In this document: positions 1-64,000 of the stretch, one piece after another | Position numbering within the stretch: position 1 is the stretch's first letter | Layout: every line of letters begins with the position of its first letter | DNA from: an uncultured delta proteobacterium | GTDB lineage: Bacteria; Myxococcota_A; UBA9160; SZUA-336 | Assembly (NCBI GenBank): GCA_963704165.1 | Contig: CAVPHD010000001.1 | Span: 96,001-160,000, forward strand | DNA length: 64,000 nt | Direction: 5' to 3' | Notes under the pieces: model-generated | What the model was told of the DNA's origin: nothing | Databases searched by the model: none | Seen by the model: only the letters and a program-made list of their open reading frames with translations | Position numbers and translations under genes: made by a program

Positions 1-1
1 G

Positions 2-721
2 CTCTTCGCGTCGGAAGGCGCGAGCGTGTTCGCCGTCGACCTCGCCGAGGAAGGTCTCGAGGGAACTCGCGCCGAGATCGAGAAACTGGGCGCGAAGTGT
101 CTGATCCGGCGTGCCGATGCCGCGGACGAGGACGCGGTCCGCGACCTCGTCGCGACCGCGCGACACGACCTCGGCGGGCTCGAGGTCGTCTACGCGAACG
201 CAGGCGTCAGCGGCGGATTCGTGCCCCTGCTCGAGCTTTCCGCTCGAGAATGGGAGCAGGTGCTGCGTGTGAATCTGATCGGCCCGTTCCTCGCCATCAA
301 GTTCGCCGCCCCGGTCATGCGCGATGCCGGCGGCGGCTCGATTCTGTGCACGGCGTCGGTCGCGGGGCTGCGGTCGGGAGCGGGCGGCAGCGCGTACAGC
401 GCGAGCAAGGCAGGCGTGATCAGCCTGGTCCAGACTTCCGCCAACCAGTTGACCGGCACGAACGTGCGCGTCAACGCGATCTGTCCCGGTCTGATCGAGA
501 CCGGCATGACCCGGCCGATGTTCGACCTCGCACGGGCACGCGGCAGCGAGAAGAAGATCGGCCAGCTCAATCCCCTGAAGCGCGCGGGGCAGCCGATCGA
601 GATCGCACGCATGGCGCTCTTTCTCGCCAGCGACGAAGCGAGCTACGTGAACGGTCAGGCCTTCGCCGTGGACGGCGGCCTCTCGTCGAGTCACCCGTTC
701 GTGCCGGGACGGCTGGCGTGA
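2..721 (+). CDS. SDR family NAD(P)-dependent oxidoreductase (5'-truncated by window edge)
   Basis: Frame is open from position 2 ([13 protein letters not shown]). NAG motif, catalytic YSASK, NAICPG and VDGG are typical classical SDR motifs. Confidence 0.9.
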
Positions 722-733
722 GCCTTGGCGCGA

Positions 734-1552
734 TCAGGCCTTGAACCGCTCCGCGGTAGCGTACCTCTGCTCGAGCCCGACGAGATCGCCGAACTCCTCG
801 AAGCCGAACTTCGCCTTCGTGTCTTCCGCACTCATGCCCGTCGCCACGAGTTCGGCGAAGACCCGCTCCATCGCGCGCGACGCGGCGAGCAGCCCGGTGA
901 GCGGGTAGACGACGTACTCGAATCCGAGATCGCGAAGCTCCTGCCGGCCGAGAATCGGCGTCTTCCCACCCTCGACCATGTTCGCCATCAGCGGACCGGG
1001 CACCTCGCGACCGATCCGCGCGAGTTCCTCTCGCGACTGCGGCGCTTCGACGAAGATCAGATCCGCGCCCGCTTCGCGGTACATGCGTCCGCGCCGGATC
1101 GCCTCGTCGAGCCCGAGTGGCGCGCGGGCATCGGTTCGTCCGAGGATCGTGAAGCTCGCACCCGCACGCGCTTCGACGGCGGCGCGGATCTTCTGCACGT
1201 GTTCCTCGGCACGAATGACTTCCTTCCCCTGCATGTGCCCGCAACGCTTCGGCCAGACCTGATCCTCGAGCAGCATTCCCGAAGCACCCAGCGCGAGCAG
1301 CTCGCGTACCAGTCGCTGCACGTTCAACGGTCCGCCATGACCCGTGTCGCCATCGACGATCACGGGTATGCGCACGGCGCGCACGATACGACGTGCGGTC
1401 TCGAGCATCTCCGTCTGCGTCAGCAGCCCGAAGTCGGGCTCGCCGAGCTGCGTGCCGGCGACGGCGAAACCCGAGACGAACAAGAGCTCGAAGCCAGCGC
1501 GTTCCGCGAGCTTCGCCGAGAGAGCGTCCCAGACACCGACGGAGAGCGTCAC
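734..1552 (-). CDS. Isocitrate lyase / PEP mutase family protein (methylisocitrate lyase or oxaloacetate decarboxylase-like)
   Basis: DGDTGHGG, LEDQVWPKRCGH, RTDAR and AGADLIFVEA motifs. The GTG start at 1552 overlaps the upstream TGA (GTGA). Confidence 0.9.
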   Translation of the reverse strand: MTLSVGVWDALSAKLAERAGFELLFVSGFAVAGTQLGEPDFGLLTQTEMLETARRIVRAVRIPVIVDGDTGHGGPLNVQRLVRELLALGASGMLLEDQVWPKRCGHMQGKEVIRAEEHVQKIRAAVEARAGASFTILGRTDARAPLGLDEAIRRGRMYREAGADLIFVEAPQSREELARIGREVPGPLMANMVEGGKTPILGRQELRDLGFEYVVYPLTGLLAASRAMERVFAELVATGMSAEDTKAKFGFEEFGDLVGLEQRYATAERFKA

Positions 1553-2865
1553 GCGAGACTCGCGGCGAGCTCGCGAACGTCGCGCACGTCCTCGAGCGAC
1601 GCGAACGCGGACACGAGAGACCTCGCGCGATCCGTGCCGAGGGCGGGCTCGAGACAGAGCCCAAGCTTCGCGCCTCGCTGCTCTTCGTCGAGCGGATTCC
1701 GCGGGTGTCCGCGCGCGATCCTGACCGCCGCTCGCTCTCGCGTACCGTCGCTGAACACCAACTCGACCTCCTCGTCCGGGGATCGCGACTCGCGCACGAC
1801 GACCTGCCGCAGCAGCGCCTGAACGTCGGAGGCGCGGGCACGCGCGTCCGAGAACGCAGCGAGTCCGGGCCAGCCGTCGAGCCACGCGATCGCGGCGCAG
1901 TACGGGAGCGAGAACTTCGCCTCGAGCCCGGTGCGCGGTTCGGGGTAGATCAGGATCTTCAAACCGAGCGGGTCGCTCGCGCACTCGATCGCGCGCAGCT
2001 CACGGTGCGCGTGTTTCTCGCGCAGCTCGAGCACGGCGTCGATCGTGCGGTGCGTGAACCGACACGACGGGTACGGCTTGAGCTCCACGCCGGGCGACTC
2101 GAGCGCGAAGCCGGAGTCCAGCGGTGGCAGCTCGAACGGTCGATTTCCGCCGTACAGGTCCGCGAGTCCCATCTCCATTTCGAGCGCGTCCTCGCGCGCG
2201 GTCACCGAGCGAAGCGCGAGCTCCGCGGTCTCGAGTCCGGAGCGCGCGGCCAGGCCCGCGTGGAGCGGCTTTGCATCCGTTCCGAAGTTTCCGCGTGTTC
2301 CCGACGCGCGAGACACCGCGATCCCGAACGCGCGACGGAGTGCAGCTTCGTCGAGCCCGAGCAAGACGCCCGATGCGGCCGTCGCCCCGAACACGCCGAG
2401 CGTGGATGTCGCGTGCCAGCCGCGCTCGTAGTGCGGCTTTCCGAGCGCCTGTCCGAGCCGCGCCTCGACCTCGAAGCCGACGATGTACGCGTGCAACAGG
2501 TCCGCGCCCGAGCGTCCGAGCGCCTCGGCCAGCGCAAATGCCGCGGGCAGGAGCGGCACCGTCGGATGGCCGTTCATCGCCCAGGAGACGTCGTCGAAAT
2601 CGAGCGCATGTGCGGCCGCTCCGTTGACGAGCGCGGCGAGCGCCGGAGATACGCGCTCTCCTGTTCCCCACAGGCTCGCGCGCGGGTGCGATCCCTGCTC
2701 GAGCGCGAATCCGCGCAGCTCGCGTGTCACCCGCTCGTCGCGGCCGGCGATCGCACACGCGATGGCGTCGAGCATTGCGGCCCGAGCATGGGCTCGCACC
2801 GATTCGGGCACGGTCTCGAGTGCGAGCCCGTGCGCAAACGCAGCCAGACGTCCGGTGGCACTCAT
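1549..2865 (-). CDS. MmgE/PrpD family protein
   Basis: NGAAAHALDFDD, GHPT, GWHATS, KPLHAG, KPYPSC and KFSLPY motifs. The ATG at 2865 overlaps the upstream stop (TGATG). Confidence 0.92.
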   Translation of the reverse strand: MSATGRLAAFAHGLALETVPESVRAHARAAMLDAIACAIAGRDERVTRELRGFALEQGSHPRASLWGTGERVSPALAALVNGAAAHALDFDDVSWAMNGHPTVPLLPAAFALAEALGRSGADLLHAYIVGFEVEARLGQALGKPHYERGWHATSTLGVFGATAASGVLLGLDEAALRRAFGIAVSRASGTRGNFGTDAKPLHAGLAARSGLETAELALRSVTAREDALEMEMGLADLYGGNRPFELPPLDSGFALESPGVELKPYPSCRFTHRTIDAVLELREKHAHRELRAIECASDPLGLKILIYPEPRTGLEAKFSLPYCAAIAWLDGWPGLAAFSDARARASDVQALLRQVVVRESRSPDEEVELVFSDGTRERAAVRIARGHPRNPLDEEQRGAKLGLCLEPALGTDRARSLVSAFASLEDVRDVRELAASLA

Positions 2866-3566
2866 CACGTCTCCGGATTCGGCGGCGTCGCCCGATTCGA
2901 CCCGAGCACCGTCGGTGCGATCTCGCGCGGATGCTCGAGCACGAACTCCGCTCCCGCCGCGCGCAACTCGGCATCGCCGCGGAGTCCCCAGCCGCAGCCG
3001 ATCGTCCGCGCGCCGGCCGCGAGACCGGTCTCCACGTCGACGGCGCTGTCGCCGACCATCCAGACTTCGGCGGATCGGTTGCCGAGACGCTCGAGAACGT
3101 GCACGAGGACCGCCGGGTCCGGCTTGCGGATCGAGAGCGTGTCTCCTCCCAATACCGCGCCGAAGACGAACTTGAGACCGAGCCCGTCGATGATGCGGTG
3201 CAGGAAGCGCACCGGCTTGTTCGAGAGCACGGCCAGGGTTTCCCCCGCCAGCGAGTCCAGGCATCCGGCCATGCCCGGATAGAGCTCGGTCGTATCGAGA
3301 CAGCAGCGGTCGTAGTGCGCACGGAATCGCTCGTAGTGAGACTCGAGTCGCTCCGGCGCGCGCTCCGGTTCGGGCAGTGACATCGAGAGGAGCTTCAATG
3401 CGCCGTCGCCGATCCAGGCCTTCACCTGCGGACCCGTCACGGGTGGAAGATCCGCATCCGCAAGCGTCCGATTCAGCGCCACCGCCAGGTCGCGCCAGGT
3501 GTCCGCGAGAGTGCCGTCGAAGTCGAAGATCACCACGCGGCCTGACGGAGCTCTTTCCACGCGCAC
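2865..3566 (-). CDS. HAD family hydrolase, phosphoglycolate phosphatase-like
   Basis: FDFDGTLAD, LSNK, KPDP and VGDSAVD motifs. The start may be the GTG at 3560. Confidence 0.9.
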   Translation of the reverse strand: MRVERAPSGRVVIFDFDGTLADTWRDLAVALNRTLADADLPPVTGPQVKAWIGDGALKLLSMSLPEPERAPERLESHYERFRAHYDRCCLDTTELYPGMAGCLDSLAGETLAVLSNKPVRFLHRIIDGLGLKFVFGAVLGGDTLSIRKPDPAVLVHVLERLGNRSAEVWMVGDSAVDVETGLAAGARTIGCGWGLRGDAELRAAGAEFVLEHPREIAPTVLGSNRATPPNPET

Positions 3567-3667
3567 AGACTAGGACGGCCGCGCTTTGCGCGCGAGATCC
3601 TCGATGATACGCTTGCAACGTCTCGGACCGCGGCCAACGGTAGGAACGGAAAGGGAATTTCCCACCA

Positions 3668-5005
3668 GTGATCTTCCCGCTGCGCTTCAAGCTCGCACTC
3701 CTGTCGAGCGTCCTCTTGGTGGGCGCGATCGGCACGATCTCGCTGGTCGTTCTCGAGCGAAGCGCGCAGGCGCTGGCGGACGAGGCGGGCAAGCGCGCGA
3801 TCGTCCTGGTCCAGCAGCTCTCGCGAAACGCGCGTGAGCCACTTCTGCTCGAGGACGACCTGCGCCTCTCGCAACTGCTCGAAACCATCTCGAACGAGTC
3901 GGAGGTGACGGTCACTCGCGTACTGGACAAGAGCGGGCGGGTGATCGCTTCCTCGCGTGAAGACGAACCGGAGATTCGCGACCGGATGACCGAGAGCAAA
4001 GAGCTCGCGACCCGGCCTCTCGGTGGAATGCTGATCGTGGCCTCGCGCATGACCTACCGGGATCTCGACATCGGCGAGGCGCAGGTCGTGCTCGACGTGA
4101 CTGCGGTCACGGGACGCGCGATTCGCGCTGCGCGACGCCAGGTCCTGGTCGCGGCGGGTATCCTGCTCGGCATCGGCCTGGTGGTCGCGTTCGTCGTCTC
4201 GGGAATCCTCAGCCGACCCCTACGCCAGCTGCGACTCGCCGTGAATGCACTCGCCGCCGGTGACCTCTCCGCGCGAGTGGAACCGACCTCGCGCGACGAG
4301 ATCGGCGTGCTCGCGCGCGCGTTCAACGAAATGAGCGAGAGCCTCGGCGAGAAGCGCCGGATCGAAACGGCGTTCCGGCGCTACGTCTCGGATCACGTGC
4401 TTCGAGAGGTGATCGATTCGCCCGAATCCATTCACTTGAAGGGTGAGCTTCGCGAGGTCTCGGTCGTGTACCTCGACATTCGCAAGTTCACGCGGCTCAC
4501 CGGCGCGATCGGACCGGAGCGCACCGTCGCCTTCCTGAACGAGTGCTTCGACCTGATCACCGGCCGCCTGCTCGAGCACGGCGCGACGATCGACAAGTAC
4601 ATCGGCGACGCGATCCTCTCGTACCTCGGCGCGCCGATCGAAACCGACGACCACGCCCAGCGAGCGGTCGCCGCCGCCATCGCGGTCCAGCGCGCGATCC
4701 ACGAGCGCAATCGACGCTGTGAGCTGACCGGTCAGCCATTCGTGCGGCTCGAAGTCGGCATCGGAATCCACACCGGTCCGGTCGTCGTGGGAAACATCGG
4801 CTCCGAGCTGAAGATGGACTACACCGCGATCGGCGAGCCCGTGAACGTCGCGAACCGACTGCAATCCCTGGCCGGTCCAGGCCAGATCAAGATCACCGGT
4901 GAGGTCCGTGAGCGTCTCGGCGAGCTGATCGACGTGAAGCCGGAGGGGATGCGCACGCTCGAGGGGGTCGATCACCCCATCGAGGTCTTCGAAGTCCTGT
5001 ATTGA
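3668..5005 (+). CDS. Membrane class III adenylate/guanylate cyclase with periplasmic sensor and HAMP domain
   Basis: Two TM helices, a HAMP domain (DEIGVLARAFNEM) and cyclase motifs DIRKFT, DKYIGD, GIGIHTG and DYTAIGEPVNVANRL. Confidence 0.93.
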   Translation: MIFPLRFKLALLSSVLLVGAIGTISLVVLERSAQALADEAGKRAIVLVQQLSRNAREPLLLEDDLRLSQLLETISNESEVTVTRVLDKSGRVIASSREDEPEIRDRMTESKELATRPLGGMLIVASRMTYRDLDIGEAQVVLDVTAVTGRAIRAARRQVLVAAGILLGIGLVVAFVVSGILSRPLRQLRLAVNALAAGDLSARVEPTSRDEIGVLARAFNEMSESLGEKRRIETAFRRYVSDHVLREVIDSPESIHLKGELREVSVVYLDIRKFTRLTGAIGPERTVAFLNECFDLITGRLLEHGATIDKYIGDAILSYLGAPIETDDHAQRAVAAAIAVQRAIHERNRRCELTGQPFVRLEVGIGIHTGPVVVGNIGSELKMDYTAIGEPVNVANRLQSLAGPGQIKITGEVRERLGELIDVKPEGMRTLEGVDHPIEVFEVLY

Positions 5006-5070
5006 GCGTTGGCGGCCGCGCGCCGCACGCGGGACTAGAGGGGCGGGGTCCATCGGGTAGAATCCCGCGC

Positions 5071-6154
5071 GTGCCGCGTTCTCGATTCGCGCTTTGCTGC
5101 ACTCTGCTCATCTCGCTCAGCGGATGCGCGGGACCGTACCAACGTGGCGAGGCCCTCTACAGTCAGGGAGACATTGCGGGGGCTCTCGGCGTCTGGCGCG
5201 ACGTCCCGCCGACGAGCTCCGAGTACGCGCGCGCGCATGCGCGTCTCGAGATGATCGAGCGCGAGCTCTCGAGCTCGCTCGCGCGCTACGAGAAACGAGC
5301 CGCGTTCTTCGAGGACGAGGGTCGACTTTCGGAAGCCGTGCTGTACTACCGGCTCGCGCTGAAGCTCGACCCCGATCGGCCGCAGACACTCGCGCGCACG
5401 CAGTCGCTCTACCGCGAGCTGCGCGCGCGGGAAACGGAAGAGCGCGAGAAGCTCACGGCTGCGCTCGCCACCGGAAGACCTCCGCGAGGCGAACGAGTCG
5501 GTGAAGCAGCTCCAGAAGCTCGACCCGTTCGATCCCGCGATCCAGATCGAGCTTCGCCAGGTGCGTGCGGAGACCGGCGCACAGGTGCTGCGCTTCCTCG
5601 AGGACGGCAAGCGCGCCTACGCGGTCGGCGATCGCGAGGGCGCTCGGCTCGCGTTCGAGCGGGTGCTCGAGCTCGATTCCGAGAATGAAGCCGCGCTCGG
5701 CTACCTGTCTTACATCAAGCGATTCGATCAGGAGCTCGCCGAGCAGGCGAAGCCTGTGGAGCGCCGTCAGCCGGTCGCCCGCTCTCTGCCGCCACCGCCC
5801 GTCTCATCCGAAGAGATCATCGCCGAAGGCCGCTTCCGCTCCGGACAGAACGCCGAAGAACTCGGCGATCCGTATCGGGCGATCCGGGAGTACCAGATGG
5901 CGCTTCGAATCGACCCACACCACGGCGCCGCCCAACGCCGGATCGCGACGCTGCGCAACGAGTTGGCTCCGCGCGTACCGACGCTGTACGAACAGGGAAA
6001 GCGCTACTTCCAGGACGAAGATCTCGAGAAGGCGCTCGTCGTGTGGCGAAATGCGCTGCTGATCGCGCCCGACGACGCGCGCACGAAGGAGAACGTCGAT
6101 CGAGCCGAGCGGATGCTCGCGCGACTCGAGGAGATCCAGACTCGTGGCCCGTGA
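5071..6154 (+). CDS. TPR-repeat lipoprotein, interrupted by one frameshift near 5475
   Basis: Lipobox LSGC and TPR-like helices on both sides of the break. Removing one A in ACCGGAAGACC joins ORF 5002-5688 to ORF 5501-6154 as ATGDLREANESVKQL. Confidence 0.8.
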
Positions 6155-7424
6155 ATTCCGCGCAGTCGCACTTGCCGCGTTCGCCGCGAGCGCGATCGGA
6201 TGTGCGAGCACGCCGACGTCCATCGCCGAGCGCCTCTTCGCGCGCGATCAGCCACTGGTCTTCGATCGCGGCTCGGCGCTGCTTCCGCCCGAGGGTCTGC
6301 GCGTGACCTCGACTCAGGATCGGCAGATCGGCCTCGCGTGGGATCCGGTGCTGGTCGGCAACGTCGCGGGCTACGCGGTTCTGCGCGCGAAGGGGAAGTC
6401 CGAAGGCACGTACGAGCGGGTCGGCATCACCCGATCGCGCTTCGGCACGGTGTTCATCGACGCCGGTCCGACCGTCGGTGCGCTCGGTGACGGGCAGACC
6501 TACGCATACCGCGTGCATCCGTACGACTCGAAGGGCCGTATCTCGCGCAGTCACGCGGCGCTCACGGCGACGACCGAAGCCCGGCCCGCGGCGCCCGAAG
6601 GTCTTCAGGTCTACTCGAGCCTGCCGCGCAGTGCGGTCCTGAGCTGGAAGCCGGGCGATACGCGCACGGTGACGGGGTATGCGATCTACCGATGCCCCTC
6701 GACGGCGGGACCGTGGGAGCGCGTCGCATTCGTCGAGGGCCGACTCAATACGGTGTACGAAGACGAAGTCCCCGGCGACCTACGCGTGATGTACTACAGA
6801 ATTGCGGCCGTGAACCGGTTCGGCGGAGAGAGCGATCCGACGGAGAAGCCGATCCGCACCGTGACGAAGGCCGAACCACTTCCGCCGATCGGGCTCGAGG
6901 CGACCGCGTCGAGCCTGGGGCGCGTGGACTTGCGCTGGGCGCCGAACGTCGAGCCGGATCTCGCGAGCTACGAGATCTGGCGCGCGCTGGCAGGCCGATC
7001 CGGATCCGGCAACGAAGTTCCGATCGCCCGCGTGCCTGCAGGCACGACGACCCTCGTCGACCTGGCCGTGGGTTGCGGCGAGAGCGCGCGCTACCGCGTT
7101 CGCGCGACCGACGCCGACGCGCTCGAAAGCCTGCTGTCGGACCCGCTCGAGGTGAAGGGGCACGACGCCGGCCTTCGACTTTCTCGTCAGGATGGCGCGT
7201 GGATCCTCTCCTGGGACCCCGCCGGCGTCGCCGGCTTCTCGAGGGTGCGCGTCATCGAGGTTCGCGCCGTGCTCCCCGATCGCGAGCTGGCGAGCGCCGG
7301 ACTGGACGGCGAAGTCGTGCTGCCGGACCTCGAAGGCGGAACCGAGATCGAGGTGGTCTTCGAGCCCGCAGACGCGACGCGCGGAACGGCGGCGGCTCCG
7401 CCCTGTCGACTCGTCGTCCCCTGA
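6144..7424 (+). CDS. Fibronectin type III repeat lipoprotein
   Basis: Lipobox AIGC and three FN3-like repeats (PPEGL..LAWDP..GYAV..YAYRV; LSWKP..GYAIYR..YYRIAAVN; LRWAP..SYEIWR..YRVRA). Confidence 0.85.
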   Translation: MAREFRAVALAAFAASAIGCASTPTSIAERLFARDQPLVFDRGSALLPPEGLRVTSTQDRQIGLAWDPVLVGNVAGYAVLRAKGKSEGTYERVGITRSRFGTVFIDAGPTVGALGDGQTYAYRVHPYDSKGRISRSHAALTATTEARPAAPEGLQVYSSLPRSAVLSWKPGDTRTVTGYAIYRCPSTAGPWERVAFVEGRLNTVYEDEVPGDLRVMYYRIAAVNRFGGESDPTEKPIRTVTKAEPLPPIGLEATASSLGRVDLRWAPNVEPDLASYEIWRALAGRSGSGNEVPIARVPAGTTTLVDLAVGCGESARYRVRATDADALESLLSDPLEVKGHDAGLRLSRQDGAWILSWDPAGVAGFSRVRVIEVRAVLPDRELASAGLDGEVVLPDLEGGTEIEVVFEPADATRGTAAAPPCRLVVP

Positions 7425-7454
7425 CACGGGTGGATCCGCACTCCGCCGGGGCAC

Positions 7455-7482
7455 TTGAATCCCGATCGCGCATCCGTAGACT
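7455..7482 (+). promoter_or_regulatory. Putative sigma70 promoter of tRNA-Asn
   Basis: TTGAAT (7455-7460), 16-nt spacer, TAGACT (7477-7482), ending 11 nt before the tRNA. Confidence 0.65.
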
Positions 7483-7493
7483 GAGCGACCCAT

Positions 7494-7569
7494 TCCCCGA
7501 TAGCTCAGTTGGTAGAGCGGGTGGCTGTTAACCACTAGGTCGGCGGTTCAAGTCCGTCTCGGGGAGCCA
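7494..7569 (+). tRNA. tRNA-Asn (GTT)
   Basis: Acceptor stem TCCCCGA/TCGGGGA, D arm TAGCTCAGTTGGTAGAGC, anticodon loop CT-GTT-AA, T loop GGTTCAAGTCC and encoded CCA; 76 nt. Confidence 0.97.
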
Positions 7570-7644
7570 CTACCGAGCCCGCCTCCGATCGAGCTTGCTG
7601 GTGCTCTCGGTCGCGGCTCGGGCCCGCGATACCCCGGGAACAGG

Positions 7645-8925
7645 ATGAGCCTCGCCGACATCGGCCTCGAAGTCCCCGACATCCTGTTGCCTGCAGCGGG
7701 AATCGACCTCTCTCGTTGGGCCGTCGTCGCTTGCGACCAGTACACGTCCCAGCCCGAGTACTGGACGGCCGTCGCCGAGATCGTCGGAGAGGCGCCCTCC
7801 ACGCTCAATCTCGTCCTTCCGGAGGCCTTCCTGGGCGAATCTGGCGAGGAGACCCGAATCGCGGCGATCGGGGCCCGGATGCGCGAGTACCTCGCGCGCG
7901 GTGTCTTCGCGAAGCCGCTGCGCGGCTTCGTCGCGGTCGAGCGCAGCACCCCGCACGTCTCGGCTCGCCGCGGACTCATGGTCGCGCTGGACCTCGAGCG
8001 CTACGACTGGCGGCCGGGCGCGCGGGCACTCGTTCGGGCGACCGAAGCGACCGTTGCGGAGCGGCTGCCATCGCGCCTGCGCGTGCGCCAGGGTGCGGAG
8101 CTCGAGCTGCCGCACGTCCTGGTTCTGATCGACGATCCTCGGAGGACCGTGATCGAGCCGGTCTGTACCGCCGCCGCCAGGGCCACAGCGCTCTACGACT
8201 TCGAGCTCATGAATGGCGCTGGACGCGTCCGCGGCTGGGCCGTGCAAGAGCCGGCCGAGATCGAGCGCGTCGCGCAAGCGCTCCGGGCGCTCGCCTCGCC
8301 CGAGCTGCAGGCCGAGAAGTACGGGGCGAGCGACGGCGACCCGTTCCTGTACGCCTCAGGCGACGGCAATCACTCGCTTGCAGCTGCGAAGCTCCTCTGG
8401 GATCAGCGCAAGGCTACCCTCACGGCAGATCAGCGCGAGCGGGATCCCGCGCGGTTCGCACTCGTCGAGCTCGTGAACGTTCACGACCCCGGACTGCGCT
8501 TCGAGCCGATCCACCGGATCGTCTTCGGCGTCGATCCCGACGCGCTTCTCTCCGAGCTCGCGCGCTCGCGGACCACCGGACCGAGCCACGCGCTGCGCTG
8601 GCTTGCGGGAACACGCACTGGTGTCGCATCGCTCGCAGCCGGCGACGAACCGCTCGCGGTCGCCGCGCTTCAGGGCTTCCTCGACGACTGGCTCACCAGA
8701 CACCCCGACACCCGGATCGACTACATCCACGGTGACGATACGCTCGCTCGGCTCGCCGCCGAACCCGGTCGCGTCGGCTTCCAGCTGCCCGCGTTCGAGA
8801 AGTCGGCCCTCTTCCCGACGGTGGCGAGACGCGGAGTTCTGCCGCGCAAGGCTTTCTCACTCGGTGAAGCCGAGGAGAAACGGTTCTACCTCGAAGCCCG
8901 ACGCATCCAGCCCGCGCCCGCGTGA
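7645..8925 (+). CDS. DUF1015 family protein
   Basis: WAVVACDQYTS, RATEAT, LELPH, GDGNHSLAAAK and LPRKAFSLGEAEEKRFYLE are characteristic of DUF1015. Confidence 0.85.
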   Translation: MSLADIGLEVPDILLPAAGIDLSRWAVVACDQYTSQPEYWTAVAEIVGEAPSTLNLVLPEAFLGESGEETRIAAIGARMREYLARGVFAKPLRGFVAVERSTPHVSARRGLMVALDLERYDWRPGARALVRATEATVAERLPSRLRVRQGAELELPHVLVLIDDPRRTVIEPVCTAAARATALYDFELMNGAGRVRGWAVQEPAEIERVAQALRALASPELQAEKYGASDGDPFLYASGDGNHSLAAAKLLWDQRKATLTADQRERDPARFALVELVNVHDPGLRFEPIHRIVFGVDPDALLSELARSRTTGPSHALRWLAGTRTGVASLAAGDEPLAVAALQGFLDDWLTRHPDTRIDYIHGDDTLARLAAEPGRVGFQLPAFEKSALFPTVARRGVLPRKAFSLGEAEEKRFYLEARRIQPAPA

Positions 8926-8948
8926 TTCGCTAGCGGAGCTCGCGAAGC

Positions 8949-9617
8949 TCAGGCTCGGATGCGCTTGCGAACCTCGAGGGCGACGATCCCGCCACCGATC
9001 GCCATCAGCAGCACCGAACTCGGCTCCGGGATCGGGTTGCTCGGGCCGGGTGCCGGAACGCGATCGGCCGTCCGGATTCGAGCCAGCGTGAAGTCGCTCC
9101 ACTCACGGCCGTCGGTAACGAAGCTCACCGACGTGACCACGCGGTTGATGTCGATCGTGAGCTGACCGTTGCGGGCCGTTCGGGAGCTGAACCCGAGCAT
9201 GAAATCCGAGCCGACGACCGAGCCGCGGTCCACGACCCGGAGAAAGCCGTAGCCGGTGGTCTGGAGCATGCCGATGTCGATCGAAGTCAGGAGCGTGGGG
9301 GCCGCAAACGAGATCGTGAGGACCTCGGGCGTGTCGATCTGGTACGCGGTGTCGATCGAGCAGCCCGCGATCCTCCGCGAACAGTCGATGCCGAAGCCGT
9401 TGCCGGCGCTCCAGGTGAGATCACTGCCGGCCGGAGTTGCCGAGAACGTCACGGGACCCATGGCGGCGTTTCCGCTGTAGGTGACGTTTCCCGAGGTCCC
9501 AGCGGCGATGCTCGCTCCGACCAGACCGGTCAGATCGAGCGTGGCGGCGCCAGCGGTCGGCGCGACGAGAAGGGCGAAGACAGCAGCAACCAGAGCAACA
9601 GGCACCCGCAGACGCAT
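8949..9617 (-). CDS. PEP-CTERM sorting-domain protein
   Basis: N-terminal signal peptide. C-terminal IPEPSS, then a hydrophobic helix and a basic tail (RKRIRA). Confidence 0.9.
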   Translation of the reverse strand: MRLRVPVALVAAVFALLVAPTAGAATLDLTGLVGASIAAGTSGNVTYSGNAAMGPVTFSATPAGSDLTWSAGNGFGIDCSRRIAGCSIDTAYQIDTPEVLTISFAAPTLLTSIDIGMLQTTGYGFLRVVDRGSVVGSDFMLGFSSRTARNGQLTIDINRVVTSVSFVTDGREWSDFTLARIRTADRVPAPGPSNPIPEPSSVLLMAIGGGIVALEVRKRIRA

Positions 9618-9765
9618 ATCGACGTTGTCCTTGATTCCCGATCGCGATGTCGGGATGTGTGTCGAATTAGTAACAGGTCGCTTAGTGCCCGGTCAAGCAG
9701 AGCTTTTTTGCACTTGCCTGCACTTTCTCTTGCATCCCCGGCGATCGAGAGCGCCGGCCCGGGGC

Positions 9766-10290
9766 TCAGCTGACGGCCGTCAGTGCGGCGAGCACAGCCT
9801 CCACGATCGAATCCGCCTTCGCCTGCATCTCGGCGTCGGTCGCGTCCTGGATCGGGTGAGGCACGAAGACTCGCTCGACCTCGGGAAGACCGAGCGCGAC
9901 CGCCTGGCTTTCGGCGGCGTCCTCGAAGACGCTCGAGGCGATGAAGACCGATGGCTTGCCCTGGATTTCGAACCAGACCGTGTCGTGCACACTGCACGTC
10001 GTACAGGACCCTCAATCGGCGAGAGCTTCGATCACGAAGCCGCACTCCTCGGCGATCTGGCGGCGCAGGTCGAGCGGCGCGGGCTTGGTGAAGGTCGGCT
10101 TCCGATAGCGCCGGAAGCTGACCCCCGGAAGCCGCTCGCGAAGACGCTGCTCGAGACGCTCGAGCAGCACGTCTCCGCGGGGCTTGATGATGTCGAGAAG
10201 GCCAATGGTGCCGGAGAGCTTCGCGGGGCGACGGGCGAGCGCGCGCCGGACGGGCCTGCGCTCATCGGTGGGATCGAGGATCGTCGTCAT
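9766..10290 (-). CDS. UGSC-family selenoprotein (Sec at UGA 10012-10014), 174 aa
   Basis: ORFs 10012-10290 and 9766-9990 are in the same frame. Readthrough gives EALAD-U-GSCTTCSVHD, and a hairpin follows the UGA. Confidence 0.88.
9978..10007 (-). promoter_or_regulatory. Putative bacterial SECIS element
   Basis: Upper stem CGUGCA/UGCACG with a GUG apical loop starting 20 nt after the UGA. Lower stem CCUGU/ACA(C)GG. Confidence 0.6.
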
Positions 10291-11869
10291 GGTTTCCCTC
10301 CGTCGTCGATCTTGCGGGTCGTCATGACCGAGCCGAGCGGCCCGGAGACCCAGCCCTGAAAGTAGGCGCCGAACTTGCCCGCCTCGCCACCGGCGACCAC
10401 GAGGGTGATCTCCGTCGCCGTGCGGAATTTCGGAATCCGCGTGTCAGCGCCGAGCTTCTCGACGATCTCGACGGGAAGACCCTCGGCGCACTCCGGCTCG
10501 CGGGCGAGTTCGCGCAGCGGACGCGCGCTGACCTCCTGAATGCGTGCGCGCAGCTGATCCTTCGTGAAGCCGTCGCGCGCGAAGGTGTCGACGTGCTCCG
10601 GCGGCACCACGACGACGATCTCGCCGTGCATGTAGTGCTTGGGATGGTTCGCTCGCCGCGAGCGACGAGGCCGTAGCTCGTCGGCGAGCGTACGCGCGTC
10701 GCGCGCGAGCTGGTCGATGAAGCCGGTCGGCCCGCCGCCGGCGAAGACCGTGACGGTGCTCTCGTGACGCGCGAAGCCGCGCTCGACGTGCAGCGGCTCC
10801 CAGGCGCTCCGCTCCTCGTTCTCCGCGAAGCAGAGCGTGAACTTGCCGGGCTGCCCGAGCGTCGCGCGATCGACCTCGCCGGGCCGCCCGCCGCCGACGT
10901 TGCGCACGACCAGCTGAAGGGCGCGGCCGATCGTGGCGTTCGCGCGGTTGCCCTGGCCCGAGGCAGTTGATCCCGGAGTTCATCCCGATCCGGTCGCGGA
11001 TCGGTCCGTTCACGATCAGCACCGGCGTCGGAAAGTACGTGGTCGCGAGCACCCCGTGCATGTTGAACTCGTCGGTGCAGATCGCCTCGACGGCGGCGAT
11101 CACGACCGGCAGGTACTCGGGCTTGCAGCCGGCCATCACCGCGTTGATCGCGATCTTCTCGACCGTCGCGGGTGCGTAGTTCGGCGGGACGTCGGCGACG
11201 ACGTCCTGCGCCGAACGGCGCGTGCCGCCGAGCATTCGCATGACACGCTCCGGTGTCGGCGGAACGACCGGCAGACCGTCGGCAGAGACCCTGGTCGAAG
11301 AGGAACTCGAACGGGTCGTCCGAGCTCCCGATCTCGATCCGGCGCGCGCGAAGCGGCGAGCCCGATCCCCGCGCCTCGAGCTGCGCGGCCAGATCGGGAT
11401 CGTTGGAGCGCGAGCCGCAGCCCGGTCGGAGCTCGGGAAGTCCGGACCAGTCGATCTCCGGAGCGGCGCGACCCGAGAGCCTCGAGAGCTCGGCGAAGAG
11501 CTCGACCCAGTCCGCCCGCGCAAATCCCTCGAATCGCGCGATCTCGCGGCCACGGGAATCGAGCAGAATCGTGGTCGGCACGGCGTCGATCGCGGCCTCG
11601 AACGAGACCGCGAGCGCCGAGTCATCGAGGACGGCGGCGCGAAGTCCGTGTTTCTCGCGGAACGCGCGGCCGCCGTCGTCGTCCTGCGAGACGATCGCGA
11701 CATCGACCTGCGCGCCGAACGTCGCGTGCGCGGAGTCGACGAGCGGGAGCGTCAGCTCACAGGTCGGACAGCCCGAGTGCGCGAACACCAGCAGCCTCGC
11801 ACGCGACGACGGCCACAGGTGCTCGCGGCCCTCGGTATCGAGCAAGCGGAACGCAGGGATCACCGCCAC
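10287..11869 (-). CDS. Redoxin (CPTC) domain fused to the DGLPVVPPT-type domain that partners UGSC proteins; frameshifted
   Basis: N-terminal thioredoxin/peroxiredoxin fold with CPTC, a PGCGS linker, then DGLPVVPPTPERV, NAVMAGC and GNRANATIGRA across three frames. Indels near 11283, 10958 and 10655-10685. Overlaps the selenoprotein start (ATGA). Confidence 0.8.
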
Positions 11870-11885
11870 GTCGGCAGTATACCGG

Positions 11886-12902
11886 TCAGCGGGCTCGCGC
11901 CTGCTTCGACGGCTTTGGCCCGCGCAGCTTCTCGAGCTGGTCGCGGAAGCGCTCGCACGGATCCTCGTCGTCGACGCGCGGCGTGAACCAGATCAGATCG
12001 AAGGACGCCGGCACCAGCTGCGAAGCCTGGCCTTCGAGGTCCGCCGTCTCGCCGCCCCCGCTCGGAGCCTCGACGAACCCGAGGACCAGGTGACTCCGCT
12101 TCGGAGCGCGCCGCCCGAGATAGATCGGTACGCCGCGGTCACCGCGCACGTGCCCGGCGCCCGCGACCAGCACGGCGCCGTCGGAGCCCGACGCGCCGAG
12201 AAGCGCGTCCGCGAGCACCGCATCCCTCGCGCGCTGCGTCGCGATCATCGCCTCGACCATCGCGTCGGGCGCCATTCCGCAGTGTGCCGAGCGCACCTCG
12301 TCGACGAGCGTCTGCCGCGCGGCCTCGGAAAGATCCGGCTCGAGCGCGAGCCGCTCGCGCTCTTCGACCGGAAGCGCGTCGAGCCCCCCGTGACGAAGGC
12401 GCGCGAGATCCGCGCGAGTGAGATCGCCCGGCAGGATCGCGAGACGCGCCGCGAGCGCAGATGCAAAAACCGGCCGGTAGAGCGCGAAGTCCGGCCACCC
12501 GCTCTGCGCCCAATCGAGCGCGGCGCCGAGCGCGTCGGGATCGTCGGGACGACCCGTGAGCGTAGCTTCGAGCGCACCTGCCCGATCGCGCGGAATCATC
12601 TCGAACACGACCGCGGGTCTTCGACCCGAGCGCACGAGTCCGTCGATCAGCCATGCCTCCAGCCGGTGGTGATCGGGGTTGTCGTGCTTCTCGCCGAGCA
12701 GGACGAAGTCGGCGCTCGCCGCTCGCTCGACGACGAGCGCGGGAGCGACGAAGCGACGTGCGGCGGTGTCGAAGACGCGCCCCGTCAGCGGATGCTCGCG
12801 ACCGAGGGGAGCGCTCCACTCGAGCCACGGCTCGGTTCGTACGGCGAGCGCGGGCGTGAGCCGCGCGCAGCCGATGGCCGTGCTCGCGGCGAGCATCACC
12901 AC
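11886..12902 (-). CDS. ChaN family (iron-regulated, heme-uptake-like) lipoprotein
   Basis: Lipobox AIGC; VLLGEKHDNPDHH, FEMI, AHCG, QRARD and AGAGHVR motifs. Confidence 0.88.
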   Translation of the reverse strand: MVMLAASTAIGCARLTPALAVRTEPWLEWSAPLGREHPLTGRVFDTAARRFVAPALVVERAASADFVLLGEKHDNPDHHRLEAWLIDGLVRSGRRPAVVFEMIPRDRAGALEATLTGRPDDPDALGAALDWAQSGWPDFALYRPVFASALAARLAILPGDLTRADLARLRHGGLDALPVEERERLALEPDLSEAARQTLVDEVRSAHCGMAPDAMVEAMIATQRARDAVLADALLGASGSDGAVLVAGAGHVRGDRGVPIYLGRRAPKRSHLVLGFVEAPSGGGETADLEGQASQLVPASFDLIWFTPRVDDEDPCERFRDQLEKLRGPKPSKQARAR

Positions 12903-13052
12903 GGCGGCGACGACGCGCGCGTTCAGGCGAGCCGCTTCTTCGAGTGAAGTCCGATGCGCGGCGGCAGCGCGCGGAGCATCGAGATCACGGTCTGGAGTTC
13001 GGCGCTGGCGATGTCGGCTCCTTCGCGATCGGCGAATCGGAAGTCTACTCCG

Positions 13053-13694
13053 TCAACCCGATTGCAGGTCCACACCCGCGAGCGCGAGCCCGATCCAGAC
13101 GAATCCGAGCCCGAGCGAGCACAGCGACGCTGCGAGGAAGACCGCGCGGTAGGCGCGTCCGCCCTCTTCGCGGGGCGCGAGCACACCGAGCAGCCAGGCG
13201 ACGCCCATCATGGAGACGACCGTTCCGACGCCGAAGCCCGCCAGATAGACCGCGGAATCGCCGAACGAGTGCATTCCCGCCGCCGGCAAGACCGCGAGGG
13301 TGCTTCCGGTTCCGACCAGGCCGTGCAGCGTGCCGATCGAGAGCGCAGCGGTTGCGTGAACGTGCACGCGCTCGGAGCCCGCCGAGCGCGAGAAGTGATC
13401 GACGGAGTGCTGCAGGTGCCAGAGCGCCCAGACGCCGACCGCCACAAGCACGCCGCCCACGAGGTAATCGCCGACACCCTCGAGCAGCGCGAGATCGAGC
13501 CAGTCGGTGGCCGAGACGACGAGCAGCGCGACCGCGATGATGCCGAGCGCGTGGCCCAGTCCCCAGCGCAGGCCGACCACCCACGCGCGCCGGTGCGCCT
13601 CGACCGAGAACGGAGCGAGCGCGGCGACGTGATCGGGCCCGAGCAGGACGTGCCCGAATCCCGCCGCGATGCCGGTGAAGAGGATGAGGATCAC
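13053..13694 (-). CDS. Nickel/cobalt transporter-like membrane protein (UreH/NiCoT-related)
   Basis: HVLLGPDHVAA, WGLGH, a His-containing loop and GTLHGLVG, with about six TM helices. The GTG start overlaps the upstream TGA. Confidence 0.8.
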   Translation of the reverse strand: MILILFTGIAAGFGHVLLGPDHVAALAPFSVEAHRRAWVVGLRWGLGHALGIIAVALLVVSATDWLDLALLEGVGDYLVGGVLVAVGVWALWHLQHSVDHFSRSAGSERVHVHATAALSIGTLHGLVGTGSTLAVLPAAGMHSFGDSAVYLAGFGVGTVVSMMGVAWLLGVLAPREEGGRAYRAVFLAASLCSLGLGFVWIGLALAGVDLQSG

Positions 13695-14227
13695 GAGGCG
13701 GGTCGTGCGAGCGCGACCCGATACTCGGCCGCGAGCTCGACGTAGTGTCGATTCTGCTCGTCGAGCTCCGCTCGCTCCTCGTCGGAAACCAGCCGCACCA
13801 GGCGAGCGGGCCGGCCGAGCCAGAGCTCGCGCGACCCGACGCGCTTTCCCGGGGAGAGCAACGCTCCCGCGCCGAGCATCCCCTCGCTCGACACGACGGC
13901 CCCGTCGAGGATGACCGAGCCCATCCCGACGAACGCGCGATCCTCCAGCGTGCATGCGTGCACGATGCAGCCGTGGCCGATCGTGACCTCTACACCGATC
14001 AGGGTCGCGAACCCGGCGCGAGAGACGTGGATGATCGAACCGTCCTGGAGGTTCGTGCGCGCGCCGATGCGGACGCGCTGGACGTCCCCGCGGACCACGC
14101 AGCCGAACCAGACGCTCGCCTGCGCTCCGAGCTCGACGTCGCCGATCAGCGTCGCTCCCGGCGCGACGAACGCATCGGGAGCGAGCCGCGGCCAGGTGCC
14201 TCGATGAGGTAGGACCCGAGCTTCCAA
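13691..14227 (-). CDS. Gamma carbonic anhydrase family protein
   Basis: Hexapeptide repeats; VRGD, NLQDGSIIH, TIGH, VHAC and GRPAR motifs. Confidence 0.93.
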   Translation of the reverse strand: MEARVLPHRGTWPRLAPDAFVAPGATLIGDVELGAQASVWFGCVVRGDVQRVRIGARTNLQDGSIIHVSRAGFATLIGVEVTIGHGCIVHACTLEDRAFVGMGSVILDGAVVSSEGMLGAGALLSPGKRVGSRELWLGRPARLVRLVSDEERAELDEQNRHYVELAAEYRVALARPAS

Positions 14228-14297
14228 GGTGGGCGGATTCTAACGCTCGCGCGCGGCCTTAGAGGGTTGGCGAGGCGCCCGGATCCCGGCCCGGATC

Positions 14298-14329
14298 AAT
14301 CTTGACTTGGTTGTACAGTTTATTAGGCT
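14298..14329 (+). promoter_or_regulatory. Putative suf promoter overlapped by an Rrf2/IscR-like operator
   Basis: AT-rich AATCTTGACTTGGTTGTACAGTTTATT with TTGACT (14302-14307) and TAGGCT (14324-14329), just upstream of the Rrf2 gene. Confidence 0.6.
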
Positions 14330-14338
14330 GCGGTCACG

Positions 14339-14812
14339 ATGCAGCTTCTCGCCCAGGAAGAGTACGGGCTGCGCTGCCTGGTCCAGGTGGCGCGCCAGCG
14401 TGGCTCGGATCCGCTGACGATCCCCGAGATCGCCTCGCGTGAGGGCATCTCCCCCGAGTACGCGGCCAAGCTGATGCGCGCGCTGCGCCAGACCGGGCTC
14501 GTGGTCAGCACGCGCGGTGCCGGCGGGGGCTATCACCTCGCGCGTCCGGCGCGCGAGATCACCGCCTGGCAGGTGATCGATGCGCTCGGCGGCTCGCTCT
14601 TCCCCGAGGAGTTCTGCGACTCCCACCCCGGACAGCTGCACGACTGCGTGCATTCGACCGGCTGCTCGCTTCGCGGACTCTGGAGCTCGGTCGAGAGCGC
14701 GATCCGCGAAATCCTGGAAGGCACGACCGTCGCCGATCTGGCTGGCGGCGATCGGGCACTGCACGCGATCGGCGCTCCCCCGCTTGCACCGAAGACGGAC
14801 CTGACGCGATGA
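14339..14812 (+). CDS. Rrf2 family Fe-S cluster assembly regulator
   Basis: [19 protein letters not shown] and three Cys (C-x9-C-x5-C); heads the suf operon. Confidence 0.92.
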
Positions 14813-16257
14813 GCGGCAATGCGGAGCTCGAAGCGCTCGCGAATCGCGAGTACCAGGCCGGCTTCACCACCGACGTCGAGTCCGAAACCGTCGCGCCGGG
14901 GCTAGATCCCGACGTGATCCGACGCATCTCGGAGAAGAAGGGCGAGCCACCCTGGCTGCTCGACTGGCGGCTGCGCGCCTTCGCCCGCTGGCTCGAGATG
15001 CGCGAGGAGGACGCGCGCTGGGCGAACGTCACGTTCCCGAAGATCGACTACCAGGCGATCAGCTACTACTCCGCGCCCAAACCACGCAAGAAGCTCGGCA
15101 GCATGGACGAGGTCGATCCGGAGATCCGCGCGACTTTCGAGAAACTCGGAATTCCACTCAGTGAGCAGAAGATGCTCTCCGGCGTCGCGGTCGATGCGGT
15201 CTTCGACTCCGTCTCCGTTGCCACGACGTTCCGCTCGAAGCTCGCCGAACTCGGAATCATCTTCTGCTCGTTCTCGGACGCGGTGAAGAGTCACCCGGAT
15301 CTCGTTCGTAAGTATCTCGGGTCGGTCGTTCCGTACGCCGACAACTACTTCGCGACGCTGAACTCGGCGGTATTCACGGATGGATCGTTCGTCTACATCC
15401 CGCCCGGCGTCCGCTGCCCGATGGAGCTCTCGACCTACTTCCGGATCAACGAGGCGAAGACCGGCCAGTTCGAGCGGACGCTGATCGTCGCCGACGAGGG
15501 CGCCTACGTCTCGTACCTCGAGGGCTGTACCGCGCCGATGCGCGACGAGAACCAGCTGCACGCCGCCGTCGTCGAGCTCGTCGCGCTCGAGCGCGCGACG
15601 ATCAAGTACTCGACGGTGCAGAACTGGTATCCGGGTGACCGTGAGGGCCGCGGCGGCATCTACAACTTCGTCACCAAGCGCGGCGCATGCCGTGGAAGGC
15701 GCTCGAAGATCAGCTGGACGCAGGTCGAGACGGGATCCGCGATCACCTGGAAGTACCCGAGCTGCATCCTTCAGGGCGAGGAATCGGTCGGCGAGTTCTA
15801 TTCGGTTGCCGTGACGAATCACCGTCAGCAAGCCGACACCGGCACGAAGATGATCCACATCGGAAAGAACACGACGAGTACGATCGTCTCGAAGGGCATC
15901 TCGTGCGGCCGCGGCCAGCAGACCTACCGCGGCCTGGTCGAGGTCCACCAGAAGGCGAAGGGCGCGCGCAATCACTCGCAGTGCGACTCCCTGTTGATCG
16001 GCGACCGTTGCGGCGCGCACACCTTTCCCTATCTGGACGTCCGCAACGCGAGCGCGCGCGTCGAGCACGAGGCCACGACGAGCAAGATCAGCGAGGACCA
16101 GCTCTTCTACTGCCGGCAGCGGGGACTCGGAACCGAGGACGCCGTCTCGATGATCGTGAACGGCTTCTGCAAAGAGGTCTTCCGCGAGCTTCCGATGGAG
16201 TTCGCGGTCGAGGCCTCGAAGCTGCTCTCGGTCACGCTCGAAGGCGCGGTCGGCTAG
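14809..16257 (+). CDS. sufB: Fe-S cluster assembly protein SufB
   Basis: [32 protein letters not shown] and [10 protein letters not shown] motifs. Confidence 0.98.
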
Positions 16258-16270
16258 GCACGGAGGCTTC

Positions 16271-17035
16271 ATGCTCGAGATCCGGAATCTGCACGCCCGA
16301 GTCGCCGGAAAGGAGATCTTGAACGGTCTCGATCTGGTCGTACGCGCCGGCGAAGTCCACGCGATGATGGGCCCGAACGGATCGGGAAAGAGCACGCTCG
16401 CGAACGTGCTCGCGGGCCGTGAGGGCTACGAGGTCACGTCGGGAAGCGTGCTGTACCGAGGACGCGATCTGCTCGCGCTCTCGCCCGAAGAGCGCGCGCG
16501 CGAGGGCGTCTTTCTCGCGTTCCAGTACCCGGTCGAGATCCCCGGGGTGACCAACTCGTACTTCATGAAGGCCGCGACGAATGCGGTCCGCGTACATCGT
16601 GGTCTTCCCGAGCTCGATGCGATCGACTTCCTGACGCTCGTGAAGCAGACGATGAAGGCGCTCGAGATGGACGAGAAGTTCCTCTCGCGTTCGGTGAACG
16701 AGGGATTCTCCGGCGGCGAGAAGAAGCGAAACGAGATCCTCCAGATGCTTCTGCTCGAGCCGACGCTCGCCGTGCTCGACGAGACCGACTCCGGGCTCGA
16801 CATCGACGCGCTTCGGATCGTCGCCGACGGCGTGAACCGACTGCGCTCGAGAGAGCGCGCGGTGCTCGTGATCACGCACTACCAGCGGCTGCTCGACTAC
16901 CTCGTCCCCGACAAGACGCACGTGCTGATGGGCGGACGGATCGTGAAGTCGGGCGATCGCTCGCTGGCACTCGAGCTCGAGAAGCGCGGCTACGGCTGGA
17001 TCGAGGGCGAGCTCGCAAGGACCACGCCGACATGA
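16271..17035 (+). CDS. sufC: Fe-S cluster assembly ATPase SufC
   Basis: GPNGSGKS, FQYPVEIPGV, FSGGEKKR and LDETDSGLD motifs. Confidence 0.98.
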   Translation: MLEIRNLHARVAGKEILNGLDLVVRAGEVHAMMGPNGSGKSTLANVLAGREGYEVTSGSVLYRGRDLLALSPEERAREGVFLAFQYPVEIPGVTNSYFMKAATNAVRVHRGLPELDAIDFLTLVKQTMKALEMDEKFLSRSVNEGFSGGEKKRNEILQMLLLEPTLAVLDETDSGLDIDALRIVADGVNRLRSRERAVLVITHYQRLLDYLVPDKTHVLMGGRIVKSGDRSLALELEKRGYGWIEGELARTTPT

Positions 17036-18354
17036 GAGGCACGGCCGCCGAGCTCGCCTTCGCGCGCCACTTCGAGGCGCCGCGCGCAGAGCGCGAGGCG
17101 CGCGAGCCGGCCTGGCTCGGGCGATTCCGGGCCGAGGCATTCGGAGCATTCGAGGCGCAAGGGCTGCCGACGACCCGGCTCGAGGCCTGGCGCTTCACGT
17201 CGCTCGCCGATCTCGAGCCGCTCACGATCGGCGTCTCCGCGGATCGCGTCGCTTCGGAAACCGTGCTCGGACCCTCCTCGATCGAAGTCGGCCCTGCACA
17301 CCGGCTGGTGTTCGTGAACGGGCGGTATTCGTCGGCGCTCTCGGCGGTGTTCCCGGTCCCGGCGGGCTGCCGCGTCAGTCCGCTCTCGACGGTGCTGGCG
17401 ACCGATCCGGGCGCGGTCGAGCGCACGCTCGCGGACGCCGCGGACGCGAAGACGCGCCCGTTCGTGGCCCTGAACTCCGCGCTCTTCGACGACGGCGTCT
17501 TCGTCGAGCTGGCCGAAGGAGTGACGCTCGACCGGCCGGTGCATGCGATCTTCGTGCAGACCGGTGCGGGCGAGCCGATCGCCGCGCACGTGCGAACGCT
17601 GATCTCGGCAGCTGCGGGCAGCCGCGCGCTCGTCGTCGAGCACCACCACGGCGAAGCGCCCCGATCCGACGTGACGAACGCGGTGACGGAGATCCGCGTC
17701 GGCGAGGCGGCCACCGTCGATCACGTCGTCGTGCAGGAGCTACCCGACCGGAGCACGCTGTTCGCGGCCGTCATCTCGCGGCAAGACGCGGGGAGCCACC
17801 TCGGGCTGCACTCGCTCGCGCTAGGCGCTTCGCTCGCCCGCGTGGAGTTCGAGAGCCGGCTCGAAGGAGAAGGGGCGGAGCTCGACATGAACGGGCTCTA
17901 CCTCGGACGCGCGGCGCAACACATCGACCATCACACGACGATCGACCACGCCGTGGGGCGCACGACCAGCCGTGAGCTCTTCAAGGGCGTGCTCGACGAG
18001 CGCGCGCACGGAGTGTTCCACGGCCGGGTCCGCGTGCGGCCGGATGCCCAGAAGATCAGCGCCGATCAGACCAATCGCACGCTGCTCCTCTCCGATGCTG
18101 CGAAGATCAACAGCAAGCCGCAGCTCGAGATCCATGCCGACGACGTGAAATGCAGTCACGGCGCGACGATCGGCCAGCTCGACGATGCGCAGCTCTTCTA
18201 CCTGCGCGCGCGCGGCCTCGATCTGGAGGCAGCCCGCGCGCTGCTCACGGCCGCCTTCGCCAGCGAGGTGCTCGCGCGGCTGCCGTCGGAGACGCTGCGT
18301 ACGTCGGCCGAGAACGCGTTGCTCGCCTGGCTGCCGCGAGGCGGCACGTCGTGA
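17032..18354 (+). CDS. sufD: Fe-S cluster assembly protein SufD
   Basis: EAWRFT, KPQLEIHADDVKCSHGAT and LFYLRARG motifs. Confidence 0.96.
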   Translation: MRGTAAELAFARHFEAPRAEREAREPAWLGRFRAEAFGAFEAQGLPTTRLEAWRFTSLADLEPLTIGVSADRVASETVLGPSSIEVGPAHRLVFVNGRYSSALSAVFPVPAGCRVSPLSTVLATDPGAVERTLADAADAKTRPFVALNSALFDDGVFVELAEGVTLDRPVHAIFVQTGAGEPIAAHVRTLISAAAGSRALVVEHHHGEAPRSDVTNAVTEIRVGEAATVDHVVVQELPDRSTLFAAVISRQDAGSHLGLHSLALGASLARVEFESRLEGEGAELDMNGLYLGRAAQHIDHHTTIDHAVGRTTSRELFKGVLDERAHGVFHGRVRVRPDAQKISADQTNRTLLLSDAAKINSKPQLEIHADDVKCSHGATIGQLDDAQLFYLRARGLDLEAARALLTAAFASEVLARLPSETLRTSAENALLAWLPRGGTS

Positions 18355-19604
18355 CGACCGCGGCGGAAACGTCCCCGACCCGTCGCACGCTCGACGTCGA
18401 AGCGCTGCGCAAGCAGTTTCCGATCCTCGCGCGGCAGGTGCACGGAAAGCCGCTCGTCTACCTGGACAGCGCGGCCTCGAGTCAGAAACCCGCGTGCGTG
18501 ATCGAGTCGATCGCCGACTACTACGGACGCTATCACTCGAACGTGCATCGGGGCGTGCACACGCTCTCCGAAGAGGCGACGAGCGCCTACGAGCGCGCGC
18601 GCGCAAAGGTGCAGCTCTTCCTTCGCGCGACCTCGCCACGCGAGATCGTCTTCGTGCGCGGAACGACCGAGGCGATCAACCTCGTCGCGCAGGCATGGGC
18701 GCGTCCGAGGCTCGTCCCGGGTGACGAGGTGCTCGTGACCGCACTCGAGCACCACTCGAATCTGGTGCCCTGGCAGATCGTCTGCGAACAAACGGGCGCG
18801 AAGCTCGTCGTCGCGCCAATCGACGAGCGCGGGGACGTGCCCCGCGAGGAGTACGTGCGGAAGTTGTCCAAGCGCACGCGCGTGGTCGCGCTCGCGCAGG
18901 TTTCGAACGCGCTCGGCACCGTCCTGCCGATCTCGGAGTTCTCGCGCCTCGCGAAACAGGTCGGAGCGACCGTGGTCGTCGACGGCGCCCAGGGTGTTCC
19001 GCACCTGCCCGTGGACGTCGGCGATCTCGGTTGCGACTTCTACGCGTTCTCGGGTCACAAGATGTACGCACCGACCGGGATCGGCGCCCTCTTCGGACGG
19101 CTCGATCTCCTCGACGAGATGGAGCCATGGCAGAGCGGCGGCTCGATGATCCGCAACGTGACGTTCGAGAAGACGACCTTCGCGCCTCCGCCCGAGCGTT
19201 TCGAGGCCGGCACTCCGAACATCGAGGGAGCGATCGGCCTCGGCGCCGCGATCGATTTCCTCGAACAGCTCGATCTCGAGGCCGTTCACGCGCACGAGGC
19301 GGATCTGGTCGAATACGCGAGCGCGAAGCTCGAGGCGATTCCGGGCGTTCGACTGATCGGCACCGCGCGCGACCGCGTGGGCCTCGTGTCGTTCGTCGTC
19401 GGAGACGTGCACGCTCACGACGTCGGCACGATCCTCGACGGCGAAGGCATCGCCGTGCGCGCGGGACACCACTGCGCACAGCCCGTGATGGATTACTTCG
19501 AGGTGCCCGCGACCGCGCGCGCCTCGTTCGCTGTCCACAACGGACGCGACGACGTCGACCGACTCGTTGCCGGCGTGCAGCGGGTGCTGGAGATCTTCGC
19601 CTGA
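18351..19604 (+). CDS. sufS: Cysteine desulfurase SufS
   Basis: YLDSAASSQKP, EHHSN, SGHK and RAGHHCA motifs. The GTG start overlaps the sufD stop. Confidence 0.96.
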   Translation: MTTAAETSPTRRTLDVEALRKQFPILARQVHGKPLVYLDSAASSQKPACVIESIADYYGRYHSNVHRGVHTLSEEATSAYERARAKVQLFLRATSPREIVFVRGTTEAINLVAQAWARPRLVPGDEVLVTALEHHSNLVPWQIVCEQTGAKLVVAPIDERGDVPREEYVRKLSKRTRVVALAQVSNALGTVLPISEFSRLAKQVGATVVVDGAQGVPHLPVDVGDLGCDFYAFSGHKMYAPTGIGALFGRLDLLDEMEPWQSGGSMIRNVTFEKTTFAPPPERFEAGTPNIEGAIGLGAAIDFLEQLDLEAVHAHEADLVEYASAKLEAIPGVRLIGTARDRVGLVSFVVGDVHAHDVGTILDGEGIAVRAGHHCAQPVMDYFEVPATARASFAVHNGRDDVDRLVAGVQRVLEIFA

Positions 19605-20056
19605 TGTCGGACCTGCGCGACCTGTACCAGGAGGTCATCCTGGATCACACGAAGCACCCGCGGAACTTCGGGACGCTCGAGCGCGCGACGCATCGCGCCC
19701 AAGGGCACAACCCGCTGTGCGGCGATCAGCTCGCGCTCTTCGTCGAGGTCGAAGACGGGCGGCTGCGCGACGTTCGCTTCGCCGGCAAGGGCTGTGCGAT
19801 CTCGACGGCCTCGGCCTCCTTGTTGACCGAGGCCGTGAAGGGCAAGAGCACCGACGAAGCACACGAGCTTTTCGCGCGCTTCCACCGGGTGGTGACGACG
19901 CCCTCCGACGAGCCCGTGGACGTGTCCCTGCTCGGCAAGCTCGCGGTACTCGCGGGCGTGCGCGAGTTCCCGATGCGCGTGAAGTGCGCGAGTCTGGCGT
20001 GGCACACGCTCGAGGCGGCACTCGCCGGTCGAGCCGACCCGGTGACAACGGAGTAG
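19604..20056 (+). CDS. sufU: SUF system NifU-family protein SufU
   Basis: LYQEVILDH, NPLCGD, GCAIS and RVKCA motifs; TGATG overlap with sufS. Confidence 0.95.
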   Translation: MSDLRDLYQEVILDHTKHPRNFGTLERATHRAQGHNPLCGDQLALFVEVEDGRLRDVRFAGKGCAISTASASLLTEAVKGKSTDEAHELFARFHRVVTTPSDEPVDVSLLGKLAVLAGVREFPMRVKCASLAWHTLEAALAGRADPVTTE

Positions 20057-20059
20057 CAG

Positions 20060-20398
20060 ATGAGTACCGATGCGAGTTGCAATGTGAAGCCGGGACCCGA
20101 GAGCCTGCGCGAGAGCGTGATCGAGGTGCTGCGCAGCATCTTCGACCCGGAAATTCCGGTGAACATCTACGAGCTCGGCTTGGTCTACGGCGTCGACGTC
20201 GACGAAGAGAACCACGTTCGCGTGCGCATGACGCTCACGTCGCCGATGTGTCCGGTCGCCGAGAGCATGCCGCCCGAGGTCGAGCAGAAGATCCGTCAGA
20301 TTCCCGGCGTCGCGCACGCCGAGGTCGACCTCACCTGGGAGCCGACCTGGAACCCGTCGATGATGTCGGAGGCGGCGAAGCTTCAGCTCGGGTTCTGA
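20060..20398 (+). CDS. DUF59 / SufT-like Fe-S assembly protein
   Basis: DPEIPVNIYELGL, MTLTSPMCP and MMSEAAKLQLG motifs. Confidence 0.92.
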   Translation: MSTDASCNVKPGPESLRESVIEVLRSIFDPEIPVNIYELGLVYGVDVDEENHVRVRMTLTSPMCPVAESMPPEVEQKIRQIPGVAHAEVDLTWEPTWNPSMMSEAAKLQLGF

Positions 20399-20405
20399 GC
20401 CGAGT

Positions 20406-20861
20406 ATGAGTCCGACGGTCGCTTGGCGTGCGCTCCGTGTCGCCGGCTTCGTGTGCCTCACCGGGTGTCTCGACTTCCACTCTCGTGCCGTCGAGGAGAC
20501 TCGCACAGGACTTCTCGGGCTCGAGGGTCGGGAGCTGCGCGACTGTCTCGGCATCGTCTCGGATTTCGAGATCGACGGCGACATCGAGCGCCAAACCTAT
20601 CGCTTCGAGCGCGATGATCCATCCGACGACGGCGCCGGCGCGGGCGCCCTCGGCGGCGTCGCGATCGGCGGCCGTCCGGAGGTCGATCGACGTCACGACC
20701 CGCACGGCTTCCCGATCGACCGGCCAGATCAGTCGTACTGTCAGCTCGACTTCGAGCTCACGCGGGGCCGCGTCACGCGAGTTCTCGCGCACGGTCGGAC
20801 ACGCGAGGGCATGAACGCGGACGCGACCTGCATGCTTCGCGCGCAGCGTTGCCTTCCGTAG
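20406..20861 (+). CDS. Hypothetical lipoprotein
   Basis: Lipobox LTGC and four further Cys; directly follows the suf operon. Confidence 0.65.
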   Translation: MSPTVAWRALRVAGFVCLTGCLDFHSRAVEETRTGLLGLEGRELRDCLGIVSDFEIDGDIERQTYRFERDDPSDDGAGAGALGGVAIGGRPEVDRRHDPHGFPIDRPDQSYCQLDFELTRGRVTRVLAHGRTREGMNADATCMLRAQRCLP

Positions 20862-21102
20862 GCGACGAGCAGCGGACTCACGGACACTGACGGGGGTCGT
20901 CTCTCGAGGCCCCGGACGTCGTCTACGGACACTTCGCGCCAATCGCGCCAGATCGGCCCGCTCAGCAACCGGCAAGTCCCACGATTGCAGACCGGGCCGC
21001 ATCTAGGCCGACTTCAGTCCCCTAAACAGTCTTGGCGTCAATCCCGCGGAGCCATCGACCGAAGCAGTGATATCGGGGGGTTCCCCCCCGGGGAGAGCTG
21101 TC

Positions 21103-22092
21103 TTGGGGATCCGCGTCTCTGCGCGGAACTGGATCGCGTGCTGCGCGTGGGCCGCCGTCTGCCTGCTCGCTGCTGGAGAGGCTCGCGCGCTCGGCACGCC
21201 GGCCGGCACTCCGATCGCGAACACGGCGACCGTCAGCTACGAGATCGCCGCGAGCGCGTACACGCAGAGCGCGACGGCGGTGTTCGCGGTCGACGAGCGG
21301 ATCGACGTCGTCGTCACCTGGCAGGATGCGGCGGCGGTGCTGGTCGCACCCGCGGACCTCGACCGCGTGATCACGTTCCTGATCACGAACACGGGCAACG
21401 GCGCCGAGACCTTCTCGCTCGCCGTCGATCCGCTGCTCGCGGGCGACCAGTTCGATCCGGTGAACGCGCGCGTGTACATCGACGCGAACGACTCGACGAC
21501 CTACGAGGCGGGCGTCGATCCCCTGTACCAGCCGGGCGTGAATGATCCGCTGCTCGCCGCCGACGCCGCGCGACTCGTCTTCGTGCTCGCCGACATTCCC
21601 GCTGCCGCCCTGAACGGAGAGCGAGGCGACGCGGAGCTCCGGGCGACTTCGCTCACGGGCAGCGTCACCGGCGCGGTGGTTCCGGGTGCGGGCGATCTCG
21701 GGACCGACGCGGTGATCGGCGGCGGCACGAGCGCGATGAGCGGAAGCTACCTGGTCGCCGACCTGATCGCCGCGATCGCCAAGTCGGCCGTGGTCTCCGA
21801 CACCGGCGGCGGTAGCACGCCCGCGCCGGGAGCGACGATCACCTACACGCTGCTCGTCACGACGAGCGGAACGGGCACGGTCGACAACCTGGTCATCACC
21901 GATCCGCTGCCCCCGTTCACCAGCTACGTCCCCGGCTCGCTCACGCTGAACGGCTCCGCGCAGAGCGATGCCGCGGACCTCGATGCCGGCGACGTGGGCG
22001 GCACGACACCCAATCAAGTCACCGTCGCGCTCGGGAACGTGGCCGGCGGCTCTCTCCCCCAAACCATCACGTTCGCAGTCACGATCGATTAG
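21103..22092 (+). CDS. Secreted DUF11-domain protein (putative pilus subunit A)
   Basis: Signal peptide ending ARA, N-terminal GTPAGTPIANTATVSY, and a C-terminal DUF11 (IAKS..PGATITYTL..ITDPLP..YVPGS..TITFAVTID). TTG 21103 follows GGGAGAG; the ORF extends back to 21067. Confidence 0.88.
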   Translation: MGIRVSARNWIACCAWAAVCLLAAGEARALGTPAGTPIANTATVSYEIAASAYTQSATAVFAVDERIDVVVTWQDAAAVLVAPADLDRVITFLITNTGNGAETFSLAVDPLLAGDQFDPVNARVYIDANDSTTYEAGVDPLYQPGVNDPLLAADAARLVFVLADIPAAALNGERGDAELRATSLTGSVTGAVVPGAGDLGTDAVIGGGTSAMSGSYLVADLIAAIAKSAVVSDTGGGSTPAPGATITYTLLVTTSGTGTVDNLVITDPLPPFTSYVPGSLTLNGSAQSDAADLDAGDVGGTTPNQVTVALGNVAGGSLPQTITFAVTID

Positions 22093-22103
22093 GAGGGAAC
22101 GAA

Positions 22104-22598
22104 ATGAAGAACGCAATCGCACTGGCACTGACCGTATTGCTCCCAGCGTGGAGCGCGCATGCGATCGAGAGCGCGGGGAATCCCGCGGTCGAGATCGCGA
22201 TCACCGCAGAGGTCGAAGTCACGATCAAGACCGAGGACGGACGCGAAGAAGTGAAGCGCGTACCCGCAGCGAAGGTACCACCGGGTGAGGCGGTGATCTT
22301 CACGTTGCACGCGAAGAACAACGGCGAGAAGCCGGCGAACGACGTGATCGTGACCGACCCGATCCCCGAGCACATGGACTACGTGGACGGATCGGTGAGC
22401 GAGGGCGGAGCGCGAGTGACGTTCTCCGTCGATGGCGGAAAGAGCTTCGCGGCCAAGGAGAAGCTGAAGGTTCGCGGTGAGGACGGCGCGCTTCGTGCGG
22501 CCCTCGCTACCGACTTCACGCACATCCGCTGGCAGCTCGAGACGCCGCTTGCGCCCGGTGAAGCTCGAGAGGTGAGCTTCCGCGCACGCGTGGAGTGA
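22104..22598 (+). CDS. Small secreted DUF11-like protein (putative cap or chaperone)
   Basis: AGGAGG RBS, signal peptide (AHA), PGEAVIFTL..NNGEKPANDVIVTDPIP..YVDGS..LAPGEAREVSFRARVE. Confidence 0.85.
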   Translation: MKNAIALALTVLLPAWSAHAIESAGNPAVEIAITAEVEVTIKTEDGREEVKRVPAAKVPPGEAVIFTLHAKNNGEKPANDVIVTDPIPEHMDYVDGSVSEGGARVTFSVDGGKSFAAKEKLKVRGEDGALRAALATDFTHIRWQLETPLAPGEAREVSFRARVE

Positions 22599-22698
22599 GA
22601 GAAGAGATTCCCCCCCCTTGAAAGGGTGGAAGCGTGAGACACACGCTCAAGTGTCTATTCGAGTTGAGTTGAGTTGGACATACAGCAAGGAGAAGGCA

Positions 22699-23763
22699 AT
22701 GTTGAGGCATGACTTGAAACGACTGGCAAGTGCGCTTGCCACCGCTGCGCTCTTGTGGAGCACGGCGGGGACGGCATCGGCGGTCGGCGCCGACGCTGGC
22801 ACCGTCATCTCGAACACCGCCACCGTGGACTACAGCGTGAACGCCGTAGTCCAGCCCACGGTGGCCAGCGTAGCCGTCGACTTCGTCGTCGATCGGCTGA
22901 TCGACCTGACGGTGACGGCCGTCCCGGTGACCTACGTCGCCGTGACGCCGAGCTCCGACGGGGCGTTCCTGTTCACACTGACCAACACCAGCAACGCCGA
23001 GCTCGGATTCGACCTCAGCGCGGCGAACAACGCAACGGACCCCTTCGGCGGCACGGACAACTTCGATCCGAGCGCGCTGACCACGGTCGTGGACGCGGGC
23101 GTGCTCGGGACCTACGAGCCGCTCGTCGACGTCGCCACGACCGTCGATTCGCTCGCAGAGGACGGCTCGGTGGGCGTGTGGGTGGTCGCGACGATCCCCG
23201 GTGGCCAGGCCAACGCGGACATCGCGGCGGTCACGCTGACTGCGACGGCGCGCGAGACGACGGCCAACGGCGGCGGCGCCGTGGTCGAGCAGGCCAATCC
23301 GGAGGATCCGGCAACCATGGAGACCGTGTTCGGCGACGGCGCGGGTGACACCGACGCCGCGAATGCGGCCGACTTCTCGGACAGCGGCGCGTTCCAGGTG
23401 GAGTCCGCCGACGTGACGATCACGAAGACCGAGACGCTGATCAGCGACCCGGTGAATGGCGCCGCGCCCAACGCTCGCCACATCCCGGGTGCGATCGTCG
23501 AGTACGTGGTGACGGTGACCAATGACGCCGCTTCCGCGCTCTCGGCGACGACGCTGACCATCAGCGACGTGCTTCCCGGTGACGTGACGTTCGAGCCGGA
23601 TACCTATGGCGTCGGATTCGGCATCGACCTCGACTCGGTCGCGCAGTCGAATGCCGCGGATCTCGACCAGGGGTCCGAGGCGGCGGGCACCGTGACGGTG
23701 ACCGTGCCGTCGCTCGCGCCGGGGGCTTCCGCGGTGATCACCTTCCGGGTGTCCGTGGACTAG
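22699..23763 (+). CDS. Secreted DUF11-domain protein (putative major pilus subunit C)
   Basis: AAGGAG RBS, signal peptide (ASA), N-terminal GADAGTVISNTATVDY, and a C-terminal DUF11 (ITKT..PGAIVEYVVTVTN..ISDVLP..LAPGASAVITFRVSVD). Paralogue of 21103-22092. Confidence 0.9.
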   Translation: MLRHDLKRLASALATAALLWSTAGTASAVGADAGTVISNTATVDYSVNAVVQPTVASVAVDFVVDRLIDLTVTAVPVTYVAVTPSSDGAFLFTLTNTSNAELGFDLSAANNATDPFGGTDNFDPSALTTVVDAGVLGTYEPLVDVATTVDSLAEDGSVGVWVVATIPGGQANADIAAVTLTATARETTANGGGAVVEQANPEDPATMETVFGDGAGDTDAANAADFSDSGAFQVESADVTITKTETLISDPVNGAAPNARHIPGAIVEYVVTVTNDAASALSATTLTISDVLPGDVTFEPDTYGVGFGIDLDSVAQSNAADLDQGSEAAGTVTVTVPSLAPGASAVITFRVSVD

Positions 23764-23778
23764 CGCTCGAATCGCCAA

Positions 23779-26700
23779 GTGGTGGGTCCCCTCCCCCGAA
23801 GGTCGCGGCACGTCGAGTGCCCGCGCGCCGGCTCACGCGCCGGTGTGACGGGAGACTTGCGTCCGCGAGCCGCGACGGAGAACCCACCGGACCGCACCCG
23901 TGCGGTTCGCAAGTCGTGCCTCAACGAGCCGGCTGGGTCGGGAATTCCCCGATTCAGCCGGCTCTGCGAGGTGCTGGCGCTTCTGCTGCTCGCGTTCGCC
24001 CTGCTTCCGTCGAACGCACGCGCGCAGACACCGGTGGGGACTGCGATTCCCAATACCGGTTACGCGACCTACGACATCGGGAGCACGGTCGGAATCGTCC
24101 GTCCGTCGAACACGCTCGTGATCACGACCGCGGTCGTGAGCTCCGGTTCGAGCCTGGAGTTCATGCGCTACGCACCCGGAGCACCGGGTTCGACCAGTTA
24201 CGGTGTCACCGCCACCGCTTGCTTCAGTGGCGGCAGTTTCAATCCGCTGCCGGCGCCCAACGCGTACGGTGGCGGCGCGATCAATCTGGCGAGCGTCGAG
24301 CTGATCCCGACGCCTGCCTATCATCCCGGCGAGCCGATCTTCGTGCGGCTCGTCGACGCGGACCAGAATCGGAACTCGACCCTGGTCGAATCCGTTCTCG
24401 TCGCGCTCTCCGCGCCCGGCGTCGCCGATCTCGAGCAGCTTCGGCTCTTCGAAACCGGCGTCGCGACGGGCGTCTTCGTCGGCTACGTGCCGTCCGCGGC
24501 ACCCCCGGCACCCGCCAACGACTGCGTGCTCGCCGCCCCTTCGGGTCAGACGGTTCTCGGCAATTACGTCGACGCATTCGATGCGAGTGACTCGGACTCC
24601 GACACCGCATGGATCGACCCCGAGAGCCGGGTCTTCGACAGCGCGACCGGTGCTCCGATCGACTTCGCGGTCGTCACCCTGATCGACGAGATCACCGGGC
24701 TCCCCGCGACGGGGATCCTGGGAGACGATGGCGTGAGCACGTTCCCCGCCACCCTGACGACCGGTGGCTCGGTCACCGATGGCGGCGGGCAGATCTACAA
24801 CTTCGGTCCGGGCGGCTATCGCTTCCCGGTGGTTCCCGTCGGCAGCTACCGATTGCAGGTCGCGCCGCCCTCGACGTACGGCTTTCCGAGCGCGGTCCCC
24901 GATGTCGTGCTGCAGGCGCTTCCGGGCGCGCCGTTCGCGCTCGTCGTCGGTTCGCGCGGAGAGGTCTTCGACGTCATCGCGGGCCCGACCTTCGAGATCG
25001 ATCTGCCGCTCGACGCGGCATCGTCCGCGGGCTTCATCTCGATCCGCGCCAGCCGCGACGTCGTTTCGATCGGCGAGCACTTCCAGTTCGACGTCCGCGT
25101 CGAGAATCCCGGCGTGGCGGACGCTCCGCTCGGGGTCGAAGTGACCGTGGTGCTTCCGCCCGGGGTCAGGTTCACGCCGCAGTCGGTCCGGATCGACGAC
25201 CAGATCCAGCCCGACCCGCTGATCTCGCCCGACGGGCGCACGCTCACGTGGACGCTCCCTGCGACCCTTGCCCCGGTCGTGACGCACATCCGTTTCACCG
25301 TGAAGGTCGAGCCGAGCGTTCGAGCGGGACTCGTCCGCACGACCGCACGCGCGGAGGCGCTCGGCGGATCGATCACCGAGGATGCGGTCGCGACGGTACG
25401 CGTCGAGGAGGATCTCGGCGCGAACAGCGCCTACGTGGTGGGTCGCGTGTCGGCCGGCCACTGCGACACGGACGACTTCGCGGGTGAAGCCGTCCCGGGG
25501 GTACGCGTCTACCTCGAAGACGGAACCTACTCCGTCACCGACGCGAACGGCTACTACCACTTCGCAGGACTCCGAAGTGGCGCCCACGTCGTACAGATGG
25601 ACGTGCAGAGCCTGCCCGGGTTCTACGAGCCGCTCCCGTGCGCCAACGCCGAGGGGCATGCCTTCGCGGGCCGGCCGTTCTCGCAGTTCGTGGACGTCCA
25701 AGGTGGAACGCTGTGGCGCAGCGACTTCCGCGTGCAGCTGCGACCGCGTCGCGAGGGCGGAATCAGTCAGCGACTCGAGAGCCAGCTCGAGGGCGACACG
25801 ATCCGCTATCAGCTCGCGCTGCGCGGCAACGGCGTCGCGGTGCGAAACGCGCGCGCGGTGGTGATGCTGCCCGAAGGCGTGGAGTTCGTGCCGGGCAGCG
25901 CGCGCAACGCGGGTGCTCCGATCGCAGATCCCGAGACCAAGAACGGGGTGGTCACCTTCCGACTCGGAGAGCTGAGCTCGGAGGAGTGGTCGATGGACCT
26001 CGCGCTCGACGCGATCGTCGACGGGCGGGCCGAGCGCGAGCTCGAGACATCGTCCGTGGTCATGTTCGAGACACCGGTCGAGAAGCTCGCCAAGACACCC
26101 GCCGCGAAGACGCGCCTCCACGGCGAGTCGAGCTCGGGCAGCGGACTCAAGCTCGTCGAGACGCTGGGGCTTCGACCGGGAGAGGAGTGGCAGACGAAGA
26201 CCGCGCCGGAAATCGATGCCGCGCCGCCCAAACCCGGCGTCTACAACAAGATCTGGCTCGAGAAGGCGACGCCCGGACTCGAATGGCTCTCACCCGAACC
26301 CGGATTCGCGGCGGCGATCGCGAGCGTGAACATCGCGATCAAGCACGCGCCCGGAACGACCATCGAGCTGGTACAGAACGGGGTGGCCGTACCGAAGTTC
26401 AACTTCGAAGGTGCGTTCTCGAACACCGGCAAGACCGTATCGCTCTCGCGTTGGCGCGGTGTGGACCTGGTCGATGGCGAGAACAGCTTCGTCGCACGCG
26501 AGCTCGACGCTTCGGGGAACGAGATCGCGCGACTGGATCGCTCGCTCCACTACGCCGGACCGCCGTTCCGCGCCGTGCTCGTGCCCGAGCTGTCGCGGCT
26601 CGTCGCCGACGGGCGAACGATCCCCGTGATCGCGGTGCGCTTCACCGACGAGGACGAGAAGCCCGCACGCGAGGGACAGGTCGGCACGTACGAGATCGAC

Positions 26701-29481
26701 GCGCCGCATCGACCGAATCGCGACGCGTCGGCCGGGGAGCTGCGACGCCAGGCGGGGCTCGCGCCCGAGTCGCCGAGCTACGTGATCGGCCGCGACGGTG
26801 TGGCTCGGATCGAGCTCGCGCCCACGACCCGTTCGGGGCGCGTCGGCCTTCGCTTCGCGTTGGCGGGACGCCAGCGCAAAGAGCTGCACCCCTGGCTCGA
26901 GGCGGAGGCTCGCGATTGGGTGCTCGTCGGGCTGACGGGCGGCACGCTTCTGCACAGCTCCGTCTCCGAACACACCGAGAGCCTCGTGCCGTCCGACGTC
27001 GAGGACGGCTACGACCTCGATCGCGGCACCACCGTCTTCGCGAAGGGCCGGATCAAGGGCTCGTGGCTGCTCACCGCCGCCTACGATTCGCAGCGGGAAT
27101 CGCGCGAGTCCTCGAGCGACCTCGATCGGGCCGCGCTCGAGGGGGGCCTCGATCCGAATCGCTATTACACGCTCTACGGTGACGCGACGACGCAGGGCTA
27201 CGAGGCCCCGAGCCAGCGCAAGCTCTACCTGAAGCTCGAACGCAAACAGTTCTACGCGCTCTTCGGTGACTTCCAGACCGGCCTCACCGTCACCGAGCTC
27301 TCGCGCTACAGCCGCGCGCTGAACGGATTCCACACCGAGTACGACGGCGACCACGTGTCCGTGAATGCCTTCGGCACCGACACGAGCCAGGCCTTCGTTC
27401 GCGACCAGATACGGGGTGACGGCACGTCGGGCCTGTACCGACTCTCGCGCTCCGGGATCGTGCTGAACAGCGAACGCGTCACGATCGAGATCCGGGATCG
27501 TTTCCACGGTGAGCAGGTGATCTCTACGGAGGGCCAGACGCGCTGGACCGACTACAACATCGACTACACCTCGGGAACGATCTTCTTCAAGCGTCCGATC
27601 CCGAGCACCGGCGAGGGCTTCAATCCCGTGTACATCGTCGTCGAGTACGAGTCCGACGACGACTCCGACCAGGAGCTGAACGGTGGCGGTCGCGCAGCCG
27701 TGAAGCTCCTGGACGACAACGTGGAGCTCGGGGCGTCGCTGATCCACGAAGGCACGGTGGGACAGACGTCGAGCCTGTACGGCAGCGACTTGCGGATCGA
27801 TCTCGACGGCGCGACGAGCCTGCGCGCCGAGTTCGCGCAGACGCGCTCCTCGCTGCTCGGCTCGAATGCCGACTCGAGCGGCGCGGCCTGGCTCGCCGAG
27901 CTGTGGCGACGCGACAAGGATCTCGACTCGCGAATGTACTGGCGTGAGCAGCGCCCGGGCTTCGGCCTCGGTCAGCAGAGCTCGAGCGAAACGAACATGC
28001 AGCAGCTCGGAATCGACGCACGCTACCGTTGGAGCGACACGCTCGCGCTCTCCGGCGAAGTGTTTCGCCAGGTCGATGTCGCCTCCGACGCGAGGCGCGA
28101 TCTCTTCGAGCTGCGCGCAGATCACCACGAAGGACCGTTCGGCGGTTACGGCGGCGTTCGCTTCGCGCACGACGTCTTCTCCGATGGAAGCAAGAGCTCG
28201 TCCCCACAGCTTCTCGGCGGCGGCAGCTACACGACCTACCAGAACCGGCTCAAGCTGCGCGCGGACTCGGAGATCACCGTCTCGGGCGACGAGAGCCTCG
28301 ACTTCCCGACGCGTTTCCTCGTCGGCGCCGATTTCCTGCTCCTGCCCGAGCTCACCGTCTTCGGCGAGGAGGAGCTCACGCTCGCGAGCGAACGGAGCAC
28401 GGCCTCGACGCGTGTCGGCCTTCGCACCAGCCCGTGGCGCGGCGGGCAGGCGACGGCCGCGATCGGCCAACGCAGTCAGCAGGACAGCGAGCGTCTCTTC
28501 GGAACGCTCGGACTGCTCCAGACCTATCAGCTGACCGACGCGCTCAGCTTCGACTTCGGGATCGACAACTCCGTGACGCTGAAGGGCGACGACCTGGCGC
28601 CGACGCAGGTCTCCCCGTTCGCGCCGGGACAGCCGGTCGCGAACGGCCTCTCGGGAAATCCGCAGGGAGACGACTTCACGTCGCTCTCCATCGGCACGAC
28701 GTACGCGCAGGACGTCTGGGCCGCGAACCTCCGCCTCGAGACGCGGTTCGGCCAGGTTCAAGACAAGTGGAGCATCACCGCCGGCGCCTATCGCGAGCTC
28801 GAGGCGGGAATCGGTGTCGCCGTCCGGGCGGAGTTCTTCGACTCCAGCGGCTCGAGCCCGTCGCTGACGACCGGACCCAGCTCGAGCACCGGACCGGTCT
28901 ACACCGCCGACGGCACGCTCCGTCCGAACACCGCATTCGACGGGATCGAATCGCTCGGCCGTCTGCAGCTGAGCGGCGTCTACCGACCGATCGGGAGCCG
29001 CTACACGCTGCTCGAGTCCCTCGAAATCCGCAGTGAGCGACTCGACTACGACGTCTTCCAGAGCCGCGCGACGCGGATCGTCAACAACATGAACCTGAAC
29101 GTGAAGCTCGACCGGAAGACCCAGGCCTCGCTGCAGTACGGCGCGAAGTACCTGTTCGAGCGTATCGACGGGTTGAACCTCGACGGCTACACCGACGTCA
29201 CCGGACTCGAGATCCGGCGCGATCTCTTCGGCAGCTGGGACATCGGCGGCCGCGTGGGAATGCGCCACTCCTGGACCGACGGCAACATCGAGGAGCTGTA
29301 CAGCGTCTCGCTCGGGTACGTGCTGATGAGGAACCTTTGGGTGAGCGCCGGCTACAACTGGGGTGGCTACAGCGATCGCGACTTCTCGGCGGGCAACTGG
29401 ACCACGCGCGGCCCGTTCGTCTCGTTCCGCTACAAGTTCGACCAGGAGACGGTCAAGGAGCTGCTCGACTGGGCGGAGTAG
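23779..29481 (+). CDS. Very large exported protein: Ig-like/DUF11/SdrD-B-like domains plus a predicted C-terminal outer-membrane beta-barrel (putative assembly platform)
   Basis: Signal peptide ending NARA (true start probably between 23845 and 23971). Two DUF11-like domains, GVRVYLEDGTYSVTDANGYYHF, and about 800 C-terminal residues of amphipathic beta-strands ending GPFVSFRYKFD. Confidence 0.85.
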   Translation: MVGPLPRRSRHVECPRAGSRAGVTGDLRPRAATENPPDRTRAVRKSCLNEPAGSGIPRFSRLCEVLALLLLAFALLPSNARAQTPVGTAIPNTGYATYDIGSTVGIVRPSNTLVITTAVVSSGSSLEFMRYAPGAPGSTSYGVTATACFSGGSFNPLPAPNAYGGGAINLASVELIPTPAYHPGEPIFVRLVDADQNRNSTLVESVLVALSAPGVADLEQLRLFETGVATGVFVGYVPSAAPPAPANDCVLAAPSGQTVLGNYVDAFDASDSDSDTAWIDPESRVFDSATGAPIDFAVVTLIDEITGLPATGILGDDGVSTFPATLTTGGSVTDGGGQIYNFGPGGYRFPVVPVGSYRLQVAPPSTYGFPSAVPDVVLQALPGAPFALVVGSRGEVFDVIAGPTFEIDLPLDAASSAGFISIRASRDVVSIGEHFQFDVRVENPGVADAPLGVEVTVVLPPGVRFTPQSVRIDDQIQPDPLISPDGRTLTWTLPATLAPVVTHIRFTVKVEPSVRAGLVRTTARAEALGGSITEDAVATVRVEEDLGANSAYVVGRVSAGHCDTDDFAGEAVPGVRVYLEDGTYSVTDANGYYHFAGLRSGAHVVQMDVQSLPGFYEPLPCANAEGHAFAGRPFSQFVDVQGGTLWRSDFRVQLRPRREGGISQRLESQLEGDTIRYQLALRGNGVAVRNARAVVMLPEGVEFVPGSARNAGAPIADPETKNGVVTFRLGELSSEEWSMDLALDAIVDGRAERELETSSVVMFETPVEKLAKTPAAKTRLHGESSSGSGLKLVETLGLRPGEEWQTKTAPEIDAAPPKPGVYNKIWLEKATPGLEWLSPEPGFAAAIASVNIAIKHAPGTTIELVQNGVAVPKFNFEGAFSNTGKTVSLSRWRGVDLVDGENSFVARELDASGNEIARLDRSLHYAGPPFRAVLVPELSRLVADGRTIPVIAVRFTDEDEKPAREGQVGTYEIDAPHRPNRDASAGELRRQAGLAPESPSYVIGRDGVARIELAPTTRSGRVGLRFALAGRQRKELHPWLEAEARDWVLVGLTGGTLLHSSVSEHTESLVPSDVEDGYDLDRGTTVFAKGRIKGSWLLTAAYDSQRESRESSSDLDRAALEGGLDPNRYYTLYGDATTQGYEAPSQRKLYLKLERKQFYALFGDFQTGLTVTELSRYSRALNGFHTEYDGDHVSVNAFGTDTSQAFVRDQIRGDGTSGLYRLSRSGIVLNSERVTIEIRDRFHGEQVISTEGQTRWTDYNIDYTSGTIFFKRPIPSTGEGFNPVYIVVEYESDDDSDQELNGGGRAAVKLLDDNVELGASLIHEGTVGQTSSLYGSDLRIDLDGATSLRAEFAQTRSSLLGSNADSSGAAWLAELWRRDKDLDSRMYWREQRPGFGLGQQSSSETNMQQLGIDARYRWSDTLALSGEVFRQVDVASDARRDLFELRADHHEGPFGGYGGVRFAHDVFSDGSKSSSPQLLGGGSYTTYQNRLKLRADSEITVSGDESLDFPTRFLVGADFLLLPELTVFGEEELTLASERSTASTRVGLRTSPWRGGQATAAIGQRSQQDSERLFGTLGLLQTYQLTDALSFDFGIDNSVTLKGDDLAPTQVSPFAPGQPVANGLSGNPQGDDFTSLSIGTTYAQDVWAANLRLETRFGQVQDKWSITAGAYRELEAGIGVAVRAEFFDSSGSSPSLTTGPSSSTGPVYTADGTLRPNTAFDGIESLGRLQLSGVYRPIGSRYTLLESLEIRSERLDYDVFQSRATRIVNNMNLNVKLDRKTQASLQYGAKYLFERIDGLNLDGYTDVTGLEIRRDLFGSWDIGGRVGMRHSWTDGNIEELYSVSLGYVLMRNLWVSAGYNWGGYSDRDFSAGNWTTRGPFVSFRYKFDQETVKELLDWAE

Positions 29482-29499
29482 CAGGGTGCGCCATCTCTC

Positions 29500-30207
29500 T
29501 CACGGGATCTTGAGGTTCGGGGCGTCACTCCGGATGTCGCGGACGGCTTCCATCAACATCTCTTTCAGCAGATCGGGGTACATGAAGTCGGACTTCATTA
29601 CGTAGATCCAACTGAGATTTCCGTCGGCTCGCCTGTAGTTCCTCTCCCAGAGCGTCGCATTGGTCGCCGAGTCGCGAAGGCTGAAGGTCACGTCGAGCTC
29701 GTTGTCCGCAGAGGTCGCGGGAAGACCGATGAACCACAGCAGGGGTCCATAGACCGAGAGTCCGTACGAGAAGATCTTCCCGCTGAAGTCGGTCGATCGG
29801 ATCGTCCCTTGAAGAACCAGTTCTCCGTCGGTCGCACGATGCGAGAAGAACACCTCCTTGAAGACGTTGGCGGAGTTCAGCTCCTCGGCCGCGGCCTTTG
29901 CGATGTCCTCGTTCGGGCGCCACATCCACAGGCCGCTGGTCATGTGCATCTGCGCGCCTTCGGGCGTCTTGTAGTCAGCCCATCCGAACGGCATCAACGG
30001 GATCGCGTACATCAACACCCGGTTCCGATTCTCGTTGACCCTCGTATCCATGAACGGAGGAACGGAGACCGACTTGTTCACGAGAACCGGACTGGTGGAG
30101 ATCGACTCGGCTCGATAGCTCCATGACTTCTGAGTGGCACAACCCAATGAGGTCACCAGCAGAATTCCGATCGTGACACGCGCACATGACTTGGCTGAAA
30201 ACAGCAT
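29500..30207 (-). CDS. Hypothetical lipoprotein
   Basis: GGAGG RBS, ATG at 30207 and lipobox SLGC; visibly more AT-rich than its neighbours. Confidence 0.75.
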   Translation of the reverse strand: MLFSAKSCARVTIGILLVTSLGCATQKSWSYRAESISTSPVLVNKSVSVPPFMDTRVNENRNRVLMYAIPLMPFGWADYKTPEGAQMHMTSGLWMWRPNEDIAKAAAEELNSANVFKEVFFSHRATDGELVLQGTIRSTDFSGKIFSYGLSVYGPLLWFIGLPATSADNELDVTFSLRDSATNATLWERNYRRADGNLSWIYVMKSDFMYPDLLKEMLMEAVRDIRSDAPNLKIP

Positions 30208-30248
30208 CCTCGGAACCTCCGACCAGAAGGTACTACAGACGCGAGACG

Positions 30249-32150
30249 CTATGCGAAAGAACTCGCGAACCCCGCACGGGCGAGCTCCGCGCGCAGCGCA
30301 CCGCCGGGCGTGAGCAGCCGGATCAGCGCGCGCACGGCCGGTCGTTGCAGGCGGCTCTTCGGCACGACGAAGTCGTAGTGCTCGCTGCGAAGCGGCCGAA
30401 ACCGGAGTCCGGACTCCCGCGCGATCGTCTCGATCGTCACGCCCCAGTCCGCGCGACCTTGCGCGATGGCCGCCGCAACCGCGTGATGCGAGCGAGGCTC
30501 GTACGCGTAACCGTCGGGGCGGCGAGAGCCGAGCAGGCCGTCGATCAGCACGCGTGTGCCACTGCCGCGGTTGCGGTTCACCATGCGCAGACTCGCATCG
30601 GCGACGAGCGCCTCGGTCGGACGCCGCTCGTCGTCGCGCGTGACCACGCCTTGCATGCGCAGGTAGCCCGGAACGAGCGCGAGCGTATCGTCGAGAAAGG
30701 GCGTGTTGTAGCAGTCGGACTTCGGATCGAGCAGGTGGGCGGGCGCGACGTCGCACTCGCCGCGCCGCGCCGCTTCGACCCCGCCGAGGGATCCGACCGC
30801 GAGCAGCTTCACCGTGAAGCCCTCCGCGAGCAGTGCGCGCGCGATCAGATCGAGCCCGGTGCAGTGGCTGCCGATCACGACCAGATCCGCCGGCGCGAGC
30901 GTGGGGCCGAGCAGCGTGACCTCGACCTCGGCGCCCGCTTCGACGATCTCGAGATTCCGCTCCAATCGCACGAAGCCATCGGCACGGCTCCAGGTCGTCA
31001 CGCTGCCGCTGCCCTTCCCCATCGGATACGCGCCGAGCCCGCCATCGGCTCCACGGACGAGACCGACGAGCAGATACTCGAGTCGTCCCCGTTCGGTGAG
31101 GGTGCGCAGCGCGAGATTCGCCTTCACGGTTTCGCGTTCGAGCTCCGGCGTGCCCGCGAGCCTGCGCAGAACCGGCGCGACGAACTCGTGAAACGTGAAG
31201 ACCGCCGAGGTGGGAAATCCGGGCAGGATCACGACGGGCTTTCCGCGCTGCGCCGCGAGGCAGATCGGTTTGCCGGGCTTCAGCGCGACGCCGTGGACGA
31301 GAATGCCGGGCTCGAGTCCCGCGACGACCCGGTAGGAGAGATCGCCTTCCCCCTTCGAGGTTCCTCCCGAAAGCACGACGGCGTCGCACTCCGCGAGTCC
31401 GCGGTCGAGCGCGCGCCGCAACGCCGCCTCCTCGTCGCGAAACGCGCCGAAGAAGACCGGCTCGCCGCCGAGCTCGCGGACGGCATCTGCGATCATGCGG
31501 CCGTTCGAATCGAAGACCAGTCCGGGCCGCATCGGCTCGCCCGGCGCGATGATCTCGTCGCCGGTGGAGATCACCGCGACGCGCGGCTTGCGCACCACGT
31601 CGATGCGGCAGATGCCGATCGCCGCGAGCACACCCGTCTCGCGCGAAGAGAGTCGCGTGCCTGCGAAGAGCACCGTTTCGCCGAGGCCGATGTCCGTTCC
31701 CGCGAACGCCACCGCAGCGCCGGGCACGCGTGCCGCGCGTACGACGACCATCCTCCCGCCATCCTCGATGTCGGTCAGCTCGACGGGCACGACGGCATCG
31801 GCGCCGCGCGGAAGCATGCCGCCGGTCGCGATCGAAGTCGCCGTTCCCGGATCGACGCTGAGTACGGGAGTCACGCCGGTCGGGATCGTCTCGTCGTTCA
31901 ATCGCAAGCGCACCGGTTCGAGCTCGCTCGCACCGAACGTGTCCTCGGCGCGGATCGCGAAGCCGTCCATGTTCGAACGGTCGAAGCTCGGCACGTCGAC
32001 GGGTGCGCGCACGTCCGCGGCGAGCACGCGGCCGAGCGCCGCGTCGAGCGCAACCTCCTCGGCAGCGAGTCGGTCGAGCGTGAGCGCCGCGTGCCAGCGC
32101 GTTTCGGCGACGTCGCGGTCGAGAACCTCGAGAAACTGCTCCTGCTTCAC
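30249..32150 (-). CDS. Molybdopterin biosynthesis MoeA fused to a periplasmic-binding (PBP/LysR-substrate) domain
   Basis: FDRSNMDGFA, STGDE, SGGTSKG and LPGFP, then GSHC, VGSLGG, VNRNRGSGTR and GRADWG. Confidence 0.92.
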   Translation of the reverse strand: MKQEQFLEVLDRDVAETRWHAALTLDRLAAEEVALDAALGRVLAADVRAPVDVPSFDRSNMDGFAIRAEDTFGASELEPVRLRLNDETIPTGVTPVLSVDPGTATSIATGGMLPRGADAVVPVELTDIEDGGRMVVVRAARVPGAAVAFAGTDIGLGETVLFAGTRLSSRETGVLAAIGICRIDVVRKPRVAVISTGDEIIAPGEPMRPGLVFDSNGRMIADAVRELGGEPVFFGAFRDEEAALRRALDRGLAECDAVVLSGGTSKGEGDLSYRVVAGLEPGILVHGVALKPGKPICLAAQRGKPVVILPGFPTSAVFTFHEFVAPVLRRLAGTPELERETVKANLALRTLTERGRLEYLLVGLVRGADGGLGAYPMGKGSGSVTTWSRADGFVRLERNLEIVEAGAEVEVTLLGPTLAPADLVVIGSHCTGLDLIARALLAEGFTVKLLAVGSLGGVEAARRGECDVAPAHLLDPKSDCYNTPFLDDTLALVPGYLRMQGVVTRDDERRPTEALVADASLRMVNRNRGSGTRVLIDGLLGSRRPDGYAYEPRSHHAVAAAIAQGRADWGVTIETIARESGLRFRPLRSEHYDFVVPKSRLQRPAVRALIRLLTPGGALRAELARAGFASSFA

Positions 32151-33403
32151 GACGTCCTCTCGTCGGCGCGCGATTCCTCGTCGTAGAGCAGCACCTCGAC
32201 CTCGGCGCCCTCGGGCATGCCCTCGAGACCGCGCGGCACGATCACGGCGCCGTCGGCGCGAACCGTCGAAGACAGGATCGAAGCGCCCGCCGTCGCGACC
32301 GGCACCACGCGCCCGCCGTCGAAGGCGACGCGCACGTAGTCGGTGCGGCCGACTTCGGAGCTGATCTTGCGCGCGAGCAAGGCCCGCACGCGCCGATGCG
32401 GCCAGACGCGGGACCGCCCCCCGAGCGCGCGGATCGTCGGCCCCGCGAAGAACTCGTACGCGCACAGACAGCTGACCGGGTTGCCTGGCAAGAGGAAGAC
32501 GAGCGCGTCGCCGATCCGGCCACCGCCCGCGGGGCTCGACGGCCGCATCGATACGCCGTGGAAGAGCAGCTCGCCGTGCGCGGCCAGGAGCCGCGGCGCG
32601 TGGTCTTCGGCGCCGACGCTCGAGCCGCCCGAGACCAGCACGACGTCGGCGTCTCCCGACGTGAGCACTTCGGAGATTCGCTCGGGCTGATCCGGGATCA
32701 GCTCGAACGGGAGCAGCGCGCCACCGTCGCGCGCGACCAGCGCGCGGAGCACGACGGAGTTCGAATCGACGATTCTGACGCCGTCCGGTGTAGATCCGGG
32801 AGCCAGAAGCTCGTCACCCGTGACGACGAGCCGCACGCGTGGCCTTCGCACGCAGAGAACCGATCCGGTGCCGATCGAGGCGAGCAGGCCCGCATCCTGC
32901 GGACGGATCCGGCGCCCCGCGTGCAGGACGACCTCGCCCGCGCGGATGTCTTCGCCGACGGCGCCGACGTGCTTGCGCGGAGCGACCGCTTCGTGGACTC
33001 GGACGAGCGCGCCGCGCTCCTCGCAGACCTCGGCCTTCGCCACCGCGTCCGCACCGTCGGGGATCGGCGCGCCGGTCATGATGCGCACCGCCTCGGCCGT
33101 ACCCACGCGTCCGCCGAACGCCCGGCCGGGATAGGCCTCGCCGACCAGCTTGAACTCGAGCGTCGCGTATTCGGATGCGCCGAACGTGTCTTCACCGCGA
33201 AGCGCGTAGCCGTCCATCGCCGAGCGCGCGAAGCCCGGCACGTTCACGCGCGATGCGACTTCCTGGGCGAGCACGCGTCCGGCGCACTCGAGCAGCGGCA
33301 CCGGTTCCTCGCCGAGGCTCGTGCAGGTGGACACGAGCAGGTGATCGACCTGCTCGACGTCCATCCGCTCCGCGAAGCCCCGCATCCGGACGTCGCGACT
33401 CAT
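32147..33403 (-). CDS. moeA: Molybdopterin metal insertase MoeA
   Basis: RSAMDGYA, IMTGAPIPDGADAV, TGDEL, SGGSSVG and LPGNPVS motifs. Confidence 0.92.
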   Translation of the reverse strand: MSRDVRMRGFAERMDVEQVDHLLVSTCTSLGEEPVPLLECAGRVLAQEVASRVNVPGFARSAMDGYALRGEDTFGASEYATLEFKLVGEAYPGRAFGGRVGTAEAVRIMTGAPIPDGADAVAKAEVCEERGALVRVHEAVAPRKHVGAVGEDIRAGEVVLHAGRRIRPQDAGLLASIGTGSVLCVRRPRVRLVVTGDELLAPGSTPDGVRIVDSNSVVLRALVARDGGALLPFELIPDQPERISEVLTSGDADVVLVSGGSSVGAEDHAPRLLAAHGELLFHGVSMRPSSPAGGGRIGDALVFLLPGNPVSCLCAYEFFAGPTIRALGGRSRVWPHRRVRALLARKISSEVGRTDYVRVAFDGGRVVPVATAGASILSSTVRADGAVIVPRGLEGMPEGAEVEVLLYDEESRADERTS

Positions 33404-33434
33404 CGCGGTACCCGGGCTGCAGCCGGATCGGTCG

Positions 33435-35156
33435 TCAGCCAGCCGCCTTGGTCGTGAAGAGATTCTCTCGCGCCGGCTTGCGTACCTTGGCGTCGGCGAT
33501 GACCGCGGCGGGAACGTCGAAGACGACCTTCGCCGGACCGATCGCGTCCTCCTTCATGCACGCCGGGAGCACGTCGTCGGCAGCCGTGAACCCGGCGCGG
33601 CGATTGAACTCCCACTCGTCCTCGAGAATCTGCCAGCCCTGATCGGCGATCTCCTCACGCGAAACGTCGCGCCCGACGAAGTGGCCGTAGTACCCACGGA
33701 TGTCGTCGAGCGTCGGCTGGATGAACTGGCAGAAGCCCGATGAATCGCAGACCGCGTTCACGAGCTGAACTTCCTGAGAGGCGACGGCGAACTGGTCGGG
33801 CGGAAGGCCCGGGTTCACGATCAGGCCCGCGGTGTGATCCGCGCCCTGGGCGCTCGTCGCGTACGTGACTCCGGTGGCCTTGAGTGGCCGCGGATCCCAA
33901 GCGGGAATCGCCTGGTTTCGAACCACCGGAACGCGGTGGTGCCCCGTGTGCTTGCCGGTCGCGGCGCAGCCGTTGCCGATCACCTTGCCGAGCTCGGTGC
34001 CCTTGCCGACGTCGGCGACGAGCTTCTTCATCGCGGCGGCGTCGCCCCAGTTCATCTTGCCCGCGTCCATCAGCACGCCGATCGCGGCGCCGGTCTCGAT
34101 CGTGTCGAGTCCGACCTCGTCGCAGAGGCGATCGAGATCCGCGACGTCTTCCCAGCTCGTGACCGCACAGTTCGCGCCGAGCAGCGTCAGCGTTTCGAAC
34201 TCGAGCGCGCTCGTCTTGTACTTGCCCTCGGCGTCGTGAACGATGTTCGAGCAGCGCACGATGCAGCCCGTGAGGCAGTTGTGCATGCCGCCGCCGCGCT
34301 TGTCGAAGCTCTCGACGATCCGAGCACCGTCGAGGTTCGCCGCGTCGGGCGACTGCCCGAAGACGCGGTTCTTGTACGGGAACGTCTGCAGCATGTTCGC
34401 GATCGGCACGATCGACGACGTGCCGGTCTTGAACATCTGCGGACCGTCGAGGTACGCCTTCGTGTACTTCTTCGCGAGCTCGTTGAAATCGGACTTGTTC
34501 TTGGGCTCGCGCACGCGCGCCTTGCCGCGCTCGATCGCGACGAACTTCAGGCGCTTCGAACCCATCACCGCGCCCACGCCGCCGCGCGCCGCCTGACGCG
34601 CGGGGTGTCGGCTGTCCTGGTCGGTGCACGCGACGGACGCGCCGGTCAGGAGCTGCTCGCCCGCGGGACCGATCGTGATGAACGAGGCGTTCTTCGTGTA
34701 CTTCTTCGCGAGCTCCTCGCAGGTCGCGTAGTTCCACTTCATCTTGAGGTGGTCGGCCGGAACGATTCGCACGCCCGCGTCGTCGCACTCGAGACCGTAG
34801 AGCGCCGCCTTGTCCTTCGGCTGTCCCTTCACGACGATCGCGCGGATCCCGAGCTTGGCGAGATCCTGTCCGGGATTTCCGCCCGAATTCGCTTCCTTGA
34901 TGCCACCGGTCAGCGGGCTCTTGCAGCCGACGCTGATCCGTCCGGAGGTCGGCGCGGACGTTCCAGAGAGCACGCCGGGCGCGAGCACGAGCAGGTTCTC
35001 GGGACCGAGCGCGTCGCACTTCGCGTTCTTCAGATCGCGCAGGAGGATCTTCGCCGTGAGCCCGCGGCCTCCGAGCAGCTCCCATTCCTTGGGCAGGTTC
35101 TCGCTCGACACTTTCATGCTGCCCATGTCGACGTGAACGATCTTGTCGCCTTCCAT
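33435..35156 (-). CDS. Aldehyde:ferredoxin oxidoreductase (tungsten AOR family)
   Basis: LGGRG, KSPLTGGIKEANSGG, GVGAVMGSK, CLTGCIVRC, EFET, CDEVGLDTIE and DSSGFC motifs. Confidence 0.93.
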   Translation of the reverse strand: MEGDKIVHVDMGSMKVSSENLPKEWELLGGRGLTAKILLRDLKNAKCDALGPENLLVLAPGVLSGTSAPTSGRISVGCKSPLTGGIKEANSGGNPGQDLAKLGIRAIVVKGQPKDKAALYGLECDDAGVRIVPADHLKMKWNYATCEELAKKYTKNASFITIGPAGEQLLTGASVACTDQDSRHPARQAARGGVGAVMGSKRLKFVAIERGKARVREPKNKSDFNELAKKYTKAYLDGPQMFKTGTSSIVPIANMLQTFPYKNRVFGQSPDAANLDGARIVESFDKRGGGMHNCLTGCIVRCSNIVHDAEGKYKTSALEFETLTLLGANCAVTSWEDVADLDRLCDEVGLDTIETGAAIGVLMDAGKMNWGDAAAMKKLVADVGKGTELGKVIGNGCAATGKHTGHHRVPVVRNQAIPAWDPRPLKATGVTYATSAQGADHTAGLIVNPGLPPDQFAVASQEVQLVNAVCDSSGFCQFIQPTLDDIRGYYGHFVGRDVSREEIADQGWQILEDEWEFNRRAGFTAADDVLPACMKEDAIGPAKVVFDVPAAVIADAKVRKPARENLFTTKAAG

Positions 35157-35205
35157 CGCGCAGTCCTCCTAGAAGTCCAGGCAGCTTACCACCGCGCTTG
35201 CGGGT

Positions 35206-35475
35206 TCAGCCACCGGCGATCGCGGCGACGATCTCGAGTTCGTCGCCGGCGCCGATCGTCCGGTCGAGCCGATCCGCGCCCATCGGCTCTCCGTTCACGA
35301 AGAGCTTCGCGAACTTGTGCAGCTTGCCCTGCGCGTCGAGCACCAGCGGCCCGAAGCCCGGGTACTTCCGCTCGACGGCCTCGATCGCGCCGCGCACCGT
35401 CTCGCACTCGACCACGAGCTCGGCTTCGCCCTGCGTCGGGCCTCGGTAGGGCGCTGGGATCAGGACTCTTGGCAT
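35206..35475 (-). CDS. MoaD/ThiS family sulfur carrier protein
   Basis: 89-aa ubiquitin-like fold, FVNG motif and C-terminal IAGG. Confidence 0.92.
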   Translation of the reverse strand: MPRVLIPAPYRGPTQGEAELVVECETVRGAIEAVERKYPGFGPLVLDAQGKLHKFAKLFVNGEPMGADRLDRTIGAGDELEIVAAIAGG

Positions 35476-35593
35476 CGGGGACTCCCCACGATCTGCGACG
35501 TGAGCTGTCAGTCTAGCAAGGCGGCCTGTAGCGGAGTTGGCCGCGCAGAATCGCGCTCGAACTTCCTATCCTCTGGGTGGATCGAGGGAGTGA

Positions 35594-37438
35594 ATGGTCG
35601 TGAGCGTCTTCGCGCGTGATCGCCTGCTGATCGTCCTCGCGCTCGTCGTGCTGACGAGCGGCGTGTACGCCGAGGTGGGCGGCTTTGGCTTCCTCAGCCT
35701 CGATGACGGGAGGTACGTCGCAGGCAATGGTCCCGTCCTCGATGGACTCAGCCTCGAGGGCCTGAAATGGGCGATGACCACCGACTTCACGAGCAACTGG
35801 CATCCGCTCACCTGGATCTCGCTGATGCTCGACGTCGAGCTCTTCGGTGCCGACCCCGGGGCGATTCACCTGGTGAACCTCGTCCTGCATGGGATCAACA
35901 CCGTTCTCGTCTTCCTGATCTTCGCCCGCCTCACGGACTCGACCTGGCGCAGCGCGTTCCTGGCCGGGCTATTCGGGCTGCATCCGCTGCACGTCGAGTC
36001 GGTGGCCTGGATCTCGGAGCGCAAGGACGTGCTCAGCGCGTTCTTCTGGCTCTCGGCGACGGCCGCGTACGCGCGCTACGCGCGTCGTGGCTCCCGGACC
36101 GCTTACCTCGGCGCGGGCCTGCTCTTCGCGCTGGGGCTCTGCGCCAAGCCGATGGTCGTGACCTGGCCCTTCGCCATGCTGCTCTTCGACGTCTGGCCGC
36201 TCCGCCGCGTGGAGCTGACGCGCCTGCTCGAACAGAAGCAGGTCGGTCGCCTGCTGCTCGAGAAGCTTCCGTTCGTCGCGCTGTCGATCGCGTCCGCGTG
36301 GATCACCGCATCGCGGGGCGCCTTCTACGGCGACTTCACGCTCGGTCAGCGCGTGGGCAACGCCGTCGTGTCGTACGCCCGCTACCTGGGCAAGAGCGTC
36401 TGGCCGAGCGACCTGGCCATCCTCTACCCCCATCCGGGGAGCTGGCCGGCCTGGCAGGTGAGCGCGTCGGCGGTGCTGCTCCTCGCGATCACCGCGCTGG
36501 TGCTGCGCGCCCGCCGACGGCCGTACCTGCTCGTGGGTTGGCTGCTCTTCGGCGGATCGCTCGTCCCTACGATCGGACTCGTTCAGGTCGGATATCAGGC
36601 CATGGCGGATCGCTACATGTACCTGCCCTTGCTGGGACTCGGCATCGCCGTCATCTGGGGCGCCGCGGATCCATTCGGCGATCGCCGTCCGACACGCGTC
36701 GCGCTCGCCGTGGCGGGCTGCGTCGCGCTCGCCGCTTTCGGGATCACATCGAAGCGCTACGTGGGCGCGTGGCGCGACAGCGATGCGATCTTCACGCACG
36801 CGCTGGCATCGACGCGCGACAACTGGGTCGTGCACTCCTTTCACGGCGAGAATCAGATCGGCGTCGGGAAGTTCGCAGAAGCCATCGTCCATCTGAACGA
36901 GACGGTTCGGGTGCGGCCGGGGTTGTCGCGTCCGCACTTCCTGATCGGGATCGCCCACCGCCAGCTCGGAGAATCCCGCTCCGCACTCTCGGCCTTCGCC
37001 AGGGCGGTCGAAGTACAGCCATCGAGTTGGCAGGGCTGGCTCGAGCTGGCGAAGACCGCACAGCTTCTGGGTGAAGACGCCACCGCGCGCGATGCCTACC
37101 GGCGCGTCATCGCCCTCGAACCCGATCAGGTCGAAGCATCTCGACGCCTCGGCTGGATGCTGGCGCTCGACCCGAATCCGCGGCCGGGCGACGGCAACGA
37201 GGCGGTGGCGCTGTTCCGGCGAGCGCTCGCGGCATCGCCCGGCGGGACGACGGAGGATCTCGACGGCCTCGGCGCCGCGCTCGCACAGGCGGGAAGCTTC
37301 GACGAGGCCGCGACATCAGCCCGTCGCGCCGCGGCCCTGGCGCGACGCGACGGACTGACCGCGCTGGCGACACAGATCGAGCGTCGCGCGCACACCTACG
37401 AGCGACACGAGCCCGCGAGGCGCGACCCGGACCGCTGA
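35594..37438 (+). CDS. TMTC-like GT-C glycosyltransferase with C-terminal TPR repeats
   Basis: SLDD, NWHPLTWIS, HPLHVESVAWISERKDVL and ADRYMYLP motifs, many TM helices and a TPR tail. Confidence 0.88.
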   Translation: MVVSVFARDRLLIVLALVVLTSGVYAEVGGFGFLSLDDGRYVAGNGPVLDGLSLEGLKWAMTTDFTSNWHPLTWISLMLDVELFGADPGAIHLVNLVLHGINTVLVFLIFARLTDSTWRSAFLAGLFGLHPLHVESVAWISERKDVLSAFFWLSATAAYARYARRGSRTAYLGAGLLFALGLCAKPMVVTWPFAMLLFDVWPLRRVELTRLLEQKQVGRLLLEKLPFVALSIASAWITASRGAFYGDFTLGQRVGNAVVSYARYLGKSVWPSDLAILYPHPGSWPAWQVSASAVLLLAITALVLRARRRPYLLVGWLLFGGSLVPTIGLVQVGYQAMADRYMYLPLLGLGIAVIWGAADPFGDRRPTRVALAVAGCVALAAFGITSKRYVGAWRDSDAIFTHALASTRDNWVVHSFHGENQIGVGKFAEAIVHLNETVRVRPGLSRPHFLIGIAHRQLGESRSALSAFARAVEVQPSSWQGWLELAKTAQLLGEDATARDAYRRVIALEPDQVEASRRLGWMLALDPNPRPGDGNEAVALFRRALAASPGGTTEDLDGLGAALAQAGSFDEAATSARRAAALARRDGLTALATQIERRAHTYERHEPARRDPDR

Positions 37439-37479
37439 ACTCGAGCGCAGCGCGTGAGCGCATCCGCGCCGCCGTGAAA

Positions 37480-38247
37480 TCAGAACGCGAAGACGCGGAA
37501 CTCGTGCGTGCCGCGGAAGCCGAGCGACGCGAAGAGCGTGCCCGCGGCCTGTTCGCCTTCCTTGAGATGAAGCACCACACGGCGCTCCGCGCTCTCGAGC
37601 GCGCGCACGGTCTCGGCGGCGAGCGCGCGCGCGTAGCCCTGACGGCGGCAGTCCTCGCGCGTCTCGAGGTGCGCGAGCAACGCGACTCGCTCGGTGGTGA
37701 AGCGCGTGCCGGCCACGGCCGCGAGCTCGCCGAACCCGTCGCGGATCCCGAAGAACGGGCCGAGCTCGAGCTCGAGCCGCGCGAAGCTCGTGCCGCAGAA
37801 TCGGGTGATCTCCTCCGCGTCCGTGAGTCGTTCGACGCGCCCGTCCGGTGGCGGGAGAGGCACCGCGGAGCAGAGGCGCACCATCTGCCGCTCGGTGCGA
37901 ATCTCCCGACCGCCCGCGCGAACGGCCTCGGCGCCGATCCGCACGGGAACCGGGCACACGAACGTCGGCGCGATGCGGCGCACCAGCGTTTCGGCGACGC
38001 CCGGAAGAGCCCCGTCCACCGCCGTCAGTCGGAACGGAAAGAGCCCATCCATCACGCCCGCCAGGCCGACCACGCGGTCTCCGTGCAGCGCGACGATGAA
38101 CTCCGCACGCGAGAGCAGGCGGGGAATCTCGAGCGCGGCATGCAGCCAGATCCGCTCGAGCAGCGTCGCCCGCGCAAAGGCGCGCGCGGACTCGAGCGCG
38201 GCCGCCTCACCTTCCTTCAGTGGCCGATAGGTGTACTGAGTTGCCAC
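37480..38247 (-). CDS. GNAT family N-acetyltransferase
   Basis: C-terminal RRQGYA acetyl-CoA motif and LFASLGF. Confidence 0.75.
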   Translation of the reverse strand: MATQYTYRPLKEGEAAALESARAFARATLLERIWLHAALEIPRLLSRAEFIVALHGDRVVGLAGVMDGLFPFRLTAVDGALPGVAETLVRRIAPTFVCPVPVRIGAEAVRAGGREIRTERQMVRLCSAVPLPPPDGRVERLTDAEEITRFCGTSFARLELELGPFFGIRDGFGELAAVAGTRFTTERVALLAHLETREDCRRQGYARALAAETVRALESAERRVVLHLKEGEQAAGTLFASLGFRGTHEFRVFAF

Positions 38248-38305
38248 TCGCGGCGATCCTAGCTCATCCCGGTCCGGGGCCGGTCTCTCGCGCGCGCGGC
38301 CCGAC

Positions 38306-39076
38306 TCAGCCCTTCGGCGGCATGCGGATCGCGCCGTCGAGGCGGATCACCTCGCCGTTCAGCATCCCGTTCTCGATGATCGAGCGCGCGAGGTGCGCGT
38401 ATTCGGTCGGCCGGCCGAGACGGCGGGGGAACGGGATGTTGGCCGCGAGCGCCTGGCGCGCGGGCTCCGGCAGTCCGGCGAGCAGCGGCGTGTCGAAGAG
38501 ACCCGGCGCGATCGTCACGATCCGGATCCCGAGCGAGGCGAGGTCGCGCGCGATCGGGAGCGTCATTCCGACCACCGCACCCTTCGACGCGGCGTAAGCG
38601 GCCTGCCCGATCTGCCCGTCGTAGGCGGCGACCGAGGCGGTGTTCACGATCACCCCGCGCTCGCCGTCGGCGTCGGGAGCGTTCTTGCTCATCCGGTCCG
38701 CCTCGAAGCGGATCGCGTTGAAGGTGCCCACCACGTTCACCTCGAGCACCTTCACGAAAGGCTCGATCGGGTGCGGCCCCTCCTTGGTGACGGTGCGCTG
38801 CGCCCAGCCGATGCCCGCGCAGTTGACCGCCATGCGGATGCCGCCGAGCTCGGCGACCGCGCGATCGATCGCGGCCTGGACTTCGTCGGCCTTCGTCACG
38901 TCGCAGGGACAGAAAATCGTGCCGCGGCCCAGCTCGGCCGCGACCTTCTCGCCGGCCGAGCGCGGTAGATCGAGGATCGCGACGCGCGCGCCGGCAGCGA
39001 TCAGCTCTCGAACCGTGGCGCCACCGAGGCCCGATGCGCCGCCGGTGACGACCGCGCCCATACCTTGAATCTGCAT
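38306..39076 (-). CDS. 3-hydroxyacyl-CoA dehydrogenase type II (SDR)
   Basis: [25 protein letters not shown] and [14 protein letters not shown] motifs. Confidence 0.93.
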
Positions 39077-39080
39077 CGCG

Positions 39081-40982
39081 CTAGGACTCCGGCTCGAGGT
39101 ACGTGTAGCCGCTCATTCCCTGCTCGAAGCGGCGGCGCAGCAGGCCGGACTCCTCGAGCGTGAGCCGGCCTTCGCGCATCGCCTTCTCGGCCGCCATCCG
39201 CACCGACTCCGCGAGCGCACGACGATCGTATCCGAGGTACTGCACGACCTGCTCGACCGAGTCGCCCTGCACCACCTGCTCGACCGTGTAACCGCCGTCC
39301 TCGTAGATCTTCACGTGAACCGCGTCGGTGTCGCCGAACAAGTTGTGCATCTCGCCGAGCGTCTCCTGGTACGCACCGACGAGGAACACGCCCAGGTAGT
39401 ACGGCCGGCCGTTCGGGGCGTGGAGCTCGAGGACGTTCTTGACGTCGCGAAGATCGATGAACTCGTTCACCTTGCCGTCGGAGTCACACGTGAGGTCCGC
39501 GAAGGTGCCGCGCCGGACCGGCGCCTCGTCGAGCCGGTGGATCGGGACCACCGGGAAGAGCTGCTTCATCGCCCACGAGTCGGGCAGGGACTGGAAGACC
39601 GAGAAGTTCCCGTAGTACTTGTCGGCGAGCTGGCGCTCGAGCCGCTGGAGGTCGTCGGGCACGTAGGTCATCTCGCGCACGATCCGCAGGATCTTCTCGC
39701 AGCAGGCCCAGAACAGCTCCTCCATCCGGGCCCGCGTCTGCAGGTCGAGGTAGCCGAGCGCAAATGCGGTGGTCGCCTCTTCCTTGAGCTGCAGCACGTC
39801 GTTGTAGGACTCCTGCACGTTGCGCGCGGAGATCGAGCCCCAGACCTCGAAGAGCTGCTGGATGACCTTCGGGTCCTCCGCGGCCGGCTGAGCGGGCTGC
39901 GAGCTCGTACGCACGCCGTCCACGGAGAGCACGTCGAAGATCAGCACCGACGCGTGCGAGACCAGCGCGCGGCCGGCCTCGGTGACGATGTCGGGATGCG
40001 GCACGCCCTTCTCGTCGCAGATGTCGCGAATGGCGCTCACGACGTCGTAGGCGTATTCCTGCGTCGTGTAGTTCATCGACGAGTGGAAATTCGTCTGCGA
40101 GCCGTCGTAGTCGACGCCGAGTCCCCCACCGACGTCGAGCAGGCCCATCGGCGCGCCGAGCGAGTGCAGCTCGGTGTAGACGTGCGAAGCCTCGCGAAAG
40201 GCGTCCTTGTGCGCCCGGATCGCCGTCACCTGCGAGCCGCTGTGAAAGTGGAGCATCTCGAGGCAGTCGAGCATGTCGTCGTGCCGCAGTCGGTTCACGA
40301 CGCCCATCAGCTCTTCCGCCGAGAGCCCGAACTTCGAGCGGTCGCCGGACGACTCCGCCCACTTGCCCGCGCCCTTGCTCGCCAGCCGCGCACGCACCCC
40401 GATGTGAGGACGGATGCCGAGCTCCCGGCTGACCTTGATCAGCGTGTCGAGCTCGTTCGGCCGGTCGATCACGATCACGACGTAGCGTCCGAGCCGCTGC
40501 GCGAGGAGCGCCAGCTCCATGTAGGCGCGGTCCTTGTACCCGTTGCAGATGATCAGCGCGTCGGGCGTGTCGAGCGTCGCCAGACCGACGAGAAGCTCCG
40601 GCTTCGAGCCGACTTCGAGCCCCAGTTGATGGGGGCGCCCGAAGTTCACCAGCTCCTCCACCACCTGGCGCTGCTGGTTGACCTTGATCGGGTAGACGCC
40701 GCGGTAGCGGCCCTTGTAGTCGTATTCGCCGATCGCGCGCGAGAAGCAGCCGGAGATGTGCCGGACGCGGCTCGCGAGGATGTCGGAAAATCGGATCACG
40801 AGCGGCGTCCGCAGACCGCGACCGCGCAGCTCGGCGACGAGTGCGGGCAGGTTCACGTTGGCGGTGCCGGGGCCGTTCGGGTGGACGAGCACGTCCCCCG
40901 TCGGACTCACGGAGAAGTACTCACCGCCCCAATACGGGATGCCGTAGAGCTCAGCAGCTTCGCGGACCGTCCAAGCGCGCAT
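39081..40982 (-). CDS. speA: Biosynthetic arginine decarboxylase
   Basis: [39 protein letters not shown] and HNLFG motifs; GAGGAG RBS before the ATG at 40982. Confidence 0.96.
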
Positions 40983-41096
40983 CGACCACTCCTCGGCAGG
41001 CAACCAGCGCGGCGCTCGCCTCCACAGGCGGCGAGTCGCGGCGCATGTTAACGCCACTGGAACTACAGGTCGAGCGATTGACCGAAAAACTTTCGG

Positions 41097-41855
41097 TCAT
41101 TCGAGCGCGAGCGGCAGCACTTCGGAGAGGCGCGTGATCTGGTGGTGGGGCGACGCGGCCGTTCCGACACCGCTTCCGGGCGGCGGAGAGCCCTCTTCGC
41201 GAAAGAGAACCGTCGTCATTCCGAGCGCGCGCGCGCCGACGATGTCCTGCTCCGGCGAGTCGCCCACGAAGAGCACGTGCTCGGGCCGGCAGTCCGCTTT
41301 CGCGCACGCGTAGCGGTAGATGCCCGCGTCCGGCTTGCACGAGCGAGCCTCCTCCGAGCTCGTCCAGTGGTGGAGCACGTCCGCGAGTCCGGCGCGCTCG
41401 ATCATCGGATGCAGGTAGTCGTCGTCGATGTTCGAGACGACGGCGACCCGAAGACCCGATTCGCGAAGCTCCTCGAGCGTGGCCACACAGTCCTCGCGAA
41501 GGCTGAACTGCTCGGTCACGATCCCGCGCTGGCTGTCGATCAGCCAGTCGACCCAGTCGGCGGGCGGCTCCGCGCCGAGGCCGCGCGCGAAGCGCTGCCA
41601 GGTGTCCGCGAAGAGCTCGCGGTGCAGGTAGTAGGGCCGCTCCTGCAAGGCGAGGTAGGCGTCGCGCGTGGCGTCGCGGTAGGCCGAACCGATTCGCGCG
41701 GGCTCGACCTCGAGGCCGAGTCGGCCGACCGCGTCGTCGATCAAGCGGACCGTGCCACCGCCGACCTGGCGGTAGCTGAAGAGCGTCCCGCCGAAGTCGA
41801 AGAACACGGCGGCGACGCGACGTTTGCGCGCGGGCTTCGCCGCTCCTGTCGTCAC
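41097..41855 (-). CDS. HAD family hydrolase
   Basis: FDFGGTL, VSN, KPD and VGDSPEQD motifs. Confidence 0.88.
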   Translation of the reverse strand: MTTGAAKPARKRRVAAVFFDFGGTLFSYRQVGGGTVRLIDDAVGRLGLEVEPARIGSAYRDATRDAYLALQERPYYLHRELFADTWQRFARGLGAEPPADWVDWLIDSQRGIVTEQFSLREDCVATLEELRESGLRVAVVSNIDDDYLHPMIERAGLADVLHHWTSSEEARSCKPDAGIYRYACAKADCRPEHVLFVGDSPEQDIVGARALGMTTVLFREEGSPPPGSGVGTAASPHHQITRLSEVLPLALE

Positions 41856-41916
41856 GCGTCCGAGGCTATTCAGCCGATGCCGTCGTGTCAAAACCCGCTG
41901 CGGTAGAATCGCGACC

Positions 41917-43191
41917 ATGAGTGGAAGCGAAGCGTTTGCCATCGCGGTGATCGGGGGCGCGACGGCCGGTGCCGAGGCGGCCGACATTTTCGCGAAGCAC
42001 GGGATCCTGACGGTCGTGTTCGAACAGAACGCGCGCCCCTACGGAAAGGTCGAGGACGGCCTGCCGCGCTGGCACGCGGGCCTGCGCGCGAAGGAGTACG
42101 CGGCGATCGACGCGAAGCTCGCGCAGGAACACGTGCACTTCGTGCCGTCCACGCGGGTCGGCCGGGACATCGACCTGCGCGACCTGACCGAGCGCTGGGG
42201 CTTCCACTGCGTCGTGCTCGCCAACGGCGCCTGGCGCGATCGCCCGCTCGCGGTGCCCGACGCCGAGCGCTGGGTCGGAAAGGGCCTCGTCTACCAGAAC
42301 CCGTTCATCTACTGGTTCAACCACCACCACGAGGCCGGCTACGACGGACCGGTCTTCGAGGCGCTGGACGACACGATCGTGGTCGGCGGCGGGCTGGCCT
42401 CGATCGACGTCGCGAAGTCGATCAACCTCGAGCTCGCGCGGGGCGCGCTCGAGAGCCGCGGCGTCCACGCCGAGCTCGAGGAGCTCGAGGTCAAGGGCAT
42501 CCCGAAGGAGCTCGAGAAACACGGGCTCACCTGGGCGGAGCTCGGGTTCAAGGGTGCGACGCTCTTCTACCGTCGGCGGCCCGAAGACATGCCGCTCATC
42601 ACGCTTCCGGACGGGGCCGACGAGCGGCTCCGCACGAAGATCGAGAAGTCGCGCGCGAACATGCTCGAGAAGGCCACCTCGAAGTTCCTGTTCAACGTGC
42701 GCCCGCTGCGCGCGCCGCACTCGCTGATCATCTCGAACGACCGGGTCGCCGGCATGCGCTTCGCCGTGACGCGCATGGACGGCGGAAAGCTCGTGCAGAC
42801 CGAAGAGCTCGAAGAGGTCCGGGGGGCGCAGGTGATCAGCTCGATCGGCAGCATTCCCGAGCCGATTCCCGGCGTGCCGATGAAGGGCGAGCTCTACGGC
42901 TACTCGGACTGGGACCTCGGGCGACTGCCCGATTTCCCCACCCTGTTCGCGGCCGGGAACGTCGTCACCGGCAAGGGCAACATCGTCGATTCGCGAAAGC
43001 ACGCCCGGCACGTCGGCCAGCACGTCCGCGACGAGTACCTGTCCCTGGCCGAGAACGTGCGCTCGCTCGAGCCGCTCTCGGCTTCGGCGCGGGACGCGCT
43101 GCTCCGGCGCGTGCGCGAGCGCCAGAACGAGATCGGGTTCCGCGACTACCCGAGCTGGATCCAGGCCGCGCGCCCGCCCGAGTTCGTCTGA
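41917..43191 (+). CDS. FAD-dependent oxidoreductase, ferredoxin/adrenodoxin-NADP reductase-like
   Basis: [30 protein letters not shown] and YRRR motifs. Confidence 0.8.
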
Positions 43192-45200
43192 TGGCGAACC
43201 GTCTGGCACAGGAGAGCAGCGCCTACCTGCGCCAGCACGCGAAGAACCCGGTCGATTGGTATCCCTGGAGCGACGAGGCCTGGGCCCGCGCGCGGGCGGA
43301 AGACAAGCCGGTCCTGGTCTCGATCGGCTACTCGTCGTGCCACTGGTGCCACGTGATGGAGCGCGAGTCGTTCGAGGACCCGAACGTCGGGCGGCTCATG
43401 AACGAGCACGTGATCGCGATCAAGGTCGATCGCGAAGAGCGTCCCGACGTCGATCAGATCTACATGGAAGCGGTGCAGCGCATGACCGGCTCCGGCGGTT
43501 GGCCGCTCAACATGTTCTGCATGCCGGACGGCCGGCCGTTCATGGGTGGCACGTACTTTCCGCCGCGGCGAATGCACAACCGGCCGAGCTTCGCCGAGGT
43601 CGTGCTCGCCGTCTCGCGCGCCTTTACGACGCAGCGCGACGACGTCCGCAAGGCCGCCGAAGAGGTGCTCGCGTCCCTGCACGCGCGGCCCGAGGTCACC
43701 GCTCCCGAGCCGCTCGGTTGCGAGTCCCTCTCGGTGCTCGTTCGCCAGCTCATGGCGCGTGCCGATCGCCGCCACGGCGGTTTCGGCGCGGCGCCGAAGT
43801 TCCCGACACCGACGAATCTCGAGGCCATCCTCGCCGCGGTCCGGCTCGGCATCGCTCGTGGCGACGCGCTCGATCACGTCGTCTTCACGCTCGAGAAGAT
43901 CTCGCGCGGGGGGATCTTCGATCAGCTCGGCGGCGGCTTTCACCGCTACTCCACCGACGAGCGCTGGCTCGTGCCGCACTTCGAGAAGATGCTGTACGAC
44001 AACGGGCAGCTCTTGCGCCTGTACGCCGAGGCGTACCGGCTGAAGGCGAACGAGAACCTGCGCTGGCCCGTCGAGGAGACGATCCTCTGGCTCGAGCGCG
44101 AGATGCGCGACCCGGCCGGGGGTTTTTTCGCGAGCCAGGACGCCGACAGCGAGGGCGAGGAGGGCCGATTCTTCGTGTTCTCGCCCGACGAGGTGGCCGC
44201 GGTGCTCGGTCCCGAACTCGGCGCGGAGTTCTGCGACGCCTACGGTGTCGAGCCGCAGGGCACCTTCGAGCACAGCGGGAAGAGCGTGCTCACGCACGGG
44301 CTGGCCGGCGAGCGGCCACGCTACGCCGACGCCCGCGCGCGTCTGTTCGCGGCTCGGAGCGAGCGCGTGGCACCGGCGACCGATCGCAAGAACGTCTGCG
44401 CCTGGATCGGCTACGCGATCTCGGGTCTCGCAGCCGCGGGCACGAGCTTCGCGCGGCCGGACTGGATCGCCGCCGGTGCACGCGCGGCCGAGTTCGTCCT
44501 CTCGCACATGTCGAATGGAGGCCGCGGCTTGCGGCGCGTCTACGAGGACGGCGAGGCGAAGATCCCCGCCTTTCTCGACGACCACGCCTCGCTCGCGCTC
44601 GCGCTTCTCGACCTGCACCGCGCCGACGGCGATTCGCGCTGGGTCGAGTCGGCGTTGGTGGTCGCGGACGAGCTGCGCGCGAACTTCTTCGACGCGGAGA
44701 AGCGGGAGCTCTTCTTCACCTCGACGAACGACGCGACCCTGATCCTGCGGCCCGCGAGCGACGGCGACGGTGCGACGCCCGCGGGGGCGGGGCTCGCGGT
44801 CCTCGCGCTCCTGCGCCTTCACGAGTTGACCGGACGCGCCGATCTCGGCGAAGTCGTCGAAGCCGTGATCGAACGCGAGGGGCCCGTCGCCTCGCGCGCT
44901 CCGCTCTACCTGCCGACGCTCACGCGTGCGGCCGCGCTTCGCGACGCCGGTCTCGGAGTCGCGATCGTCCTCGGCGATCCCGGCGACGCGCGCACGCAGG
45001 CGCTCGCCGCGCGCGCGCGAACGCTGCTCGGCCCGGAAGATGCGGTCGTGATCGTCCCACCGGGCGCCAGACCCGATTGGCTCGCGCCCGAACTTCTCGA
45101 AGACCGAGTTCAACGCGCGGGCGCACCCACCGCATATCTGTGTCGGGGGCAGGCCTGCTCGCTGCCCGCGACCGATCCCGAGGCGATGAGGCTGCCCTGA
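43191..45200 (+). CDS. Thioredoxin-domain protein of the YyaL/SSP411 (DUF255) family
   Basis: [32 protein letters not shown] and [10 protein letters not shown] motifs. Confidence 0.95.
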
Positions 45201-45235
45201 ATCCTGCGGATCGCCGGTGAAGCGCGATGAGCTCG

Positions 45236-46459
45236 CTACCTCGAGCTCGTCATCATTCGAACGTCTCGTACCGAATAGGCGGCCAGCGTCGGCAGGATGA
45301 CGGTGAGAGCCGCGATCCACAGAGTCGGACGATGGCCGATCCGTTCGAACAGGAAGCCCGCAACGACGATGCCCAGCGGCGCGAGTGAGACCGAGCCCAG
45401 ATGATCGTACGCGCTCACCCTGGAGAGCATGTTCGCCGGGATCTTCTGCTGAAGGGTCGTATACCAGAGCACCGCGAAGACCTGACCCGCAATCCCTTCG
45501 ACGAACGCCGCGGCCGCGACCACGGTGACGGGAAGCGGAACCGACAGGGCCAGGGGCACCGTGCAGAACGCAAAGGTGCAGAGCGTCGCAATGCGCATGG
45601 GATGGCGTGCCTCGACCCTCATGCTGAGCAGGCCGCCGACCAGGGTTCCCAGACCGAAGGTTGCCGCGATCGCGCCCCAGTCCATCGCTCCATTCATGAA
45701 CTGGCGGGCCACCGCGGGCCCGATCAAGCCGAACACGCTCTCCATCGAGGCAACCAAGAGCGAGAACTGCAAGACGATGACCCAGAGCCAGGTGTGGGAA
45801 GTGAACTCGCGCCAACCCAGCCGAAGATCGTGGATGACGGACGCCTTCTCGGACGGCGCCTGGAGCCCGGGTTTGAGCGAGAGCACCAGCAGCGCCGACA
45901 CCCCGAAGGAAAGGGCATCGATCAAGAGCGTCAGCCCGGCGCCGAACACCGCCACCAAGGCGCCGCCCAGAGCCGCCCCACCCGCGACCGCGCCATTCCG
46001 GGCCGAGCCCAGGAGTGCATTCAGATTCCGAAGCTCGCCCCGGTCGACCATCTGAACGATCAGCCCGGTCGACGCCGGCGCGTTGAGCGCCATCGCGGTT
46101 CCGTTCACCAGCATGAGCAGAGTCAGCAGCGCGACCGTGGCCGTGCCCGAGAGAAACAGGAACGCGATCACGAGTTGGGCGAACATCGCCAGAACTTCGG
46201 CCGCCACGATCATGCTCTGCCGAGAGGTCCGATCGGCGAGGACACCCCCGATCAGGATGACGGCGATCAACGCAACCGTGGGTGCGGCGATGACGAAGCC
46301 GGCATCGGCGGTGGAGCCGGTCAGCTCGAGCACGCCGAAGGCCATCGCAATCGGCGCCATCGCCGTCCCGGTGTAGGTGATCAGGTAGGCGATGAAGAGC
46401 CGACTCACGTCGCGTCGGCGCAGAAGCCGCAGTCCCGCCCGAATGCCACTCTCGGCCAC
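45236..46459 (-). CDS. MFS transporter
   Basis: About 12 TM helices and the GVLADRTSR MFS motif A. Confidence 0.9.
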   Translation of the reverse strand: MAESGIRAGLRLLRRRDVSRLFIAYLITYTGTAMAPIAMAFGVLELTGSTADAGFVIAAPTVALIAVILIGGVLADRTSRQSMIVAAEVLAMFAQLVIAFLFLSGTATVALLTLLMLVNGTAMALNAPASTGLIVQMVDRGELRNLNALLGSARNGAVAGGAALGGALVAVFGAGLTLLIDALSFGVSALLVLSLKPGLQAPSEKASVIHDLRLGWREFTSHTWLWVIVLQFSLLVASMESVFGLIGPAVARQFMNGAMDWGAIAATFGLGTLVGGLLSMRVEARHPMRIATLCTFAFCTVPLALSVPLPVTVVAAAAFVEGIAGQVFAVLWYTTLQQKIPANMLSRVSAYDHLGSVSLAPLGIVVAGFLFERIGHRPTLWIAALTVILPTLAAYSVRDVRMMTSSR

Positions 46460-46592
46460 GTCGCATCATCCCATTCACGCATTGCGAGGAACACCCGAGT
46501 CGAGCCGTCGCACTCGTTTCCGTTCGAGGCGAGCTCCGGGTAGGAAAGGGGAGCGACGAGCGCCCGCGGCTGCACGCCGCAAGCCCCGAGGT

Positions 46593-47453
46593 CTAGCCGC
46601 CGGTCTCCATCGGCAGGGACGGATCGCGCGACCACTCGTCGAGCGAACCGTCGTAGACCGCCACGTTCGACTGCCCGAGCATGAGCAGTGCGAAGGCGTT
46701 GGTCGTCGCGGCGATGCCGCCGCCGCAGTAGCTGATGACGCGCGCGCGAGCGAGCGCTCCGGTCCCGGCGAACTGCGCGCGAAGCCGATCGTCGGGCAGG
46801 AATTCACCGGTCGCGCGATCGACGAGCTCTCTGAACGAGACGTTCTCGCTTCCCGGCACGTGTCCGGGCCGCGCGTAGCCGAGGCTGACCTCGCCGCGAT
46901 GAATCGGGCCGGGCAGAGCGTCGAGGGTGCAGACTCCTCGATCGCCGATGGCCTCGAGCACGTCGCCGGTGGTGGCCCAGACCTCCTCGTGCAGGCGCGG
47001 CTCGTAGCTCACGCGCGGGTAGCTCGCGGGCTCGGTCGAGAGCGGTCGACCCTCGGCCCGCCAGCGTGCGAGCCCACCATCGAGCACGCTCACCCGCTCG
47101 TGCCCCGCGTAGCGCAGCACCCAAAAGGCGCGCGTGGCCCACATCACGTCGGTGCCGCTGTACAGCACCACCGGGCTCGAGCGCGAGATTCCGAGCCGCG
47201 ACAGCGCCTCGCGGAGCTGCGGCTCCGACGGCCGCGTGAACGCGAGCTCGGCTTCTGGATCGGAGAGATCCGCGAGCAGGTCGATGAACGCGGCCCCGGG
47301 AACGTGACCGGCGTCGTACACGTCGCGTGCCGCGCGCGCTCCACCACCGCCCAGGTGCACGCTGCAGTCGAAGACGCGCAGCGCCGGATCGGCGAGTTCT
47401 GCCTCGAGCTCGGCCGGGCCGATCAGCAGATTCTCGCGTCGCGTCGTGGTCAT
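46593..47453 (-). CDS. Two-domain sulfurtransferase (SseA/rhodanese family)
   Basis: GHVPGA twice, VLDGG, active-site YCGGGIAA and YDGSLDEW. Confidence 0.93.
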   Translation of the reverse strand: MTTTRRENLLIGPAELEAELADPALRVFDCSVHLGGGGARAARDVYDAGHVPGAAFIDLLADLSDPEAELAFTRPSEPQLREALSRLGISRSSPVVLYSGTDVMWATRAFWVLRYAGHERVSVLDGGLARWRAEGRPLSTEPASYPRVSYEPRLHEEVWATTGDVLEAIGDRGVCTLDALPGPIHRGEVSLGYARPGHVPGSENVSFRELVDRATGEFLPDDRLRAQFAGTGALARARVISYCGGGIAATTNAFALLMLGQSNVAVYDGSLDEWSRDPSLPMETGG

Positions 47454-47608
47454 GATGTCGATGCTACCTGATGTCCTCCGTCGTCGGCGAGAAATGAAGG
47501 TCGATCGCGCACGCGGTCGCCGTCGGGGCGGGGTATGCTCGCTGCCGGCGACCGATCTCGAGACGACGAGGCTAGCCTGGGAGTTCCGCTCAACGTGCGG
47601 GGAGGACG

Positions 47609-48184
47609 ATGACCATGCCGATCGAAGACATCTCCGTCGAGAACGCGCATCGACGCCGCGAGGAGTTTCACGCGATCGACGTCCGCGCCGAGCACGAGTA
47701 CCGCGGACCGCTCGGTCACCTAGGCCGCTCGCTGCTCGTGCCGCTCCCCGATCTCGAGGCGCGGGCGGAAGAGCTCCCGAAGGGCCGGCCGCTTCTGCTG
47801 ATCTGCCGCTCGGGTGTCCGCTCCGCCAAGGCGTGCGAGAAGCTCGCCGCGCTCGGAATCCCGAACGTCGTGAATCTCGAGGGCGGAATGATCGCGTGGA
47901 ATCGCGCGCAGCTGCCCGTCGAACGGGTCGAGCCACCGTCGCTCGCTGCGCTTCTCGATCTGGTCGTTCGCTGGGTCGCGCAGGTCAGCGCACAGAGCCC
48001 CGACCTGGTGCGAGAGCAGTTCGGTGCTCGTCTGGCGCAGCTCGGCTCGTCGCTCGAATCGCCGAAGCAGGCCGCGCTCGCCCAACTGCTCGACTTCGTC
48101 GAGGAGTCACTCTCGCGCAAGGACGCGCCTCCGGACCTCGATCTCTCGCTCGCTTCGTTCCGACGTTCTCTCTCGGTTCTCTGA
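47609..48184 (+). CDS. Rhodanese-domain protein with C-terminal helical extension
   Basis: IDVR, ICRSGVRS and NLEGGMIAW motifs. Confidence 0.88.
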   Translation: MTMPIEDISVENAHRRREEFHAIDVRAEHEYRGPLGHLGRSLLVPLPDLEARAEELPKGRPLLLICRSGVRSAKACEKLAALGIPNVVNLEGGMIAWNRAQLPVERVEPPSLAALLDLVVRWVAQVSAQSPDLVREQFGARLAQLGSSLESPKQAALAQLLDFVEESLSRKDAPPDLDLSLASFRRSLSVL

Positions 48185-48193
48185 GCGAGCCCG

Positions 48194-49096
48194 ATGGCCG
48201 CGCTCGGCTTCGCGCTCAGCGTATTGATCGGCGTCTCGCTCGGGTTCTTCGGCGGCGGGGGCTCGATTCTCTCCGTGCCGCTGCTCGTCTACGTCTTCGG
48301 GCTCGATCCGAAGCAGGCGATCGCGAGTTCGCTCTTGATCGTGGCTGCCGCGAGTGTCTCGGGAGCGATCCAGCACTGGCGGGCGGGGAATGTCGAGCTG
48401 CGCACGAGTCTGTTCTTCGGCGTGGCGGGCATGACTGGCGCGCACATCGGCGGTCGCGCGGGAGCGTTCCTCGACGGAACACTTCTGCTCCTGCTCTTCG
48501 CGGCGATGATGGTCATCACCGCGCTGGGCATGTGGCGCGGCCGGCGCGTGCCGAAAGGCGCCGAGCCGGGCAAGCGCTCGCTCGGTCCGCTGATCGCGCA
48601 GGGCTTCGGAGTCGGGCTCTTCACCGGGCTCGTGGGTGCAGGTGGGGGCTTCCTGATCGTACCCGCGCTCGCGCTCTGGGCGGGGCTCCCCATGCCGGCC
48701 GCGGTGGGAACCTCGCTCGTGATCATCGTGGGGAACACGCTCGCCGGTTTCTCCGGCTACTCGGGCCACGTGGACGTCAGCTACGGCCTGATCGCGGCCG
48801 TCGCCGCCTGCGCGATCGCGGGCTCCTTCGCCGGAACGAGCCTGGCGCACCGCATCAACCCGGCATCTCTTCGGCGCGCGTTCGCGGGCTTCGTCCTCGT
48901 CATGGCGACCCTCATTCTCGTGCGCGAGGTCGACGTCTGGCTCGCGACGGTGCGCACCGCCCTGCCCGACTCGGCGCCGCAGATCGTCTTCGCGCTGATC
49001 GTGCTCGCGATCGGAATCGCGGCGGGTCGCGTATCGCGCCGGGCTGCAACGGACCCGCTGCCCGAGAGCGCGTTCGACCAGGGCGCGGGGATCTGA
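48194..49096 (+). CDS. Sulfite exporter TauE/SafE family protein
   Basis: GFFGGGGSIL..P, GLVGAGGGFLIVP and AVGTSL motifs. Confidence 0.92.
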   Translation: MAALGFALSVLIGVSLGFFGGGGSILSVPLLVYVFGLDPKQAIASSLLIVAAASVSGAIQHWRAGNVELRTSLFFGVAGMTGAHIGGRAGAFLDGTLLLLLFAAMMVITALGMWRGRRVPKGAEPGKRSLGPLIAQGFGVGLFTGLVGAGGGFLIVPALALWAGLPMPAAVGTSLVIIVGNTLAGFSGYSGHVDVSYGLIAAVAACAIAGSFAGTSLAHRINPASLRRAFAGFVLVMATLILVREVDVWLATVRTALPDSAPQIVFALIVLAIGIAAGRVSRRAATDPLPESAFDQGAGI

Positions 49097-49105
49097 GGCC
49101 GGCGC

Positions 49106-51212
49106 CTAGACCGCGAGCCCGTACAGGCGCAGCAGCGCGTCGGTGCGCGGCTCGCGGCCGCGAAAGCCGACGAAGACCTCCATCGCGGGACGGCTGCCTC
49201 CGAGCGCGAGGACGGTTTCGCGATAACGCCGTCCGGTGTCGCAGAGGCGAGCGGCGTCCTCGAGACCCGCTTCCTCGAACGCGGCGAACGCGTCGGCCGA
49301 GAGCACCTCCGCCCACTTGTACGAGTAGTACCCCGCGGCATAGCCGCCGCGCGAAGATGTGAGAGAACGCGCACAGGAATCGGTCCTCGGCGAGCGGCGG
49401 CAGCACCGCGGTCGTCGCGGCGATTCGCTGCTCGAGGTCGAAGATCGTCTCGCTGCCCGGCGGGATCGAAGCGGTGGTGGAGCTCCAGGTCCATGACCCC
49501 GAAGAAGAGCTGCCGCAGCATCGCGGATCCCGCGCGGATACGTGCGCGCGGCGCGAAGCTTCTCGAAGAGCGCGTCGGGCAGCGGCTCCCCGGTCTCGTA
49601 GTGGCGCGCGAAGCCGAGCAGCGTCTCGCGGTGGTAGCACCAGTTCTCCATGAACTGACTCGGCAGCTCGACCGCGTCCCACTCGATGTTGCGGATTCCC
49701 GAAGCCAGGCCGTGATCGACCCGCGTCAGCATGTGCTGCAGACCGTGACCGAACTCGTGAAACAGCGTCTCGACCTCGTCGAAGCTCATCAGCGACGGCT
49801 TGTCGCCGACGGGCGGCGTCTGGTTGCAGACGAGATGGGCGACCGGCAGACGCGGGCGGCCGTCTGCGTCCCGGCAAGAGCCCGCTGCGACCAACGCACT
49901 CGTCCATCCAGGCGCCGCCGCGCTTCTCCGCCGGGCCGCGAGTACGGGTCGAGGTAGAACGCGGCGATCGGCTCGCCCGCGTCGTCGCAGACGCGGAAGA
50001 AGCGCACGTCCGGGTGCCAGACCGGTGCCTCGCCGTCGGCCGCGCGGATGCGCACGTCGAAGAGCCGCTCGGCGAGCTCGAACAGCCCGTCGAGCACGCG
50101 CGGCAGCGGGAAGTACGGGCGCAGCGTCCTCGTCGCTGTAGGCGTAGCGCTCCTCGCGCAGCCGCTCGGCCCAGATAGGCCACGTCCCAGTGGAGCGAGC
50201 CGGCTCGACCTGACCGCTGCTCGCGCGCGAATGCGCCGCAGCTCGTCGAGCTCGCGCTGCGCCGCGGTGTAGGAGGCTCGGCGCAGCTCCTCTAGGAGCT
50301 TCTCGACCGCCTCGACGTCCGGGCGCCATCTTGCGTCGCGAGGCAGAGCTCGGCGAAGCTCGCGAAGCCGAGCAGCCGCGCCTCCTCGGCGCGCAGTGCG
50401 AGGATCCGCTGATCAGCACGGCGTTGTCGGTCTCGCCCGAGCTCGCGCGCGTGACGTAGGCGCGGTAGAGCCGCTCGCGCAGGTCGCGACGCGCCAGGTG
50501 CTGCAACGCGGGACGAAGCGAGGGTGGGTCGAGCGTGAGACGCCACGGGCCGTGCTCGGCCGTCGCGTCGGCCTCGCCCGACGCACGCGCGGACTGTGCG
50601 GCCAGCGCGAGCGCGCTCGGCGGCAGACCCTCGACTTCTTCTCGCTCGCGCAGGACGAGCGAGTACGCCTTCGTCGCGTCGAGCACGTGGTTCGAGAACG
50701 TCGTCTGGAGCTCGGCGAGCTCGGTCTGGATCGCGTTGAAGCGCTCCTTGGCCGCCCCTTCGAGCCCTACACCGGAGAGCACCGCGTCGCGGACCAGGAT
50801 GTCGACGATGCGCCGCTGCGCCGGGTCGAGCCCCGAGGTCTCGACGCCCTTCTTCTGCAGCGCGACGAACGCTTCGTAGAGCGGGCGGCTCTGCGCCGCG
50901 CGGATGATGAGGCGCACCACGTCGGGCTGCACCGCCTGGTGCGCCGCGCGCAGTGCCGGATCGTCCTTCACGCCGACCAGATGCCCGACGATGCCCCAAC
51001 GCGTGCGGAGCCGATCCGAAAGCTGCTCGAGCGGCTCGACCGACACCGGTCCAGCTCGGCTCGACGGAGCGCTCGAGCTCGGAGAGCTCACGCTCGAGCT
51101 CGGCGAGCAGCGCTCGCATGCCGGGCTCGACGTGCTCGGCACGGATCTCGTCGAACCGCGGGAGCCCGCGCTCATCGAGCAGCGGATTGTCGTTCTGCGG
51201 CGCTTCGCTCAT
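49106..51212 (-). pseudogene. prlC: Oligopeptidase A (M3 family) with many frameshifts (pseudogene or sequencing error)
   Basis: NPLL..LPRF start, KRGGAWMD, LFHEFGHGLQH, ELPSQFMENW and GGYAAGYYSYKWAEVL are spread over all three minus frames. Multiple indels between about 49350 and 51045. Confidence 0.85.
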
Positions 51213-52702
51213 CAGAAGCGAATGATGTACGAGACTTCCGTTCCCGGGTCGAGCGGCCGTGCGACGAGCTCGATCCAGCTGTGATCGCTCGCGAGCCGGA
51301 GCAGCGCGCGACGCGCGAAGAGCCGGCGGGTCTCGATACGCGGCGCGACCGCGCCGCCGGGGATGTAGACGCGCGCCGTCACGCCGCGCGCGGTGACCGC
51401 TCCCCGGTTCTCGAACACGACGCGCACGCGGTCGCTCGCGAGCGGCTCGATCCGAGCCCCGACCTGATCGCGCGCGAGCCACCAGTCGGCGAGCTCGTCC
51501 GGACGCGCGAACCACGCGCCGCGCAGGGCGAGCTCCTGTCCGAGGCTCTCCAACAGTGCCTCGCGTCCCTTCGCTTCGGGCCGGTGGATCCTGGCGCGCA
51601 GCGAGAATACCGACCCCATCCGCTCGGCCCGCTCGTAGCCGGAGAGTAGCTCGCGAAGCAGGGCGGAGCCCTCGGCGTCGCCATGCGGCCTGGGTTCGGG
51701 TATCGAGACGAAGGGCGCGCCCGCGTGGGCCAGGATGTCCGGGAGTGCCCGCGCACCCGCCGCGGTCGTGGCGAAGCGGCAGCCGCCGGAGATCAGCTCC
51801 TCGAGTCCCCCCGTGGGGATCTCGTTCGTGTCGACCCGACACGGATCGGTGGGAAGATCCGTCCCGGTGCTCGCACCGACGAGCACCGCGCAGGGCCGCC
51901 CGTCCGGCCAGGGACGCAGGTCGAGGGAGGGCGCGCGTGAAGCGAAACGAAGCGCGTTTCCGGCGACCCGCTGCGCCACGTCCCCATCGGTCAGCTGCCC
52001 GATCGAGAAGCCCAGCCAGGCGATCCGGGCGCTCCGATGCCGGCCAAAGAGCGCGCCCGACCCGGATCTCGTCCCGCGAAACTCGAGCGCACCAGGAGAG
52101 GCGGCGGCGAGCACTCGAGCCGGCTCGGCGAGCACGAGCTCTGCCCCGGGGACGAGGCCAGCAACGAGCGGGCTTCGGCCGACGACCTGGAGCTGCCTCG
52201 ATGCGGCTTCGGGCCTGGCGAAGCGCTCCCCGGGAAACAGCCGCTCGAGCACGCTTCGCGTCGGTCGGGTCCCGGTCTCGGAATACCGGCCCACGGCGCC
52301 GGTCAGGATCAGGCCGCCGTTCCCCGCGAGATAGGCGTCGAGTGCGACCCAGTCCGCGTCGGAGAGGCGCTCCTGTCCCGGAAGGATCCAGACCGCGAAG
52401 CGGCCCGGATCGAGCTCCGCGAGGCTCGTGCCGTCGAAGAGCTCGACGGATCGATCGAGCGATGCACCGGCCTCGCGCCAGGCTTCGATCTCGGCCTGGC
52501 GTCGATCCCCGCGCGCTTCGCGGTTTCCGGCGAGATCGACGACGACCACCGGCCGCCGCGGTTGCAGTGCGAGCCGGGCACGCGCGTGGCGAGCGGACTG
52601 ATTGTCGACGACGCCCAGGGAAACGAGCGCGAACAGCAGGATCGCGCCGGCCCAGACGAACGCAGCTGGTGAAGTCCGAACCCGGTAGTCGCCAAATGGC
52701 AT
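51212..52702 (-). CDS. Membrane-anchored protein with GATase-like and degenerate polysaccharide-deacetylase-like regions
   Basis: N-terminal TM helix, LDAYLAGNGGLILTG, PWPDGRPCAV and AWFARPDELADWW. Confidence 0.6.
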   Translation of the reverse strand: MPFGDYRVRTSPAAFVWAGAILLFALVSLGVVDNQSARHARARLALQPRRPVVVVDLAGNREARGDRRQAEIEAWREAGASLDRSVELFDGTSLAELDPGRFAVWILPGQERLSDADWVALDAYLAGNGGLILTGAVGRYSETGTRPTRSVLERLFPGERFARPEAASRQLQVVGRSPLVAGLVPGAELVLAEPARVLAAASPGALEFRGTRSGSGALFGRHRSARIAWLGFSIGQLTDGDVAQRVAGNALRFASRAPSLDLRPWPDGRPCAVLVGASTGTDLPTDPCRVDTNEIPTGGLEELISGGCRFATTAAGARALPDILAHAGAPFVSIPEPRPHGDAEGSALLRELLSGYERAERMGSVFSLRARIHRPEAKGREALLESLGQELALRGAWFARPDELADWWLARDQVGARIEPLASDRVRVVFENRGAVTARGVTARVYIPGGAVAPRIETRRLFARRALLRLASDHSWIELVARPLDPGTEVSYIIRF

Positions 52703-52744
52703 CGCCCGCTCCGCGCCCCGAGCGACTCTTCGGCGAAGCCGCGC

Positions 52745-53662
52745 TCAGCGCTTGAGGGAGCGGAAGCTCTCCTTCAATCCAAAGAGCGGGCGGAAGCCGG
52801 TTTCGCGAACGAAGCGCTCACCGGCGATCGTGCACGGGTACTTGATGTAGTCGATCGCGCCGGGCGGGATGCGCACGAGGCCGAGCGGGAAGAGCCGTCG
52901 GATCAGCTGTCGCGCCAGAGGCTCGGGCAGAGGGAGCGCCCGACCCCCGGTCTCGTGGATCGCCACGCGCAGGGGGACCTCTCCCGGACCCGTCACGTTG
53001 TAGGCACCGCGCAGTCCGCGCTCGAGCGCGAGCGCGGTCGCCTCGACCTGATCCTCCTCGTGCATGAACTGGAGCATCGGGTTGAATCCCATCATCACGA
53101 CCACGCGGCCCTGGCGGAGGTAGTTCACGATCGAGTTGTCGCTGTAGTAGCCGAGCGTCGGCACCGGGCGCAGGATCGAGGTGCGGATGTCCGGGTACTG
53201 CCACATGAACGAGGTCGTGAGCGCGTCCACCTCGACCAGATCGCGGATCTCGGGGTAGTTCCGCCCGGCGAGCAGGGGGTGCTCCTCGGACATGAAGCTC
53301 GGGTTCTCGGGAAGCGCCCCGTAGACGTAGCTCGTGGACAACACGACCAGCTTCTTCACCCCGTAGGTCCGGCAGTGATCGAGGAGCTTGCGCGTGCCTC
53401 GCACGTTGACGTCGAAGCGCGCGGTCTCGGACCCGCGGAAATGACGCACGAAGCCAAGGTGTACGACCGAGTCGGGCTGCTCCTTGCGCATCACGTCCTC
53501 GAAGGCGCGCGTGCGAACGTCGAGCTTGTAGAAGGGGGCTCCGGCCGGGCGGCGCTCCCAGTCCTCGCTGTCGACGCCGATCACGCGTTGGTCCCTGGAG
53601 AGCCGCCGGGCGAGCAGACGACCCTGCCCGCGCGCAACTCCGACGATCAGCACCTTCTCCAC
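52745..53662 (-). CDS. NAD-dependent epimerase/dehydratase family protein
   Basis: N-terminal Rossmann-like segment, VVHLG, NVRGT, STSYVYGA and QFMHEED. Confidence 0.85.
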   Translation of the reverse strand: MEKVLIVGVARGQGRLLARRLSRDQRVIGVDSEDWERRPAGAPFYKLDVRTRAFEDVMRKEQPDSVVHLGFVRHFRGSETARFDVNVRGTRKLLDHCRTYGVKKLVVLSTSYVYGALPENPSFMSEEHPLLAGRNYPEIRDLVEVDALTTSFMWQYPDIRTSILRPVPTLGYYSDNSIVNYLRQGRVVVMMGFNPMLQFMHEEDQVEATALALERGLRGAYNVTGPGEVPLRVAIHETGGRALPLPEPLARQLIRRLFPLGLVRIPPGAIDYIKYPCTIAGERFVRETGFRPLFGLKESFRSLKR

Positions 53663-53713
53663 GTCGATGTCCTTCGCAGCGCGGTCGGCCGTGTATGGTA
53701 TAAGAAGGCGCGA

Positions 53714-54418
53714 ATGGACACGAACTCGAAGTTCGAGGCCATCCGCATCCCCGCGATGCCGGATGCCACAGTGAGCGGCGTCGTGGCGACCCCGAAATGG
53801 TGGCCCAGTGGCCAGCGAATCGGCCTGGTGATCGGGCACGATGTCGTCGGCGGCATGGACGAGCCGAATCTCGTCGCGCTGCAGCAGGCGCTGGCCGAGG
53901 CCGGGCATCTCGTGCTGCGTTTCAATTTCCCCTTCGCGGAGCAGAAGAAGAAGCGCCCGGATGCACCTGCGATCCTCGACCGCACCTTCAAATCCGCGGT
54001 CGCCGCCGTTCTCGCCGATCCCGAGAACGCTCCGGTGCGGATCCTGGTAGGTGGAATCGGGCTCGGTGCGCGCGTCGCGACACGCGCGACCGCACAGGGG
54101 CTGAAGGTCGATGGCGCGTTTTCGCTCGGCTTTCCCCTGCACCCGTCGGGCAAACCGGGGCTGCAGGACGTCGACTACATGTACCGGATCATCTGCCCCA
54201 TGCTTTTCGTGCAGGGTGCCCGCGATTCGCACTGCAGAATCGACCGGCTCGAGGAGCTGCTTCGCCGGCTCGGCGCGCCGACCCGGCTGCACGTGGTCGC
54301 GGATTGCGGATCCGGGATCGAGCCGATCAAGCGCAACGGGCGCACGCCGGAGGACGTCCGAACGGAGGTGCTCGCGCAGATCGATCTCTTCGTGCAAGAG
54401 GTCATCCGGCGCGGCTGA
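53714..54418 (+). CDS. Alpha/beta hydrolase-fold protein (KANL3/Tex30-like), catalytic residues apparently lost
   Basis: LRFNFPF, RPD, LGFPLHPSGK and LFVQGARD motifs; the nucleophile elbow reads GGIGLG. Confidence 0.8.
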   Translation: MDTNSKFEAIRIPAMPDATVSGVVATPKWWPSGQRIGLVIGHDVVGGMDEPNLVALQQALAEAGHLVLRFNFPFAEQKKKRPDAPAILDRTFKSAVAAVLADPENAPVRILVGGIGLGARVATRATAQGLKVDGAFSLGFPLHPSGKPGLQDVDYMYRIICPMLFVQGARDSHCRIDRLEELLRRLGAPTRLHVVADCGSGIEPIKRNGRTPEDVRTEVLAQIDLFVQEVIRRG

Positions 54419-54432
54419 GCTAGCCTTGGCGC

Positions 54433-54975
54433 GTGGCTGATTCCGACGAGCCCGCGCGCGACCCCGCACTTTCCGTCCTGTTTCACGCCGAGCGCCGATT
54501 GGCCGCACGACTCCAGGGCGTGATCCGCTTCGATCCGCAGATCTACCGCGAGATCCAAGGCGATGCCCATGCGATCCCCCAGGCGATCGCGTGCGTCATC
54601 GCCACGTCGGTGCTCGCCGGGCTCGGACGAAGCTCGCTGCCGGTGATCTTCCTCTTCACCGCGCTCGCGATGATGCAGTGGCTGATCGTCACCGCGCTGA
54701 TCTGGACCGTCGGCCGGTTCGCAGTCGAGGGTGGCGCCGATTATGCGCGGCTGCTGCGCTGCACCGGCTTCGCCTACGTCTGGTTCGCGCTGCTCGTCGG
54801 CTACAGCCTGCCGTTGATCGGGCCGCTCTTCGCCTGGGCGGGCGTTCTGCTCTCGCTCGCCTCCCTCGTGATCGCGACGCGAGAGGTGCTCGAGACGGAT
54901 GGCCCGCGGGCGTTCGCAATCTGCGTCGTCGCGCTCGGTCTGCCGGTGACGGCGCTCTTCTGGCTCGCGAGCTGA
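54433..54975 (+). CDS. YIP1-like membrane protein
   Basis: About five TM helices; YREI..D, LLRCTGFA and IATREVL. Confidence 0.7.
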   Translation: MADSDEPARDPALSVLFHAERRLAARLQGVIRFDPQIYREIQGDAHAIPQAIACVIATSVLAGLGRSSLPVIFLFTALAMMQWLIVTALIWTVGRFAVEGGADYARLLRCTGFAYVWFALLVGYSLPLIGPLFAWAGVLLSLASLVIATREVLETDGPRAFAICVVALGLPVTALFWLAS

Positions 54976-54976
54976 C

Positions 54977-56494
54977 TCAGGACAGAGCGAACACGTTCGG
55001 AGCGGTCGCGCTTCCTGCCGTCACGCGCCCGCGCGCCCCGACGCCCTCGACCTCGAGCAAGAGCCGGAGCAGCGCCTCGCTCTTCTCTCCGATGGCGACG
55101 CTGCGCCTGCCATCCGGCAGACGAAGATAGATCATGCTCTGCTCGGGTCGTCCTTCGCGATCGAACTTGACGGTGTAGCTCTCGATCTCGGCCGGACCCT
55201 GGGGTGCATCGACGAGCTCCGGTCCCTCGAGCCGATCCTTGGGCAGCGCGACCTTCGACGAGCGGCGATCGGCCGCTTCGATTCGCGCCCGGTCCGTCGA
55301 GAGCACGGCGATCGCGTGCTTGGTCGCGCTCATGCCGAGTCCCGAGACCCAGCCGACCTTCCCCACGCCCTCGCGCAAGCGGAGGAAGAGATTGGCCAGC
55401 CCGTGCATCGCGTAGTTGTTGCCCGGCCCACCGTGATGAGCGAGCCCGCCGGTCTGGGTCAGGGATCGCGGCTCGCTGGTTTCGAGTCCGAGCGCGTCGA
55501 GTGCGAACTCGATCGCGCACGGGAAACAGCTGTACAGATCGAAGAGATCGACGTCGGAAACGCCAAGCGAAGCATGCTCCTGCGCCGCGCTCGCTGCGGC
55601 CGCGTAGGCGGGGCTCGACGCGAGATCGACGCGTTCGGCGGCGCTCCAACCGTCCTGCGCCGACGCGCCGCCGAGGAAGTGGACGCGGCCCTCGGGCGGA
55701 ATTCCGAGCCGGTCGGCCGCGGACTCGGACATCACGATCGCAGCCGCGCCCTGATCGACCTCCATGATGGCGTTCATGAGCTTCGGGTACGGAAATCCGA
55801 TCCAGCGATTGCGCTCGTCGACGCGCGCGATCTCTTCGGCCGTGCGCGGCTCGGGAAACCACGAGAACGGATTCCGCGCGGCGACCTTCGAGTAGCGGAC
55901 CATGAGCTCCGCCACGTGACGCTGATGGGCCTCGATCGTACGGCCGGCGCGCGCGCGCAGGGCGTTCTCGTAGACGGGGTACATGTCGACCGGGCCGCGC
56001 ACGCCGTGACGCTGCTCGAGCGCATTGGCGAACGGCTTCATCGTCAGCATGAAGTTCGGCATGCGGTTGCCGCCCGGCGTCCAGCCCGAGAGCTCGATGC
56101 CTTCCTTGCGCGCCCGGCTGCGGCTGTACACGGCCTCGGCACCGACGAGGAGCGCGATCTCGATCTCGCCGGCCGCGATTTGATTCGCGACCTGATTCAG
56201 GAGCAGGATCGGACCCTCGCCCCCGCCGGGGAGCTCTTCCGACGCGCGCGGCTTGGTGCCAGCGAGTTCGGCCACGCGGGCCGGCAGATCGTCGTAGGCC
56301 CAGGCCATCGGCGGTATCGCGCCGACGAAGTCCGCCTCGCGCACGAGCTCGGGTCGGCCCGCATCGGCCGCCGCGCGCTCGATCGCGATCGCCATGAGTC
56401 GCGCCGGCTCGAGTGGATTCCAGTCCGCGCAGTCGAGCCCCGGGCGGTTGCGCACCTGCCCGACGCCGACGACGACGGCTCGCTCGTTTGACAT
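54977..56494 (-). CDS. Thiolase-like protein (acetyl-CoA acetyltransferase family)
   Basis: VGVGQ, FPYPKLMNA, VDQGAA, DLYSCFP and TGGLAHHGGPGNNY motifs. Confidence 0.88.
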   Translation of the reverse strand: MSNERAVVVGVGQVRNRPGLDCADWNPLEPARLMAIAIERAAADAGRPELVREADFVGAIPPMAWAYDDLPARVAELAGTKPRASEELPGGGEGPILLLNQVANQIAAGEIEIALLVGAEAVYSRSRARKEGIELSGWTPGGNRMPNFMLTMKPFANALEQRHGVRGPVDMYPVYENALRARAGRTIEAHQRHVAELMVRYSKVAARNPFSWFPEPRTAEEIARVDERNRWIGFPYPKLMNAIMEVDQGAAAIVMSESAADRLGIPPEGRVHFLGGASAQDGWSAAERVDLASSPAYAAAASAAQEHASLGVSDVDLFDLYSCFPCAIEFALDALGLETSEPRSLTQTGGLAHHGGPGNNYAMHGLANLFLRLREGVGKVGWVSGLGMSATKHAIAVLSTDRARIEAADRRSSKVALPKDRLEGPELVDAPQGPAEIESYTVKFDREGRPEQSMIYLRLPDGRRSVAIGEKSEALLRLLLEVEGVGARGRVTAGSATAPNVFALS

Positions 56495-56524
56495 GCCCCG
56501 CCCTCCGGCGGCAGCTTACTAAAG

Positions 56525-57205
56525 ATGAACGACGAGATGTACCTCGAGCAGATCGCGTGCGGACCGATGCAGAACTTCGTGTACGCGATCGGCTCGCGCA
56601 CGACGCGCGAAGTGGTGCTCGTCGATCCGGCGTGGGCGATCGAGCCGCTCGTCGCGCACGTTCGCGAGCAAGGCTTCGAGCCCATCGCCGCACTCGTCAC
56701 GCACTACCACCCCGACCACGTCGGCGGATCGTTCTCGGGTCAACGCATCGAGGGCTTGCGGGAGCTGCTCGAACGGAAGGGCATGAAGATCTATGCGAAT
56801 CGGCTCGAGGCTGCGGGGCTGGTCAAGGTGACCGGCATCTCCGACTCGGACATCGTGAAGGTCGATAGCGGCGACACGCTGAAGGTCGGGAACGTCGAGA
56901 TCGACTTCCTGCACACGCCCGGCCATACCCCGGGCTCGCAGTGCTTCCTGGTGCGCGACGCCCTGGTCTCGGGCGACACGCTCTTCATCCAGGGCTGCGG
57001 CCGCGTCGATCTGCCCGGCTCCGACCCCGACGAGATGTACGCGAGCCTCCACAAGCTCGCCTCGCTGCCGGACGACATGGTTCTCTACCCGGGGCACGAC
57101 TACGGCGGCGGCGCGCACCGCACCATGGCGGAGACGAAGCGCATGAACGCGTACCTCCGCATCCCGAACCTCGAGACCTGGCGCGAGGTCATGGGCTCGG
57201 GCTAG
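56525..57205 (+). CDS. MBL-fold metallo-hydrolase (glyoxalase II-like)
   Basis: THYHPDH, TPGHTPG, SGDTLF..GCGR and YPGH motifs. Confidence 0.92.
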   Translation: MNDEMYLEQIACGPMQNFVYAIGSRTTREVVLVDPAWAIEPLVAHVREQGFEPIAALVTHYHPDHVGGSFSGQRIEGLRELLERKGMKIYANRLEAAGLVKVTGISDSDIVKVDSGDTLKVGNVEIDFLHTPGHTPGSQCFLVRDALVSGDTLFIQGCGRVDLPGSDPDEMYASLHKLASLPDDMVLYPGHDYGGGAHRTMAETKRMNAYLRIPNLETWREVMGSG

Positions 57206-57337
57206 GCGTCCGGCTCGGGACTCCGGTCCCTGAAACAAGACGCTGCACCCGGTTGAAACGCGCCGACCCGTAACGTAGAGTGCGCGCCGAATCCCCCGCG
57301 CGCGCAAACGCACGCCATTGCACGGAGATCCGCCTTC

Positions 57338-58117
57338 ATGAAGATCCTCGTCTGCTTGAAGCAGGTGCCTCACAAGGACGCACGGCTCGAGCTCGCCTCC
57401 GATGGGAGCTGGATCCAGGAGTCGAACATCAAGTTCGAAATCAACGACTACGACACCTACGCGCTCGAAGAGGCGCTGCGGATCAAGGACAAGGACGCAG
57501 CTTCCGAGGTGATCGTGCTCTCGATCGGCCCGGACCGCGTGCAGCAGTCGCTGCGCACGGCTCTCGGCATGGGCGCGGATCGCGCAATCCAGATCTGGGA
57601 CGACGGACTCGCGCACGCCGACTCACTCGCGATCGCGAAGTCGATCGCCGCGGTGGCCAAGGCCGAGAGCTGCGACCTCGTGCTCCTCGGTCTGATGGCG
57701 GACGACACGAACTTCGCTCTGACCGGCCCGATGGTGGCGGAACTGCTCGACGTCCCGCACGCGACCGGGATCGTCTCTGCGAAGTTCGACGGCGCGCAGG
57801 TCGAAGTCGAGCGCGAGCTCGAGGGTGGCGCGCTCGAAGTCGTGAAGCTTCCCCTGCCCTGCCTGCTCACGGCGCAGACCGGCATGAACGACGTCCGCTA
57901 CGCCTCGCTCAAGGGCATCATGCAGGCGAAGAAGAAGCCGCTCGACAAGAAGTCGCTCGCGGACATCGGACTCGAGGCCGGTGCGGTCGCTGCGAAGGTG
58001 AAGGTCGAGAAGATCTTCTCGCCGCCCAAGGGCGGAGGCGCCGAGATCCTGTCGGGTTCGAAGGACGAGATCGCGAGCAAGTTCGTCGGCAAGGTCAAGG
58101 AGCTGGGGCTCCTCTGA
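57338..58117 (+). CDS. etfB: Electron transfer flavoprotein beta subunit
   Basis: CLKQVP, ALEEALRIK, ALGMGADRA and RYASLKGIMQAKKK motifs. Confidence 0.95.
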   Translation: MKILVCLKQVPHKDARLELASDGSWIQESNIKFEINDYDTYALEEALRIKDKDAASEVIVLSIGPDRVQQSLRTALGMGADRAIQIWDDGLAHADSLAIAKSIAAVAKAESCDLVLLGLMADDTNFALTGPMVAELLDVPHATGIVSAKFDGAQVEVERELEGGALEVVKLPLPCLLTAQTGMNDVRYASLKGIMQAKKKPLDKKSLADIGLEAGAVAAKVKVEKIFSPPKGGGAEILSGSKDEIASKFVGKVKELGLL

Positions 58118-58144
58118 GCCGCAGCGCGAGCTGGAGATATAGCG

Positions 58145-59107
58145 ATGGCAAAGACACTGATCGTCGGCGAAATCCAGAAGGGGAACTTGCGCGAGTCCAC
58201 GCTCGAGCTGGTGGCGATCGCGCGCAAACGAGGCGGCGACGTCGCCTCGCTCGTGATCGGCAGCGGCGTCGGAGCTGCGGCCGAGGCGCTGTCCAAGAAA
58301 GGCGGCGGGAAGGTGCTGGTCGCCGACGACGCGTCTCTCTCGAACTACACCGCCGACGGGTACGTGCGCGCGATCCGCAAGGCGATCGACGCCGAGAAGC
58401 CCGACCTGATCCTGATCTCGAACACGCCGATCGGCTGGGACGTCGGAGGCAAGCTCGCGGCCCAGCTCGACTGCGGAATCGCGAGCGACGTGATCCGGAT
58501 CGAGCCGGATGGCGATGATCTGGTCTTCGTGCGCCGAATGTTCAACGCGAAGTTCGACGCGCGGCTTCGGGTTTCGGGCTCGCCCCGGATCGCGACCGTG
58601 CAGCCCGGCGCGTGCGAAGCGCACGCCGGATCCGAGCCGGGAAGCGTCGTCGCGCTCGACGGGGTCGGCGGCGATTCGCGTTCGAAGTTCGTCGAGGTGC
58701 GCGTGGCGCCCGCCGGCGGGCACGATCTGACCAAGGCCGAGATCATCGTCTCGGGCGGTCGCGGGCTGCAGAAGCCCGAGAACTTCGAGAGCGTGCTCAA
58801 GCCCCTCGTCGATGCCCTCGGCGGGCAGATGGGCGCATCGCGGCCCGTCGTCGACGCCGGTTGGCTGCCGCACGAGTACCAAGTGGGCAGCTCCGGTCAA
58901 GTCGTCGCTCCCAAGCTCTACGTCGCGGTCGGCATCTCGGGCGCGATCCAGCACCTGGTCGGGATGAAGAACTCGAACTTCATCGTCGCGATCAACAAGG
59001 ATCCCGACGCTCCGATCTTCGAGGTCGCCGACGTCGGCATCGTCGGCGATCTCTTCGAGGTCGTCCCCGCGCTCGCGGCTGCGCTGAAGACCGCCAAGGG
59101 CGGCTGA
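58145..59107 (+). CDS. etfA: Electron transfer flavoprotein alpha subunit
   Basis: [30 protein letters not shown] and [11 protein letters not shown] motifs. Confidence 0.96.
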
Positions 59108-59119
59108 GAAGAACCTCCG

Positions 59120-60034
59120 TCAGCCCACGCGAAGCGTGGCGACGACGATCTCCCCGGGCGCGCCGACGCGCACGGGGATGAAGCTCACGCCGACCCCGCG
59201 GCCGACGTAGAGCTGTGCGCCGTCGCGCTCGAACCGTCCCGACCAGTAGCCCTCGTGCGTGTGACGCAGCGGGGTGCGGCCGAAGATCAGGATCTGGCCG
59301 CCGTGGGTGTGCCCGGAGAACTGCAGATCGACGCCGACGTCGGCGGCCTCCTCGAAGAAGTCGGGGTGGTGGGCGAGAAGAACGACCGGCTCACCCGGAG
59401 CGCAGCCGTCGAGCGCACGCTCGAGGTCGGGCTTCCCGGCGAGCAGATCGTCGACGCCCGCGAGCCAGAGCGACGAGCCGCCGCGCTCGAGCCGAACACC
59501 GTGGTTCTGCAAGATCACGACGCCCTGCTCTTCGAGCACCGAGCGCCAGAGCCATGGATCTCGCGCCGCGTCGTATTCGTGATTGCCGTAGATCGCGAAG
59601 ATCCCCAGCGGCGGCTGCAAGATCGAGAGGCCCTTTCGCAGGTGCAGGATCTCGTGGTCCCAGTGGTTCACCAGATCGCCGCCGAGGCAGACGAGATCGG
59701 GAGCCTCGGCCGCGACTCGCGCACAGATGTGCATGAAGTCGTCCTCGTCGAGATAGTTCCCGGCGTGGATGTCGGACAGGAACGCGACGCGGAGGCCGTC
59801 GATTCCGACCCCGCCGCGTCCGAGCCGGAAAACCGGACGCGTCACTTCACGGTGTCGCTCCAGCCAGGCCGAGATCCCGCTTCGGACGTCGCCCCGGTAG
59901 AGAGCGCGCGCGAGGATCGCGAGAACGTGCGAGATGAGGACCGAGAGTCCGGGCCACGAACCGGGCCACGCCCAGGCCCTACGGCGCCTGCTCAGATCGC
60001 GTGTCTGCGTCGGCTTCTCGATCTCGTGCGTCAT
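59120..60034 (-). CDS. Metallophosphoesterase (YkuE-like)
   Basis: SDIH, GGD, GNHE, HHPD and SGHTHGGQI motifs. Confidence 0.92.
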
Positions 60035-61042
60035 TCACCTACACGCATCGCCGGGAACGACGGTCACCTTGATCGCGCCGCTCGTCTTGTCGCCCGCGCA
60101 GCGGAACGCTTCCTCGATCCGATCGAGCCCGAACTGGTGGGTCTGAAGCGGCGCGAGCTCCGCCGCGTAGCGCGGCAGGAGCTCGACGGCGCTCCGGAAC
60201 TGCGAACCGCGCCGACCGGTGCCGTACATGTTCGAGCCCACGAGCTCGAGCTCACGCACGGCGAGGTCGAAGGCCGAGATCTCCGAGCGCTGCGAGAAGA
60301 CCCCGAGCACGACGATCCGGCCGCCGGCGCGACACCACCGCGTGGCGCCGAGCAGCGTCTGCGCGTGCCCGCCCACGGTCTCGATCACGACGTCGGGCCT
60401 CGCGTCCTTCGCCCAGGCCCCTACCTCGTCCTCCGAGAGCGTCACGAGTCCGAGCCTTCGCGCGGCTTCTCGCTGCTGGGGATGCCGAGCGGTGATCGCG
60501 ACTTCGTGCGCGTGGTCGCGCGCGAGCATGCCCGACAGGAGCCCGATCGCGCCGGCCCCGATCACCAGGACGCGGCTGTCGCCGGAGATGCGCGCGAGCG
60601 AGACTCCGCGCACGCAGACCGCGAGCGGCTCCGCGAACGAGGCCACCAGGGTCGACACTGACGGATGTACGGGGTGAAGCGCGTACTCGGGCACGTCGAC
60701 GAAGTCCGCGAGTCCGCCGGAGCGCATCACGCCGATGATCGAGAGCTTTTCGCAGAGCTGTCGATCACCCGAGACGCAGAAATCGCAGACCGTGCAGACG
60801 TGGATCGGTTCGACCGCATAGAGCGCATCGGCGAGACCACGAGGACCCTCGAGAAGTCGGCCCGTGATCTCGTGCCCGGGCGCGATCCCGATCGGTGCCG
60901 GGAGCTCCCGCCGGTGGAAGTGAAGGTCGGTGCCGCAGATCCCGCACGCCTCGACTCGGAGCCGGACCCAATCGGGCGCCAGCGGCGGAGGCACGACCTC
61001 TGCAACCTCGACGCCGTCCCGGGTCCAGCGCGCCAGCCTCAA
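60035..61042 (-). CDS. Zinc-dependent alcohol dehydrogenase (MDR family)
   Basis: CGICGTDLH, GHE, CxxCxxC-x7-C, EPLA and GAGAIG motifs. Confidence 0.92.
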   Translation of the reverse strand: MRLARWTRDGVEVAEVVPPPLAPDWVRLRVEACGICGTDLHFHRRELPAPIGIAPGHEITGRLLEGPRGLADALYAVEPIHVCTVCDFCVSGDRQLCEKLSIIGVMRSGGLADFVDVPEYALHPVHPSVSTLVASFAEPLAVCVRGVSLARISGDSRVLVIGAGAIGLLSGMLARDHAHEVAITARHPQQREAARRLGLVTLSEDEVGAWAKDARPDVVIETVGGHAQTLLGATRWCRAGGRIVVLGVFSQRSEISAFDLAVRELELVGSNMYGTGRRGSQFRSAVELLPRYAAELAPLQTHQFGLDRIEEAFRCAGDKTSGAIKVTVVPGDACR

Positions 61043-61049
61043 AGCGCGC

Positions 61050-62339
<1,290 letters not shown>

Positions 62340-62384
62340 CGCGCGGCATGATACACACCTGACCCGGGGAGCGCCGCGCTGGAA

Positions 62385-63113
62385 ATGACCCGAACGAAAC
62401 CGGCGATTCTCGATCGCGCGCTTCCGCTACTCGCGGGAAACCTGCTCCGGGTCGTCGGTGGAACGCTGCGCGTTCGCCACGAAGGCGAAAACCGGCTCGA
62501 CGAGCTGCTCGAAACGGGCCGTCCCGTGATCGTCTACGGCCTGCACGGCCACCTCCTGGTTGGCGCGTGTGACTTGGGGCGACACCGCCCGTACGTGATG
62601 ATCAGTGAGAGCCGCGACGGCGAGCGGATCGCGCGCACCGTCGAGCGGGTCGGATTCCGCCCCATCCGTGGCTCGAGCTCGCGCGGTGGGGTGCGCGCTC
62701 TGCTGCAGACCGTGAGGCTGCTGAAGGGCCCCGTCGTCTGCTGCCACCTCGTCGATGGTCCACGCGGGCCCTACGGCGAGGTGAAGCCCGGACTGATCCT
62801 GATGGCGCAGCGCTCGGGTGCGGCGCTTCTGCCCGTGCTCTACGCGATGCGTTGGAAATTCCGGGTCGGCAGCTGGGACCGGATGCAGATTCCGATGCCG
62901 TTTGGCCGTGTCGTCGCGCGCTTTCTCGCTCCGAGGGATGTGCCGCGAGATCTCACGCCCGAAGCGGCCGAAGCGCTGCGACTCGAGATCGAGCGGGAGC
63001 TTGCGCGCGAAGAGCTCCGGCTCGAAGCCGAGGTCACGGGTCAATCCCCGGACCGCGGCGACCGAAGCGATGCGGGAGCTCCACCGAAGAACCCCACGGA
63101 GGTCGGCCCGTGA
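62385..63113 (+). CDS. DUF374 / lysophospholipid acyltransferase family protein
   Basis: SESRDGE, RGSSSRGG, DGPRGP and SWDRMQIPMPF motifs. Confidence 0.9.
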   Translation: MTRTKPAILDRALPLLAGNLLRVVGGTLRVRHEGENRLDELLETGRPVIVYGLHGHLLVGACDLGRHRPYVMISESRDGERIARTVERVGFRPIRGSSSRGGVRALLQTVRLLKGPVVCCHLVDGPRGPYGEVKPGLILMAQRSGAALLPVLYAMRWKFRVGSWDRMQIPMPFGRVVARFLAPRDVPRDLTPEAAEALRLEIERELAREELRLEAEVTGQSPDRGDRSDAGAPPKNPTEVGP

Positions 63114-63709
63114 ACATGCGCTCGTTCGGATCCGTCATCGCCGCCTGCGCCAGCATCGCCGCGCTCGTCGCCTGCTCTCCGCCCGCGGCCGAGGCGCCGA
63201 CCGACCCGGCCGAGGCACGCAGTGCCGGGCCCGCACAGCCGGGGGCGCCGAACCCGGCGCCGACCCACACGCGTCCGGAGCGGCGCCCGGGTGCGATCGC
63301 GCAGGTCGCGGGGCAATACAAGTACATCGACGAGCGCGGCCGGGTGCAGCTCGCTTCGCGACTCGAGGACATCCCCGAACGACAGCGTTCGACCGCCTCG
63401 AAGATCCAGAGCCCCGAAGCGAGCGGGCGCTCTAGCGCGTCAGGCGGCGACGTCCGCGCCACGCGCGACGTCGACATCACGATCTTCACGACGCGCTCGT
63501 GCGGTTACTGCCGCGCCGCGATGGCGCACTTCGACGAGATCGGGATCGAGTACACCAATCGCGACGTCGAGATGGACGAGGAGGCGCGTGCCGAGTACCT
63601 CGACCTGACCGGCGGACGCCGCGGCGTACCGGTGATCGTCGTCGGTGAGGAATGGATGCAGGGCTGGAGTCGACCGGAGTTCGACCGCCTGCTCGCCTCG
63701 GCCCGGTAG
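63110..63709 (+). CDS. Glutaredoxin-domain lipoprotein
   Basis: Lipobox LVAC, a YKYIDERG (DUF4124-like) segment, then CGYC and GVPVI. The GTG overlaps the upstream TGA; alternative ATG at 63116. Confidence 0.85.
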   Translation: MNMRSFGSVIAACASIAALVACSPPAAEAPTDPAEARSAGPAQPGAPNPAPTHTRPERRPGAIAQVAGQYKYIDERGRVQLASRLEDIPERQRSTASKIQSPEASGRSSASGGDVRATRDVDITIFTTRSCGYCRAAMAHFDEIGIEYTNRDVEMDEEARAEYLDLTGGRRGVPVIVVGEEWMQGWSRPEFDRLLASAR

Positions 63710-63758
63710 ACGTTCCCGGAACCTTCGGTCCGGGGTGCCGGAAGCCGATAGGGAGCGC

Positions 63759-64000
63759 GTGACCGCGCCGACGGACGACCCCGCCAAGTCGCAAGCCAAC
63801 GCGCCCACGAGCGTCGAGCCTCGTCCGCCGCTCGGGTTGGCGGAGCTGCTCGAGATACTGATGCGGGGGAAGGTTCTCTCCTCGCAGCAGGCGAAGGACC
63901 TCGAGGCGCGCGCCACCACGCTTCGCAGTCGCGTGCTGAAGGACCGTGTCGGATCGGTCCGCTCGCAGGCCGCCGCACGGTACGATGTCTCGGCTGCGGA
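63759..64000 (+). CDS. 5' part of a gene running off the window, possibly a GspE/PilB-type ATPase N-terminus
   Basis: GGGAG RBS and GTG at 63759; frame is open to the edge (LGLAELLEILMRGKVLSSQQAKDL..RYDVSAA). The product guess rests only on loose resemblance. Confidence 0.5.
   Translation, partial: MTAPTDDPAKSQANAPTSVEPRPPLGLAELLEILMRGKVLSSQQAKDLEARATTLRSRVLKDRVGSVRSQAAARYDVSAA

Follow-up and report, generated by a model that had tools for sequence, protein, structure and literature searches.

Split CLIPPER (DUF11) domains in a four-gene operon of an uncultured delta proteobacterium, putatively completed and locked from subunit to subunit

Why should three neighbouring bacterial proteins end in a domain that stops short of its Asn strands, and three begin with a hairpin that bears such an Asn? 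The question is raised by four genes, here called A to D, in a window (the whole stretch of 64,000 nucleotides that was analysed) from an uncultured delta proteobacterium (assembly GCA_963704165.1, contig CAVPHD010000001.1, positions 96,001 to 160,000). The domain is DUF11 (PF01345), now named CLIPPER, for which a crystallographic Lys-Asn isopeptide bond and a catalytic Asp have been described (PMC12617251), in agreement with the statement of an earlier note on this DNA that the Lys, Asp and Asn of DUF11 match an isopeptide triad. In A, B and C the CLIPPER domain is split, with the Lys/Asp part at the C-terminus and a two-strand Asn hairpin elsewhere. Since the Lys/Asp part ends three proteins and the Asn hairpin starts three, head-to-tail plugging is likely, and since the cut falls after strand 7 with the Asn hairpin on another (or the same) protein, a bond would join subunits. 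We propose, with a probability of roughly 0.6, that A to D are split-CLIPPER subunits which plug head to tail and are locked by a predicted intermolecular Lys-Asn bond into a fibre held by D.

Table 1. Coordinates of the A-D genes and their parts, in positions of the window.
Feature	Position	Strand	Description
Gene A	21103..22092	+	two-domain subunit, 329 aa from TTG 21103; open frame from 21067
A donor hairpin	21190..21288	+	predicted mature N-terminus LGTPAGTPIANTATV...; contains Asn 21220-21222 (IANTATV)
A acceptor domain	21760..22089	+	C-terminal, DUF11 strands 1-7, ends ...ITFAVTID; Lys 21781-21783 (AIAKS), Asp 21901-21903 (ITDPLP)
Gene B	22104..22598	+	164 aa, one domain; truncated DUF11; Lys 22254-22256, Asp 22356-22358
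Gene C	22699..23763	+	two-domain subunit, 354 aa from ATG 22699; layout as A
C donor hairpin	22783..22887	+	mature residues 1-35, VGADAGTVISNTATVDY...; contains Asn 22813-22815
C acceptor domain	23404..23760	+	mature residues 208-326, ends ...VITFRVSVD after strand 7; Lys 23425-23427, Asp 23566-23568
Gene D	23971..29481	+	giant anchor protein, 1836 aa from GTG 23971; open frame from 23779
D donor hairpin	24025..24126	+	mature residues 1-34, QTPVGTAIPNTGYATY...SN...; Asn 24052-24054
D internal complete DUF11 domain	25030..25413	+	mature residues 336-463; Pfam 25.9 bits
D C-terminal region	26776..29478	+	about 900 aa, likely outer-membrane beta-barrel

The gene order A-B-C-D is preserved in 7 of 7 related loci at 38-78% identity, and each of the seven has an orthologue of A and one of D. 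The cluster is flanked by suf genes and MoeA genes. From its N-terminus, A runs through a signal peptide and a donor hairpin into a middle Ig-like domain, and it closes with a truncated DUF11 acceptor domain. D likewise opens with a signal peptide followed by a donor hairpin, continues as a stalk of Ig-like domains and finishes in a C-terminal part of about 900 aa; the length of D agrees with sequence-collection record P0241 (1836 aa). All four proteins have signal ends of the A-x-A type on reading, and no lipobox Cys was seen in A-D, precursors of type V pili being lipoproteins. Type V pili also need a protease that removes an N-terminal part, and the A-D cluster holds no protease gene. Pfam scans of A-D and the 12 flanking genes found no PapD-like chaperone or usher family, and no TasA-family entry matched A-D at E <= 0.1. 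A sortase-independent fibre in a diderm had been suggested earlier, and such a setting is supported: sortase PF04203 had no match in the organism's own genome (84% complete) but did match in control genomes, no LPXTG motif was seen on reading the C-termini of A-D, and Omp85 is present in the same genome.

The internal complete domain of D was taken as the standard of an unsplit DUF11 within the family, with strands 7, 8 and 9 modelled at 418-428, 435-445 and 451-461. When the C and D families were compared by hhalign (Prob 88.4, E 2.8e-6), C 235-325 fell on 349-428 of this domain, the last strand of C (VITFRVSV) pairing with HIRFTVKV of D, and the D domain ran 35 residues and two strands further, namely strands 8 and 9 of the model. 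B aligned with the same complete domain (Prob 85.8, E 5.4e-6), with the Lys of its KR in the Lys column. A complete CnaA-like sandwich of about nine strands in one segment is thus found in neither C nor B, both of which end at strand 7 in hhalign. Against the curated Pfam DUF11 cut-off of 24.6 bits, the whole proteins A, B and D scored 27.5, 42.3 and 26.2 bits, and C, at 24.4 bits, fell just below; as domains alone, A scored 32.0 bits and C 30.1 bits over positions 8-83 of 114. The AlphaFold2 model of C (pLDDT 96.4) shows short strands at 8-35, and the domain limits of C are 39-208 and 208-326 of the mature protein. The earlier note had the C-terminal domain cut before a single Asn strand; the cut stands for A and C, and for B too, but the missing piece is a two-strand hairpin.

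The seven Lys, Asp and Asn codons that had been assigned in A, C and D are all in frame and encode these residues, the Asn being residue 11 (A and C) or 10 (D) past the A-x-A signal-peptide site as read from the sequence. A set of 122 A/C sequences was examined, made up of 120 listed matches and of A and C themselves. All 118 sequences that reach the column of the hairpin Asn have this residue, the 4 others being N-terminally cut; the acceptor Lys is found in 121 of 122 sequences and the acceptor Asp in 121 of 121. The sole Lys exception is the window's own A, which is misaligned by two columns and actually has the Lys. The common end is equally regular, with 120 of 122 stopping in the column of C's last residue. 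A co-terminates with the C family in the alignment, and among 8 aligned A orthologues all retain the hairpin Asn as well as the acceptor Lys and Asp. Triad and common end together form a pattern far above chance for these relatives, in which the one conserved Asn is that of the N-terminal hairpin, some 200 residues ahead of the Lys/Asp domain in the chain.

Is this hairpin the missing strands 8-9? By itself it matched no Pfam family. At 5 bits or more, an HMM of strands 8-9 recognised 39 of 120 N-termini in the C family and 17 of 120 in the D family, against 0 and 1 of 120, respectively, for reversed controls; it paired the hairpin Asn with the last-strand Asn of the SN motif and not with Asn439; the resemblance at the sequence level is weak. 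A natural version of the joint is provided by a single example, P0362 (696 aa), which has two modules in one chain and in which strand 7 of module 1 is followed by 11 residues and then by the hairpin Asn of module 2. This spacing equals the C tail (1) plus the mature lead (10) and is near the 10 of the complete D domain, and the joint is crossed by Pfam DUF11 (27.1 bits) and by DUF7933 to its last position, 123 of 123. It could be argued that the N-terminal motif serves as a signal for sorting or export, recognised by D or some other machine, and that the acceptor domains are self-sufficient seven-strand variants, given the weak likeness to strands 8-9 and the position of the motif, which in three proteins of the operon directly follows the signal peptide. 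We regard this as very improbable: the motif is modelled as a hairpin at high confidence in C and D, it lies mid-chain in P0362 where strands 8-9 belong and where Pfam profiles cross, and its invariant Asn is matched by invariant Lys and Asp on the truncated domains.

That D keeps the donor Asn, as claimed before, is upheld by 66 of 66 relatives for Asn10, with Ser28 also in 66 of 66 and Asn29 in 60 of 66, and the D hairpin is modelled as a regular hairpin at 7-18 and 21-34 (pLDDT by block 72, 91, 90 and 68). Within D 83-545 a Lys column reaches 70% only at position 340 (47 of 66), inside the internal complete domain, which has an Asn of its own, and among the 66 relatives the hairpin Asn has no conserved Lys partner in this range. 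In the window's D the internal domain has Ile, Val and Thr at the triad positions, the triad being lost, and across the 66 relatives Lys340, Asp375 and Asn439 are all kept in 46, all lost in 19 and mixed in 1, an all-or-none loss that is read as the signature of a functional triad. The C-terminal region of D matched no Pfam family; its look-alikes by language model (score 0.96) fall in clusters that carry the automatic name 'outer membrane protein', a C-terminal OmpA domain (PF00691) is present in addition in many D relatives, and D ends in ...GPFVSFRYKF plus a short tail. This part is likely an outer-membrane barrel.

Other members are acceptors only. B is without a donor hairpin. Of its 121 relatives, 104 keep the Lys, 94 keep the Asp and 79 keep the two together, and every one of the 121 ends in a single column, at the same truncation point as A and C. 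A 663-aa protein encoded on contig 4 also carries the truncated domain, with Lys and Asp in 8 of 8 extracted relatives and no donor motif at the mature N-terminus of 5 full-length relatives. Among 301 sampled genomes it turned up in 11, each of them one of the 12 with the A/C family, and in two genomes its gene lies directly upstream of gene A. Acceptor-only and donor-only members make sense only if hairpins are lent, therefore lending between proteins is favoured, and to this extent the earlier idea that N-terminal strands complete the neighbour's domain is strengthened; what weakens it is that the AlphaFold2 monomer of C docks the hairpin on its own chain.

This docking suggests that A and C might instead be circularly permuted, each closing its own domain with its own hairpin and forming an intramolecular Lys-Asn bond, the D hairpin being lent at most to B or the 663-aa protein, so that a two-part adhesin and no polymer would result. 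The monomer model sets the hairpin of C at pLDDT 91-98 (pTM 0.84, for a two-domain protein), and docking within one chain thus looks sterically possible; the flanks of the D hairpin are modelled less firmly (72 and 68), D 83-545 has no truncated domain, and an intramolecular reaction would be faster. However, a monomer input lets AlphaFold2 satisfy hairpin-groove couplings only in one chain. Strand 9 of an odd-stranded sandwich should exit opposite strand 1, and linkers of just 2-4 residues would better fit an in-line chain, the order that P0362 shows with a normal loop length. Own-chain closure would also leave the invariant Asn of D with B and the 663-aa protein as sole partners, and would give no role to the A and C pair conserved in every operon. 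Furthermore, Asn is lost in 10 of 258 single-module relatives, which carry Ser, Leu, Asp or Ala in its place, and 9 of these 10 still keep Lys and Asp in the same protein; the loss is uncoupled, unlike that in the intact domain of D, in a count that is small and drawn from mutually related sequences. We consider own-chain closure unlikely, and joining between subunits is favoured by these comparisons.

Whether every joint is covalent is a separate matter. No covalent bonds are needed to hold chaperone-usher and type V pili together, and Asn, Lys and Asp could be kept here for packing or hydrogen bonds in a donor-strand complementation of the same kind, as the relaxed triad of B and the 10 Asn-less relatives would allow; because of these two observations, some joints must hold without a bond. 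As a general account this appears doubtful, and more so than own-chain closure, since Asn, Lys and Asp are present together in 243 of the 258 single-module relatives, the columns of the intact D domain are kept or lost together, and the same residues form the bond in structure 9IFR (PMC12617251).

For the head-to-tail fibre, we propose that Sec export and signal-peptide cleavage would come first, after which the hairpin of one subunit would complete the open sandwich of the next. Completion would align the middle domain of the donor behind the last domain of the acceptor, much as in the stalk of a tandem-repeat adhesin, and Asp would then catalyse the Lys-Asn amide, ammonia being released, as it does in intact CLIPPER domains. 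The polarity of such a fibre follows from which parts each protein carries: B and the 663-aa protein, with an acceptor only, could stand only at the far end, A and C would be repeatable middle units, and D would only close the chain at the cell.

At least 1798 cluster representatives match at E <= 1e-30, and the source names on some of the matches include Myxococcota, Gemmatimonadota, Nitrospiria and Pseudomonadota. Should the joints form between chains, outer-membrane bacteria would build covalent surface fibres from subunits alone, to which neither the enzyme need of sortase pili nor the non-covalent limit of chaperone-usher pili would apply, and a role would be explained for the 'TIGR01451 repeat proteins' of some 350 residues, which number in the thousands. 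A larger reading, to which we give about even odds, is that these proteins represent a big and so far undescribed class of pili in outer-membrane bacteria, derived from a tandem-repeat adhesin cut inside its isopeptide domains and assembled by self-ligating joints without chaperone, usher or sortase. On this larger reading B, which is small, present throughout and relaxed in its triad, may hold hairpins reversibly, with bond formation driving an ordered hand-over, and the hairpin-acceptor pairs of A, C and D would be a natural library of orthogonal Tag/Catcher pairs. The family could supply natural split pairs of the CnaA type for protein ligation.

Our literature search found no published description of such an operon, or of such a fibre in outer-membrane bacteria, and the parts of the proposal have counterparts in several known systems. 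Sortase pili depend on an enzyme, and neither chaperone-usher nor type V pili are covalent. In chaperone-usher pili (type 1 and P pili), each incomplete Ig-like subunit takes up the N-terminal strand of the one that follows, the tip subunits have no donor, and assembly takes place at an outer-membrane protein; here, in contrast, the lent piece comprises two strands and not one, there is a reactive triad, and the anchor D bears a donor hairpin. In SpyTag/SpyCatcher, a 'catcher' with Lys and acid is ligated spontaneously to a 'tag' strand with Asn or Asp; these are CnaB-type domains cut in the laboratory, whereas a CnaA-like domain has apparently been cut by evolution here.

The CLIPPER domain itself is homologous to that of A-C and has the same Lys/Asp/Asn triad. 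In 9IFR, from Acinetobacter silvestris B9T28_05395, the bond is Lys715-Asn806 with Asp748; the Lys belongs to the first strand and the Asn to the penultimate one (PMC12617251). The plan described for CLIPPER adhesins, with an adhesive tip, an Ig-like stalk and an OmpA-like anchor, recalls the many D relatives that carry OmpA. The CLIPPER triad, however, lies in one domain of one chain, which it stabilises, whereas Lys/Asp and Asn are separated here, and the available text of that paper, a survey of intramolecular bonds only, describes no split or intermolecular CLIPPER. Threads of Saci_0406 from Sulfolobus acidocaldarius likewise combine an N-terminal donor strand with a proposed isopeptide and no known sortase, but the protein is archaeal, without a Pfam domain, and the bond links Asn57 of subunit n+2 to the N-terminal amino group of Asp24 and is not a Lys-Asn bond inside a completed sandwich (PMC9715654).

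By analogy, the closest precedent to the operon is BsaA of Clostridium perfringens, for which donor-strand 'exchange and lock' with an Asn/Glu/Lys triad and the loss of oligomers in mutants have already been reported (bioRxiv 10.1101/2024.11.04.621531), so that the idea is less new than the earlier note implied. As described there, an N-terminal donor segment inserts into the next subunit, and the donor Asn is joined to an acceptor Lys with an acidic catalyst; a conserved N-terminal donor Asn and a conserved acceptor Lys with an acid are likewise found here, the acid being Asp. BsaA differs in its Gram-positive host, with SipW peptidase and type IV pilus-linked secretion, and, as far as that report describes it, in being without an outer-membrane anchor or acceptor-only and donor-only partners. 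The two also differ in the domain that is locked, which in BsaA has a TasA-like fold with a catalytic Glu and in the present proteins is a CnaA-like CLIPPER domain with Asp.

All four proteins encoded by the neighbouring genes A, B, C and D gave a DUF11 / TIGR01451 match (Pfam, NCBIfam), and D also contains CarboxypepD_reg-like Ig domains. DUF11 (PF01345) has been renamed CLIPPER, and the accessible text of PMC12617251 describes a CnaA-like fold in which the first strand carries the Lys and the penultimate one the Asn, together with a crystal structure, 9IFR, containing a Lys715-Asn806 isopeptide with Asp748. The complete DUF11 inside D (mature residues 336-463) served as an in-family ruler for the unsplit domain. 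Across 66 relatives of D, 46 have all three of this domain's Lys340, Asp375 and Asn439, 19 have none of them and one is mixed; because they are kept or lost together, these columns act as one functional unit. In the window's own D the triad of this domain is lost, with Ile, Val and Thr in its place, and the stalk domain is presumably not self-crosslinked in this lineage. When the C family was aligned with the D family by hhalign, C 235-325 fell on D 349-428 (Prob 88.4, E 2.8e-6), C's Asp column on D Asp375, and the last strand of C, VITFRVSV, on HIRFTVKV of D, which is strand 7 (model strand 418-428); past the end of C, the D domain runs for 35 more residues, with a strand at 435-445 that holds the Asn439 position and another at 451-461. 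B aligned with D's complete domain like C (Prob 85.8, E 5.4e-6), and the same end point was found in 121 of 121 B relatives and the same end column in 120 of 122 A/C relatives. Since these alignments end at strand 7, the final pair of strands is missing from A, B and C, and a two-strand hairpin opens A, C and D; the AlphaFold2 models place it at residues 8-35 in C and at 7-18 plus 21-34 in D. The truncated domain that the earlier note had described in A and C is thus borne out, but the missing piece is a two-strand hairpin and not the single strand it had named. From strand 7 to the Asn there are 11 residues in C (1 of the tail plus 10 of the mature lead), against 10 up to Asn439 in D's intact domain and 11 in P0362, a natural fusion, and by sequence spacing the cut between acceptor and hairpin is seamless. 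Pfam end coordinates were misleading for A, matching up to profile position 95-96 where direct alignment ends at strand 7, so truncation was judged by hhalign and by the A/C family alignment; on the window's C alone, the Pfam match to DUF11 ends at 83 of 114 profile positions. No Pfam family matched the A, C or D hairpin searched alone, and an HMM of strands 8-9 gave a weak signal of ambiguous register that was not taken as proof of homology.

The isopeptide residues follow the same division. Every codon that the earlier note had assigned to Lys, Asp and Asn in A, C and D proved to be in frame and to encode the residue claimed, with Lys and Asp in the C-terminal domain (AIAKS and ITDPLP in A, TITKT and ISDVLP in C), which ends in ...ITFAVTID (A) and ...ITFRVSVD (C). 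After A-x-A signal-peptide ends read by eye, the mature N-termini are LGTPAGTPIANTATV for A, VGADAGTVISNTATV for C and QTPVGTAIPNTGYAT for D. In a set of 122 sequences (120 listed A/C-family matches plus the window's A and C), the three residues were conserved: Asn in all 118 covering the column, the other four records being N-terminally cut; Lys in 121 of 122, the sole exception reflecting a two-column misalignment of the window's A; and Asp in 121 of 121. In mature C they are Asn11, Lys215 and Asp262. All three were present together in 243 of 258 single-module relatives, 50%-identity cluster representatives included. In B, hhalign points to the KR Lys as the relevant one; 104 of 121 relatives keep it, and 79 of the 121 keep both Lys and Asp, as does the window's B.

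We put the probability that the hairpins assemble between chains at about three in four, and a covalent joint between chains seems the somewhat favoured outcome. The lending of N-terminal strands to a neighbour, as first proposed, is favoured by the comparative evidence, but the AlphaFold2 monomer model of C suggests docking of the hairpin in the same chain, so that closure within one chain, C's hairpin filling C's own domain, is not obviously impossible. That model is very confident (pLDDT 96.4, pTM 0.84, hairpin 91-98); however, a monomer run can place hairpin-groove couplings only inside one chain and must dock the hairpin so, which makes it weak evidence for own-chain closure. Lending between chains is favoured by five comparative results, which are suggestive rather than decisive, as P0362 stands alone, the numbers involved are low and the sequences are mutually related. 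The D hairpin keeps Asn in 66 of 66 relatives, Ser28 in 66 of 66 and Asn29 in 60 of 66, and the only conserved Lys in D 83-545 belongs to the internal domain, which supplies an Asn itself; in the model the D hairpin is a plain ribbon whose flanks are less firm (72 and 68). B is an acceptor domain without a donor. P0362 (696 aa) holds two A/C-type modules in one chain, with a donor hairpin at the start, a complete junction domain mid-chain and a truncated acceptor at the end; at its joint, strand 7 of module 1 (IRFSVTVN) leads into the hairpin of module 2 (ASQAPNTSIAN...) and then into the middle domain of module 2, and the joint is spanned by Pfam DUF11 at 27.1 bits and by DUF7933 to its last position (123/123) with a score under the cut-off. 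Read from its sequence, P0362 shows the in-line order that a chain model predicts. The hairpin Asn is lost in 10 of 258 relatives (P0406, P0435, P0444, P0457, P0470, P0481, P0500, P0390, P0402 and P0468), where it is replaced by Ser (seven), Leu, Asp or Ala, and nine of these ten keep both Lys and Asp. Such loss appears uncoupled from Lys/Asp, whereas the intact domain keeps or loses the three together, a suggestive contrast; these relatives may form non-covalent joints or rely on the Asn of another subunit, or possibly use another chemistry.

The fifth comparative result is a further acceptor-only protein, secreted and 663 aa long, which is encoded elsewhere in the window's own genome and for which Pfam gave no family; it combines an unassigned N-terminal region of about 500 aa with a truncated DUF11 acceptor domain at its C-terminus. 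All 8 relatives extracted retain its Lys, SDP motif and Asp, and the donor motif was absent from the mature N-terminus in the five full-length ones; with a conserved Lys/Asp pair and no Asn in the same protein, it needs an Asn from elsewhere. Of 301 genomes sampled from the phylum, 12 have the A/C family; the 663-aa protein was found in 11, all among those 12. Its gene lies directly upstream of gene A in two genomes of two other genera; in its own genome it is away from A-D, adjoining an RND pump gene. It is a candidate for the tip, or for an adhesin subunit, of the A-D system.

Together these features would fit a mechanism in which the hairpin is exposed by Sec export and signal-peptide cleavage and then fills the gap in another subunit's open sandwich, where the Asp would help the Lys amine to attack the Asn amide. 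The chain would run from a terminal subunit that only accepts, either B or the 663-aa protein, through A and C, in whichever order and number, to D, and B might, speculatively, be a cap or reversible holder of hairpins. The last ~900 residues of D probably form a barrel in the outer membrane: the look-alikes that the language model gave for this part are clusters named outer membrane protein, D ends in a barrel-like C-terminal motif, and many D relatives have an OmpA domain. Omp85 was found in the window's genome, and no sortase match was obtained there (84% complete). One Omp85-family match, on contig 3, may be a broken or misassembled paralogue.

Coordinates of the A-D genes and other features, within the window unless a contig is named
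Feature	Coordinates	Strand	Remarks
Gene A	21103-22092	same as B, C, D	open frame from 21067
Gene B	22104-22598	same as A, C, D	
Gene C	22699-23763	same as A, B, D	
Gene D	23971-29481	same as A, B, C	open frame from 23779; 1836 aa in the collection's own record
Internal DUF11 of D	25030-25413		
Open frame between suf operon and gene A	20406-20861	+	151 aa; lipoprotein-like signal (LTGC)
MoeA-type molybdopterin gene	30249-32465	-	PBP-like domain fusion
MoeA-type molybdopterin gene	32147-33403	-	
Aldehyde:ferredoxin oxidoreductase gene	33435-35156		
663-aa protein	own genome (G000), contig 4, 140096-143509 (locus L003), ORF 1420-3411	minus strand of locus	also in locus L034
Omp85-family match	own genome (G000), contig 3, 88153-89341	-	3 in-frame TGA codons; second match overlaps

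The A-D cluster stands alone, as its flanking genes are unrelated: a suf iron-sulfur operon upstream and, downstream on the other strand, the MoeA-type genes. No chaperone, usher, peptidase or sortase gene lies beside it. The 151-aa frame upstream of A matches no Pfam family and is probably outside the system, since it is conserved there in just the two loci checked from the same genus (L032 and L033). Beyond the MoeA-type genes come the aldehyde:ferredoxin oxidoreductase gene and a ThiS-like gene, a set that looks like a tungsten or molybdenum cofactor neighbourhood. The order A-B-C-D was kept in 7 of 7 fetched loci, which come from four or more genera and have protein identities of 38-78%, and close homologues of the cluster proteins are labelled Myxococcota MAG in their source records. 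In one locus, L029 (G148 contig 3), the C frame is 799 aa from stop to stop and similarity is gone after about residue 311 of C, likely a frameshift or assembly error. The C-family profile matched 9611 cluster representatives at E 1e-3, 4967 at 1e-10 and 1798 at 1e-30, the weaker matches taking in ordinary tandem DUF11 adhesins. Sorting the 145 newly stored top matches by N-terminal Asn pattern and C-terminal end pattern gave 118 single modules passing both, 17 single modules failing the N-terminal pattern, 5 proteins failing the end pattern, 1 double module and 4 giant repeat proteins.

Searches for structural look-alikes returned generic folds. With Foldseek, the C model met only generic tandem Ig-like matches in the PDB (integrin legs, PrgB, antigen I/II, CfaB); VIA-align gave its domain limits and a best Z of 9.9, to mu-adaptin C-terminal domains, with no specific relative and with 9IFR absent among the matches listed. 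Against PDB sequences, the A2 profile found nothing, B only a weak match to GhpA (E 0.28), and A's domain 9IFR at E 0.18, among DARPin noise.

Searches of freely accessible articles turned up no account of a fibre built on a split DUF11/CLIPPER domain, and the accessible part of a 2026 review (PMC13721041) mentions neither CLIPPER nor DUF11. The A-D domain belongs to CLIPPER, but the single-chain triad and nine-strand completeness that define it are absent here. The logic of chaperone-usher systems is mirrored in the incomplete Ig fold, N-terminal donor and donor-less tip, although chaperone and usher families are absent from the cluster. Archaeal threads, as described in the accessible part of PMC9715654, combine strand complementation with an isopeptide of a different kind. 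By analogy, the closest known mechanism is the 'exchange and lock' model of BsaA, which, according to the portion of the preprint available (bioRxiv 10.1101/2024.11.04.621531), differs in having another fold, a catalytic Glu and a Gram-positive host.

Follow-up and report, generated by a model that had tools for sequence, protein, structure and literature searches.

The window analysed here, i.e. the whole stretch of 64,000 nucleotides, was shown to contain four co-oriented genes, A to D, all located on the + strand (Table 1). Their coordinates in the earlier note were confirmed by an ORF check of the window, and the letters quoted there for the N-terminal motifs of A, C and D, and for the C-termini of A, B and C, match the sequence. 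Signal peptides of A-D were assigned by eye. Proteins A and C, previously described as paralogues, were found to share 34 % identity across 345 columns (E 1e-22), and the assignment of all four proteins to DUF11 (PF01345) was upheld, with each exceeding the Pfam cut-off of 24.6 bits (A 27.6, B 42.3, C 24.8 and D 26.2). The possibility that the locus consists of chance ORFs was rejected on the basis of its conserved gene order (see below). The closest named records to C belong to Myxococcota (77 % identity in C), and the host is accordingly taken to be a probable member of this group with two membranes.

The upstream flank (14809-20398) holds what we take to be a suf iron-sulfur cluster operon, while the downstream flank (30249-35156, - strand) presumably encompasses two MoeA-like genes and an aldehyde:ferredoxin oxidoreductase-like gene, both flanks being read by eye. 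This reading of the flanks gave no sign of a functional link with the A-D operon. An ORF of 151 aa just upstream of A (20406-20861) carries a lipoprotein-like signal and is without a Pfam or NCBIfam match.

Table 1. Features of the A-D locus (window positions) and the unlinked host gene encoding protein E
Feature	Position	Strand	Details and basis
Gene A, putative linker-type accessory subunit	21103..22092	+	329 aa; TTG start after GGAG; ORF and Pfam
Protein A, regions			Signal peptide 1-29; plug hairpin 30-66; middle Ig-like domain; socket (truncated DUF11) 222-329
Protein A, triad	21220-21222 (Asn40); 21781-21783 (Lys227); 21901-21903 (Asp267)	+	
Gene B, socket-only protein without reactive Lys	22104..22598	+	164 aa; DUF11 E 1e-10
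Gene C, likely major subunit	22699..23763	+	354 aa; ORF, Pfam and model
Protein C, regions			Signal peptide 1-28; plug hairpin 29-66; middle Ig-like domain; socket 238-354
Protein C, triad	22813-22815 (Asn39); 23425-23427 (Lys243); 23566-23568 (Asp290)	+	
Gene D, putative platform	23779..29481	+	Longest ORF 1900 aa, start putative; long signal region, plug, stalk-like domains, predicted outer-membrane barrel
RNA hairpin between C and D plug	23916..23974	+	17-bp inner stem 23926-23964
D plug hairpin	24028..24138	+	Asn92 (24052-24054); no socket in D
D intact DUF11 and carboxypeptidase-regulatory-like domain	25024..25743	+	DUF11: residues 416-546, 25024-25416
D predicted beta-barrel	26908..29448	+	About 36-40 strands; AF2
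Small beta domain inserted in D barrel after eighth strand	27418-27666	+	AF2
Gene for host protein E, unlinked	G000:C4:141515-143506 (L081:6516-8507)	- in L081	663 aa; signal peptide; reactive socket end

A DUF11 domain divided between chains

To the intact DUF11 profile, the C-terminal domains of A, B and C were matched with probabilities of 98.0, 96.9 and 97.6, respectively. The common C-terminal stop of these proteins, to which the earlier note had drawn attention, is not due to chance, as all three end at column 95 of 131 of this profile, before the Asn-bearing strand, i.e. two strands short of a complete DUF11/CLIPPER domain. In A, the Pfam DUF11 match itself extends as far as position 93 of the 114-position profile, in C to 83 and in B to 63. 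The N-terminal motif shared by A, C and D was likewise found to exceed chance expectation (profile comparison probability 98.6 for A-C and 96.4 for D-C). These plugs are homologous to each other and resemble the two strands that the sockets lack, the direct match of plug and tail of the intact domain being weak (probability 2.6 for A and 0.4 for D, with Asn in register; 0.3 for C, out of register). The middle Ig-like domain of A and C is not of the DUF11 type; it is very acidic in both proteins and exhibits Asp-rich loops (DANDSTTYE in A) resembling calcium-binding loops, which could stiffen a fibre.

The isopeptide triad is divided accordingly, with Lys and Asp in the socket and Asn in the plug, and each of its residues was shown to be nearly invariant: N39, K243 and D290 of C are retained in 80/80, 81/81 and 81/81 homologues, and N40, K227 and D267 of A in 64/65, 68/68 and 68/69, respectively, while N92 of the D plug is kept in 54/54. 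The triad Lys (K227 and K243, respectively) is the sole lysine in mature A (300 aa) and in mature C (326 aa). Protein B, which ends on the same strand as the A and C sockets, has Lys at the triad column in none of 77 homologues, and the catalytic Asp is replaced by Asn in 62 of the 77.

The intact DUF11 domain of D served as an internal control. Across the family, its Lys, Asp and Asn are present in 48, 49 and 48 of 54 proteins, respectively, and these residues are kept or lost jointly; all three are lost in the D protein of the window, as they are in about four relatives, indicating that the lock can be lost. Neither A, B and C nor the intact D domain of the window thus holds Lys, Asp and Asn inside one complete domain, as described for CLIPPER. 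The split, the conserved triad, the gene order and the co-occurrence of the genes are the observed part of the explanation offered here. Since D encompasses a plug without a socket, and B and protein E (see below) represent sockets without a plug, only pairing in trans makes sense, and joining of plug and socket between chains is considered highly probable. Judged from the sequences, a covalent Lys-Asn bond between the chains is also quite probable.

The D protein and its predicted barrel

The barrel previously suggested for D was supported, as a prediction, by an outer-membrane barrel in the AF2 model and by fold matches. Residues 930-1900 (mean pLDDT 75) were modelled as an Ig-like domain, eight strands, the small beta insert and 31 strands, and 27 of the 45 modelled strands passed the amphipathicity cut-off. 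Outer-membrane barrels were the best fold matches, none of which was close. The match with SprA (446 aligned residues, Z 11.8, rmsd 13.9) is generic and tied with many barrels, and the matches with FimD/PapC (Z 9.5-10.1, rmsd 6.2-8.9, 281-324 residues) rank below other barrels. No sequence match to the barrel was present in the PDB, nor did SprA match D in sequence. PF00577, PapC_N and PapC_C gave no match in D (E <= 0.1) or in four full-length D homologues (E <= 0.01), and the usher family was absent from the 84 % complete host genome, the same search being positive in an E. coli control.

A search of 1.84 billion 50%-cluster representatives yielded 2,469 proteins of the D family at E <= 1e-30, and OmpA-like domains are present in some D homologues. 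A weak match to the anammox S-layer protein Kustd1514 was observed for D residues 187-314 (24337-24720; E 7e-8, 30 bits against a cut-off of 1400). As D possesses a plug and is devoid of a socket, it likely represents the terminator or anchor of a chain. Surface display through D is a well-favoured prediction.

Conservation, co-occurrence and distribution

Searching GTDB genomes with a profile of 105 C-type proteins gave 445 related stretches, and the 80 best were taken for analysis. Among these best 80 of 445 loci, and where sufficient flank was available, B was located upstream of C in 75/75 loci, D downstream in 73/73 and A before B in 65/71 (A being missing beside B in 6/71), while C was duplicated in 2/80. 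The complete order A-B-C-D, the conservation of which the earlier note had named as a test, was retained in 61 of the 66 loci concerned.

A barrel match was identified in 48 of 121 genomes of the host's class and in 11/11 others of the host's genus. When the 48 barrel-positive genomes were split by score, 28 were classed as close (27 at >=870 bits and one fragmented at contig ends) and 20 as distant. Full-length B was present in 27 of the 28 close-D genomes, as was full-length C in 27; neither occurred in the 20 genomes with a distant barrel only or in the 32 (of 73) barrel-negative genomes that were included. As the genomes counted are kin and not independent of each other, these figures represent co-occurrence and not a statistical test. 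The distant-barrel genomes yielded three weak partial B matches, two inside giant ORFs and one beside a divergent D of 2,007 aa.

Named carriers were found among Myxococcota, Alpha-, Beta- and Gammaproteobacteria, Nitrospirota, Desulfobacterales, Spirochaetales and Eisenbacteria, with further forms in a cyanobacterium and in Acinetobacter. Frameshifted pieces of D or C, reflecting assembly error or decay, were observed in L008, L009, L079, G048 and G110.

Structure predictions for C

Mature C was modelled by AF2 as two Ig-like domains (pLDDT 96.6), with a pLDDT above 90 for the plug. In the complex model of C, the N-terminal motif of one copy is placed in the C-terminal domain of another, as the earlier note had envisaged. 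This trimer model scored 0.42, compared with 0.00 for the best of three controls, and thereby lies exactly at a mark that was reached by 20/30 proteins solved as pairs and by 1/23 solved as single chains, a calibration which is only rough for the C trimer (own alignment, three copies) and which a split domain may pass easily. The runs displayed contact agreement of at least 77 % and a partner pLDDT of at least 85. The interface of the best run is formed between residues 9-39 of one copy and 207-268 of another (mature numbering), and N11, K215 and D262 all lie within it, the K215-N11 pair being absent among the 25 best pairs of the model. The trimer model supports head-to-tail binding between C copies; both this plug-in-socket contact and the D barrel are predicted.

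A fold search with C returned generic Ig domains (best Z 9.8) and no close solved fold; the CLIPPER crystal structure was not among the matches, to which no weight is attached. Sequence searches for solved relatives gave none for C or for one intact D domain. Comparison of B with solved proteins returned only GhpA (E 0.002), Asp-box proteins and AbpX (E 0.5-1), the last of which was rejected as a member of the TasA superfamily. Atlas matches were confined to unnamed or DUF11 clusters.

An RNA hairpin and other expression signals

The RNA hairpin located between C and the D plug has a predicted stability of -47 kcal/mol (z -7.1), which none of 200 shuffles attained, and the same stem with two-sided changes is present in 4/7 close loci. 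Its position renders the upstream GTG start of D doubtful. Across 48 loci, a stable hairpin follows C in 32, compared with 2 after A, 3 after B and 8 after D; in the window, the first 140 nt after C are free of a hairpin, the one described here being situated further downstream. The hairpin likely lowers D output relative to C, judging from its sequence and placement, so that C would be made in excess of D, as expected for a major subunit.

A promoter scan revealed no sigma-70 site, and a terminator scan did not rise above chance level. The hexamer TTAACC, presumably resembling a CtrA half-site, occurs upstream of A (within 230 nt on either strand) in 36/65 loci and in 16/78 after C, with an expectation of about 0.014 per 130 nt and strand, among L011-L080 and mostly in Sphingomonadales. 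Fuller CtrA-like sites were observed in 8/65 loci; TTAACC is absent upstream of A in the window.

A fifth component and single-chain relatives

The host genome encodes a further, unlinked protein, E, for which no Pfam match was obtained. An additional E-type gene is present in 25/80 loci (best 80 of 445), which together with that of the host gives 26 E-type proteins. All carry a terminal socket, with Lys in 25/26 and Asp in 24/26, and none has a plug, while their N-terminal domains vary, consisting of a beta-helix, a P-domain, or intact DUF11 or DUF7933 repeats. Several genomes encode two E-type proteins. Partial matches, putatively E-like, were obtained in about 25 of the 28 close-D genomes. 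Based on its sequence features, E is likely a tip adhesin; B was rejected as adhesive tip, E being the better fit by virtue of its reactive socket and variable N-terminal domains.

Related barrels were also found to accompany single-chain adhesins. In Phyllobacterium (L083:233-14718, NZ_CP050303.1), a protein of 3,550 aa with 25 DUF7507 (CLIPPER_2) repeats ends in a DUF11 and carboxypeptidase-like module as in D, and is followed by a related stand-alone barrel; no A-, B- or C-type gene is annotated near this pair. The barrel is labelled a TonB-dependent receptor in RefSeq, a label that looks wrong for this barrel family. Five giant ORFs of the host's class (L115:1790-17230, L116:1960-17412, L117:1490-17068, L118 and L119), of 3,761-5,192 aa, combine in a single chain stalk repeats (of DUF11 type in 4/5), the D module (only part of it in one ORF) and the beginning of a barrel distantly related to that of D. 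Homology of these fused giants is found mainly in the initial 310 barrel-region residues, and OmpA-like domains were present in the one giant ORF scanned for them. Such fused giants are common in the host's class and sometimes share a genome with the split operon.

On a plasmid from a cyanobacterium, two genes take the place of D, one encoding plug and module and the other the barrel. The module DUF11 retains Lys, Asp and Asn in 7/7 distant relatives. Genes B, A and C appear where the plug of D replaces a stalk. Since related barrels also serve tandem-DUF11 adhesins without B and C, the operon likely rebuilds a single-chain stalk from pieces. The main reason to consider export through D likely is that barrels of this family accompany CLIPPER-domain chains.

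Proposed mechanism and alternative explanations

Taken together, our preferred explanation, to which we attach fair confidence, is that the operon uses split DUF11/CLIPPER domains to make a surface fibre with covalent links between its subunits, and that the D barrel serves as both export route and anchor of this fibre. All proteins would cross the inner membrane by the Sec route, with signal peptide cleavage freeing the plug. In the periplasm, B may act as a non-reactive socket that reversibly holds plugs. Protein E would come first as tip adhesin, A would act as linker and C would repeat as the shaft, with subunits being added at the base of the fibre. At each joint, the Asn-bearing plug hairpin is predicted to complete the socket of the next subunit, with its Lys and Asp, upon which an isopeptide bond would form spontaneously. 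Entry of the D plug into the last socket would end the fibre and tie it to the pore. Such a fibre would amount to a polymer version of the single-chain tandem-DUF11 adhesins that are located beside, or fused to, related barrels. Growth order, the place of A, fibre length and the role of B are inferred from the plug and socket inventory and by analogy with chaperone-usher pili. B is likely a non-covalent guard of plugs (chaperone) or a cap, the role of guard being slightly favoured, and growth at the base is given a little better than an even chance.

The pilus-like logic built on DUF11 domains, as proposed in the earlier note, is largely supported, and sharpened in that the donated piece is a hairpin of two strands rather than a single strand. 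The isopeptide triad, the fifth, socket-only gene and the single-chain relatives had been overlooked in that reading.

The same plug-socket chemistry might also join only a few proteins (E-A-C-D) into a short, defined stalk with interchangeable adhesins and no long fibre. Finite stalks in the single-chain relatives, the widely varying N-terminal domains of E and the presence of two E-type proteins in several genomes would suit such a stalk, as would a D plug which, being fused to the pore, could end growth immediately; the self-joining of C in the model, the indication from the hairpin that C is in excess of D, the duplication of C in 2 of the best 80 of 445 loci and the dispensability of A speak against it, and we regard it as unlikely. 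A long C polymer is rather probable. Still less probable is the opposite order, in which the chain is primed by the D plug, grows by addition of subunits to the exposed plug end and is finally capped by E (or B). Plug and socket polarity permits both orders and the D plug is there from the start, but the cyanobacterial plug module is a protein separate from the barrel, as would be expected for a terminator, and chaperone-usher pili are known to grow at the base. If the opposite order holds, most of the preferred explanation stands.

Whether the joint is locked is the subject of another alternative, according to which the fibre is held by donor hairpins non-covalently and the conserved Lys, Asp and Asn are structural, without an intermolecular bond. 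The near-invariance of precisely these three residues across two chains, their joint loss in the internal domain of D and the absence of the triad from B make this very improbable, even though the bond is missing in some DUF11 domains, according to the accessible part of the CLIPPER report (10.1101/2025.04.25.650565), and bond geometry was not seen in the C trimer model. Similarly small is the chance that the subunits are self-closing monomers (circular permutation) or part of a periplasmic or envelope scaffold, with the D pore having another job. The high confidence of the plug in the C monomer model, the OmpA-like domains of some D homologues and the weak S-layer match would be compatible with such a role, and are opposed by the D plug without a socket, the B and E sockets without a plug, the intermolecular contacts of the C trimer model and the adhesin-like partners of the barrels.

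Comparison with known systems

No description of the A-D operon was found in the literature searched, which covers subscription journals and bioRxiv supplements thinly, and the system is real, widespread and apparently undescribed. Covalent polymerisation is established for sortase pili and for a small number of fibres from archaea or one-membrane hosts; no such pilus with its own exporter in two-membrane bacteria is described in the literature searched. There is, in our view, an even chance that the operon stands for a separate class of pilus, with a secretion route of its own, in bacteria with two membranes: a family of giant barrels would be dedicated to CLIPPER chains in three forms (fused chain, adhesin plus barrel, and split-domain polymer), the polymer being self-locked by isopeptide bonds, served by a dead-socket chaperone and covalently bonded at its end to the pore, in what would be a natural Tag/Catcher system. 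The system would assign a job to thousands of proteins annotated as 'DUF11' or 'hypothetical' and to barrels partly labelled TonB-dependent receptor in RefSeq, offer a plausible path between tandem-repeat adhesins and pili, and make plug-socket pairs possible new protein-ligation tags.

In the accessible parts of the sources, DUF11 (PF01345) has been renamed CLIPPER and is described as an intramolecular isopeptide domain of fibrillar adhesins (10.1101/2025.04.25.650565; PMC12617251), the crystal structure of which displays a Lys-Asn bond that, for this fold class, joins the first and the penultimate strand, with a nearby Asp as catalyst (10.1101/2025.04.25.650565). The A-D proteins share with CLIPPER the domain family, the Lys-Asp-Asn triad and the stalk role, and the crystallised adhesin is stated there to end in an OmpA-like anchor, as do single-chain relatives of the A-D locus. 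In CLIPPER, however, domain and bond reside in one chain, whereas here the last two strands, with the Asn, are carried by another protein. The words 'donor', 'complementation', 'operon' and 'barrel' occur nowhere in the text of the published CLIPPER paper. Among other DUF11 literature, PMC13297417 and PMC8779699, as far as their available text extends, mention DUF11 proteins without relevance to the operon, 10.1101/2025.08.19.671072 concerns, in its available part, single-chain grappling hooks, and the 'DUF11' text matches in the accessible portion of the tafi paper represent DUF1102 (PMC11821415).

Several polymers assembled by donor strands outside the chaperone-usher family are described in the available parts of their reports, including the archaeal threads (Saci_0406; PMC9715654), tafi (PMC11821415), AbpX (10.64898/2026.01.04.697558), Elr/WxL pili (10.64898/2026.10.17.759780) and TLP-1 (PMC11494351). 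These have other folds and envelopes, and none is described, in those parts, with DUF11 or a barrel. The threads are covalently linked, as is likely for A-D, but through an N-terminal Asp to an Asn of subunit n+2 (PMC9715654, available part), while the donor of TLP-1 reaches subunit n+4 (PMC11494351, available part). In the BsaA fibres of Clostridium perfringens, donor-strand exchange is followed by a spontaneous Asn-Lys isopeptide bond between subunits, as supported by mutations (10.1101/2024.11.04.621531, available part). Unlike A-D, BsaA is described there as a member of the TasA family with a Glu catalyst, a SipW peptidase and a one-membrane host, and without an outer-membrane barrel; A-D gave no TasA-family match (Pfam/NCBIfam), and no dedicated signal peptidase gene was seen in the flanking ORFs read by eye. 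Very large single-chain barrels comparable to D are known in SprA, the type IX translocon, and in LptD, SlpA and MtrB, the fold likeness being generic.

The reported absence of usher, PapD, sortase, prepilin and curli families was corroborated by family searches: no fimbrial Pfam match and no sortase, prepilin or Csg family was found in A-D, the C-termini are without a sorting signal, and B is a single DUF11-type domain with no PapD-family match. Membership of the chaperone-usher family was rejected, as neither usher nor PapD is present. The reference for this family is FimH-FimA-FimI with FimC and FimD, together with Pap (PMC13721041, available part). Chaperone-usher pili nevertheless resemble the A-D system in comprising an acceptor-only tip, a donor-plus-acceptor shaft, a donor-only terminator, a periplasmic helper and an outer-membrane barrel with an inserted plug domain. 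Completion of an incomplete Ig fold by the N-terminal extension of a neighbour would be common to both, for A-D by analogy and prediction. The two are unrelated in sequence, and A-D differs in its two-strand donor, two-domain subunits and likely covalent joints, in a helper that appears to be a dead acceptor rather than a strand donor, in a terminator that is part of the pore protein and in the predicted strand number of its barrel, about 36-40 as against 24 in the usher. By analogy, the A-D system would work like a chaperone-usher pilus with BsaA-type locking, while being a member of neither family.
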